A stretch of 64,000 nucleotides of DNA, taken from contig CM059444.1 in NCBI GenBank assembly GCA_030390025.1, positions 35,712,001 to 35,776,000 of the forward strand, in the 5' to 3' direction. Below the pieces are notes generated by a model. The model searched no databases. It was not told where the DNA came from and saw nothing but the letters and a program-made list of their open reading frames with translations. Of the stretch, positions 1-64,000 are shown piece by piece (within the stretch, counting starts at the first letter, position 1; every line of letters starts with the position of its first letter). Both the position numbers and the translations under genes were made by a program. This stretch comes from Squalus acanthias. Its lineage: Eukaryota.

Positions 1-625
1 CACATGATTAATAAACTGATTTAGGAGCAGGTTCACTTAAAACCAACCTTGACCAATCAACATCTCTTCAACCAATAATTACAATGCATCGAAGCAAACC
101 CAAACAAAACTTTGAATGAGCAAAGGTTTGAAAATAATTTCCTACCAGGTCAGACAGGAAGTGTCAAAAACATCATAGCAATGGAAGCTGTGAAGAAATC
201 TGTTCAGCCATTCAGGATTCTTCAAATTTACAGCAAAAGCATGTCCAGAATTGATTAAAATTAATGTTCAACTGGGTCATGCAGACATTTGTCAAGAAAT
301 GCAATAGACACATGCAATTTTAAATACTGATTGCATAATGGTTTTCAATTAAGTTCCAGGACAATGATTAGAGATAAATCTGGAAGGGCTACAAAATAAA
401 TGCAATTTTGATTTAAAAAATCCTTTATACAAGATTATTAAAACAAGGCCAGGTTAGTGTGACATGGAAACTAAAACACTACGTGAAGCATTAGGCCTAG
501 CAAGTTCGACTTTGGTGCTTAGTAAAAGTGTAAAAGCAGACAGGACCAGCGGAATGGTTCCCTGTGCGCAACATACACCCGCCACCTTTCTTGCCTTGCT
601 GAGATGATCAAGCTCAAATTCAAAC

Positions 626-718
626 CTGTCTCACTGTCATCGTTCTTGGCCTCGCCTTTAAAGAAGTCTGTAATCGTTTTCAAAGGACTGCGCCATGGTT
701 GGGGCTGTGCCTCACCAA
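626..718 (-). CDS. FLNB: FLNB alternative 93-nt cassette exon (31 aa, VGEAQPQPWRSPLKTITDFFKGEAKNDDSET) inserted in Ig repeat 13
   Basis: Acceptor tttctgttctAG, donor G|GTTTGA, phase 1-1, open frame. Resembles the 31-aa insert of the long human FLNB isoform (..WRSPLKALSEFFKG..). Confidence 0.85.
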
Positions 719-1062
719 CTAGAACAGAAAACCTTTTACTTGCAGCAAAAATCTGAATGTCGTCACTGAAAAGGTGACAAGTGATTCCCTTATAACAGCA
801 CAGCCTTTCCTAGCTGTACAATGGCCCAAAATCATTAGGACAATATTCAATTTATAAGCTCCACTCCCAGTGAAGTTAGAAGAGGCCAAGTACTTAGCAC
901 ACAAAACATTAGTACGACTGACTTGCCATTCAATCTTTAAATTTAGACCAGGACTCCACATCCTCCCACCCTCCAAAGTGTGCATTCATGTGTAGACCTG
1001 TATCTAGTGACCTGGTATGTTGGTTAATAGTTACCTAAAACTGCCCAATGCTATGATCTTAC

Positions 1063-1230
1063 CTTTTGGTCCCAACACAGTTACTTGGAGAGGAGCTTTT
1101 CCAGCATTGCTGCAGTCCACAGTGAAGTGCTGCGGAACTTTGGCTCGTACTCCTGAACTCAGCCCAGGTCCACTACACTTGACTTTGCTTGGGTCCACAA
1201 CATCTTTGACTGGTACCTTAAATGGACTGC
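1063..1230 (-). CDS. FLNB: FLNB exon 25 (168 nt; [16 protein letters not shown]...VLGPK)
   Basis: cAG acceptor, GTAAGA donor, filamin repeat sequence. Confidence 0.95.
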
Positions 1231-1976
1231 CTGCAAGAAAGAAAATTGGATACTTCAGCGTTTTGAACATTGTAAGTGGTTATCTTATTCGGTGTGGGGT
1301 GATGGCGGTGCAGGGATTTCAGTTTTCAAGTAAAAGAAAAAAAGTTTAAATGGACAATGCAAAGATGAGCACATTTGACCCAAGGTGGTTCAGTATCCAC
1401 AAATCTAAATATTGCTTTGTTAAATTACTGTATAAATGCTTGAAATGCATCCCAATCTACTGGTCACATATTGGAAGCCTAATGGTTCCTATAAATCAGT
1501 ACCATTTAAAAAGTTTAGAAAAAAGTTTTACAATAGTAAAACATAATTGAAACAGTTTAAGATCTGAATCCAATTGGAGAACTAACATTGAAGCAGAAAG
1601 CATTAATTCAGTAGAAATGATACAAGCAGAATTTCTTAAATGAATTACATCAGTTTTGGTATAATCTATTATGCAGACAGCAGATACAAAATTTGTTTTA
1701 ATTTATGTGCGCTGATATTAACATGCCCCCATTTGAAAATCTTGAAATAATGATTTAGAAAAGGGAGATACTAACATGGCAATTGAGCATCTTGGGAACA
1801 TAACTGCACACCAGTTCAACAGTAGTTTTCTTCCATGATGGGAGCTTTGAAATCATCTAATTATTGAAAATGATCTAGCTATTGTCCCAGATTCAATACA
1901 CATGTAATCCTTAGCTCTGATTTACAATATATTTAAAGCAGTAGTTTAATAGATTGAATAGATTCAAAGATTTTAC

Positions 1977-2137
1977 CAGATATGTGCTGTCCTCCATAGG
2001 TAATATTCAAATCATAATCTCCAGGAGTATATGGGATGTATTCAACACTACAGCTTCCATCTTTGTTATCCTTGCAAGACATCTTTGCTTCTGAAGGTCC
2101 TTCAACAGTAATCCCAAGGCCACCAGTACCTGCCCCT
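1977..2137 (-). CDS. FLNB: FLNB exon 24 (161 nt; [21 protein letters not shown]...YGGQHIS)
   Basis: Translated by hand; AG/GT boundaries; phase consistent with neighbours. Confidence 0.95.
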
Positions 2138-2748
2138 CTGCATCACAAGGTTTTCAGTTACTAGTCTTAATTATCCCATCAAAGCTACAATAAACAATCT
2201 AATTTATTAAAATAATTTGTGTTTTTACTGGTATGCAAAAGACATTACAACTCATGCACATAGGCGAATGAGTTTTCAATGTTGTGCCATTATTCAAATC
2301 ATCTACAATAAACTGTTCTATGGCAGTGGTGCAGTCTTCAGACTCAGTTCTATAATTGTGTCAATTGGCAAATGATAAATACAATGATCGGTAGTAGGGT
2401 TCAGGTCTAAATCCAAAGCAGTAAGCTATAAAATGTCCAAATGAATGTTTAAACAAATACCTTCAGTTGTGCCAGTGTGGGTCACAAACACTGACCTCTA
2501 CCCTGGTAAATATTAGAAACCTGTGAAGAATAACTATAGATTCGCTATAACCTATGCATGCTGTTTTATCTCCTGGCAGTCAAGCGGCACTGGTTATGGA
2601 TCCAAACATTTAATTTAGCAGGAATGAGGGTAGCTAGGATATATGTTACGATAAAGGAACGTAGTGGCGGTGAAGAAATGCATCCAGTCTGAATCTAATC
2701 CCCAACCTGGCTTCTGAATCCAATGCCAATTAAGAAATTTAAGATTAC

Positions 2749-2911
2749 CTTGTTAATACAGAGAATTTATTAGCTTTATTGGTCAAGCCCTCTTGAAGTC
2801 CAGGTCCACTTGCAGAGACACGTGAAGGGTCACATCCTTCGATGACTCCTACCTTGAATGGGCTGTTTAGAACTGGTGCATCGTCATAGGTTACATCAAC
2901 TGAGTGCACAC
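2749..2911 (-). CDS. FLNB: FLNB exon 23 (163 nt; GVHSVDVTYDD...FSVLTR)
   Basis: ORF track 2745..2939; AG/GT boundaries. Confidence 0.95.
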
Positions 2912-3500
2912 CTGCACAAAACAAAAACATTTCCACCAACAGAGGTTAAAACCTTATCTTGTTCAAATACCAGGACTAGGAAGTAGTCAGTTTCACATCT
3001 ATTTTCTACATTTGTAGGATTCTTTGCGGTGATGTAAAATTGAAATGCTAAAGACAGATTATTCAAAATGGAACACTTCTCTGCTGTGGCTACTGCCAAA
3101 GTAGTTATTCTTTGACCTTATTGGTGTACTTATTCATGTGCTGGGCTAAAGATAAACTAGATTCAATGATTGCTAGCAATGATGAATTTACAATCTGAAA
3201 ATGGAAATCAGTGGGTCTCTGGTCAGAATTCTCAAAGCAGCAGCTTTTACTACAATGGTGGCCTGGGATATAGGCTTTTGTCTAAACTAATCTAGTTTAT
3301 CCAAGAATTAAAAAAAAAGTTAAATACTTATAATCCACCAATTCTGTGTCAATGGTAATGCTGAACCTCCAAGTTCTTTAGCCAAAAAAAGCAGAAAAAT
3401 TGTGAAAGACAACTACAGGTGCTTCAAAAGGAATGAGGCTCAAATCATTTGTATAATTAATTGCACCTTTCTCACAAAAACAAGTGACCTTCCATCATAC

Positions 3501-3674
3501 CCTTTTCAAATGGGGTGTACTCCACCGCATAAGTCCCATTGCCATTATCCTTAATCAGACAATCTGTGCGAGCTCCTGAAGGATTTACGATGCCCGTTTT
3601 GATGTGGTTTCCTCCCACCTTGGTCAACAAACCTGCATCCACTGTAAAGTCAGTTGTGGCATCACAGAAAACTC
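3501..3674 (-). CDS. FLNB: FLNB exon 22 (174 nt; GVFCDATTDFTVDAG...EYTPFEK)
   Basis: Translated by hand; poly-T tract then tAG acceptor, GTATG donor. Confidence 0.95.
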
Positions 3675-4669
3675 CTACACAAAAAAAAAAGCAATGCAGT
3701 CAGAAGAAAGAACCTAACCAAACTAAATTTGAGCATTATGGTCCTGACTGCTCATTAGGCAGTCAAAGCTGCCCAACATGATAGATTTTCCTGGTCCATA
3801 ACATCATTTCTGGCTTGTGCCAAATTAACTGATCTCAAATGGGGCAATGTTGGAACATTAAAACCACCTACAGTTTCCTTGGACTTAAGGTGGATTGAGG
3901 CTCCCATCCTTGATCGTGCAGTAACTTCTGCTAGAATGCATACAAGTACCCCAGAGTCCAAGAGGGTCAGCTGTAATGGCTCTACATGGGCTGCCAATGC
4001 TTAATATCTGGACCAACTCATTAGGGATGGCTGCTTTGGTAAGGTACTGGAGGACTGCCAGCACCCATGGAGCTGGCATGTGTTTGCCTTCAGGAGAAAA
4101 ACCTCAAAAGAGGAAGTTTGTTCTCAAATAATCATGGAGTTCTAGATTTTAAAGTGCATCACCTAAATATTTTGCCATGAGTGACAGTTCTAGCACAAGG
4201 CAAGCCAGAAAATGCCCCATTATACTCAAGTTTTACTCATTGCCATTAGATGGATGCCTCATACCATGATTACTAAATTAGAGTCCCATTAGCAGATCAA
4301 CAGAAAATATAAAAAAGGGAATTTTTACAAAGCTAGAATAGATAAATCAAAAATCAGTTAGTGCTTATACAGGAGATTGGAAGGAAAAATTAAGAGGCAA
4401 AAAGTCAGGGTCCCACTCCTGATGTCTGTGAAACAGTCACATGTTCACAAGTGCATTTTCTAGCAGTCCTTTTTCCAATGGACAAAGCCTACAAATGTTC
4501 ATTATCTAGGTTCACATGAATAGCCACTTAGGCAAGGTTCCAGACGGAACTATATTTCGATACAAGGTGCCGATCGAGGGAGAGAAACAAATTGGGGATA
4601 GAAAGGAAAGACAATATAGTTTTAAAAACTTTTAGATCACAACTAACAATAAGATTGTGTACACATGCT

Positions 4670-4703
<34 letters not shown>

Positions 4704-4782
4704 AGCAGTGGGAAATATCACAAAATAGAAAAACCATTTGCTACAAGACCACATAACAGCCAATGGTGGAAAAAGCACTTAC

Positions 4783-5380
4783 CATGTCCTTCGATTCCAG
4801 GTCCGTATACTTTAACACCACTAGTATCAACGGCTGGGTCCACCTGCAACCGTGCTGGGAATTTGGGCACAGACTGTCCTCCATACTTCAGTGCAATTGT
4901 GTGGGGACCATGCTGAAGTGGAATGTAGCTAACTGTGTGAGTGCCATCACCATTATCCTGAATATGGGCTTCGGCCTGAACACCTGTATCAGATACCGGT
5001 TCGATGGTCAATTCACCAGGACCAGCTTTTGAACAGTCAACAGTAAATAGTCCAGCTTCTCCAACTTTGCCACGTTCCAAGCCAGGACCAGAGGCAATAA
5101 CTTTGGAAGGATCAAAGGGCAATTTGACGTCTGCCTTGAATGGAGAACCTGGAATGTGAACTTCTTCAAACAAAATATTGACAAGATATTCACCAGGTTC
5201 ATTTGGTAAGTAAGAGACTGAACAGGTGCCATCCCCATTATCTGAGCACTCAATCTTGGCTTCACATGGGCCTTCCACAGTGAGACCCAGCCCACCAGTG
5301 CCAGCTCCTTTGGTGTCAATGGTGAATTCAGCAGATTTGCCCACAAGACCACTTTTGAGGCCTGGCCCATATGCTTTCAC
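4783..5380 (-). CDS. FLNB: FLNB exon 21 (598 nt; [11 protein letters not shown]...GPGIEGH)
   Basis: ORF track 4718..5386; cAG acceptor, GTAAGT donor. Confidence 0.97.
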
Positions 5381-5848
5381 CTGCAAATAAAAAAATTAAT
5401 GGAATATAATTGTTCATGGCCAACAAGCTATAATACTCAACAATTTAAGACAAGTTGCCCTGTTAAAGGGTATCTCATTGTGTTAAACAAACCCAGAGAG
5501 TCTTAAACTGGCTGATTTAGCACAGACTGAGGAAGAACTAAGCTGGGACCTCAACATCAGACCAAGGGATTGATTTAAAAAAAAATTAAAATCACTCTCC
5601 AGTGACCCTACACATGTGTGGTCAGGATCAGCCTTTGTTACAATGCCTGCACTGTAAATCAACACTCAAGGTTCAGATGAAAACCTTCCACAGAAACAAG
5701 GTACCGGAGGGACACAGCTGCTGTTTAACTATCCTGCAGAAGTCAGAAGAAATCTGGATGCAGACACTTCAAATAGGATTTCTTTACCCCAATAGAAGGC
5801 TCAAATCTTGATAGAAGAGAAACTATTTACTTAGCAAAAGTAAACTTA

Positions 5849-6229
5849 TAACAAGTTGTATTTATAGTGCCTTTAATGTAGTAAAACATCCCAAGGTGCT
5901 TCACGGGAGCATTATCAAACAAAATTTGACACCAAGCCATGAGATTAGGGCAAAAGTGTCTTGGAGGAGAGAAGGAGAGAAGTAGAGGTTTAGGGAGGGA
6001 ATTCCAGAGCTGAGGCAGCTGAAGGCATCGGCATCAATGGTGGGATGCTCAAGAGGTCAGAATTGACAAAGTGCAGCAATCTCAGGGGGGTTGTAGGGCT
6101 GGAGGAAATTAGAGCTAGGGAGGGGAGAGGCCATGGAGAAATTTGGAAACAAGGATGAGAATTATTATTTTTTTTTTTATTAAATGTTGCTGAACTTGGA
6201 GCCAATGTAAGTCAGCAAGCACAAGGGTG
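5849..6229 (-). mobile_element. L2-clade LINE 3' end fragment
   Basis: Tail reading ..aaaggcactataaatacaacttgt; same family recurs near 31260, 47440, 53962 and 62865. Confidence 0.7.
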
Positions 6230-6549
6230 TTGAATAGCTAAAATAACTAATGTTCATTTGTACCAGGATAGCTCCATCACAAACTGACATTTATCTTCTA
6301 TATTCCCCAAAATGAGAGCATTTATTGGTGTCACACAAGTTTTTATTGGAAACTCAGTGAAAGCTAAAAATAAACTTAATTGCATTGAATTACCACTTTC
6401 TACTTCCAGTGCTGTGCAAAAATGACGACATTGACTCTTGAGCCTTCCTCAGTTTCTAAGCTTTCTGATTTCTATACCAAGGAAACTAGAAGTGTAAAGG
6501 TGCAAAGCAAAAATAAATCTAGAAGTGTTTACAAAAAATGTTAATTAAC

Positions 6550-6811
6550 CTTGGAAGGATCTGGAGGCAGTGCAGCTTCCAGAGTGAATGGGCTGCCTAC
6601 AACTGGATTCCCATCATACATCACATCAACCATGTACAGTCCTTCTTCCTTTGGGATGTACTTGGCAACACAAACATCTTTACTAGTAACTGGCTCCACT
6701 ACACAGGGCACAGGTTTCCGTGAAGGGCTGGAGATCTTCACATCCACTTTACCTTGACCCCCAGCTCCCTTTGTGTTTATGGTGAACTGCTGATCTTTCC
6801 AACTTCTACTC
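6550..6811 (-). CDS. FLNB: FLNB exon 20 (262 nt as assembled, 263 needed for frame; 1-nt deletion near 6795-6800)
   Basis: Acceptor tttttAG, donor GTTAAT. RVEVGK and DQQFTINTKGAGGQGKVDVKISSPSRK...PPDPSK are in different frames. Confidence 0.9.
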
Positions 6812-8176
6812 CTAAAAATGGAAAGAACATTTATTTTTAATAGTAATGCAAACAGACAGGTAGGAACAAGTGTGTCTTGGACATTTATCTTTATACAATA
6901 GAGTTCTCATCACCATCTAACAGTTCCTCAGTATGAGAAAAAATACCAATATTCATCTGCCCCCTCACAATTGATGTAGTCTCTCTTCTGCCTCCTCTTC
7001 CCCACACAATTGATAAAATTAATATTGCATTTATCTCTAAATTGACATTATTGGCAATGTTTGGTTCACTTGGTTTTCCCTACAGAAACTAATAAGGTAG
7101 GATTAAACTAGGTTAGTGAAAGAACTGTTGAACGATAAGCAAAATGTATTACAAAACATCTGACTTTTGGTCAGCCTCCAACATCCTGAAAATGTATCAG
7201 GTCAATACCTTCCATGCAGTGCACAATTATCCTTTAACAGAATTCAGACAAGACAATGAAGAACTGTTGTGCCCAAGAACAAGCAGAAATCCAAAATGTA
7301 GCCACCAAAACTGGTTGATCATTTGCCACCATAAAGATGTACTGTCAATTTTAAAAAATCTGATTATATACTGTCAATTTAAAAAAGATATATAGGGAAG
7401 GGATTCTGATTTACTGTATGGTTCAAGTTTTAATCAAAGTGAAATTAAAGCACACTGAAAAAGACAAACTAACAGAAGTAAGAGAATGAAAAGAATCTTG
7501 ACTAGTAGAAAAGTGTAAATATTAAGAACTAAAATGTAGGAAAAAAGCAATGCCAAGCAGTTCAAATAAGAAAAAGTTACAAGGAAGCTGGTGATGAGAA
7601 AAAAAAAAAAACTGAAGACCTAGGGGGGAACCAAACTAATTATACATAGTGGTACTTCAAATTATGAATAATTACAATGTTGAATTATGCTGTAGTCACC
7701 TGTGTGTTGTAATATTCTATTGTGCACTATAGTATCTTGCTTTAATTACATATCTGTGCACTCAGATTCCCAGCAAGTGTCAAGTGGTATCGCAAGCAAT
7801 TTTAATAGGTGTCAAGTTTATGTTGGACAACTCAGCAGGTTAGATATGTTAGCCCATCCTCTGCCAGCAAGGGGAGCAAGAAAAATTGTAGGCAAATATG
7901 CAAGTCTTTAATCAGCATTTACTTTTTAAAACCATGATTACATATACACTAGATTTACACATCAGAAAATCTACTGGGGTCAAAATTTTCAATTCTGTAG
8001 GCACCTGGACTAGAAGTGCAATTTTATTCCACACATTATACATGCAGGAGCATTTAGCACTGAAGCTGAACCTGCAACTTACTGTTCCATAGTCAAGTTT
8101 AAATCAAAGCCAACTGGACTACAAATGCAAATACATTTCATTAGAAACATCTCAAATCAGTGAAAGGTGTACATAC

Positions 8177-8294
8177 TGTTTTCAAGACCGTTCACCACGA
8201 TCTTGTTCATGTCAAGTGGGTACGCTACTTCTATGCTGAAGGGGCTCTTAGGAACTGGATCCCCACCATAAGTCACAGCAATTCCCATGTGACC
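8177..8294 (-). CDS. FLNB: FLNB exon 19 (118 nt; [19 protein letters not shown]...NGLEN)
   Basis: Translated by hand; cAG / GTATGT. Confidence 0.95.
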
Positions 8295-8430
8295 CTGCAA
8301 ACACACACACAATTAGAACAGCACTTAGCACAGCAGGTCTCAGCAGTTCTGCCCAAATAGACAGCTCATTAATTCTTACATGGAAACAAGAAATGTTGCT
8401 AAAGTACAATAGGTGAATAGCAGCACCCAC

Positions 8431-8600
8431 CTGCTGTAGTGGTGTATACTTGACTGTCTGAGAGTAGTCATAATTGTCAATTATTTCAAAGTCACCGACG
8501 GCATCTCCTTTTGCAGGCCCACTAAAACGTGCATTAAGTGGGGCCTTCCCAGCACCCTTCGTAAACACAGTGAAATGGGTTGGCTTCCCAAGTTCTACAC
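8431..8600 (-). CDS. FLNB: FLNB exon 18 (170 nt; [10 protein letters not shown]...YTPLQQ)
   Basis: ORF track 8248..8631; cAG / GTGGGT. Confidence 0.95.
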
Positions 8601-10367
8601 CTGCCCATTGAAACAAGAACATGTTACTCATCAGATGCTGAACTTAAATTGCGTAACGGTATGCACTTATGGCAGAGGACAACTGCTGGGGGGAGGCCCC
8701 AAGCACTCGAGGTACGAGAGATGTGTGGTGTAAATACCCCATCCTCTAGCAAACTGCCTTAAATACAACTTCAAAATATTCCACTGAATGGGCACGTTAC
8801 CATTCTTTGTACCACTGATCAATACTTCCTCCCACAGAGATTGCTCACTTTAAAGGTTTGTGCTTCAATCTAGGACCTTGAACAGCCAGAGACTGCCAAT
8901 GAATATGGACATGGAAATAAGTGAGCCTTGCCAGCAAGAGTTGGCAGCACTGCCCCCAGCCCAAAACCATCCAAGATAGCTTGCCATTTGAGCATGTTGC
9001 AAATAGATTTTAAACAATTGCCTGTAAAAGAGAAACGGAGGAACAAACATTTTATTGGATAACTGCTTCAACTAAAAAAGGACAAGTTATTTGCCATTGG
9101 ATGTTACTTTTTACAGTATGGGCATTGCATGTAGGTTCTCGCCATTTTCTTAGGATCAAGAACAGTATAAAACACAGCTTGGTAAAGTTAAAATACCAAT
9201 TTAACAAACATCTGCTTAGCTGCAAGTACATTGATTATTCACAGTTGCTTCCTGCAGAGATCTTGGAATGAATTTTGAGGCTTGCTCAAGTAGTAGGCAT
9301 TACATAAAAGGATTATACTCTCCAAAAATGTACCAGGCAAACCAAAAACAGACAGTCTTTTGCCACAAAAACTATATAGTGGTAGAAAAAAAAAGGAAAG
9401 TCGCCATGGGGGGGGGGGAGGAGGAGAAAGGAGAAAGAGAAACAGCATTCAGACATAAGGAAACCACATGGGTTCAAGATTTTTCAGATTCATCATCATA
9501 TTACATTACTCAATGACACGAAGACATATGGAGCTACCCATTTTGCACAATCAAAATGCCTTACCATAATTATTTTATATACACGGAATCATATTTGTGG
9601 TAGTCACAATACTCAACTTTGCTTCACACTACAGAACCACCCTTAGTCCCAAGCACTTAAATCTGGTTGCCTAATTTTTAAAACTACACCTAGTAACCTA
9701 GTGAATATTGAATGTGTGTACAATATTCCTTAACGGTCATTGTTGAAGTTGAGGAAAGACTGCTGTAGAACCAAGAATGGTTCTGTAGTGGTACCTGAAT
9801 CTTTTGTTCTTAGTGGACCTGATTTTCTCTCATGTGGACATGCATTAGATACTGTGGATGTCAATTCTTTTCTAGGACTACAAAAAGTGAGTAGGGAGAT
9901 GTAATTGACAATAAATGAGGCGAGAAAAATACTTAAGCAAGCACAGATCAGGCAACTGATTAAAGGTTTCTTGCATAAGCAAAGAATATTCACAGGTTGA
10001 GTCATTGCCTAGTTGATCTTACACATAACTGGATCCAAGCAATGATTCACAAGAGTCCCGTGAATGAAAGCATAAAATACCCTCCTCCTGTACCCTGCCT
10101 GAATCCAATATATTGTACTGTACATTTACTTAGCTGCTTTGGAGAGCTTGATGCAACTTGACACCAACACTGCATACTGTTCAAGTTGCATGAAGAATAT
10201 TGTAGCACTTGTTAATACCAGGAAAGTGACCCAACTTACATTTTAGCATCATTTGGCCATCAGCAGTACAGTGCAAGGTGCAAAACACATAAGATAGTAG
10301 GTGAATTTAATGAGAAACTGACCCATGAATCCCATCATGGGGTTAGTGAATGGATGTTGACTCTTAC

Positions 10368-10458
10368 CTGTTTTATGTAATCCTGGGCCATCAGCTTTAA
10401 CTTTGCTGGCATCATGAGATGGATCCACTTTAACTCTGAAAGAGCCGATAGGAATTTC
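10368..10458 (-). CDS. FLNB: FLNB exon 17 (91 nt; [19 protein letters not shown]...LHKT)
   Basis: ORF track 10249..10509; cAG / GTAAGA. Confidence 0.95.
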
Positions 10459-10539
10459 CTGTTGAAAGGAGGGAAGTTTAGCTGGTTGCACAACAAGCTG
10501 GAAGAACAAAGCTGTAGAGTTGAGTCACAGGATACAAAC

Positions 10540-10700
10540 CTGACCAGCAAACAGCACTTTGATGGTATAACGTCCAGCTGCTGGTGGTGTATATTTCACC
10601 GTGAAGGTATCATTAGGATTAGTAATTATGTCAAATTCAATGTCCTCCTCAGAGTCGCTGATTACACGAGCATCACACTTTATGCCAACACTGACATCAC
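10540..10700 (-). CDS. FLNB: FLNB exon 16 (161 nt; [13 protein letters not shown]...LFAGQ)
   Basis: ORF track 10525..10752; cAG / GTTTGT. Confidence 0.95.
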
Positions 10701-10789
10701 CTGAAAACAGTGATAGGAAAAAGTCAGGATTGTTCCCAGTGATAAAAGCCAATCTCTAAACCTGGTTAGACCGACTAGTGGAGAATTAA

Positions 10790-11277
10790 AATGACCGGTT
10801 CCGCTCCATTCCCACTCTGACCTCTGCCTCTTGCACTGTTCCAATGAAGCTCAACCTAAGCTCATGGACCAGCACCTCATCTTTCGATTAAGCACTTTAC
10901 AGCCTTCTGGACCCAAGATTGAATTCAACAATTTCAGATCATAACCTCCGCCCCCATTTCCGCCCCCCCCCCGGATGGCAGCTCTTGATACTGCTATTCC
11001 CATTTACACCTCTTCTAGGCATCATTTGTTTCTTTACTTGTCCCATTACCGTCTCCTATAGCCTTGCATCATTATCCCTTTTGTTGCAATCTCTCCTGCC
11101 TTCCACCCGATCAGACCTTCCCTTTTGTTCTTTCCTCTCCTTCCCTCCCCCATTTCCCTGCATATGCTTAAAACTTGTTATATAACAAACTTTTTCCAGT
11201 TCTGATGAACATTAACTGTTTCTCTCCACAGATGCTGTCTGACCTGTTGAGCATGACCAGCATTTTCTGTTTTTATA
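10790..11277 (+). mobile_element. Penelope-like retroelement 3' fragment
   Basis: Degenerate GIY-YIG C-terminus (QHLIFRLSTLQPSGPKIEFNNFRS*), pyrimidine-rich tract, and the ctgatgaa...ctctccacagatgctg..tgacctg motif typical of shark Penelope pseudo-LTRs. Confidence 0.7.
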
Positions 11278-11425
11278 GTCAACAAGCTATTTGATCACCT
11301 TGGCAGCAAGCAGAACTCAAAACTTAATCGGACATCTATGCGAGATCCACGTTAAAACCACTGGATAACAATTAGGTGCAAGAATCCGATCTGATTTTCC
11401 CCTCAACATGGGGAAATTGAAACTA

Positions 11426-11777
11426 CAGGAAACTCTATTAACCGGCACCCAAATATCCAGAAATCTCTCTTAACAGCAAAATTCTTGAGTAGGTAACCGG
11501 GGTTTTCCTTCATCTCTCGTCTAAAATTAACTAAAAAAACCGAGGCGTTTGCCTTGTATCGGAGCGTGTAGATTGGGAGGGGAATGTGCAGCCCAGGTAG
11601 GCAGCGGACACGACAGATGGTCAGCTGGCGGTCCCCGGGGAGATGGAGCTCTGAATGCAGGCGCATCTCAATGTGTACGGGGCTCTCGTACGTTGGGAGA
11701 TATAACTCTCCGTTATCCAGACTTTGATTAACCGGCACCACGCCGGTCCAGTCGGTGCCGGTTAAAAGAGTTTCCTG
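11426..11777. mobile_element. Non-autonomous Tc1/mariner-pogo(Tigger)-type DNA transposon (MITE)
   Basis: TIR CAGGAAACTCTWTTAACCGGCACC at both ends, flanked by TA on each side. Confidence 0.85.
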
Positions 11778-12364
11778 TAATTGTAATGCTTCCTACAGCC
11801 CTGGCTGAGAACAGCAGACTAGGGATGAAACCTGGGATCTTCCTAGTCTGTATAGCTCAGTTAAGATTGGATAAAACTCAGAGCTTCAAGTGCTGGTGTA
11901 CACAATGCTGAAAGTTGATTGGGTATTCTTGGAACTATGGCAGGAATATCTTTAGATAAATCAAGCTTCACTTTATAAAGCAATTCCTTTCCAAATCATT
12001 AGTTCATCCTCCAGGGACCGTTTAATCTGGCATCCTGTCCAATAATTATTCTTAAGATCAGCTAAATTTCAATGATAATCCTGCTCAGCAAAGTGATAAA
12101 ATCTTAAAAAGCTAAAGGCTCAGAAGTTTACGGCACAGGGGGCAGCCATCAGCCCATCATGTCTGTACCAGCCAAAAAAACTATCCCACTTTTTTTTTTA
12201 AGTCACCACTACTATCCTGGGTTGTTCAGAGGAGAGCAAGTGCAGGAGCAAGAAATACAGTTAGTCAGTCCTAGAGTATGACCATAACTAGAAAAGCAGC
12301 ACTCCAGAAATGGTCATGGACAAGAAGTTAAAAGCACATTTGATTTTCCAGACTTTTCCCTTAC

Positions 12365-12488
12365 CTTCCCCAGCTTCTGTGCAATCCACAGTAAAGTGAG
12401 TGGGCTCATTAGCTTTCAAACCAGTTCTTTCAACACCAGGACCAAACACCTTCACCTTTTGTGGATGACTCCCCTGACCAATATTGAT
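12365..12488 (-). CDS. FLNB: FLNB exon 15 (124 nt; [18 protein letters not shown]...CTEAGE)
   Basis: Translated by hand; tAG / GTAAG. Confidence 0.95.
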
Positions 12489-13098
12489 CTAAAAACACAA
12501 GTCAGTTTAGAAAAAGAAACTAAGCAGTCAGTTTAAACATGCCTGCGCTTCATAGCTCAGTAGATAAATATGCACGTGGTAGTGAACTGTACAAGAGTCA
12601 CAACTAATCTCAAAAGGGGCCATAATCCAGTTCCTAAAAATCTCTAGTAAAGAATGTGCTTCCAACCTCATTTCAAATTTAATTTGGGAATTTCCCCACA
12701 AGTAGCAGAGAGTTCAGCTTGTGCAAAGAAATGATGCGCAACACAACTTTCAGGTGCTCTATAACCTGCCCCCCCACTCCACTAAGAATTTTACTTATGG
12801 AGTCATTCAAAAAGACAGCCATGACATTCACGTCTTGAAGCCATATTTGACAAGTTAAAGAATGAGAGGCATGATGTCTTGGCAAGTTTTAGCATCAACA
12901 TCTGCATGAGGGAAAGATCTAGCAGGAAAAATAACTTATAATTAGCTACTGAATGGGAAATTTTTAAGTTATATTATGTTTTGCAAAGCAACACAGTCAG
13001 ACATTAGGAAACAAGCCGTGGACAAGATCAACAGCTCCCTACTACATGCAAGATTAATGGAATGAGACACATGCAGTGAAAGGTAATTCATCACTTAC

Positions 13099-13242
13099 TC
13101 TAAATGGGCTGTTGGAGACATTCACTCCTCCCCAAGCAACTGCAACAGTGTGTTTGATTGGCTTGGTAGGAGTGTAGGAACAGGCTGTTATTCCATCACC
13201 TTTACTCTTTACTTGAACATGGATAGGAATACCCTCTGAATC
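13099..13242 (-). CDS. FLNB: FLNB exon 14 (144 nt; [17 protein letters not shown]...SNSPFR)
   Basis: Translated by hand; tAG / GTAAGT. Confidence 0.95.
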
Positions 13243-13939
13243 CTATAGAGTGCAGATACAAAGTCACAAATAGAAAAGCTTCTCCATAATAAAGACCTAC
13301 TTGTTCAATGTCAAAAATCCAGTGGTAATAGTATCTTTGTCTGGCTTGCTTTTAATGCAAGATTGGGCATTTCCATTATTTTGTGATTTCTCAACAATTT
13401 TACCTTCATGTGCTGAAGTTTCCTCCTGTAACTTTGACCACAGCTATATAATTGCTGACAATACTGCAAATCTAAATATACAAACTTGTCTAAACCAAAA
13501 TGGGACTCCTAGTTCTCAAAGAGGCAACATTCATGGAAATCAGGGGGATCAAGATTTTTCTTCAACTTTACAAACCGAATTTCTGATTATAAGCCATCTG
13601 AAAGGATTTTCCCATAAAATGAAATTCTGAAATCAAGTTACTGGCATGTACAGATGAACACAGGCGTTATTAATTCACAGTACTACTGCAGCCCCTAAAC
13701 TACAGTCTGGGGCCCATTTCTATTCTGGTGCCAACACAGCGCTATAACCCAAGGGTTATTCACACTGATTATCGCAATAACTTCTCACTACTGCCCCCTG
13801 TCAATTCTCAATGGCCAGCATTTTTCCCAACCTGCATTTGTATCGTTCATGCATTAGACTTCTAGAAGGATAGTTGGGTGGTGGAGCCAATTCCAACATC
13901 TTCAAAATAGTGAAAACATGCAGAATTGGTTCCTCTTAC

Positions 13940-14053
13940 TTGTGCATATATTTTCAGTGGTGCCTTCCCAGCATCCTTAGCATCAACTGTGAATTCAGCT
14001 GGTTGATGAACAATGCAGCCAGTTTTCTCCAAGCCAGGACCATAGGCTTTAAC
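13940..14053 (-). CDS. FLNB: FLNB exon 13 (114 nt; [13 protein letters not shown]...LKIYAQ)
   Basis: ORF track 13862..14086; cAG / GTAAGA. Confidence 0.95.
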
Positions 14054-15299
14054 CTGGGAGAAAAAAAAAAACAACAAAAATGACACTCATCGTTCACAAG
14101 AGCACTCCAGTATTCCAACCATAGTTTCACAACTTTGTAGGCACACAGCTGCTGTTCAAAATACCCACATAAATCGAATGAAATCTTTTCAGGATTAATC
14201 ATTAATTTATGCAAGAAATGTCAACTTGAGTCTTAGTTTCCTGTGATCTTTAAGCTTGTAAACACCCAACCACTTCAGGTGACTTTGCTTTCTAACTTTT
14301 TGATCTTGGTGGTGTATGGCAGTATGCACCTTGAACATTGTAAGATATAGCTTAGAAAACACATACATGCTTATTTAAATATTTTACGTGTTGGATCTCC
14401 CACAAGAGCCAGACAAATGGGCTGCGAACAAGATGAGGAAGTCCTTGATGAGATATAGCAAGTCATCAACCTCCCACAATAGCTAGACTAACAATAGGAT
14501 AAGACAAGATATAAAACAGTACAAGTCCTGCATGGAAATGTAGAGAAAGAGTCCTGAAGTCAACATTCCTCCCAGTGGAAACAAGCAATATCGTGTTTGT
14601 TGCATTAAAATCACTAACTTGAAGTACTAGGCCATTCTTGAGCGCAAGAATTGTGTTTTGCTAGTGAATCAGCTCGTTAACACTGTTCTTTTAAATCTAT
14701 TAATAAATATATCTGCTACACATCATATTGGTTCAGTCTTTGGAATCTTACAAGCACCTTGGTTTATCAACTTAGAAAGAAAACATCCCATTTTTTATAA
14801 TCAAGAATGGTACTTGGTTTTACCCATTATGGTATTTGTTTAACAATGTATTTATCTCTGGCATCTAAAATCTAGATAGACTACAAAAGAAGCTTTCAGT
14901 ATCTCCTTCTGGCATAAGTGGATTCCAGAGGGTGCATCACAGAGTGGTGGGGCACAACTTCAATGTCCTACCTTCCTGCAGCACCAACCGCCCCCCCCCC
15001 CCGACCCCAACCCAACCCTCCAGTCATCAAAATTCTCCATTCATCAGACAATAGTCAGGCTGTGACCCCAGACTAGCTACTTGAAGCCATCTAAGAATGC
15101 TCACATTATTGACCAGTGGTCTGGACACAGGATAACTGTCCCTTCCTGCTTGGGCACATTATTCAAGGGATAGGCAAGGAGGTGTTTTGGGGTGTCAGGA
15201 AACAAGGTCACTCAAGAACCTCATTAAATATTTGTGAACTCAGACAAACAGATCAGCAATTTTTTGAAATTCACAATGCATAGTATTCATTACTCTTAC

Positions 15300-15493
15300 C
15301 TTATCTGGATGAAAGGAACTTGATGCAGGCTGGATGGTGGCCATAAAAGGACTATCCACAATGTCCTCATCATCACACAAAACATGTACTGCATATTCAC
15401 CAGGTTCCGTAGGCCAGTAGCGTACATTACAGGAGCCATCACTCTGGTCATCACATTCAATCTTAGCTTGAGAGGGGCCCTCTACTGCAAAAC
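15300..15493 (-). CDS. FLNB: FLNB exon 12 (194 nt; [14 protein letters not shown]...FHPDK)
   Basis: ORF track 15240..15506; tAG / GTAAGA. Confidence 0.95.
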
Positions 15494-15614
15494 CTAAGAC
15501 AGACATTTACATTAATCTTCCAACCTTCATAGATTGGAAATTCAATAAAGCAAATAATCTCGTGAACCAGTGTTACTTGTTGCATATTTTGGATTATCCA
15601 AGGAGAAAATGAGA

Positions 15615-16010
15615 GTTTAGAAGAGTGAGGTGATCTCATTGAAACATAGGATTCTGAGGGGGAAGGACAGGGTAGATGCCGAGAGGTTGTTTCCCCTGGC
15701 TGGAGAGTCTTGAACTAGGGGGCATCGTCTCAGGATAAGGAGTCAGCCATTTAAGACTGAGATGAGGAGGAATTTCTTCAGAGGGTTGTGAATCTTTGGA
15801 ATTCTCTATCCCAAAGGGCTGTGGATGCAGAGTTGTTGAGTATATTCAAGGCGGAGATATAAATTTTTGGACTCTAGGAGAAATCAAGGGATATGTGGAT
15901 CAGGCGGTAAAGTGGATTTGAGGTTGAAGATCAGCCATGATCTTACTGAATGGCGGAGCAGGCTCAAAGGGCTGCATGGCCTACTCCTGCTCCTAATTAT
16001 GTTCTTCTGT
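15615..16010 (+). mobile_element. CR1-clade (HER1-like) LINE 3' fragment
   Basis: End of ORF2 (gagatgaggaggaatttcttca, tggaattctct) and 3' tail ggcctactcctgctcct shared with 27409-28372. Confidence 0.85.
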
Positions 16011-16480
16011 ACAAATTAACATTTTCTTGCATATGGCAAAGAACACCACATTTGGCCCACCTGCAATAGGATGAGCTTTTCATTTTAGTAACTGGCTCAC
16101 TGAAGCAAGGTTTTATTTTTCTATTTCATTCAACTTTGATATTCCAGTTTTAACAAGCCAAAGCCAAATAAATGTCACTTTCACTTTTTAATTGAAGTTG
16201 TATCATCACAGCACAATGTTGGAGTGCCTTGTAAAGCCAATTTGATGTGGCAAATCTATTTGCCAAAACAAAGTTTGTGGTAAAAGTGCAACATCTGGCA
16301 CAAAGCAACATTATGTAGGGGAGTTTCTGGAGCAGGTTAATGCAGAACTCCTCCTGCCCATCAACTCCCCAGCACAGTGTAAGAGGGGAAAATCTTCATT
16401 TGAGTCTCCCCAACTAACCTGAACTAAATTGTACTTTAAAGATTACATTATTGCTGCACTTATAATCTACTTGTAAACCC

Positions 16481-17284
16481 TGTTGTAATGTGCCCTGGGT
16501 AGAAGCAGTTAGATTTTAAATGTAGGCGTTGTGCCTCCCTTGACTAAGATTAAAAAAAGCGAAAAACAAGCGAAAACAGACAGCTTGTCTGTGGGAACAC
16601 ACAACTGGCAAGGTCATATGTGGCTGCCACTGTGTGGACTGTTAGGATATCTGCAGGGAATTAAAAACATCTTTACCTATGGCGACATGTTCCATTTGTG
16701 TTGCCATAACTACCCTAGATATGAGTCTTGGTCAAAAACAGATGATGTCAGGGTGTCTGGAGATGAGGACCAGACACAGGCAGGCAGGATCATTAGGTTC
16801 GTGCCATCCCTGTAATTGGACAGGGGGAGTTTCAGGTGCAAGTCAATGATTGGTCCCCATAGGCTAGGCTTTGCTGGGAAGTATAAGAAGGGGTCTCTCG
16901 AACACTTAGGTTGTAGGGGTATTCAGCAAGAAGCTTGGGAACATCCAACAGACGAGCGAGGAGGGTTTCTGGTTGGCCGAGGACCCACGAGTCACACTGA
17001 GCAGACGAACAAGCCTAGAGGCCAGGTCCAACAAAGGGGGGGGGCTGTTGTTCACACCGGGCAGACCAGGGGTTGGCCCGTGGAGATCACGTCTTCTACC
17101 CAGGGCTCAACGGTAATATAAACCTTGATTGCGCCAAGTTTAACTACTGCTCTGATGCTGTAATGTATCAAGTCTCACTTTCACTAAATAAAATAGAATT
17201 ACTGTCACCAACACGGGTTAAGTCGAATCTTGCAGAACTTAGGAGTGAAAGGGTTAATTGGCACACCGACCTAGAAACTCAACA
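16481..17284 (+). mobile_element. Possible solo LTR
   Basis: TGTTG...CAACA termini, TATA-like TATAAG near 16882, AATAAA near 17187, GC content above flanks; no clear target-site duplication. Confidence 0.35.
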
Positions 17285-17367
17285 GGGACACCACTGCAGT
17301 GTCCAAAATACTTAATGGTTGTTGCAATGTTTAATGTAGAACAATTTTGCAAAACAAACAACCTTAC

Positions 17368-17504
17368 CTAACACACCAACATCTGTTCCAATGGTTTCTA
17401 CTACAAAGTCTGCAGACTTGCCAACAAGCCCTCCATCAAGGCCTGGTCCCCAGGCTCTGATCTTTTGAGGACCTGCTTCAGGTCCAATCTGAATTTCAAA
17501 AGGA
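17368..17504 (-). CDS. FLNB: FLNB exon 11 (137 nt; [22 protein letters not shown]...TDVGVL)
   Basis: Translated by hand; tAG / GTAAGG. Confidence 0.95.
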
Positions 17505-17771
17505 CTAAATGGAAGAGAACAAGTTTCAGTCTGTTGAAGCTGAAGTAACCATCACAAAATTCTAGTCATTTGGACTAAGTGTCTGCAAGCCGAAGGGTCT
17601 AGATTTTCACTTTCTTGCGCTACATTTAACACTACACAAAGTTAAGAATTCTTGTAATGCCAAGGTTTAAAGTGTAGATCCTGTGGACACATTATCCAAC
17701 ACCGCAGGGAATTGAAAAACCACTTTCATAGGAATTGTTTTACATTTAACCAGTAACAGTGGCTGAAGTTT

Positions 17772-18533
17772 TAATGGCCCAGAAATTGATCCGGCTGCGC
17801 GAGAGTACGCACAGTGTACACTCAGGCAGCCAGACTTCAATTGCCGGTTTTCAGCATGCACTGCGCATGCACTGAAAACCGGCAATTGATCTTTCGAAAA
17901 GGGGGCGGGGCCTGGGTGCACCGCGTGCGCGCTACAGGCTGCGCGCACGCAGTGCACTTCATCGCTTGCGCACGCAGGTAAGTATTGAAGAATCTGGAAA
18001 AGTAAAAAGCAGGCGCAGGAGACTCTTTTAACCAGGTAAGTACATAATTAAGTAGTATTTAGAATTTTTTTTTACAGGTAAATCTTTAGTAGCGACTTTA
18101 AAGACAGGTAAGTTTATTTTTATAACATTTTAAAAGATTTAAAATTTTTTCAAAAATTTATTTTTTTGTTTAAAAAGGTTAATTTATTTAATTACACTTA
18201 TTTTAATTATGTGATGGGTTTTTTTTTTAATTTAATGGAGGTTTAGCTCTTCTTTTGGGGGCTTGTTGTATTCCTAGTTTTCACAGCAGTTCAATGGCCG
18301 CTGTGAATTCTATGAATGAGAGCTTGGTGTGCTGCCATTGGCTGTAACTCAGTCACGTGATCCCACAGTACGCTCGAACTAACTTCGCACTGTGGGATCA
18401 CGATGCACTCGCAGCTGATGGCTGGAACATGAAGTTCCAGCGAGCTGGGACTGAAAAAGCCAACGCGCAGTGAGACATCGCGGGAAGGGCTTACCCTCGC
18501 ACGAACCCTCACACTGCAATTTCTGGGCCATTA
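17772..18533. mobile_element. Non-autonomous TIR DNA element with CpG-rich arms, AT-rich core and internal hairpins
   Basis: Perfect 17-bp terminal IR TAATGGCCCAGAAATTG / CAATTTCTGGGCCATTA; superfamily not assignable. Confidence 0.8.
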
Positions 18534-19187
18534 TTTCTACAGCTGTTCACACTTTGCTTCTGTTAGTTACACTAACTGGAAAAAGTCAGCTCTTCAAAAA
18601 GTCAGATACAATCATTTAAGAATGAATCAGGAACAGTCAGCATTTTTTTTGTTGCAAACAGTACATCTGTTACCCACCAAGGGAGAAGGTTTTTTTAAGA
18701 ATATGCGGCAGCTTTAGATTAATTTAGGGCTGAGGGAAGGGAAAGATCCAGGTGAAATATGTTCGATAGAATATGCAATAGTTTAAGCTGTAAGGATATG
18801 TACAAAGTTACAAACGGTGGGTGGGTGGACAATGTGAAGAGAGGCAATTTACTTTGTTTGAAGCCCTTGATAGAGCTTTTGGAAGTTTGCTCTTTTAAAT
18901 GTGTTTCATGCTAATCAAGAAATGGAGACTGTAAAATGGAGGGTGGAAAGAATGATCCAGTAGCAGACTGCACTCGCTAGTGCCACTGGACAAGAGAGCA
19001 GTATTTCAAGCTAAAATGGCACGGCTCTGAACGTAATCCCAACTTGGAGGAGTTACTTGAAGAAACAACTCAATCCTTTTTGAACTAGAAATAAAACTAG
19101 CAGCTTAGTTATTCTCCTTTAACATATTGGTCTCAGTTTTAAAGTCTGTGGAAACCATCCATCGAAACATAGGCTTTCTGCACTCAC

Positions 19188-19320
19188 CTCCTGGGAATGT
19201 TATGGCCACCCCATGTAATGGTAACAATGTGCTTCCCAGGCGTGACAGGATAGTACTCATAAGGAAAGGCATCCCTGCCATCCAGAAGGTCCCTTTGCTT
19301 CACTGGCTGCTCCAAGCCTT
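19188..19320 (-). CDS. FLNB: FLNB exon 10 (133 nt; [25 protein letters not shown]...HNIPR)
   Basis: Translated by hand; cAG / GTGAGT. Confidence 0.93.
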
Positions 19321-19572
19321 CTGTCGAGACAGATCAACAGAAGTAGTTCAGGCTATAAAAATACATTAGTTTGGCCTAACCAACATCATTACTTGTTTCA
19401 AGGCCCTCTTACCAGATGGCCACGAAGAAAAACAACCTTGCCTGTATATTTACCTTGGTTATTTCTCTTATTCTAGATGTCCACATGGGAATATTAAAAG
19501 ATCACTTCACAAATTACATCATTTAACAATAAAGATTGGTAATGTTTTGTTTTCCAGTCCTACATTTAACTA

Positions 19573-19997
19573 CAGGAAACTTTCGTATATCCGGCATCGA
19601 CGGGACCGGCGTGGTGCCGGTTTATCGAAAGTACCGGATAACAGAGAGTTATATCTACCGAGGCTATTTTTAACAAAGAGACTCCAAGCAGCACGGGAGA
19701 ATCTACTCATGCTACTGCAATGTTTCGGACTTGCGACAGCGCCAGGAGGCCGAGTAGTGGCACTTTTGAAAAGTACCCCTACTGACTAAATCGGCGTTCG
19801 CGGACTCAGACTCGGACTCGGGATCGGCAACATTGCCGGTTATTTGAGAGGATTTTTCGGAGCACTCGGCGTTCGCGGAGACTCGACTGCGACTCGGCAA
19901 CATTGCCGGTTATTTGAGAGGAGTTTTCGGAGGATGATTTTTGCCGGTTAAGCGAGAATTCCGGATATTTGGGTGCCGGATAAACGAAAGTTTCCTG
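19573..19997. mobile_element. Young pogo/Tigger-type MITE, copy 1
   Basis: TIR CAGGAAACTTTCGTWTATCCGGCA, TA flanks, near-identical to 56455-56877. Confidence 0.9.
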
Positions 19998-20813
19998 TAT
20001 ATGGTTGCCTGGCAGCACAATATCCAATAAAAAACCAGCAGCCTGCTATTTTATTGATAAAGAATAGCACATTTCACTTGATGCCCAAATGTTCTTTAAA
20101 AGGGCATGCACACTTAACCCACTTTCCAGAAAGCAAGACCACAAACATCAAGATGAATGGATTTGGTTTTATTTGCCAAATCCAAAGTGTTTGCTTATGA
20201 ATAAGCATCCTCTTTCAGTACATTTACAGAACATCCATGACATTGCAATTTTGAGATTTAGCAAAATATTTCATTAGGGTCCATTTGACAGTTATCACAT
20301 TCAAAAATGCAACAAAATCTAAATACAATTTATAATGACCATGTGACTATCACTAATGTGACATGAACAAGGAATTTCTTTAAAAAGCTTAACTTTAGAA
20401 TCCTAGCAATAGTCTGAATACTAGTCTTGACCACATTGAGCTTCTTTTTGCCCTTAACTGGCAGAATTTGGATACAGCACTAATCAAATACTGTACAATA
20501 CTACAAAATCCCCTGTACAGTCTGGGGAATATGGCAGAATCATGTAGACTTGGTGTAGAACAGTGACCCTTAAACTCAAGTGCTATTCCAAATTTATATA
20601 TATATTTTTTTTTTTAAAGTGGTAAGCAGCAAGAAGCCTAGACAGAGAGTAAACCTGAATCTTAAACTCAATTAATGGAATGCAAGTGAATTCTGCCAAC
20701 AGGTAATGCTTGTCCAGTTTGTGTTTTGGAGAGGGATGAGGAAAATTAGTTAATTGAGTCACTTACCTATTCTAGTAAAGCCTGAATACAAAAACCCTTT
20801 TGTCAAAACTTAC

Positions 20814-20951
20814 TTGGTCCCTTCACCAACACTTTCAGGTCACCACTTCCAGCCCCTTTAGTATCAACTTTGAAGTCAGCAACTTGACGAATTCTCAGTC
20901 CTTTAGGTTGTAGGCCTCGTCCAGTAGCACGACAAGCATTGGGGTTACAAG
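20814..20951 (-). CDS. FLNB: FLNB exon 9 (138 nt; [18 protein letters not shown]...LVKGP)
   Basis: Translated by hand; cAG / GTAAGT. Confidence 0.95.
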
Positions 20952-22028
20952 CTGGAACAGAAAAGTTGAAATTCATGTGTAGTCTGGTGACCAGTTTCTT
21001 TTTTTGGGGTTAGGTGTGGAACAAGGAGGGAGGAGATGAAAGTGAACACTATTAATGGAGATAAATGGCACCTGTGTCTTTACTGAAGATTGGGCACAGT
21101 ACATTTAGTAAAGCTAATAAAGTTAACATGATGCTTGATAGACAAGGGTTAAAAATAAAACCCAAAAAGCCTCATCTACATGTCACTACAAATACAAAGA
21201 TGTCTACCAACTCAAATAGATTTCCAATCAAGTTAGCATTATAGGGGATGCCAAAACACCATTAACTTTCATTCTAGCCAAATGTTTCCTAGGAAAAAGC
21301 TTGGATCCATTACAAACATGGAATTGGTCAATACCTTTGGTACTACAATGAATGAAACCTGGAAACCAAAGCAAAACTTCAAATATTTCAAACTATTTAT
21401 ATTGGAAATTTTACTGTGCATTACCAAATTAACCTGCTTGAAATGTAACCATAACTGTTTTTCCTGATATGTTCAGTAATTGTTTGCATACATTCCAGAT
21501 TAATAAAAACTGGACTTTCACTTCATAGCACTTTCCCTAAAATGCACAAGTGAAAATGAAACTGCAAACAGTTTCTCACTAGCCACCCAGTCAATGTTAC
21601 TACTTCAAAGAATTCAAAAATAAACAGTGGTTCAGAAACAAAACTTGGCCTCAAATAGGATTTTTGTAGGCAAAAGGAACTGCATTAAAAACTGTTTGAG
21701 TAGGTACAGAGGTGAATGAATTAAAAAAAAATATATTTCTTAATTGTTGACTTGTGGACCTAGATAAGCAGATCAAACTTCTGGAAATGGATATACATTG
21801 GATTGAATTCAAGATATTGTTTATCAACTATAAATATTCTCAAAACTACAATAAAAGTCTGTTATTTTTCATACTCTACTAAATCTACAGGATACAACAC
21901 TTATTGGCTGCAGTAGGACTTCAAGCTTATCGTTGAAGGCAAGATAACTTCATTTTCTTTCTTCTAAAGGAAACTTGCAATCTTGAGCATACAGGTTTTA
22001 AAGCCATCATGAATTTAAAAACCAGGAA

Positions 22029-22790
22029 GGGCTGAATTTTAATGGGGGAAGTCAGGTTGAGGGGGCTCCAAAGCAGTCAGGAAACCCAGGAGAACAGGTT
22101 TCCCGCAGACACTGCCAAATTTAAACGGCAGGGCCCTGATTTGCACAGGAAGCCAGTTTCCCACCCGCAGCCAGCCAGATTGAGGCACAGGCTGGCTCTG
22201 ACGGGTAGGCCTACAGCACCGAGGAGGGAGGGATAGTGTGGGGCTGGGGAGTGGCCAGAGGAGTATGGGGGGGGGGGGAAAGAGAGGGGGCGGTCAGCAA
22301 ATTCATTGTGGGCCAGGGAGTGGTCAGAGGAGTGTGGGGTGTGGAGTTGGCAAGTTCATCACAGGCTGGGGATGGCCAGAGAGGAGTGGGGGAATCCCAA
22401 GAGGACCAGTTGGAGGGAGGAGATTGGAGCCTAGTGTGGTTTGGTGGGGGGGGGGGGGGGGGGGGGGGGGTGTGGTCTCTGATCGCAGGGTGTGGGTTAG
22501 GCAGGGACCCTGGGTCTAGGAGGCAAGTATAAAAGCACTTACTTCCTGGGTCCAGCAGTCCGCAGGCCTGTGAAACCCAACCAGCTAAAGTTTGATACAA
22601 AATGGAGGTTAAAGCAGAGGCTTTCAGCCTCATTATATCTAAATAAACCACCCGCCTCCTGGCAGCAGATTGGCTGCCCCCCGTCCTGCCTCTGTTAAAA
22701 CCATAAGTGGGCAGGTTCAGGTCAGGATTCAGATTTACCACCAACTACCCACACACCCCAACCCAGCTTTTTTTTGGTTAAAACTCTCCC
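22029..22790. mobile_element. GC-rich non-autonomous DNA element with G-rich low-complexity interior
   Basis: Imperfect terminal IR gggctgaattttaa / ttaaaactctccc; sharp composition change against flanks. Confidence 0.55.
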
Positions 22791-22874
22791 TCCCCAGAAG
22801 TGTCTCCAACTCAGTTTACCTGGCCAAAAGATATTTATAGTAAAAAGAAAAAAAAGCAGACGTATGTTACCTAC

Positions 22875-23072
22875 CTTCACCTATATTGACAGAATACGGG
22901 CTCTTGGGTATTGGCGAGTCTGCAAACGAAATTCGGATTGTGTGGTGTCCTGCTTGCACAGGTCTGTAGCTGCACCGATAGTTATTGTTCCCCTTATCTT
23001 CAATCATTACTTCAGTGTTGTTGTTACCCTGAGGATCCACTATCACCACTGCAACAATACCTACCCCAGCAC
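22875..23072 (-). CDS. FLNB: FLNB exon 8 (198 nt; GAGVGIVAVVIVDPQG...SVNIGE)
   Basis: ORF track 22867..23049; tAG / GTAGGT. Confidence 0.95.
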
Positions 23073-23654
23073 CTATTTAAAAAAGGCACAGGTCATGTTA
23101 TTTATACTTAATTAACTTTGTCTGTAAATCAGCACAACTTGATACACTTTCAAAGTTCCACTAGCTGCCTACTTTCAAAAACCTCACGCAGTCACTCAGA
23201 TTAAACAGCTAAAGCTGTATTTTAGCATGTAGCTGCTGAAATCTTTGTACAAGCAAATATCCTTGCCAAATACTGACTGCAACTCAAAATGCAATGTAGC
23301 CATTGCAAATACTGGTTTCAGCAAAACATTTGCCCCAAAACTTGTAGTGCTAGCCAACCCTCTCTGAAGAGCAAAGTTCCCATAGAAATTTTAAAGGATG
23401 CTCCACATTAACATTCAGGTAATTTTTTTTTTTTTAAAAGCTATGATCAAAATTCAATAGGTAGCTGGAATACATCTAAAATCTTCAGCATGGGCCATAT
23501 TAATTCAAAGAATTTAGTCTTCCATATGCATGTGATCACTCCACATTGTGTAAAATGGGATTTTCAGACAATGCAAAACAGCAGCAGCAGTTTGAAGAAC
23601 AATTTAAAAAAGGGGCGACTTTTACTTTCCTCCCCTCCCAGACCTCAAGTATAC

Positions 23655-23817
23655 CTGCTGTATAAATGTCAAAGTAGGTTGGCTTATTGGCAATATTTCC
23701 TGTAGAATCCAAGCCAGGTCCTCGTGCAGTCACTTTACTAGCATCACCTTGAGCCTTGTCAATGTTGACTTCAAAAGGACTCTTGGATATGTGCTGTCCA
23801 GCAAATAAAACTGTAAT
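23655..23817 (-). CDS. FLNB: FLNB exon 7 (163 nt; [15 protein letters not shown]...FDIYTA)
   Basis: ORF track 23536..23832; cAG / GTATAC. Confidence 0.95.
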
Positions 23818-24387
23818 CTGGAGAGAGACCATTTCAGCATATAGATTTATTACATCTGCATTATCCAGGTACCATGCCAGACATTATAAAAACATTTCCA
23901 GTAGGTCTAATACAAGGACTTGAACTAGCAAATTGAACATTTCAATTTTGTTTTTAAAAATAACTTCTTTAAAGCACCAGTTATAGTGTACATTTATCTA
24001 ACCACCCCCCTTAAAATTACAGACTACCACTATAAAATTTGGACCGGTCTGAAGATTATGGTATAAAAAGGTGTTGCTGTGCCAGACAGCACTGAGATTT
24101 CAGCTTCCTGCCCCATTAGTACATAATCACAACCATGTTTCTTTCAGGGGGAACATCGATGAAGTGCTCTAGCACTTAGGAGGGGGGGGGGGGGGGGGAA
24201 GAAAGAGATAGGATAGGTTATACAGGGCGATGGCAATCTGGTTATTGATTTCAGAATGGGATTCAGAGTGCAAATAGAATGGGCCTAATACCGCAGAACA
24301 AGGATGGTGCAGATAACACATTCCAAAGAGACCAAGAACAAAGGCTTATGGCAATGTGAAAGTAAAATCCATGCTTTGTGCACTCAC

Positions 24388-24465
24388 CTTATGACGTCCT
24401 GCAACCTTTGCCACATATACCACAGAGTAAGTCTTGTTCTTGTCATTGTTGTTGGTCACCTTTGC
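24388..24465 (-). CDS. FLNB: FLNB exon 6 (78 nt; AKVTNNNDKNKTYSVVYVAKVAGRHK)
   Basis: Translated by hand; cAG / GTGAGT. Confidence 0.95.
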
Positions 24466-24529
24466 CTGGCAGGAATGAAGAACATTAGAACCTCTGCAAT
24501 GTCTTTATCACATGAATACATTTCAGACA

Positions 24530-24686
24530 CTCTGAATAGAGCCATGGCATCTTTTAGATCCAAGGCGGCACCTCTTGATGGAGCACTTCCTCAGTACTAC
24601 ACTGAAGTGTCAGCCCAGATTACATGCTCAGGTCGAGAACAGGGCTTGAACCTATGAACTTGAGACTCGGTGAAAGTGCTACTGAG
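24530..24686 (-). mobile_element. DeuSINE-like SINE, 5' fragment
   Basis: Similar to the head portion of 43291-43746 (ctcagtact..actg, gtcagcc.ag, cttgaacc). Confidence 0.6.
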
Positions 24687-25535
24687 TTATTGTAATAGCC
24701 TTGTATTTTGCTAGAATGTGATGCAAATTGTTGCTAATAGTCTCTGTACATGTATTCAATCTCAACTAAAAGATTAGTACTTCTGAAGAGACTAGTCTCA
24801 AGGGATTGGTTTAATTTTGGAAGTGTAGACCTGTCCCTATTGACATTGATTTTTAAATAAATTGCAAACAGTACCAATGAAAAAATTTCAGCAACTGTCC
24901 ATCAAATCTGTATTTCAGTGATCGACATGCCAAATCTGGCAGTCTTGTTGCTATTTGCCTGCAGACACCATATTACATTAAATGACATTTGCTCTTCAGA
25001 GTTCACATTCAATTATAGGGGCTAAAATATATAAACAGTATACACATTATCTGGGAATTTTATTTTTCAATTATCTTGCAGGGTTTGGAGGGGGGGGGTG
25101 GGGGAACAAGTGCCCTTAAACAAAAATAGTTTCAGATATGCAATTACCCCCTTGAACTTGGCTTTGACCACTACCTTCTCAATTTAGGTGGTTCAGACTG
25201 TACAGATCTTTTCCTATATCTTGAGAAAAACTATTTGTATTCATAATCCAGAAATGGATACACTGGATGGTCATTAGCCTGTTACTGTATTCAATGTTAA
25301 ATCTAAGGGCCCAAAGATAACATGGGAATGTTAGGACAGTTCAAGCTGTTGGCTGTGATATGCCCAATATCTGAGCGCGCCATTTTTGGTTTACAAACAC
25401 ATAAAATTTCAGCTTTCAACAATTAACTCCCTAATAATTGTAAATAAATCTTTCAATGCAATTTTACTTTTTTCCCCCCAAACTCGATATTCAGAATGAA
25501 AATGTACTTTTATAAAAGTCAAATTAAGAAATTAC

Positions 25536-25654
25536 CTCTTCTCGCTGACCTTCTGGATCATCCACAAAGACCATCACTTCACCTTGGCCAGCACTGATTG
25601 TTTCAACAGTGAACATAGCAGGACGCATCACAACATTACCCACAGGCTCAATTC
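25536..25654 (-). CDS. FLNB: FLNB exon 5 (119 nt; GIEPVGNVVMRPAMF...EGQREE)
   Basis: ORF track 25524..25727; tAG / GTAAT. Confidence 0.95.
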
Positions 25655-25863
25655 CTACAAGATAGTAAGAGTTTTGTTTAAATAAAATATTAAAAAGGGT
25701 CAGCGTTTTGAAGTATTTTAGCAACAATTCAAGCCAGGGAACTGATCCAGGTAATTTCCAAGCATTACTGAAAAGGAGCTTTCACTCTTCAAACTGGAGA
25801 TACACACATAGCTCACTGCTTCAAATTCAGCTGGTCCATACACGAAGATATACGCACACGTAC

Positions 25864-26011
25864 CTGGACCATAAGCCCTCGCTTTCTTCGGGTTCAACTT
25901 GGGTTTTAAGGGAGCTCCAGGTTTAAGTTTGGCCTTGGGGAACTGTGACAAGTAAGTCATTACCGACTGTTCATCTACATTTTGGTGTATGATTTCCTCT
26001 GGGGCAATCAC
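25864..26011 (-). CDS. FLNB: FLNB exon 4 (148 nt; VIAPEEII...KKARAYGP), end of CH2
   Basis: ORF track 25718..26050; cAG / GTACGT. Confidence 0.97.
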
Positions 26012-27408
26012 CTGAACAGGGATATTAAACAGTGAATACATTAAATTCAAAATAGGATTTTCAATTCATCAAATAACAATTCTATTGTAACCTTTGGACT
26101 AGGCACCAAACCACCAAGGTCAACAATATTTACTTAAAAGGGAGTCTAGATTAGTACCTTGTTTAAAGTACATTACATTTCTAAATATGTATCAAAAAAC
26201 ATTAATAAAAGCCATTTTCTTACTCGAACCAGCATTGCTGTAGCTGTTCTAATGATTTAATCAATTCAGCCACTTAACCTGCTATATAGAGTTCAACAGA
26301 ATTTACAAACTTTGGACATGCTTGAAATGTGATCCATGGCCACCAAAGCCCAGTGGAACACACCAGCTGAATATACAGTATACCCAGCCACTTCTTTTGG
26401 GGTGGGGTGTCACATTGTTCTCGATCAGCCTGCTCTGAAGTTGCAGCCCCCCCATTTACAAACTAATTACACCACAAATCAAATGACCAAAATAACTTGC
26501 ATTTATATAGCAACTTTTACATAGGAACAGTGTTTGCTGATCAAGTAAAGTGTTGGGAAGGGGAGTAGGAAAAAGCAGCTCAATTTCTAATGCTTGCAAT
26601 TTAATAAAGCTGATTGCACACTTCACTCCATATTACCCTTCAGCTGCATCATTTTTTTTTTAAATCACCAAATACTGTAAAATGTCAATTAGTAGAGTTT
26701 ATGATCCAATCATTTGAGAATGCATTTCCAAAAGCTGAATTCTCTTGTCATTTTATCTTTCCCAAAGTAAATTTAGCCACAAGACCACTTCAGTCGATAC
26801 ATTCAGGATAAGGAAAGGATGCACCAACTTGCCCTACACAATCTCATTAGGCCAGAAGTGTTCACGCCGTTCAATTAGTCAGAGTTTGGTTGCAAGATTT
26901 TTTTGAGGCAAGATTTGACAAAAGCAGCACACAAATATTCTTTAGATAAAAATGAGTACTGTTCATAATAATTACAAAAGAAAAACCATTGTGGTAAAGT
27001 ATTAAATTAAAACATTACACCTGCACCACAGTATTTTGAAACTTGCAGAAGTTTTTAAAACTGGTTTCAGTAAACGTTACTGGTTCATGGCTGAAATACC
27101 AGCACTTGATCAATAGTTGAAGTAGATCAGGGCCAAATTATAATTTAGCCAATGAAAACTTGAAAAAGGTTTAGATTATTCAGAATGCCTGTACAAATAG
27201 CTTTTTTTGCAAGCAGCCTCTTTACAATGAAGCAACCAAAACTGCGTACCATTTGAGCCAAGTTGCAACTTTGTCAAGGAACAGAAGAAATTAAAAAAGT
27301 GTGCTGGCTGAACCCAAAATCAGTAACAAACCTCGTTTGCACTATACTCATGATAAATAGTACACTGACAGTTAATTCCTCAATACTATTGCAACTTATT
27401 GCAGTAAA

Positions 27409-28372
27409 TATTCACTATATATAATGATCTAGACGAGGGAACTAGATGTAATATCTCCAAGTTTGCAGATGACACAAAGCTGGGTGGGCGTGTGTGCTGC
27501 AAGGATGCCGAGGAACTCCAGTATGATTTGGACAGGTTGGGTGATTGGGCAGAAGCGTGGCAGATGCAGTATAACGTGGATAAATGCGAGGTTATCCACT
27601 TTGGTGGCAAAAACAGGAAGGCAGACTATTATCTGAATGGCAATAGATTGGGAGAAGGGGAAGTGCAACGAGACCTGGGTGTCCTTGTGCACCAGTCGCT
27701 GAAGGTAAGCATGCAGGTACAGCAGGCGGTTAAGGCGGCAAATGGTATGTTGGCCTTTGTAGCGAGGGTTGGAGTACAGGAACAAGGATGTCTTGCTGCA
27801 GCTGTACAGGGCCTTGGTGAGACCACACCTTGAGTATTGTGCGCAGTTTTGGTCACCTTATCTGAGGAAGGATGTTCTTGCCATGGAGAGAGTGCAGCAA
27901 AGATTCACCAGACTGATACCTGGGATGGCAGGAATGACATGAGGAGAGATTGGGTCGATTGGGCTTATACTCGCTGGAGTTAAGAAGAATGAGAGGGGAT
28001 CTCATTGAAACTTATAAAATTCTAACAGGACTAGACGCAGGAAGGATGTTCCCTGATGGCAGGTGAGTCCAGAACAAGAGGTCACAGTCTAAAGATAAGG
28101 GGTAAGCCATTTAGGACAGAGATGAGGAGGAATTTCTTCACCCAGAGAGTGGTGAACCTGTGGAATTCTCTACCACAGAAGGCAGTGGAGGCCAAGTCAG
28201 TAAATATATTCAAGAAGGCGTTAGATATATTTAAGGCTAAAGGTATCAAGGGATATGGAGAGAAGGCAGGGACAGGGTACTGAGTTTGGATGATCAGCCA
28301 TGATCTCATCGAATGGTGGAGCAGGCTTGAGGGGCCGAATGGCCTACTCCTGCTCCTATCTGTTTCTATGTT
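27409..28372 (+). mobile_element. CR1-clade (HER1-like) LINE, 5'-truncated, RT C-terminus to 3' tail, frameshifted
   Basis: SKFADDTKLGG, WQMQYNVDKCEVIHFG and RRNFFTQRVVNLWNSLP motifs; tail ..tttctatgtt. Confidence 0.92.
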
Positions 28373-28729
28373 GTGTAACCAGAGGCGAGTTAAATTTCTT
28401 GGCAACACTGGGTTAGCAAATTTAAACACAGGAACCAGTCACTACTTGAGTACCCCACCTTAGTTTTTCACAATGCTGTTTAACATGAAAGTGATACAAT
28501 GGCCCATGTCCAATTTTTAGAAGAAACCTTCCTCCTCCTTCCATCCCCCATACCTACCCACCCTGCACCTGCAACCCCCAACCTTCAACTTGTCGTGAGA
28601 TTTAACTATTGGGAAATTGCAGTTGCATAATTCAAAATATAACCCTCAAATCACTGCACGGATAGGGCTTTCAGATTTACCCACAGTATATGCAGTGAGT
28701 TATTTATCAAGTTATAGTTTACTTTTTAC

Positions 28730-28827
28730 CTGTGGTACTCCAAGCCAATCATCCGCTTGCTGCATAGCTTCTCGTGCATTATCCACTGGTTTGGCAGCAT
28801 CCCAGATCTCCCAGTCAGGACACAAAC
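28730..28827 (-). CDS. FLNB: FLNB exon 3 (98 nt; [10 protein letters not shown]...WLGVPQ)
   Basis: ORF track 28712..28942; cAG / GTAAAA. Confidence 0.97.
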
Positions 28828-28872
28828 CTGAAAAGAAAATACTTCTACTGTTAAATATTGACATTATAAGTA

Positions 28873-29302
28873 ATAGAAACATAGAAACATAGAATCTAGG
28901 AGCAGGAGTAGGCCATTCGGCCCGTCGAGCCTGCACCACCATTCAATACGATCATGGCTGATCATTCAAATCCAGTACCCTGTCCCTGCTTTAATCCCCA
29001 CAGTACACATATCCCACCCGACCGCCGTAACCCCACGTATTTAATTCCCCCTAACATATCCCATCCTATCCCCATAACCCCACATATTTAATCCCCCCCT
29101 AACACTAAGGGTCAATTTATCATAGCCAAATCAACCTAACCCGCACATTTTTGGACAGTGGGAGGAAACCGGAGCACCCGGAGGAAACCCACGCAGACAC
29201 GGGGAGAATGTGCAAACTCCACACAGACAGTCACCCGAGGTCAGATTCGAACCCGGGTCTCTGGCGCTGTGAGGCACCAGTGCTAACCACTATGCCACCG
29301 TG
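28873..29302 (-). mobile_element. Full-length HE1-like V-SINE
   Basis: tRNA-derived head (A box TGGCATAGTGG, B box GGTTCGAATC), V-domain (gtggagtttgcacattctccccgtgtctgcgtgggtttcctccggg), CR1/HER1-type tail ending in (tttctatg)n. Confidence 0.88.
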
Positions 29303-29799
29303 ATATTCCTGTCCCTGCCATGTAATCAGGTAGACAGCATATTACACTAGTGCACTCCAGTATATAACATGGCAATGCCACAATCTAGGAATTAGCACTA
29401 ACCGAGAGGTGCAGACAGTGCATTATTTGAAACCCTATAAGTGAACTCTACAAGGTGGTTGGCTCCAAGCTAACAATCTTGATAGCACATCCCTTGGACT
29501 AGCTGAAGATTAGAAATCTTTGTGGGTCCACACTGGCACTCAGTTGTTGATGTTACCGCATTGGTGGACAGATAGGTTAACCAGAATCCAGGACCGTCTA
29601 CTTGGAGGGGGGGGCGGCCCAGGAAAGCCAGGTTGTTTATGTGCATCAAGGGTCAGCTGAAAAAGGTATTGTCTGATTCTCAAACAGGTCATCAGTTCAT
29701 TCTGTCCATAATTGGTGACAGACAAGAAAAAAGTGGGGCTTAAAAAAGTTACAATATTCAAGTCTGTACAGCATAGTTAGTGCTCAACATGGTTCCTAC

Positions 29800-30048
29800 C
29801 AGGGGCACAGCTATCAACCAGAGCACCCAAGGCTTTTCCATCTTTCCAGTCCTTGCTAAAGTTGGTGATTGGCAAATCAGGCAGTTTATTCTGAATCCAT
29901 CCCAATAGTCTCTGTTTGGGTGTCTGGTTCTTGGTGTCATCAGCTCCTTCATCATCCCAAACTGGCATGGAAATAGAGTAGTGAAGAATCAAAGTCCATA
30001 TGAGTCCAAGAATGAGTTTCAGATTTCCATCCACAATGGCTTTGCTGT
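29800..30048 (-). CDS. FLNB: FLNB exon 2 (249 nt; [27 protein letters not shown]...DSCAP)
   Basis: ORF track 29777..30073; CH1/CH2 signature; cAG / GTAGGA. Confidence 0.97.
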
Positions 30049-30139
30049 CTGAAAAACAAACAAACAGTACCATTTAATAAGCATGTGGGGGGGGGAATCA
30101 AATTTGTATATTTTTTACACACTTTAATTTACATGGAAG

Positions 30140-30395
30140 TGTGGCAGTTGCTAGCAAGACTGGCATTTACTGCCCATCCCAGTTGCCCTGAGAAGGTGGA
30201 GGTTCAATACAAATGAATGGCTTGTTAGGACATTAGGAGCCAACTGTGCTTGGCATGGGACTGTAGTCATGTAGGCCAGATCAGGTAAGCATGGCAGGTT
30301 TCCTCCTCAGTTCCATGGTGAAATTTAAACTCAATCTCTGGATTAATCACCCAGGCCTCTGGATTACCAGTTCAGTAATTTAACCACTACACAAC
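30140..30395 (-). mobile_element. Degenerate tRNA-headed SINE sharing its tail with the LINE at 45586
   Basis: Minus strand begins gtgtagtggtta...ggtaatccagag and ends ccttctcagggcaactgggatgggcagtaaatgccagtcttgc. Confidence 0.55.
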
Positions 30396-31084
30396 CACAC
30401 CTAATATTGTTAGCAATATTAACAGTAATATCAGAACTGATCAATCTCTTGCACTGAAGGAACACCAAAAAAAGTTATTTCAGCACTGGACTGTTTCCTC
30501 TTTGGCACATTCACCATAAAAAGTAAACACTTGCTGCAAACACCACTCAAGTGCCTGAATTTGATGACCTAGCACTTTCTACATTGAGAATGTTCATTAC
30601 AATGTGTTGTAAAAACAATTCTATGCATTTTGAACAAAGATCCGGTTAACCTAATTGTCCACACAAGTTCCTTTCTCCCTAAAGTTGAACTTAAAGACTG
30701 CAATCATGGATAATTGAGGGGAAAAAAAGCTATTCCGATCCCTTAGAGGCAAAAGCATGGATTTAGTCATATTGTCAGCACACACACACCCCTCTCCCTT
30801 GCACTCTATTGTTATAGAAAATTTCAGCCAACAAATTCACAATAGGTACAGAAAATGTACCAAAAATCAACAGGTAGCACAAAAAACCACCATTTAATAT
30901 CGTTAAAAAACTTCATTAAAAAAAAAACAGCCAAGAGCTACCAACAGCCAAGACCAGAACATGAAGCCATTTGCTCAGAGCCTGCAAGCTTCTGTGCAAA
31001 CTCCTACACATTTAAGTACATGTGGACAGCAAAGCTAGACTGTCAGAACATGCCAGTTTTGTAAGCATTCTCCATCGTTCACTC

Positions 31085-31531
31085 CCTCAGCTTGGCTTAG
31101 GGATGGCACTCTCATCCAAGTCAGAATGCTGTCTTTTCCAACCACACTCCAGGCAGACACTTTTATTGCTGTTCTGATGTAGTGCCGCATTGTCAAGAGG
31201 TGCATTCCTTCAGATGAGCCATTAAATTGGGGCCCCATCTGTCTGTTCAAGTGGCTACAAGAGCACTCTGACTTCTCAAAATCTCTGCAGTCCTCCAATT
31301 CTGGCCTCTTGCAGATCAGATTTTCATCACACCATTAGCAGCCATGCCTTCAGCTGCCTCGGCCCCAAGCTCTGGAATTCACACCCTAAACACCTCCACC
31401 GCCTAACCTTTTCTCTAATTTTTGGTCACTTGTCCTAATGTGACTGTCAAAATTGGTTTGGTAACACTCCAGTGAAGCACCTTGGGATGTTTTACTATGT
31501 TAAAGGTGCTATATAAATGCAAGTTGTTGTT
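31085..31531 (+). mobile_element. DeuSINE head fragment followed by an L2 LINE 3' end
   Basis: Deu-like gatgag..attaaa..ggggccccatctg, then L2 tail ttaaaggtgctatataaatgcaagttgttgttg. Confidence 0.65.
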
Positions 31532-32340
31532 GCTCTTAATTTGTAATATCTTAAGAACCATACTTCCCTATTTAACAAAGGCTAAAAAATTACTAAAATA
31601 TAAAGAAATCAATAGTTGTAGATCAGTATACTTCAAGTCAGTCAGTAACTGTTTAAGCAAAAGAATGCATTCTTGTTGCCTTTAACAAAATAAAGCATGC
31701 ATGAAGTTAACTTGGAGGTAGCCAAAACTCTCTGGTCGCTTTCCTGAAGAAAATAAATGGAGGTAATCACAAGATGTGACAGATTAAACTACTTGAAATT
31801 AGGCATTGTTTAATCTTTATATTTTGTAATTATTCTAAAATGGTTACCAGCTGCATTTATGTTTATAAATTGAGAAACAACTAAATGATTAATTTGAAAC
31901 AAGTTCTGAAAGGACTACCATTATTCAAGTTTGGAAAGAGAATTCAGAAAAAAGTCCTACAGTTAAATATGTTTAAGCATGTCCTTTTAGTAACACCAAG
32001 CAGTACTGTGAAATTGGCTTAGAAAACAGCATTTTTAGTCCAACATTTCTTAACTTGCATTATAGAACAAAAATCAATCTGAAAATGAATGCACAGTAGA
32101 AAAGTTATGCTCTCAGTTACACTGAGTTATGTAAAGGGTGGGGGGGGGGGGGGGGGGAGAAGCACCCATCTGTAGCAGGCAAGACCATTTCTGGAACACA
32201 AAAACTTACTGTACAGTCTCCAAGGAGATATTGAACTTCTATTCCAAGTCACTTGGAATTTGTGTACCCTTCTACTTCCACAACCCAGCACCAAACCTCC
32301 ACCCACTCTTGAAATTTGTAGAGTGATCCTGGTGAAGCTG

Positions 32341-33030
32341 TACTATTACCCTAGTTGCCAGGAGGTGGTTGCAGCAGGCCTGCTCCTGGAACCACTGCAC
32401 TCCTTGGCTAACGGTACTAGGTAGGGAATTGCAGGTTTTTGACCCAATGTCAACAAAGGAACAGCAATATGTCCTCATCAGTATGGTGTGCAATTTGGAG
32501 GGTAATATACAGGTGATGGCGCTCCCACGATATTAGTGCTTGTCCTTTTGTGGTAGAGGTCACAGGGTTGGGAGGTGCTTTTGAAGCAAGTTTCTATTGC
32601 AGCCATGGTGTTAATTTGCTAGTCCAGTTAAGCTGGTCCCCAGGATGCCAATACTGGGTGACTGATGGCAGTGACATCAAGAGGTCAAGGAAGGTTGCTG
32701 GGCCTTTGCTGGAGATGGCAATTACCAGCCAATTGTCAGCTCAAGCCTAGATGTTAGCCACATTCTGCTGTAGGCTAGCATGGGCTGCTTAATGGAGTTA
32801 TGGAAGGAGCTGAACACTAAATAGTTAGGAAATAGTCTCACTCCTGACTTATAAAAAAGGCCGTTGATTAAGCAGCTGAAGACACTTCCCTGAAGTCTTG
32901 CAGTGATATCCTGCGACTAGGAGGATTGGTAATCACGACCGTTCCTGCATCAGGTATAACACCCACTGACTTGTTTTACTGGGGCTCCTTGGTACCCTAC
33001 TTGCCCAAATGCTGCTTGGATATCAAAAAG
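32341..33030 (-). mobile_element. Degenerate LINE 3' fragment (same family as 45586-45870)
   Basis: Reverse-complement similarity: ttgacccaatg...aaggaacagc.atat, gtgatggcgctccca. Confidence 0.6.
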
Positions 33031-33051
33031 GAGCTACCCTCATCTTTTACA

Positions 33052-33240
33052 ATAGCAAAATACTGCAGATGCTGGAAATCTGAAACAGAAAGTGCTGGAA
33101 ACACTCAGGTCAGGCAGCATCAATGAGAGGAGAAAGAGAGTCGTCAACGTTTCGGGTCAAACCCTTCGTCAGAACTGGAAAAGGTTAGGAGACTTTTACG
33201 CAGGGGCAGGGAGGAAAGAACAAAGGTCTGTGATGGGATG
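33052..33240 (-). mobile_element. Penelope-like pseudo-LTR fragment containing a hammerhead-like motif
   Basis: Minus strand ttccagttctgacgaagggtttgacccgaaacgttgac...gatgctgcctgacctgagtgtttccagca; homologous to 11190-11277. Confidence 0.75.
33143..33178 (-). ncRNA. Minimal type-I hammerhead ribozyme-like motif (Penelope-associated)
   Basis: CUGACGA-A-[GGGU uug ACCC]-GAAA-CG-UU, with palindromic ACGU helix III and a short helix I (guu/gac). Confidence 0.55.
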
Positions 33241-34720
33241 GATCTCTTTACCCTCATCTCTTCTTCGGCATTCAGCTCTAGCATTCATGTCTAGATCAAG
33301 GCTGATCAACAGCAAGCCTGACTCACCATGATCAACATCACAGATCTGCTCGATCACAAAATTTAAAAACCCAGCACCACATCCCACTGCTCTTACAGCA
33401 TGTTGATGCAGTGCTAAAATTTAACTTCCTCTGTTATTTCAAAAGCAACAGTAATTGTGTTCAAGTCAAAAGATCCAAGTATATAAAATAGCAGAGTTCT
33501 TCACTAGCCATGGCCAAAAAAGTGTAAATTCTGATCCTCTGATCCCAAGATAAAGCAATATAGTAAAATCTCAACATACTAAAATGTACTCTAGTGCAAG
33601 TGCTCTCTAGCCTCATCCAGTCAAAGGGGTGGGGGGGGGGGGGGGGGGGGGGTGCAAAAATAATTCAAGCCTTTCATGCAATCTGTAGCTTGTTTCAGAG
33701 CAGGACTGGTAGATGCTAGGCAAAGGTGAATAGCAACTGCAGATTGTACCAGATCCCTGTAGAGCTCCAGCAGACACATTCCAGCCTTGTAGCAATGGAG
33801 GTATTACCTGAACAATGAGGTTCCCATTAAATCTTTTGGCTTTTATGCAATAAATTCGCACTAATCTGACCAAGTCCTTGAACTGCTGGGCACAATTTGT
33901 TGTGCCAAATGTTCAAAATCAGTAAAGTACTGTAATGCCTGGATGAAAATGCTTATTTTGGGACATAAACTAGCAAGGTCATTAGATGGTCTGGCATTCA
34001 GCCACTCAATTCAGGCAGAAACCACTTAAGTCAGACACCCAGTTGTTGCTACACTCAATAGGAGTAGACAAAGTTAAAATCAACACACTAATTGAATCAG
34101 ATTCCACATTAAACAGGATGGGTGTGGTTTTATTTGTAACTGCAAACAAACCGTAACTAGAGTTGGGTGTGCACCCAGCCCAGTAGTGCTGAACTATGAA
34201 AGTTGACACCCCCTTCATTTGCCTACCTATTGTTCCACTTGAGGCTCAAGATTCATTGTATTAATTTACCAAAAGGTGAGGAATCCAGTTAGTTCATGCA
34301 CCAATTAATAGATTTTAAATGTAGAATATTTAAGTAAAAAAAAAATTCTGCCACTTCAGGAAAAAGCTTCATTGATGCATTCCAGGTACTAGACAGAATC
34401 TTAAATCACCAGACATCACTAACAATTCACAGGTTTGTCAAGAACAAATCCAGAATCACTTCTATAGACCATACAAGGCATTTAACAACTTTGCCAAACA
34501 TAATCCATGTTGGGTAGAAGAGTGATCGACTCATTTGAAAAATAAACCCCATCAACAGTTTAGTAAAAACTGAACACAGGATGCCATTTTACAGTAAATA
34601 TAAACCAGTTAAATGAAGCATCAATTTTGATCAAGTAAAAGGCCATTTGTCCCTGGGCCACAAATCTACCCCACCACCACCACTCATTCCAAATTAGATA
34701 TGGCATGAGGAAAAAAAATT

Positions 34721-35062
34721 CAAAAGCACTGGACAGCCAATTAAGTACTTTTGAAGTTTAGTCACTGTAGTAATGTAGAAAATGCAGCAGCCAACTTGCA
34801 CACAGCAAAATTCCAAAGAGATAATGGCCAGATAATCAGTTTTCTTCAGTGATGGCAGTTGAGGGATAAATATTGACCAGGACAAATAAATATTGACCAG
34901 GACACTGGGTAGAACATTCCTTCCCATTCAAATTGGGCAATTGGATTTTTACATCCACCCAAGAGCAGTTTAACGTTTCTTCCTAAAGACAGCACATCCA
35001 ACAGTGCAGCGCTCCCTCAGTACTGCACTGAAGCATCACCCAGATTGTGTGGTCAAATCTCA
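34721..35062 (-). mobile_element. DeuSINE-like SINE, partial, with a ~21-bp internal tandem duplication
   Basis: Homologous to 43291-43746; ataaatattgaccaggaca occurs twice at about 34866-34905. Confidence 0.75.
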
Positions 35063-36129
35063 GAGATAGATCCACCTCCATAATGAATCAATCCCTGGTC
35101 AATTACTACCTACTGTCCAATAATATTTCTCCTTTTCCTCCCTAAAACTAGCAGAAACTATTTTGCCTATTTGATTATCTTTACATTGCCCTACAACTCC
35201 ATTCCTAGATTGTAATAACCTATGTCTTTTAAAATAGTGTTAAATTAAGCAAGCATAAACTACCCCAAAACTGCACACAATCTCAAATGTGGCTTCATGT
35301 TTTTGCTATACAAATTAAGGTTAGATCTTTATAAAGTCATAACAAATGTGCAGAGGAAGGCAATTCAATCAATCCTTCCAGAAAGACCCCACAGTTTCTT
35401 AAAATGCTGAGTTTTCACCTCTACTACCCTACCCAGAAGTCCATTTCACATCTTTACCAGTTACACCCACTTAAATATTTTCTGATTTAAGCACCACCTT
35501 TCAGCCAATTGCTTAACCATTCCCAAATTATACCATGAATCCCCACTGCCTTTGGCTGTCAAATGCCTTTTAGAAGTCTGGATACACCAAACCATCAGTC
35601 TTTCAACAAGAGGTAATTTCTTCAAAGTCAGTGGTTGGTTTAGACTTGGGCAAGTTCTCCAGAGGTACATCTGGTATTTGCTTAGCTTTTCCAAAACCTG
35701 GTACATAAAGCCTTTTGTATTTAAAAAAGAGACACAGCTGATGTTGGTTGAATGTTTCATCTGCTACTTACTGTGCATCCTGACAATGAAACAAAGGTGA
35801 CACCTATTTCCAAAGTGGTTGGGTGAACATGGTCCCTTTGTAACTTGTTTCAACTCAGTTTCCTCCTCAGTTCCTTTTAACTCTGAACATCCCACCCCAA
35901 AAAAAAAGCCAAGCCAGTATTAGATTAAATCTAGTGTCATGCATCCACAGAATCCAGTGTTTTTGGGTGACCAATTTTTTTTTTTTTTTTTAGGGCAGTG
36001 TTTTCACCCCCCACATTTATCTTTGTCAACCCATAAAGGTTAATTTTGCTTGATTAAAGCTGCATTAGGTTCTAAAGTTGAGAAGGCATGTTTTTAAAAA
36101 AAACCATATCCCAAGGAAAAAAAGTGAAA

Positions 36130-36400
36130 TTAAAAAAAATATCTATTCTCCAGATATGGGCATCACTGACAAGGCCAACATAGTGCCCATCCCTAGTTGT
36201 CCAGAGGTGCTGGGCCTTCCTGAACTGCTGTACTCCATGTACTGAAGGTGCTCCCACAATACTGTTTAGGTGGGAGAGTTCCAGGATTTTGACCCAGCAA
36301 CAAAGTCACAGTGGTATGCCCAAGTTAGGATGGTGATCCCATGCACCTGCTGCACTATCCTAGGTGGTTTGGGAGGTGTTGCAAAGAAGCCTTGGCACCT
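36130..36400 (-). mobile_element. LINE 3' tail fragment (family of 45586-45870)
   Basis: Reverse complement of gggtcaaaatcctggaactc...gtgggag.accttca and tail. Confidence 0.65.
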
Positions 36401-39093
36401 ATACAATCTAATTTTTATAGATTTGTAATAGTAGAACAATAAATCCAGAACACAGCCAGATGCAGAGTTGTGACTGAAATTGTACAAATGCTAGCATCTA
36501 ACACATAACCAAGTTTAAAACACCAACTGCACATAGGATTTAAAAATCAAATCTATGGAGGATTTTCTCTGTACAATAGTCTCAAGTAGTTTTTAAACTA
36601 TGTACCAAGCATAAAACCTGTAAATGCAGATTGCTGTGATTAGTTTTCTTCAGACTTGGTCTCAAGCACATCTCTACTCTCAGCAAATTAAGTCCCAACT
36701 CCTGGAACTTCTCCCTTGCAATTTCCCCAATGCAGCATTTTCTTCCAGACTGCGAGAGTGTAAAGGAGACATTTCATATTTGACTTGGGAGTAATTAAGC
36801 CAGATTAGTTTTGAAACATTTGACCATGAATTCTTAAAACTTGACATAATTGCAGAGAGAGAAAATGTCAAGCTTAATAAAACTTAGATTGATAATTAGA
36901 AGTAGCACCACAGAATAACTACTCATTCCATCCTGGGACAACATTGCCCGAATAGCATTTTGTAGTTCAGAATTTAAAAAGACAAAAGCAGACTGTGGGG
37001 AGACAGGAGGAAGGGAAAACAGAGAAATTGACTGCAACCTTCAAGATAAACTACTGATGCCCAGTCTCTTGCCTGTATCTTGATCACATTTAAAAAAAAT
37101 AGGATCAGGTTAAGTCTGTAAATGGATTGAGGAAGCAAAAAAAAGGTTTAGAAACCCCACAGCTTCAGAATATTCTGTGAAAGGATGATTGCTAAGTCTC
37201 TAGAAAAACCCTTCACAGCCAAATAGGTGAAACTTGCTCCACAAGACACTTCACCCAACCCCCATTGAAAATTGCCAAGATCATGGTCATAGCTCAGAAT
37301 AGTTAAAAGACATCAAGTATTGATAGCAAGGTGAGTCAGTGTGACAATAGGCAAGTGCTATTAGTGTACTTTTAAAGAAACTTTAAATAGGAACTTCAGT
37401 CTGAGCATGGAGATCTCAGTACATGTGAACTGCAGGACTAAACTGTTGGGCTAGTTTAAAAGCTTCAGTTTCTGTTCAGTCAGCCATGAAATTGTTAATA
37501 ACATTCCACAAATCTATTTGTAAAGATAAGAACACAAGTCCTATCTGATGTACCAAGCATTCCAGTATTTTGCTGTACATTTTTTTTGCCAAGTTTTCCT
37601 TTGCATACCAAAAAGTTTAGCAAATGCTACGATAAAAAATACAGCTGAATGAAATAAACTTAATGTTAAAACAATTAATGATCCTATTTAATGCAACTCA
37701 ACTCAAGTGGATAGGGAAATCTTATGCAACCTCCAAGCAGCAGTCTCTTACTCCATTCTCCAATTTTTTTTTTTTTAAACAGGTAAACACTGCTAAATTA
37801 GATGCTACATTCTAAACTTCACATCAAATGCCTTTATGCAAGCCCAAAGTAAGCAAAGTTGCTGCACAATGTGTACCAATCTTTTGGATAATTGTACGGT
37901 ATGTAGACTAAGGAAATATGCAATTTCTTTCACATGCGAAGTGCAAGAATTTCAGAAATGTGGAATTGGACCCTTTGAGTCAAATGATAAATTGTTGTTC
38001 ATCTGCTAAGGGATGTCTTTGGGGACATGCCAGGGGAACCAACATTCCTTTCCAAACTATAATTGTCCCAACAGTTCAGAAGAGTTCTCTGGATTAAAGT
38101 ACTTGGCTACAGTGGAATATGAAGTGTATGCTGCAAACAATTTTAATTATGTTTACCTTCCAGATTTAACACTAGCACAATAATGGATCTACTTGCAAGC
38201 TCAACTGCATAAATCAGAGTGGTGGTTAATTGGACAGGATACATCACCACCAATTCCACTGGAATGAGCTCAGAGACTCTTCCTTTGTCATGGTTTATGA
38301 AGGCTGTTTATATTACCTGGAGTGCTTTGATCAATTTTCACTGCTGACCCAGCTGCAGCCCATTCGATTTGAAGTTCAAAATGGTACAAGCATTCCACCA
38401 TCAATTGGTTGTCACATCCTACAGATCTTTAGAATCTTAGCAATGGGGCTATGCAACATCTGCTTTAAGAAAGGCCTTAGAATGCTTAAGAGTCTGATTA
38501 CAGCTTTTACAAAGCTTATTAACCCATGCCAATTGAAAAGCTAGAAGACTAATGGAATGGCTTTTGACTAGTCTAAAAAAGGTTCATCTGCAAAAAAGGC
38601 TAACAATGAAGTTAATGGGTACACAATTCAAAAATGAGTCAGGTACATAGGTTTGAGCCAACATCTATGTTTAATGCCAAAACCAAACTAAAATCAACAT
38701 TAATCCATTTAAAAAAAAAGTTAATTGCCAATATACATTGAGGAATGGAATTTCAGTCAGAAGCATAGACCTGACTCAAGATTCCAGCTTAGCTACTGAA
38801 GTTGTACACAGTATGGTTTTAAATTGTAAAAAAGTGGCTTTTAAAAACATGACAGGTTGCAAGTCAACAGTTGTGTTAACATTAACAGTTGTCAGTAAGA
38901 CTCATTAGATGGGGGATTAGATTAGTGTTTGCAATCAGTCCTGTAACTAAATTAGAATCGAGCTATTTACTTGTACATTAGCCTGTTAATAAGACAATAT
39001 CCAGTCACTGCTTGTGCTGGATTCCATGTTCCAAAGTTAAAGTGTGAGCTCAGTCTTTCATGCTACGGTGCAGAAACACAGTAACCACTTCTG

Positions 39094-39272
39094 GAACAAA
39101 AAACCAGAAAATGCTGGAACCATGCAGGCGGTCAGGCAGCATATGCGGATATAGGAGTTTGATCTCAGGTGTGGACTCTTCCCCCCCACACACACACGAA
39201 ATCCTCAGTTCGCTCCATAGCTGCTGCCCAACCTACTGTTTCCAGCATTTTCTGTTTGTCTCAGATTTACAG
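39094..39272. mobile_element. Palindromic Penelope-derived remnant
   Basis: cagaaaatgctggaa..ggcagca pairs with tgctgcc..ttccagcattttctg; arms match the 33052 and 11230 elements. Confidence 0.6.
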
Positions 39273-39619
39273 CTGCAGCTTTTTCCTAAGAGTACTGAAC
39301 AAGTCTCAAACCGAGCCTCTATCACATCAAATTGTAACTAAACTTAAAAATCATATCTCCTACATGAAAAGGTAACCAGTGTGGACAGGTAAAGTTAGAT
39401 TTCCCCCCACCCCCTCAAAAGGACACTGGCAGGGGCTCTCCATAAAACAACCATTGGATCAGTTTCATTTTAATAGTATATTGTAATAGGATTCATTATT
39501 ATGCAATGTAAACATTCTACCAGCCTATTTCTTAATGTATTTTAATAGACTAGCGTTATGAAAGATGGGAGGGATGTGCAGGACACACGAAGGGCTCCAA
39601 TGTTCTTGGTGCACCTAAT

Positions 39620-40090
39620 CCCACTGCCCTGCCATCTTTCTCCACTTCAAATATTCATCCAATTTTCCTTGAGGCGCAGCGATAGTCTCTGCCTCAACTC
39701 TCCCGTGGCAAGGCATTCCAGGCTCATCAACTGAGTGAAGAAATATCTCCCAACCTCCCTCACTTCACATTGACAGACACCCCAGAGGAGAGTCTCAAAA
39801 ATCACCTTAGACTTTCCTCCACCAAATGGAAATAGGCCAAGCATCCCCAGTCTCAAGAGTTTCTCCATCCCAGCCATCATCCTGATAAAACATTAAAGGG
39901 TGGGGTGCCCAAAACTGGCATAACTAATGCCTTGTATAAATTGATTACTTTACTTTTGTATCCTATGCCCCTAGTTATAGAACACAAAATGCTGTTTTAT
40001 GACTTTAATCTACTTGCACTTGCAGTAAAATTTGGACCCTAGATGTCGGTGCATCCACACTATTTAGCATCTATCCAGTGAATGTCTACT
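39620..40090 (-). mobile_element. Old degenerate CR1-like LINE fragment
   Basis: Minus-strand traces of GRYFFTQ and ccagttttgggcacccca (QFWAPH) CR1 ORF2 motifs. Confidence 0.5.
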
Positions 40091-42966
40091 TCCAGTTCTT
40101 AAAACCAAATACACTGCAAAAGCAGTGTGGTCTCCATTTTTATTCAAACCTACTCACACAGAACATGTGGCCAAGTTAAGTGTAGGGTATTGGCACCAAC
40201 TGAGACACTTACATCTCCTAGGTTATTGCTCAAGTATTCTGGGGTGGGAAGCCCATTGACTGTATAGACAGATTTATCTCAGATCTTGCAGTCTACAGGG
40301 AGACTATGGGGTTTGAATGTACTTAAAGACAAGCTTCAGTCTTGTGCATCAGAGATCTGACTAAGAGTTTTGCATTCTCTGGACAACAAATGGAAGATGA
40401 CTTCACTGCTACTGCAGCTCATGCATCGGTCTTAGGAAATACCAGAACCAGGACTCCCTAGAAAAGCAGTTCAATGGTTACCCTCTCCTTTCCACTCTTC
40501 CATCTTTCCTCCCTCCCACACAAATTTTAGAATCCATGCTTCTTACTCCAGGAGATCTTCACATTTCCCTCCTTCATGAAGGGGTGCTTTAAGTCAATAT
40601 TGGGTGCAGAGGAAAAAAATTTCATTCTATTTTTTAAAAAAAAGATTTCATAACTGCTTTATTAAGTCCAATTATAAATACATTAAATGTCAGTCTTGAC
40701 AACACCCACACCAAGAATGAAAAAAGTTGCAAAATTCAAATTGGTGCACAAGTTACTCAGTTTGAAAAATGGAAACAGGACAAAGCAGCAACAAAAAGGC
40801 CTCTAATGCATGCTAATACTTCAGATTTTTAGTCTATTAAATGCTCCAACAGGAATCACTCCTTTCACTTCCTCTCATCCAACATGCCCCAGGTAGCATA
40901 TGATCCAAAAAGTACAACTGTGAGCGGCAAAAGAATATTGAAGGCTTCCACTACAATAGATACTCCAAATCAAGGCGTGAGCTTTAATTTTGGGTAATAA
41001 ATTCTCAACCATCCACATTGACCTAGCAAGATAAATGTATGCTTTGTGAAGGCCAAAAGCAGGACTATCTATCCAAAAATAAGAAAATGGAGACAAAAAA
41101 CCAAGCCACTTGAAGAATCAGTGAGTATATTACTCTAGATATATACTACCTAGTTTCCTTTAGGCTGCACATCTACTCCTTTGATCTGCCGACTTGATAA
41201 TATACAAGGTCATGTAATGTCACCTTGTAGGTGTTCCACTGCATTTTCTGACATTTCCATCAGAAACTAGATTTTTCCAAATGCACAGATGACCACTGGA
41301 TGTGAATAGTTTTATTAGAGCTTTAAACTGAAGCCTTAAAGTTGTTCAGTGCACCGGATTAAATGCATTACTAGCCATGCTACTGATCATGTGACATCTG
41401 GAACAGCAAAGTTCTTCAGAGTTGCTGCTTTCCATTTTAAATTCACTATCTTGAAAGCTGCAAGTTTAAAAAAACCTGAGCAAGACTTTTTAAACTCAAT
41501 TGCTGAGCTCACAGGTCAGTGTACCTGCCTCAATTACACTCTACTCCATTCACTGCTGGAAATAAAAACCCTTAGAACAGTGTAGGTGGTGTGAAGAAAA
41601 CACTGATGAGGCTCACGTTCACATGAATAGAATGCCCCTCCTTTGGTCATAAGTTTTCATGCCAAGACTAAAGTACAACTCTTCTTTAAATACCTTTAAT
41701 GCTCATTACCAAGTTGTTGCGCAGTAACATGACTTAAAGAAGATGTCTTATACCACTTAAAAATTACTATGGAACCAGATCAGGAGAACCCAAAGTAATG
41801 TTATTTGGGGGTGGGGGGGGAAATTGTGGCAAGATGGAAAAATCCTGTAGCTTTTGAGCAAAGAAGGGTTTCCATTTTAGAAGAGAATACTGCAGTATAA
41901 TCACACATTCCAGAAAACATCTTCAACCAATTATACCCCATACTATGAGCAAACACTTCTCAACCACAAGGGGCACAAAGGAATAGTAGCTCTTGATTTT
42001 TCACTTCTTCAAATCCAGATGCTAGGCAAGGTTTACACATTCAAGGCATGAGCAAAATTAGCTTCAATGGATGAACTAATGATTTGTGGTATAGCTGACA
42101 TTTACAAAACAATTGTTTAAGTTTAGTAGCTGCATGTAGAAAGGTTAAGAGTTGCCAGAAGGTCTAGTCATATACAAAATGTGCTTTGCTGGATAGGTAT
42201 ACATACCCTGCTTCAAAACAATACCAGCTGCTAACTTCTCGCTCACAGGCAGAAATGAAAATATCAACTTCATTGCTCAATGAATGCTTTTCTATTCTTG
42301 TGGCACATGTCTATACTTTCAAGACCCTTGAGTATTTGCACACTAGAGACAGGCCAGTTTACCTTGCATTGAGAATGACACTGAATGGAGTAAAGCATGC
42401 CTTGACTGCCATATCACTGCTTAGTAGTTGCAACCTAGCAGATGTCTTGATTGCAATAGTGAGAACCTGACTATCCTTGTGATTCCTACATCATTTCTCC
42501 ACTAATCTTACTAGGACAGAAGATCCTTTGAAAACACAAATCTCCAAACCACTCAAAAAGTGAGCTGCAGCAAGAAGAAACCAAGAAAACAATCTGCAAT
42601 GATTAGAATTTTCTTTTACAGACAAAGATTAGTGATTCAACTACCAAGCCATTCAAAATGAAATTTTCCATTCTTTGATCAAAAATACTGGAGTCCGTGC
42701 AGCATCCTTCGATAGCTGAAGCATGCACTGAACACAGTAGAAATTATGCAACACTAGTGTAACCTCAAGAATAATTTTGTAACATTATCCTTGAAATCAG
42801 TTATCGATCTTTAGTTACTTCCACCCCAAAGTCATGCAAAGGCAGTGTTCCCTGGTGCATATTTTACAAACATTTCTGGGTTCAAGGAGACAGCAGCAGC
42901 ACCAACATGTGGGTCCATACTTAAGATTCTGGATCTCTTAATTGCACCTTCAAATTAGGACTTCAC

Positions 42967-44113
42967 GGACTGTAATTTGCAACCCATGGACATGTACGAG
43001 GTGTACACATGCCTGTAAGGGCCATGCAAGTTCCAGGTTTTGGCATGCAAAGCACATGTGCAAAAACCACAGAACTTGCAATCTGAATTCTCTTGACAGA
43101 TCATCCGCATCCCTGGGAAAAGGGTCTCTGCGGGCGGAGAGTTGCACTATTTGCCTAACTTCCCCCTGCCCGTTGAATGTCTGAAATTCTTACACCTGGT
43201 AAAAGCAGGTGTAAGGCCTGCTTTTACCAGGAGAGTTTAAAAAAATCATGCATTTCTACTTTAAAAAAACTTCTGGACAGGGTTTTTTTAAAAGAAAGAA
43301 AAGACTTGCATTTATATAGTGCCTTTCACGACCACCAGACATGTCAAAGCACTTAACAGCCAAAGTACTTTGAATTGGAGTCAGTTAGTGTGGGAAACAC
43401 GGCAGCCAATTTGCACACAGCAAGTTCCCACAAACAGCAATGTGATAGTGACCAGATAATCTGTTTGTGTGATGTTGATTGAGGGATAAATATTGGCCAA
43501 GACACTGGGGATAACTCCCCTGCTCTTCGAAATAGTGCCATGGGATCTTTTACGTCCACCAGAGAGAGAGCAGACGGGGCCTCGGTTTAACGTCTCATCC
43601 AAAAGACAGCACCTCCGACAGTGCAGCACTCCCCTCAGCATTGCACTGTCAGCCTAGCTTGATGTGCTCAAGTCCCTGGAGTGGGACTTGAACCCACAAC
43701 CTTCTGACTCAGAGGTGAGTGTGCTACCAACTAAGCCACAGCTGACTCATTAAAACAAATTTCAAAAAGTCAATTGTTTAAAATTAAAATGCCATTTCAA
43801 TATTTTAATGTAATTTTTTAATATTTGTGTTAGTGTATTTATGTGATCCCAATCATACTTGTGGGAGTTCTGTACAAATGGAATCCCCATAAGTATGAAT
43901 GGTGATTCCCTTTTATTGGTTGGGCTGACCCACATGATCACAGGGGCACTTGCAAACCACCTGCACCCCTGGGATACGTGGGCCTTTACCCATGGGTATC
44001 CAGAGGCGCCCAGGAGCACAAGTCTCCGTACCTCCCAGACCACCAGGTAAATGCATAGATTTTTCACAGGTCAGAGGCATCCGCAAAAAGCCTTGGACCG
44101 CAAATTTTGGGCC
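42967..44113. mobile_element. Non-autonomous TIR element related to 17772-18533, interrupted by a SINE
   Basis: Right end gcaaattttgggcc; degenerate left end ggactgtaatttgc; similar GC-arm / AT-core layout and hairpins. Confidence 0.6.
43291..43746 (-). mobile_element. Full-length DeuSINE (SacSINE1-like)
   Basis: A box TGGCTTAGTTGG, B box GGTTCAAGTCC, Deu domain (ggatgagacgttaaaccgaggccccgtctg..gtaaaagatcccatggcactatttcgaagagcagggg), L2-type tail aaaggcactatataaatgcaagtctttt. Confidence 0.88.
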
Positions 44114-45585
44114 AATATTGGAAACAGGCAAGAGTTCGAACACAAATACTGACCAAGCCCTATTCCATGAACAGATACAAAAACACCTTTGCTTATCATT
44201 TACAGCCAAAAGTAAAATTAGTGAAAGAGAAAAACTTACCAATTTTTCTCAAGTGCATTTATAAGGACTACACCCAGGATTAAAGATTACAAAGTGTGGC
44301 ATGCAGCTTCATAAACATGATTGTTTACATGTATGCAAGACTATTCAGGAGAGGTGAGGGAGGGAGAAGTGGAAGAGAGGTCAAAACAGCAGATCCAAAC
44401 AATACATTTGTTTCTTTTCAGTTATACTTTGAAACGCTCAAGATTAATCACTTCACTAGCTTGGCAGGTGAAAGCATTCACACTGCACAATTTTATAAAC
44501 TAAGTATTTCAGTGCATTTATCCTGCAGATACACATTAGACCCATTTAAAAATGACCAGAGGGCTGTAAAACAGGTGCACAAACTACACTGGTTGCAGAA
44601 GGCATACATTATGGAGCTATAGTAGATTTTTTTTTATATAAAAAGGAGGTATAACAAAATTGGGGAACAACCGCTGAAGATTATCTGAAGCACATGGAAT
44701 AGCTGACACTATCAACCATTACTACATTGAAGTCTGGTATATAGCCGCTTGATCCATCACAGTCCACATTTTTTTTTAATATAAAAGTCACGCACTGCCA
44801 CCAGGCACATGGGAACAATTACATGAAATACATCTATAAATGTGCAGTTTGCAGTACCTGCAGTGGTCAAGACAATAATCTTCAAATCAAAATATCACTC
44901 TGCATTAAAGCTATACTGCATTACTGAATATATTGAAACAGCATTGTGCAGTGCTCATTAACAAAAAAAAAATCACATGCACACCACATTGAGTTATAGC
45001 AGACAAACTTTTAAAAATTCTTCTCAATTGGGTGTAACACATCTGGTCTTTACTGGGGGTCAGGTGCATCTAGTCATCACAAGTTGTAAAAACACTGGAA
45101 AAATAAATCACAATAGCATGCAACTCCAAAAAGCTAGTAGCAAGACAGCAAGTCAGTACAGGACAAATCTCCGCTCCATAATGAGCAAAACAACATTGAA
45201 GATTTGTATTGTAATTATCTTATGCAACAAACCAGGAACACAAGTTAGCACCTAACTAAACTGTTAATACATTTGGAAGAACCTGCAAGAAGATCCACGC
45301 AGCTGAAAATGGATTGATTTTTGTTTAATTGGCAGGTTAAAATCCTCAGCAAAATGCAGTGAGAAACTCAGTAGGGTTTTTTTTTTTAATTCTCACTGAC
45401 CTGGATTAGAGGCATTTTAAAAAAATCCTTCCTCCTTCATACCTTAAGGCAGTCAAGATGCTAAATAATGGCAATTTTATATTGTTTTAAGTGTGAGGCC
45501 GACTCTTGATATGCAACCAGCGACAGCAAAGTTTAGATTTGCTAGGGATAGTAATGGAAGAGACTCATTTTAAAAAAACTAATTC

Positions 45586-45870
45586 AACAGCACCTCCCAA
45601 ACCCACAACCTCTCCACCTAGAAGGACATGGGCAGCAGGCACATGGGAACACCATCACCTCCAAGGTCACACCAGCCTGACTTGGAAGTATATCGCTGTT
45701 CCTTCATCACTGGGTCAAAATCCTGGAACTCCCTACCCGACAGCACTGTGGGAGTACCTTCACCACACGGACTGCAGCGGTTCAAGGTGGCTCACCACCA
45801 CCTTCTCAAGGGCAATAAATGCTGGCCTTGCCAGTGACTCCCACATACCAGGAATGAATTTTTTTTTTAA
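45586..45870 (+). mobile_element. LINE (CR1-group) 3' end
   Basis: SFITGSKSWNSLP..GLQRFK..HHHLLKG motif followed by tail aataaatgctggccttgccagtgac. Confidence 0.7.
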
Positions 45871-46577
45871 AAAGTTACCAGCCTGAGCAAATCCAGGATG
45901 TTACTTTGGTATTGCCTCAAGCTGCAGAAGGCAAGCACATAAACACCATCATAGCACGAAATACAAGAGCAGTTAAAATATCCATTTGTTTTGGCATAAA
46001 ATTAACACTTCATGTGGCAGAACACAGTAAGGGACAACAGCAAAGAGCAATTTATTTAATTCTGAAAGCCAACAAGTCTGAAATATATTTAAAAAATTCT
46101 ACAACCTGATCATTTTGCTCAGATTACATATATTTCCCCCCCCCCCCCCCCACCACCCCCCCAGCTGCCCCAACCACGTCCTGAAACAGGTTTCCCTGCA
46201 AGATGTAAGCGCTATTTCTGGTATCCAGTGAATAAATCACACCACCAACTACAATAGTTCCTTTTGTACTACCTCCTCTAAGACTAGCAGACCATTTCCC
46301 CAAATAAACTTCTCCATTAATCATCTAATACAAACAGAGCTTGGTTATAGTAGGAAGCTTTCATCCACTATTTTATTCAGCACAAACTAGGAGCGAGAAT
46401 GTTCTATTATTGCACCCATCCAGGTTATTTTGACTCAATATAGATGAGTTAGTTTCATGCATTTAAAAATAAATCAATTTCTGGTATAGATGGCTACTAT
46501 TGGTTGGACAGAGAAACTGAACAGCGAGATCAACTAGTTTAACTCTTCCACTCCACCCATGCTTTATGTCCTGATGG

Positions 46578-46611
46578 TGTGGGAAGAGGAAGTTACTTCC
46601 TGAAACAGGAA
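46578..46611. promoter_or_regulatory. Candidate enhancer motif cluster (RBPJ plus three ETS cores)
   Basis: TGTGGGAA followed by AGGAAGT-t-ACTTCCT palindrome and CAGGAA; motif-level evidence only. Confidence 0.3.
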
Positions 46612-47439
46612 AAGGTTCCAGCATTGTATAAAACCAGATAGTGATCGGCCAGCTTTGAATTTTAACAGCAATTTGATTGAGAGCAATGATGAAACAAGGT
46701 CACTGCACATGACCATCAGATCCTGTTTACACATCTAGTCTCTTGCATAACTGAACAGTGGTCTTTTTTTTTAAAGTCACCTACATCCTTGCGGGGCAGG
46801 GGGGGGGGGTTGTGTGGAAACACCACATTTAACTAAAAAAAAGTGTTTAAGAAAGCTTTTAAAAAGTGGAACTTCTGTTCAGCAGCTCACGAGGCTAATT
46901 TCCAACAGAATGTTTGCCCAATTCACTGAGGCAACACATCAGAATGTTGACAGCAACAATACAACCCACATTTTGCCACCAAGGATTGAGCTCACTGACT
47001 GGGACGAGTACATCCTGGACAAGTGGTTCACAAATTTTATTTTTGGACATGGTTAAAAATGAGTGCAACACAAATGTAGGACCAATTCTCCATTGTCCTG
47101 CTTAAATGAGTCTGGGTTGAAGAACAAATAACAGATTCTCTATCCTGAAACTGAAAGTTACTACACAAGTTGCCAGGGCTTGATCTTGGCACATAACATT
47201 ACTGCCAACCATCCGACAAAAGCAGCTGTGAGTGAAGCTCTTTGTACCTAGCTAAACACATTCCATGCTAGTGAAGTCACTTTTCCTGCAAGTGGGAAAT
47301 AAAAGCACTGGGCAGCGAGAGCAAACATGCAATCCAACTGTTTGCAATTCATTCTCCATCCATAGACTTCAAAAATATTGGCTGCGTGAGGGGCTAAACC
47401 CACAGATAGCACACAAACAGTATACAGTAGATAGAATGT

Positions 47440-49245
47440 TTAGCAGCTTTCATTTATAGAACTCCTTGAACATCAAAAAACATCCAAAAGGTGAGTCACA
47501 GTTGGAATCAGACAAAAATGGGCACAGAGCCAAAGGAGGGGTGGTTAAAAGCTTGGTCAGTGGGCAGTTTTAAGGACAGTCTTAAAAGGAGGGGAGAGGG
47601 AAAAACAGCTCATGGAGGGAGAGTGTGGGACCTGTATAGCTGAAGACATGGTCACCAATGGTAAAGGTAGGGGGAAGGGTGGGGGAGAATGCACAAGAGG
47701 CCAGGGTTAGAGGGCTGGAGGAGAGAGGCCATGAAGGGATTTAATCATAAGGATGAGAATTTTTAAATTGGAGGCATTGAGGAAACTGAAGCCAATGTTG
47801 GTCAAAAAGGACAGAAGTGAGTGTATAGGATGAGATCAACTGAAGTTTACAGAGTGTGCAGGATCAAAGGGCAGCCAAGAGAACATTGGAATAGTCAAGT
47901 CTGGACATGAAAGGATTACATAGAATATACAGCACAGAAACAGGGCATTCAGGCCAAATAGTCTGTGCTGGTGGTTTATACTCCACAGGAGTCGCCTACC
48001 ATTCTATCTACCTGATCTCAGCATATCTTTATTCTTTTCTCTCAAGTACTCCTAGTTTCCTTTTGAAAGCATCCAAGCTACTTGCCTCAACCATTTCTTG
48101 TGGTAGCAAGTTCCACATTCTGGCAACGCTAGACATTTCTCTAATTAATAAATCCAATAAGGAAATAAAGAAAAAACCAACCTGTTAAATCTTTCCCAAA
48201 AGCTGTAATCTCTGGTACCATCCTTGTAAATTTTTGAACTTTTCCAGTGCTTCTACATCCTTTTTATAGTATGGAGACTAGAACTGTGCACAGTACTCAG
48301 TGCAGCCTGAGCAGGGTCCTATACAAGTTTAGCATAATTTCACTACTTTTGAATTCTATACTGCTAGAAATTTAATTTTGCTGTGCTGCTTTTAATGATT
48401 TGCTCACTGTATCCCTAGATCTCTGCTCCAAAAAGAAAATGCAAGTCTTTCTTTCTGCTTGAAGGTTTTTATTTTTCCTACCTCACATTTATCCATGTTG
48501 AAGTTAATTTGCCACTGAACTGCCCAGTCAGCAAGTTTTCTAACGTGTTATGTTGCATTCAGTGTTAGCTATACCTCCCAGATTGGTGAAAAGTTTCAGC
48601 AGCAGGGGCAATGTTATGGGAGGTGGAAGTCAGCAGTCTGATGGAGTGAATGAGGTCAGAGGCTCAACAAGGTCCAATAAGGTGTGGAGGTTATGAATAG
48701 TCTGGATCAACCAGAGTGGCTGGGGGAGGAGATAGTGTATGTGACAGGGGCCAAAGACAATGGCTTGAGTCTTCCCAATATTTAACTGGAAGAAATGGTT
48801 GCTCAACCAAGACTGGATGTTAGACAAGCAGTGGAGGGGTCAAAAGAGATGGCGAGCCGAGAGTCATCAACATACACATAGAAGGTGAACCCATGTCTGT
48901 GGATGATAGGAGGGGGGTCAAGGAAAGATCCTTGGGGAGATAGTTGCACAGGGGCAGGAAGCAAAGCCATTGCTACAATTGGATAGGCAAGAGTGGAACC
49001 AAGCAAGGGCAATCCCACTCAGCTGGACAACAGAGGAGGTATAGAAGGATGGCGTGGTTAACCATGTCAATGGCTGCAGAGGTCAATGAGGTTGGAAAGA
49101 GAAAGTGCGCTAGTCACATTCACCAGAAGATGTAACTTGTGACTGATTGGGGCCGTTGCAGTGGTAGGGACAGAAACCTGGAGAGATTCAAAAATGGGAG
49201 TTGCAGGAAAGATGGGCATGGATTGGGGAGGCAACATGTTCAATT
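47440..49245 (-). mobile_element. L2 LINE fragment split by a CR1 insertion
   Basis: 47440-47905 matches the L2 3' end; 48590-49245 gives L2 RT remnants (PQGSFL, FYVYVDDSRL, IQSWLSNHFFQLNIGKTQAIVFGP). Confidence 0.7.
47907..48590 (-). mobile_element. CR1 LINE 3' fragment nested in L2
   Basis: Reverse complement resembles 59850-60630 (gagtactgtgcacagttct, tataaaaaggat, tail gtgctgta). Confidence 0.7.
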
Positions 49246-52200
49246 TCACTATTCTCCTCCAATGGAAATAGCAGAGCATCTCAAGTCTCACCTCAACTAT
49301 AGTTGCCCCTCTGGCATCATCCTGTTGAATCTACAGTGTCTGCTCTAAGCCTTAAGTATGTTCTGCACCTAAAACTGCAGTGACCAAATCAGTTAGTCCA
49401 TTTATAAAACCCAAAACTCAACTGGCCTTTCTATAGCTTTATCTACCTGCACCCATTTTCAGGAAATTTTATCTAAACATCTAGGAGGTCTCCATATACA
49501 TCTTCAGATTCTTTGTTGAATAGTCAGTGACAACACAATAGGCTCTTTGCAGCTTGATGCTTTTGGTGACGTTATATAGAAACACACAACTTAAACACTA
49601 GCTGATGGAACTGGCTCTGTGGTTGGCTAATTAAAGTACAAGACTGATGTCAGTGTATAATGTTCACCAGGTGCCTATCTGCTTGTAAAATAATTACATA
49701 TTGAATCACTCTTGCTTCTTCCACTGCATACCATTTGATAAAATCGGAGCACCAAACAATCTTAAGATCCTGCACTAGAGCTAGGGTGCTACCGAGGCAG
49801 ATATAATCCATTCAGATTTCAGATTCTATTTTGTGTTCATTTATTTATTTTTTTAAATGCAGTTCAGGGACTGGTACAAGATTTGCTCAAAAGAGAACAG
49901 AAGCTAGGGTCACATGGCCAAGCCTAGTTTTCTAGCCAGTCATTTCAAGTGGGAATTAAAAATAAATTCTGGTTTGCCACTGGGTGGAGAGTACACAAGA
50001 TACTAATCAAAGTAATTACTAGATGCCACCTTGACTCACCTACATTTGTATTAGTAAATCCACCCAAAGCAATGTGTAGTTACTTCAAAACCATTCGAAA
50101 GTCAACAAGGCAGGTGGGGTTTGTATTAACATTCCAATGTGAAGAGTGAGGCAACCTCTGCAGACTGGGAACCAATTCCCTGCACTATTCCTTGTATTTG
50201 CCCACCACCTGTCTAGCAGCAGTCAGATGTTGAAATGCTTTAAAATAAAGCAACCTATGCAGATATATTCAATTGTAGTGTGAAACTGCCCAGAAAGGAT
50301 GGTGTGGTAACTGGCAAGAGTATCACTTAGCCAACCAGGCAGGTTTGAATATTAAACCCAAACACAGGCCCAGCTCTCAACTAATGTGGAGCAAGGTGAC
50401 ACCACCAGGCTGTTAGTATTCAATGGATTCATCAAAATCAGGAGGAGCAAGCCAATAGGAGTGAAATTACAACTTGGGTGATGCAATATGAAAATGTTAA
50501 AAAGTCAAACTTAACTAATGGAAGCTAGTTAAAGATTTTAGCTCTGAAAATAAATCAAAATGTCATTCCCACCACCACCCCCTGAAAAAAAATTGCAAAA
50601 TAAAAGTTACCCCTTCCTTCTAGATTTCCTGCATAGTCCAATAAATTCCCAATCTGAGCTGCATTTAAATTATCCTTCAAGCAAGACAGTACAGCACTAC
50701 CAGTTAAATGGTGGGGAGGCGAAAAGGAAGTGGGGAGGGGGAAGCGAAAAAGATAAGCAAGTCCTGCTGACTGCATATGGGACACAGGAGAAACAACCAA
50801 TATCCCAATAACCTGTTGATGTATTCACCGTTTAGGCTGAAGAAATATGGTCACATTGCCAAGGTATACACAAAACTGTTTACTAACAAGTTGCCACCTT
50901 GAGAGCAAAGAAAGGGCAAGGCTAGGGGAAAAAAGGCAAGTTAGGGAAAGCAAACCTGTGCAGCCTAACTGTAAGGGGCGTGGGGAGGAGAAGACATTTT
51001 AGTGTGCATTCTACATTGCAGATTAGGCACAAGTTAAATTTTAAAGCAAGGTTAAACATAATTTACAGCAACATTTAATTAGTACTCAATGTAAAACCAA
51101 ATCCAATCCAATATTCTTGGACTGTTAATACAGGCTTCCTTTTTTTTTTATAAAGGAAGTGGAATCTCGAGGAACAACTCTTGAAGCAAGCATACTTTAA
51201 ATGAATGATTGGATTAGGGATAATGTTGCTTTACTGATCATTGAGCAAAGCTTCAATGTTGCTTTGATACCAAATATTGCAAGTCATTTATCCACACCTA
51301 TAATTTAATCTCATCAGACTTCACTGCCCCACCCATTTTCCTGGTCTACCTAGAAATGTTACAAAATATTTAAGCACCTAAAAAAGGAGTCATTTTCTAA
51401 GTTTTAGCAAAGAAACAAAATATACCAGCAGGGGAAAATAAATTCCTGACTTTCTATTGGGCACTTTTCCCTACTGTATCAAAGCAGACACCAGAAGACA
51501 CTTCCAAAAGAATTCCATCTTCAGTACTTGAATTTTAAAATCACATGCACATCTAGTTGCAATAATAATCAGATCAAGTTGGGGGGGGGAAAGAGGGAGG
51601 CGGCAGCAGGCAGGAGAGAAGGAAACAAAAAAGCACCAAAATTATGTTGCACCTGCACTAATTTAGACACAAGTAAATTAACTCAAGATGGCTAGAAACA
51701 ACCACTTCATGCTGCCCAGACACTGAAGTTAGTTATGAACCCCCACAACACACACCCCAAGTGTTTATGCTTCGTATCTGGGCCAAGGCAATAAGCATGA
51801 GCAAGCTATTCAACCATGGAAGTGCCACCTTCAGTCAAACCCCAATGTTGCCTTCAAACTCACACCCTCCCTGCCCATCCAAACCCCAACCCCTCCAGGT
51901 AGCTACTAGGAATGAGCATTGCCTAAAATCTTTCCCTTCTATATCACTACAAAGAGAGTTAGTTAATTCAGCACAGACTATCAATTGATCCTGGAAACCT
52001 GCTGGTCTGTATGGCTCAATGATTTGCTAACAGAACGGTTAGGAAATAGTCTCAGACGGTATGGCTATGGCATTTCTCTTTATATCAACTGTGTCCAGGA
52101 ACTTTCCAATTGTAGCTAATCTCAGTTTGATTATGCCTTAGATATAAACAGGTCCTGTAACAAACATGTACTTGGAGAGTTGAGGCTCAAGCGGGTGCGT

Positions 52201-53242
52201 AGACAGCACAGCATCTTTGTAGGCCCTTAGTGTTTGAACTTCACAGGGATGCAGGAGCCGTGACATTTTTTAAATGATTGTCAAAGTTGAAAGTGGCAGG
52301 AAAGGGATCAGACAAATGGCTGCATCTGTCAAAGGGATAGTCCCAAGGTGCTGGAAAAGCAACTCAGATGGTTAGAAGGCCTTTGATAACTGAAGAAATT
52401 CATGAACTCTTTCAGGATGTGTAAAGTTATTGATAGGGACAACAAAGAAGATTAGATAATGCTGAAACATAATAGGATTTTTTTTTTAAAAAGTGGGTGT
52501 TAGGAGAAAGATCTCAGAATTCAATGAGGCCTGATCAGCCTTGAAGACTCAATCATTAATGCACATTAATTCTCTGGTGAACAAGATTGCCACAAGTGCT
52601 GCTGTGTATGTTTAATTATGGTCAATAAATCATATCCTTCATAAATCTGAAAATCTACCTGTAATGCTGTGCACCCTATTATTTTTTTTGAGGAGTAACT
52701 TCTAAAAGAGCACCCATCCTCAAACAGAGCCATTGATGTTTCCAGAAAGCGCAAGTCTTCTAGAGGATCAGCTCAGACAATGTGTTTCAGACAGAAGCTG
52801 CAGTTGCTGATGCTTACAGTTCAACTATACAAAATAACTGCTCTTCAAGAGAAGCCTCAGAATTAAGTCACAGCACAAGCCAACTAGGACCATGTGACAT
52901 GCAGCAGAACGACCATGTTACCCAAACATGCAAAGCATACCTTAGGGATGTGGTGATGAACCTTGCCAGTCTACCCAAATGCAAATTAAGTATGGAGGAG
53001 CTGCAACAGTGCTCAGAAGTGTTACTCAGTATGATTGATGCAATTCAGCAATTAAATACTAAATTAAAAGTGAGAATGCACTGGAGGCCTACACATTACA
53101 GTTGGAGTTGGTTCAGGTGGAGATAGTTCAGTTGCCACACAAGATCCATTTGTTGCTGTAGCAAGACATACATCTTCTATGCAAAGAGTAATCTCTGCTG
53201 CTAGACCTCAGCAACTAATTAAACAGAGGGGGGGGGGGGGAC

Positions 53243-53541
53243 AGGACTTGCCTTTCTATACTTCAGGACATCCTCAGGACATCAAGATGCTGCACCAGTG
53301 AACCAATAAATGTAGTCATCCTATAGGCAAAGTCAATTGTATACAGCAAGATCCCACAAACAGCAATCAAGAATGAACAGTCAATATTTTAATTTTGGCA
53401 TTATTGGTTGAGGAAGTAATCTCGTCAAGGATATTTGGTTAAATCCCTGCTCTTTTGAATACAGTCATGTGATCTTGGGTGGACAGATAGGGCCTCAGTT
53501 TAACATCTAACTTGAACAGCATCACCTCTACTGCACTGAAC
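53243..53541 (-). mobile_element. Degenerate DeuSINE-like SINE
   Basis: acagcaagatcccacaaacagcaat, ccctgctctt, gggcctcagtttaacatct match 43291-43746. Confidence 0.6.
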
Positions 53542-53961
53542 ATTTCTAGACCACTGTTTAAAGACTGGCACCTTCCAAGGTCCAAGCTACCAATCACAAA
53601 AAAGTTGCTTTTTCATACAAATTAATTTTGATGTCCAAGTACTGTTCCTTCTACATTTTTATTTCAACATGAAGTGCAGACAAGTGAAACATTGCTTCTT
53701 CCAATTATGAATCAGGAGCAAAATGACCTTCACTAAAATAGGTTTTAGTTAATAACAGTAGGTCAACAGGAGTATTATTCAGTGTGCATCAACTGGACCC
53801 ATGAGCATTGCATCAGATGAAATTCTACTGTTTTAGCAGATACTATACCACCCAAGTTTACCATTCAGCCCAAGGCTGCCAGACTGCAATTTCAAAATTA
53901 GTGGAAGAGAATCTATTCTATTTTCTTTTAAATTATGAGATTTGTCTAGCCATTTCTTTAT

Positions 53962-54745
53962 TACAACTTGTATTTATATCACACCTTTAACGTAGTAAAG
54001 TGTCCCAAGATGTTGCACAGGAGTGCTCAAGACAAAAAAAATTGACACCGAGCCACATAAGGAGAGATTAGGGCAGGTGACCAAAAGCTTGGTCAAAAGA
54101 GGTAGGTTTTAAGGAGCGTCTTAAAAAGGAGGAAAGAGAGGTAGAGAAGTAGAGGTTTAGGAAGGGAATTCCAGCTTAGGGCCTAGGCAACAGAAGGCAC
54201 AGCCACCAATGGTTGAGTGATTATAATCAGGGACGCTCGAGGGCAGAATTAGAACAGCGCAGATACCTCTGGGATTGTGGGGCTGGAGGAGATTAGAGAT
54301 AGGGAGGGGCGAGGCCATGGAGGGATTTGAAAACAAGGATGAGAATTGAGGTGTTGCTTAACCAGGAGTTAATGTAGGTTAGTGAGCACAGGTGATGGGT
54401 GAACAGGACTTGGTGCGAGTTAGGACACGGGCAGCCGAGTTTTGGATCACCTCAAGTTTATGTAGGGTAGAATGTGTGAGCCCAGCCAGGAGTGTGTTGG
54501 AATAGTCAAGTCTAGAGGTAACAAAAAGGCATGAATGACTGTTTCAGCAGTAGATGAGCTGAGGCAAGAGTGGAGACAGGTGATGTTAATGAGGTGGAAA
54601 TAGGCAGTCTTAAGCTCATTTCAGGGTCAAATATGACACCAAGGTTGCGAACAGTGTGGTTCAGCCTCAGACAGATGTTAGAGAGAGGGATGGAGTCAGT
54701 GGGAAGGGAACAGAGTTTGTGGCAGGGACCAAAACCACAGTAATA
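53962..54745 (-). mobile_element. L2 LINE 3' fragment
   Basis: TVRNLGVIFDPEMS motif (ORF 54512..54796) and L2 tail. Confidence 0.8.
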
Positions 54746-56454
54746 AAGTCTTGTGGCTCTCCCTTTGTACCAGTTTCCCCAGGGCTTCCACCCCACTGTT
54801 TTGTCTCATCTCCCAAAACTATTGCTGTAATATTCAGTCCTCTGAAGAGAAATGTCCATATCCGAAGAGCAGAAGGTGCAAGAAAAAGGAGGAAAGTACA
54901 AGAGCAAATTGCAAGATAGCCAAAGGAGAAAATAATGAAATAGCAAAATAGTAGAAAGAAAACCTGGAAGTTGCCATTACTTCACATGTTGGTGTCACAG
55001 GCCATTATTCTTCCAAAATGCAAGTGACAAGTGTATATTTTGGATACACTTGGATTCTAATAGAACATGTAATTGTAATCAAACTTGAAAAGTATACAAG
55101 CTTTAAAATAATGCATTTTATTAACAAAATAACCATTAGTAGAACTAAAGGTGCAAGTTGTAGCCCAATTCCCCATATAGTATTCCTAGTTTAATCAAAA
55201 ATTCTGAAAATTGATGATGCATCAAGGTGGATGGGGGGTGGGGGGGTGGAAACCATGGCTTATTGTTGATAAAGCCTGACTAGAAGTAGCAGGAAGTGGT
55301 AGAGATAGATAGATAGAAGCTTTGTTCACCATTTATCTACAACAAACCCAATAAAAAAAGTGCAAGCTTTTAATAGGAGTGGTTGGTTGTTTGGTCACAA
55401 AAGGTTCAAAGTTCTGGCAGCTGCATATCATAAATCACAACTAGGAGAAAGATGGAATGAGCCAGTGAGTTGAAGACAACAGTCCTATTCAGTTTTAGTC
55501 CCAACACCAACTTCAAGGAAAGTTTTGACGTGATATGTATACAAACAGTATTCCATTAAAACCTTTCAAATGAATCTCTGATGGAAATTCTAGTTTGTAG
55601 CATTTGTATCCTAAATTTATTTACAGAATGTCACTGCACTAAGTTTATAGAAATAATCTAGGAACCATCAAGTGACTAAGGTTTAAATTCTGCCAAGTGC
55701 ATGCAAACATTATCAACCAACTAGTCTGAGATTTGTTTTTGTACTTGTTTTCATTTGTTCAGATATTCTGAAGGCTAGTCTGATGGAATGTGAAACAGGA
55801 TTTAATTTAATGAAGCTACAACTAATTCTAGCAATATGCACACCAGCAAAACTAGTTTTACTTTAATATATTAGTTTTATACCATCACCATAGGAGGCCA
55901 TGATTGAGCACCAGTACTTGTTTACTTGGGCTTCCTGAACTGCTGCAAGAGACCATTAACTTCCAATACCTGGGGCAATTTTAAATTGGTACACATGGTT
56001 ACTGCAGTTAACCACTCAGATGCTTCATGTTTATCTCTTACTGGGTTCTATCACTGCAACATAGTATTCAGTGAAATATATTCATGAAAGTTTCACTGAA
56101 AGATAATTATGTTCTAATGTCTCATTTATAGGACCTTTAAAAAGCAGATAACCTAATTTGTTAGGGCAATAAACAAAAGCAAACAAAGAACACAATTCAA
56201 AAGCTATGATTCAAATGAAACTGACTTAATTTCATGCTGTGAACATAAGCAACACTGGCCTAGCAGAGGTAAAGATCACCACCACTCGGCCAACAAGCTG
56301 GAGCACTCCAGCTTCCATTCTTCTGGTGAGTCAAGTAGTTTCACTACCACCCACTTCCCCAGCCGCTAATAAGTTGTGGAAGAAAATAAAAGTTGCCTCA
56401 AGGAGAAAAATGAAACTTAAACCTACCATTGCAGCTTGAGAATTTGTCATAATA

Positions 56455-56877
56455 CAGGAAACTTTCGTTTATCCGGCATCGACGGGACCGGCGTGGTGCC
56501 GGTTTATCGAAAGTACCGGATAACAGAGTTATATCTACCGAGGCTATTTTTAACAAAGAGACTCCAAGCAGCACGGGAGAATCTACTCATGCTACTGCAA
56601 TGTTTCGGACTTGCGACAGCGCCAGGAGGCCGAGTAGTGGCACTTTTGAAAAGTACTCCTACTGACTAAATCGGCGTTCGCGGACTTGGACTCGGACTCG
56701 GGATCGGCAACATTGCCGGTTATTTGAGAGGATTTTTCGGCGCACTCGGCGTTCGCGGAGACTCGACTGCGACTCGGCAACATTGCCGGTTATTTGAGAG
56801 GAGTTTTCAGAGGATGATTTTTGCCGGTTAAGCGAGAATTCCAGATATTTGGGTGCTGGATAAACGAAAGTTTCCTG
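56455..56877. mobile_element. Young pogo/Tigger-type MITE, copy 2
   Basis: Same TIRs and TA flanks; near-identical to 19573-19997 in the same orientation. Confidence 0.9.
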
Positions 56878-58829
56878 TAGTTGCATACTGCAAGATGAAA
56901 GGGCCAGTGCAAAGGACCACAGGACCTAGGTCACTGCCAGTTCACTTCAACAGTGACCAGCTTCACAATACAAAAAAAGGGAGCATTAGTTCATCAGTGG
57001 CATTACAATATTAACCATGCACGTGGCCTTTTTGTGGGGGAATTCCATTTACCATGGAATCCAAACAGGTGAAATTAGTCTATCAGCTTAGGTTTCAAAA
57101 TAGAGCCAGAGACTTGAATAAACTGAAAGAAAAGATCAGAAATCCCAACTCTAGGATAGAATTGCTCTTCTAAACTACAGAATGACATTCAGCAAAAATT
57201 AATTGCAATGGTTCTTTACCCAAGTAACTACTGAATCATAATATTTAAAAAAATGTCAGTCATATTAGGCAACTTAATTTGCAGACCTTGAGTATGCAAG
57301 TGGAAGTTTGAATACTTAACTGTAGCATGATGAAACAAATTTGGAGTTTGTAACTGTCGTGCAAGCAGGATTGAATACTGTATTTCTTCCATGCCTGTTT
57401 GAGAAAGCCTGCCATGTGGTTGCAAGATAACTGGCTAATGAAGTTTGGCAAGATGGGAACTAGTTTGTCTAATTTAGTTACTTTCAAGCAACTATTTAAG
57501 CTAGCATCCAGTGAAAAAAACACCCACGTAGTGACTCCACATTTAGTAAAATTAACAGTGCATCCACCAGGGAGCTACAAGAAACATGGCAACAAAGTGG
57601 ACACTTGCCCTACATGCCAATTACATAAATAGGCAGGGAACAGGTGTGCAACTCAAGAACTTAAGGCACATATTTTTACAAGACATAAATTGTGTATTTT
57701 GAAAAGTAGTATTAACTGCAGAACCTATCCCAAACTGCACAAAGGCTTAGTTCCCATAGAACCAACCAGAAAACTCAGGCTGAATAGCTTCAAAAAACAC
57801 AACAGCCCTCAACAAAGACAAAGAGCCAAGGGTACAGTGAGACATAACCGGCAGGTATAGCCAACATTCCATTGTTTTTGAAGTACACTAAACAGATAGC
57901 AGCAGTGTTGATGCGCAAGTTACTTTCCTAGAGAGCCTCCCCACAACACGGATGACCAAAGTTTAATTGTAAATCTCAGGGTAAAAATTATATAAAGTGC
58001 ATCACTCCAAGCCCCATTTTATTTCCAAAAAACAACAATTTCACAAGTACAGGACAGGAATTAACACAAGAAACCAGTTACTGCACTAATACCAGAGAGC
58101 ATCCACCTTGTCGCTAAAGAAAACAACTGCAACCCATATTAACTAAAATAAAACTAAACAAAACAGCAAGCCACAGAAAGTTCCTTTTGAGGAAAATAAG
58201 TTCTTGTAGAAAGAAGCTGCACTTTAGCAGCTGGTTATCTAATTTCTTCCAGGACAAACCAAATAAAACACACCCATAACGAGAGTCGTAGAAACCAACA
58301 GCTCATTGTAAATTTTTGGCCTCAAGTCTGTGCACCACAAACAATGGAATAAAGTAACATCTTACTGGTTCTGACAAGCTCTAGTCCCATCTTCCAGGTT
58401 ATTTAAGTGGTTGATACTCATCCTTCAAGCCCAGTTTGGCAAGGAGGGGGAAAGAGCTGATGTTTCTTGTAAAAAGCCAACAGAAGGCATGTATATGTAT
58501 ATGCATATTACTAAGCCACACAAACCAGCAAGGTCCAAAGCTTTGATATCTTGTCTGTCCCAAGATGCTAATCCACACAAGGGTAGAAATAATCAATCAC
58601 AACACCAAGTTAAGATTCCTGCTTTTGACTGCTAACTAGTGCCCCACTAGTTGCAATGCCAGATTCAACTACAGCAGTTGTGCCCCTACCAGTGGATAGT
58701 TTTCCACTGTTCAGGGTTGCAAGTCAAGAGTGGCTAGCTGGGAAGGCCCTGAAGGGCTTCCATTCAACCATACTGCAACCAGCAGGGTAAGGAAAGAGTT
58801 CATGGACAGCAGGGGAGAGCATGATAAGG

Positions 58830-60630
58830 GAAAATAAGAGATTAGGAAAGATGTTAAAAAAAATTAGTAAGGCAAAGAGGAACTATGAAATTAAATCATC
58901 AAGGAATGTAAAAAAAAGTACAATATTTTACAGGCTCAATAAATAAAAGGTCAGGATGGGAATAGGGCCACTAAGGGATGGACAGGATGATACCACAGGT
59001 AGTGATAGAGAGATGGCAGAAATATTAAATAATTACTTTGCCTCAGTATTTACCAGGGAAGAGAACAGGTGGATATGACATTGGATCATGAGATTTGTAA
59101 TTAAATAACTGCATTTAAAAATGAGATATTTTAAATAAACTAATCAAACTCAGGAAAAAAACCTGGTCTGGATGGATTACATCCACGCATTTTAAAATAA
59201 TCTACAGAAGAGGTAGAAGAGGCATTACTGAACTATTTAATAATTCATAGAAAAAGGTGTAGTGCCAGAGTACTGGCAGATAGCTAACATAATACCTACA
59301 TTTAAGGGAGACAGAACATGTACTAACTGGACTATAGTTCCCTAGACATCAGTGGTAGGAAAAATAATGGAATCCCTACTAAAGGAGACAATAGAACATC
59401 TAGAAGCCAAAAATATGAATAGTCAGCATGGATTTCAAAAGGGAAAATCTTGCTTGACCAACCTCATTGAATTTTTGAAGAGGTAACAGAATAGACAAAG
59501 GTAATGCAGTAGATGTAATTTATCTAGATTTTCAAAAGGCCTTCGATAAGGTGCCACATAATAGACTAATGAATAAGGCTAGAGAATGCAGAGTCAGGGG
59601 ACAAGTAGCAGAATGGATAGCTAGCTGGCTTCAAGATAGAAAACAGAGTAGGGGTAAAGGGTAGCTATTCAGTGGTAGAAGGTGGGTGGCAGTGTTCCAC
59701 AAGGATCAGTGCTGGGACCACTTGTTCACAATTTAGACTTTGGAATCAATTTCTAAATTTGCAAAGGACACCAAATTTGGGGGGGGGGGGGGGGGAATAG
59801 TTAATACTGAGGACTGCAACAAATTACAGGAGGACATTAATAAACTTGCAGAATGGGCATATAATTGGCAAATTAAGTTCAACAGATAAATGGGAGGAAT
59901 TACATTTTGGTAGGATGAAGAGAGGTCACGAGTCTAGGTGGGGAGAGGAGCAAAGGGATCTCGAGTACAAATACGCAAATCACAAAGTAGCGACAGGTTA
60001 ACAAGGCCATAAAAATAGCAAACCAAGCACTAGGGTTTATTTCTAGAGGGATAGAATTGAAAAGTAGTGAAGTTATGCTAAACTCGTATCAAACCTTGGT
60101 TAGACCACACCGAGTACTGTGTACAATTCTGGTTGCCATATTATAAAAAGGATAGAGGCACTGGAGAGTGTGCAGAGAAGATTTACAAGGATGATACCAG
60201 AAATGCAAGGGTATACTTATCAGGAAAGGATGAACAGGCTGGGTCTCTTTTCACTTGAAAAAAGGCTGAGGGGGGACCTAATAGAGGTCTTTAAAATTAT
60301 GAAAGGTTTTGATAGAGTAGAGACAGAGAATGTTTCCACTCGTGGGGAAGATCATAACTAGAGGCCATCAATATAAGATAGCCACCAAGAAATCAAAGGG
60401 GATTCAGAAGAAACTTCTTTAGCCAGAGAGTGGTGATAATGTGGCACTCACTACCACAGGGAGTGGTTGAGGCAAATAGTATAGATGCATTTAAGGGGAG
60501 ACTAGATAAGCATATAAAGGGAATAGAGGGTTATGCTGAGAGTTAGAGGAGGAAAGACAGGAGGAGGCTTGAGTGGAGCATAAATGCCAGCATGGACTGG
60601 TTGGGCCAAATGGCCTGTTTTTATGCTGTA
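58830..60630 (+). mobile_element. CR1 LINE, ~1.8 kb decayed ORF2 (RT) and 3' UTR
   Basis: QHGFQKGKSCLTNLIEF, YLDFQKAFDKVPH, VPQGSVLGP and ALESVQRRFTRMIP motifs with many frameshifts. Confidence 0.9.
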
Positions 60631-62864
60631 AGCATGCAGGAAGGGGGCAGGGGAAATACAAAACATGTCCAGTCATTTTGGTGTAGAAGCATTAATCCAA
60701 AACAAGGTTTTAAAGTTTAAGACTTTTTAATCTTGGTCAGCATCACATGCTGAACCAAAAAGGGTTTCAGTATGCACTAACATTCAACCACTATACTCAT
60801 GCAATAAATTTCTGCATGAGCCCCCTATTTAAAGGGTGCGCCAAGATTTAAAAAAGCACAAAAAGGACGAGATAGGGTACAAATAAGAGGACAATGCTGT
60901 GCTCTAGTTGTAGGACACAGGTTTGTCCATGGAGCAAGTTACCAATCTCAGCCATGCCAGAGTGGCACCTCCCAAAAAGGATGTATGCACCAAGATATCA
61001 TCTATTGACTGCTGGATAGGGCAGCAGAGGCCACCCACAGGCATGTAGTATGGGAAACCTAAGAAAGCACATGTCTACATGTGGAATGAGTCACAAAAGG
61101 GAGCTTTTAATGTGAATGTAATTGTAACCAAGTACATAAATGAGAAAGTGCACCCATATTCATGAATTGTTTTAACTGAACTTGGTGTACAGTATTGCAT
61201 GGAATAGCCATATATAATCTACTTTCACTCAAGCAGTGCTTCAGTCATTACAGGATGAGACTTTTACATTTACTTCACAATTTTTAATCGAAAGGGGAAA
61301 AATAACAGAAGTGCACACTTCCCTGGATGAATACCCAATTAATTTAACTTCAAAATCCTTCCTCTTCTACAAGAGAGAGTATTTAGTGAATACAACACAT
61401 GCATCAGTTGTTGCCCCATTAGGTTTATCTCTCCTATTCCATTTAAGAAGTCACCTGGCCTGCAGTTAGATGCTTTAAACAAACATTTTAATCGCCCTGG
61501 TTAAACCACCACACCCTCAGCTCTGCATTGCCATGAAGTTTCCTGCTTCACAACTTGTAGAAAAAATCATCAAGTCAGGATCACTTATCATCCATTTTGT
61601 TTTTTCCCCCCCAAATGTGTCAGATAAACTGGAGCCCAACAGAAGCAAACATATTTCTGCAGAATATCCAATGGCAGATATTTTGAAACTGTCTTCATCT
61701 ATATACTCAACAGCTAATAGTTATTCAGAGGCAAGCAGCCAGCCATTTCTCAACAACTAGCAGATTTGTAGACTGGGCTCCTTTCCACTATTACTTCTTC
61801 AAACTGAAAGCCAAGAAAATCATTTGCAGATACGCACCACATAAGTCACACCTCCAGATTTCAATGTTACCACTAAGTGATCTTAACAGTTGAGTAGCTC
61901 AGCACCGTAAACAGTTTTTATTCACATATGCACACACACTTCCTATTGGGTGAAGTGCTTTCAAACCAAGTATGAAGATTCTCTCTTCCTCTTCACCTCA
62001 CCCAAATAAAGTAGAAACTAACACATGGTTTTGCTTAACAATTAAACTTGAAACTAGTAGAACTAGGCCATTCTTCTGGTGGCAGATTAGAGTTACCTAC
62101 TAATGGATGTCAAGTTTACAATTCCAGTTATGTGACGCTAGTCATGGTCATTATTTTAATATTCACACCACCAGGTCACAGAATCTTTAGTTAAAGCAGC
62201 TGTTCTTCCTCCCCAGAAGAGAAAGGTTTAATCAGTTGGTGCCCCAGACATCACCTCCTTTGACTAAAGCATCCCAATTTCTTTAAACCATATTACATTT
62301 CACTTGCAACCCAAAAAAGGAAAGAGAAACTAGCAGTAGTGATAGGGAATTACATTAACACGGTGGAAATTACATCTTTTCTGCACAAGTCACATCAGCC
62401 TCACAAATGATAACTGACCAAAGTACCAGGGACCAGAGCAGAATGTGTTTTCAAAATGCAGCAACAGGTAGGTCAGTGTAAAAAAAAATTACATCTATAA
62501 AATCAGATCCTAAACATATGGAGGGCATGAGTCACCCATTACCAAAGGTGGTGGGATTGAGTTTAAGACATTCCCTTTGATGCTGTCTTTACTCAGAACT
62601 ATGGAAAACTGGCCCATTTTAATTGGACTTCTGAGAGTTCCATTACTGCAGACATGTTGCTTACTAATGAGCATCATTTGGCCTGAATTGGACAAAGCAA
62701 CATGAGTTCCTTCAATTTACACAAAAAAAACTGTCAACGTGCTCCATTGAGCCAGCCAGCAGGTGGCATATGAAAGTCTCCAAAAAGGTCGTCTCCTCGG
62801 GTGTTTAGTAGGAGGCAAGCATGCAGGAGAAGTGCAAAAATATATTTAGACAACCAGCTAAATT

Positions 62865-63303
62865 ACAACTTACATTTGTACAGCACATTTAACTTGTGAA
62901 ATGTCCCAAGGCACTGAAGATCGATATCAATTAAAACATTTGACACCGAGCCACAGAAAGGTGACATCAGGACAGAGGACCCAAAAGCTTGGTTTTAAGG
63001 AGCATCTTAAAGGAGCAGAGAGGTGGAGAAGGAATCCCAGGGTTTAGGGCCAAGGCAGCTGAAAGCATGGTTGCCAGTGGTGGAGCGATTAAAAAAAAAA
63101 ATCAGGGGTGCGCAAGAGGCTAGAAATGGAGCAGCGCAGAGATCACAAAGGCGTGTAGGGCTGGAGGAGGTTAGATAGGGAGGGGTGAGGCCATGGAAGG
63201 ATTTGAAAACAAGGATGAGGATTTTAAAATTGAGGAGTTGTCAGACCAGGAGCCAGTGTAAGTCAGCAAGCACAGGGGTGACAGGTGAACTAGACTTGGA
63301 GCG
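62865..63303 (-). mobile_element. L2 LINE 3' end fragment
   Basis: Homologous to 53962-54420 and 5849-6229. Confidence 0.75.
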
Positions 63304-64000
63304 TAAAATAACCTGCAAGAGGAAAGATTTCCTTTAAGTGCCAGTTTTCAAAAACTGAACAAGGCTACACCATACACAATGTGGCATTACCTACAGACAG
63401 ATAATGTACATTGTCCAGCTGGGTTGTCAAGGACAAAAATCAGAAGTTTAAGAATCACAATCAGATGAAGCTTGAACCTCCTACTCCCTCCCAGGGATTT
63501 ATTATTCCTTCAATATTGTATAAATGGCTGGATGTGTCCATTTTTTGAAATGGACAAGGAGATGGTCAAAAGGGCACCAATAGTAGTGATTTTCCCAGTT
63601 CACTGCTTGCTTATTGGTCAGTGATCACAACCACTGTCTAACTCATTGACTGCTAGTAAGCACAGGACTAATCCCACAACTACCTAAACAGGCACAGAAG
63701 CATTAAGTATTTGGCAGGGAATCAGCAGGTTTCAACTCGTACAGTAAAGGCATCTCTGGGTAACCCCCAACTTTTATTTACTTTGAATTCTGCGATTGGG
63801 CCATTGGACAGTGCAACTGAAAAAAATCTCATCACTGGTCTGTAGTAGCTGCTATGAGTCAGTCTAGTAACTACATAACCATAAGGAACCACAACACCAT
63901 GACAGAGCAAAAGGAGTTTTGCTCAAAAAAGGGACACCAATTTTATTACAGGTAATGCAGGCAATTTTTTTGTAAATGGCACTTCAGCACAGAACTACAG

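Follow-up and report, generated by a model that had tools for sequence, protein, structure and literature searches.

Does the filamin B (FLNB) gene of a cartilaginous fish carry a true cassette exon within its 13th Ig repeat, how widely is such an exon kept among vertebrates, and what might the encoded peptide do? Variants of filamin B, a mainly cytoskeletal protein, lead to skeletal dysplasias, and the switch-like splicing of its hinge exon is well known. The window analysed here is a stretch of 64,000 nucleotides from Squalus acanthias (contig CM059444.1, positions 35,712,001 to 35,776,000). A preliminary description of it, made from the letters of the sequence, proposed a hidden 93-nt FLNB exon at positions 626..718, apparently conserved from shark to human and encoding an amphipathic helix with a Ser-Pro kinase site. 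The exon, its splicing, its relatives in other filamins and its possible functions are considered below.

Host gene and exon structure

FLNB exons 2–25 were mapped to positions 1063..30049 of the minus strand (the upper end is approximate), and the numbering of exons 25 and 26 assumes that exon 1 lies upstream of the window. No FLNB exon 1 was found in the remaining 34 kb of the window (30050-64000), and intron 1 is therefore long. The spliced model of exons 3–45 without the cassette encodes 2367 residues with no stop. FastTree analysis with 21 reference filamins placed the gene as sister to all bony-vertebrate FLNB (support 1.0), and IQ-TREE analysis with 16 references returned the same grouping as a topology without support values. 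This place in the tree fits a cartilaginous fish, and the grouping, with FLNB and not with FLNA or FLNC, bears out the earlier identification of the host. Repeat-like frames are also present, for example near 19500-20050 and 56300-56930, which resemble each other. The hinge-1 exon of the same gene was modelled beyond the window at window-relative positions -10463..-10552 (L004-L002), with a length of about 90 nt, a weak donor and uncertain boundaries.

The cassette, exon 26, occupies positions 626..718 of the minus strand and comprises 93 nt, or 31 codons, in phase 1-1. It is preceded by exon 25 (1063..1230, minus strand, 168 nt), which encodes the opening half of Ig repeat 13, as far as strand C, and by a 344-nt intron (719..1062, minus strand) with canonical ends. 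Exon 27 (124 nt, minus strand) lies outside the window at G000:C20:35711105-35711228, 772 nt beyond its edge. With exon 25 and the cassette each ending in phase 1, their joined frame yields 31 stop-free residues, and the frame across exons 25 and 27 stays open both with and without the cassette; the other two frames of the cassette contain stops. When scored with a small matrix derived from the gene's own sites, the acceptor (...TTCTAG, 719..738, minus strand) falls at the median, below 21 of the 44 own-gene acceptors, and the donor (GTTTGA in CAG/GTTTGA, 620..625, minus strand) scores lower than 31 of 44 donors. The exon, its phase, its AG and GT sites and its distance from exon 25 are all as first described. 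Its absence from the track of open reading frames is uninformative because internal exons mostly lack a start codon. Within the genome the insert peptide matches only this exon and has no second copy, and the corresponding introns of the two other filamin genes contain no motif that matches it. An AG located after the F-F-K codons in the window lies where the shorter frog inserts suggest an alternative acceptor, and is used by no contig.

The intron reading just 3' of the exon (G-L-[NH]) and just 5' of it is alike in the window (600-625 and 719-745) and in the Logan read-throughs P0337-P0344, so that the surroundings of the splice sites seem to have been kept over a long distance. Five motif classes were tried in a scan for regulators. 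The intron downstream contains two RBFOX-type TGCATG hexamers (278..316, minus strand), at +310 and +343, and two such hexamers within 350 nt occur in 2 of the 44 other introns of the gene; the pair is a hint of a candidate control of inclusion. A QKI-type ACTAAC hexamer at +168 (453..458, minus strand) is a weak hint, being common (one in 12/44 other introns). RBFOX- or QKI-type factors may thus control inclusion of the cassette.

Inclusion and skipping in public contigs

Eight of 21 listed public runs were compared, in the form of contigs only. Their RNA status is a guess, none of the 21 being recorded as RNA and run X9 being flagged as probably DNA, and they carry no tissue labels; contig depth does not equal inclusion level. 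Despite the guessed RNA status, contigs cross canonical introns exactly, including the 344-nt intron before the cassette; run X19 is contiguous genomic DNA. Joints that include the exon were found in five of the eight runs (four organisms), and joints that skip it also in five. The joint between exon 25 and the cassette (1063 -> 718) is present in runs X3, X4 and X12, and that between the cassette and exon 27 (626 -> exon 27) in runs X1, X3, X4 and X9, so that both junctions named in the preliminary description have been seen. Skipping joints occur in runs X1–X4 (organisms A and B) and in X10, which has the skipped form only; X9, X10, X12 and X19 come from organisms C, D, E and H. In run X9 a loose contig end matches the end of exon 25. 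The exon is a true cassette, both included and skipped. One contig of run X1 (L001:1626-2092, window 625-1091) joins exon 27 to the cassette and keeps the 344-nt upstream intron, a form that would be either a retained intron or an intermediate of splicing.

The cassette differs from the window at 1 of 81 bases in X12 and 4 of 96 in X9, and the flanking exons at 28/278 and 27/292, respectively. The cassette is less diverged than its constitutive neighbours (p 0.009 in X12, 0.13 in X9, pooled p 0.002, the samples not being independent). Lower divergence than that of the flanks is usual in regulated exons.

Distribution of the insert among filamins

Of the 336 filamins examined, 256 allowed the repeat-13 junction to be placed; in the other 80 it was missed. 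Inserts of 27-31 aa were present at the junction in 24 of the 256, every one of them named FLNB. They belong to one gar model from UniRef and to 15 species of frog, represent 16 distinct sequences and, in 23 of 24 cases, measure 30-31 codons; a frog protein served as the query, which weights the sample towards frogs. Among the other located junctions, 222 had no insert and eight had one or two extra residues, one FLNA model carried an unrelated 20-mer, and one frog isoform retained the last 10 residues of the insert only. The insert of frog FLNB follows residue ~1464. At the same residue, the inserts of Lithobates FLNB X3 (P0126) and Engystomops X1 (P0284) measure just 10 and 27 residues. These shorter forms suggest the use of alternative acceptors inside the exon, and the 10-residue one lacks the core described below.

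A profile built from eight inserts and run against 1.84 billion representatives gave eight matches, all of them short Logan frames that hold the exon with its intron flanks. One of these records, P0338, matches the approximate human insert peptide of the preliminary description at 27 of 31 positions when compared by eye. None of the first 120 homologues carried the insert. A direct homologue search with the insert covered proteins of 71-2000 aa, which excludes full-length FLNB, and returned two candidates, none scored. No insert was found among the sturgeon, paddlefish, bichir and teleost isoforms examined, nor in three RefSeq gar isoforms, a result that reflects annotation. The only gar model with the insert has a degenerate core, and most ray-finned fishes have possibly lost the insert. 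Judged from the sequences, the exon is common to this fish, gar and frogs, orthologous and at the same insertion site. Deep conservation, as first proposed, is upheld as far as the same-site inserts of frogs and gar reach, but among the isoforms examined it is not universal.

Reports also exist on long forms of the human protein. Human FLNB cDNAs of 2591, 2633, 2578 and 2602 aa have been described against a 2602-aa reference, with the roles of the variants left unsolved in the portion of the paper available (PMC2650634). The 2633-aa cDNA, AB371580, was published in 2008 (PMC2650634, Table 2). It is longer by 31 aa, the same length as the 31 codons of the shark exon; the available text of PMC2650634 gives no human insertion site, whereas for the shark exon both the position and the two-way splicing have been seen. 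RefSeq isoforms of frog FLNB (among them XP_004914227.1 and XP_075430934.1) carry an insert of 30-31 aa with junction and core as in the shark. We take isoform O75369-8 to be the 2633-aa human form. This isoform is listed in a proteome (PMC13600778, seen in part). With the frog isoforms annotated and the human cDNA published, the exon cannot be called hidden; it is a genuine, ancient and already annotated cassette.

The conserved core of the insert

The centre of the insert is a 14-residue core, R-S-P-L-K-x-I-[ST]-[DEN]-F-F-K-G-[DE], encoded at positions 651..692 of the minus strand and followed two places later by a Lys in 23 of 25 sequences (window included). Identity to the window is 8-11/14 in the core against 2-8/16 at the flanking positions, a comparison that is partly circular, as the pattern used to place the core columns itself requires certain residues and the insert profile selected the Logan rows. 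Replacements in the core are mostly conservative (I/L, S/T, D/N/E, K/R and L/M); gar and two of the eight Logan records have a degenerate core. The core had been given at first as WRSPLKxxxxFFKG; its central part is indeed kept while the flanks drift, but the Trp is no part of it, being present in 9/25 inserts and in none of the 15 distinct frog inserts. A CDK-type S-P-x-K/R site is found in 22 of 25 inserts, which agrees with the proposed Ser-Pro kinase site except that both Xenopus species and gar lack Ser-Pro. Shuffling the insert produces a full CDK consensus in 6.5% of cases.

On a helical wheel, L, I, F and F share one face, with angles of 300, 240, 180 and 280 degrees. The hydrophobic moment of 0.67 is attained by 1.35% of 2000 shuffles, and the moment test was significant in two of five inserts (p 0.014 and 0.02; 0.08-0.25 in the others). 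The net charge is +1 for the core and -2 for the whole insert. The pattern [LM]-x-x-[ILM]-x-x-F-F is present in 22/25 inserts; it was chosen post hoc, is absent from the 2367 constitutive residues and appears in 0.03% of insert shuffles. Read as a PIP box, position 1 is never Gln (Leu in 22/25, Met in 3/25), T-D precedes F-F only in the window and gar, and the basic residue of a PIP degron at +4 is absent, that position being F, P, L, A or Q with Lys at +1 and +5. The insert gave no match in the PDB and no hit in the ESM Atlas, and the six-letter motif sought for the CDK-type site did not occur in the main texts of the literature searched. A Fip1 identity was rejected, the match lying below Pfam's cut-off (E 0.046). 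FFAT, LIR, NES and WH2 patterns, compared by eye, were also rejected for missing positions.

Predicted structure of repeat 13

Repeats 12-14 of the frog protein were modelled with the insert by AlphaFold2 on a 48-row alignment, with a mean pLDDT of 84. Residues 145-173 have pLDDT <50 and no secondary structure, and they are flanked by strands 135-141 and 176-184, which we read as C and D of the filamin fold (PMC3143143, consulted in part). The modelled domain overlays human FLNB repeat 13 (2dj4) with an rmsd of 0.9 Å, in agreement with the earlier assignment to the 13th Ig repeat, and the solved 2dj4 chain passes through the junction without an insert. The domain is thus predicted to fold as usual, with the insert as a disordered loop in the C-D hairpin. 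In this model, at low confidence, the insert did not dock onto repeats 12-14 and added no strand to a neighbour's CD face of the kind that would make it an intramolecular blocker as in repeats 18-21, the latter result being weak. The proposed amphipathic helix is borne out in the spacing of the residues but not in the free insert, where AlphaFold2 placed no helix; any helix would therefore form on binding.

Possible functions of the insert

The explanation that we favour, with moderate confidence, is a splice-switched, predicted disordered loop whose 14-residue core likely forms an amphipathic helix on a protein partner, with proline-directed phosphorylation as a likely means of tuning. Inclusion of the exon inserts 31 residues, predicted to be disordered, into the C-D hairpin at the surface of the 13th Ig repeat, the core would fold into a short amphipathic helix upon binding, and a proline-directed kinase may phosphorylate the Ser just before the helix and so tune the binding. 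In the part of the report consulted, FLNA is phosphorylated by Cdk1 and Cdk4 at S1436, S1459 and S1533 and by Cdk1 also at S1084 (PMC11346442); this part of rod 1 is therefore CDK-regulated in the paralog. By our reading, S1459 and S1533 lie in repeat 13. The Ser-Pro of repeat 13 in bear FLNA is missing in five FLNB sequences compared and also in coelacanth FLNA.

Other readings of the exon have to be set beside this one. Chance, in the form of an accidental open frame or cryptic splicing noise, might be suspected from a donor weaker than most, the skipped form in all of X1-X4 and the upstream intron retained in X1, but inclusion joints in four organisms and orthologous same-site inserts in frogs and gar both refute it, and it can practically be dismissed. 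Constraint could instead act on the RNA, through splicing elements in and around the exon, with the peptide as a tolerated passenger loop. The low divergence of the cassette in X12 and X9 (pooled from samples that are not independent), the likeness of the intron flanks in the window and the Logan read-throughs, and the degenerate core of gar and two Logan records are in keeping with such a constraint; yet over long distances residue class and helical spacing persist in the centre of the exon as its ends drift, and 23 of the 24 annotated inserts keep 30-31 codons, so that we regard it as decidedly unlikely. Short amphipathic helices often bind the hydrophobic cleft of actin or lipid bilayers, and the amphipathic core would then contact F-actin or a membrane and adjust the secondary actin-binding segment of rod 1. 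That segment has been placed in repeats 9-15, to judge from the available part of PMC7714767. A net charge of +1 for the core and -2 for the insert is poor for anionic actin or lipids, however, and the L-K-K-T tail of WH2-like motifs is not conserved after the Gly; contact with actin or membranes is unlikely, if worth keeping in mind.

The remaining reading takes the core as a PIP-box-like motif without Gln that would tether the long form of filamin B, whole or as a fragment, to PCNA or another PIP-type pocket, with CDK phosphorylation as the off switch. The canonical PIP box is Q-x-x-Psi-x-x-aromatic-aromatic, 34% of curated PCNA ligands have no Gln, and T-D strengthens binding, according to the part of PMC6881253 consulted. 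The insert resembles PIP boxes and PIP degrons in its aliphatic residue at position 4, its two aromatics at positions 7-8, its disordered setting and the T-D of the window, and the rarity of the post hoc pattern in shuffles and in the constitutive protein speaks for the likeness. It differs in having Leu or Met for Gln, no basic residue at +4, T-D outside the window only in gar, and a mainly cytoskeletal host. Moreover, a frequency of 1.1e-4 per site would mean roughly a thousand occurrences of the pattern per vertebrate proteome, and amphipathic helices of any kind are prone to match it. The insert is a candidate on sequence grounds, and the tethering appears very doubtful. There is likewise a slim chance that jawed vertebrates have kept a splice-switched, CDK-gated PIP-box-like helix on repeat 13 since before the split of cartilaginous and bony vertebrates and that most ray-finned fishes dropped it. 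In the same genome, PCNA_N has a second, weaker match at G000:C25:4895105-4895230 besides the main PCNA gene on C17.

Relation to known filamin systems

Like the FLNB hinge-1 exon (exon 30), which is controlled by QKI, RBFOX1 and RBPMS, the cassette is in frame and alters a flexible part of the protein. The tip of the C-D hairpin where the insert sits belongs to the face that the group A repeats (4, 9, 12, 17, 19, 21 and 23) use for their CD-face ligands; in contrast to these, repeat 13 is not a group A repeat, and the insert is a loop of helical pattern, neither a groove nor a beta-strand ligand. The FLNB hinge exon or other variants are the subject of PMC2199218 and, in the parts available, of PMC5112600, PMC13217883, PMC6613909, PMC11791029, PMC8759570 and bioRxiv 2024.10.05.616792. 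The FLNB rows concern the hinge exon only in the supplements of PMC6103745 (two splicing rows, in the part available), PMC6613909 (7/7 in the splicing file) and PMC13217883 (6/6); the same holds for 2 of the 6 FLNB rows of the PMC11791029 supplement, available in part, and the PMC8759570 supplement has no FLNB rows. The literature searched yielded no study of the cassette, functional or otherwise; a description of it may exist in supplements or subscription papers beyond that search.

Overall, the first reading stands as regards FLNB, repeat 13, the cassette and the contrast between core and flanks, and needs correction as regards the Trp, the extent of conservation, the hidden status and a helix in the free insert. 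The points that are new are the evidence of expression in this lineage, the refined core, and the PIP-like and CDK-like reading. As the exon was already annotated, the gain is a sharper question and not a new type of element. Two-way splicing in a lineage that is sister to the bony vertebrates, together with a 14-residue core bearing a kinase site, makes the insert a small and cheap target for pull-down. If the very doubtful PIP-like reading were true, the helix would tie an actin cross-linker to the cell cycle through PCNA or a PIP-type pocket.
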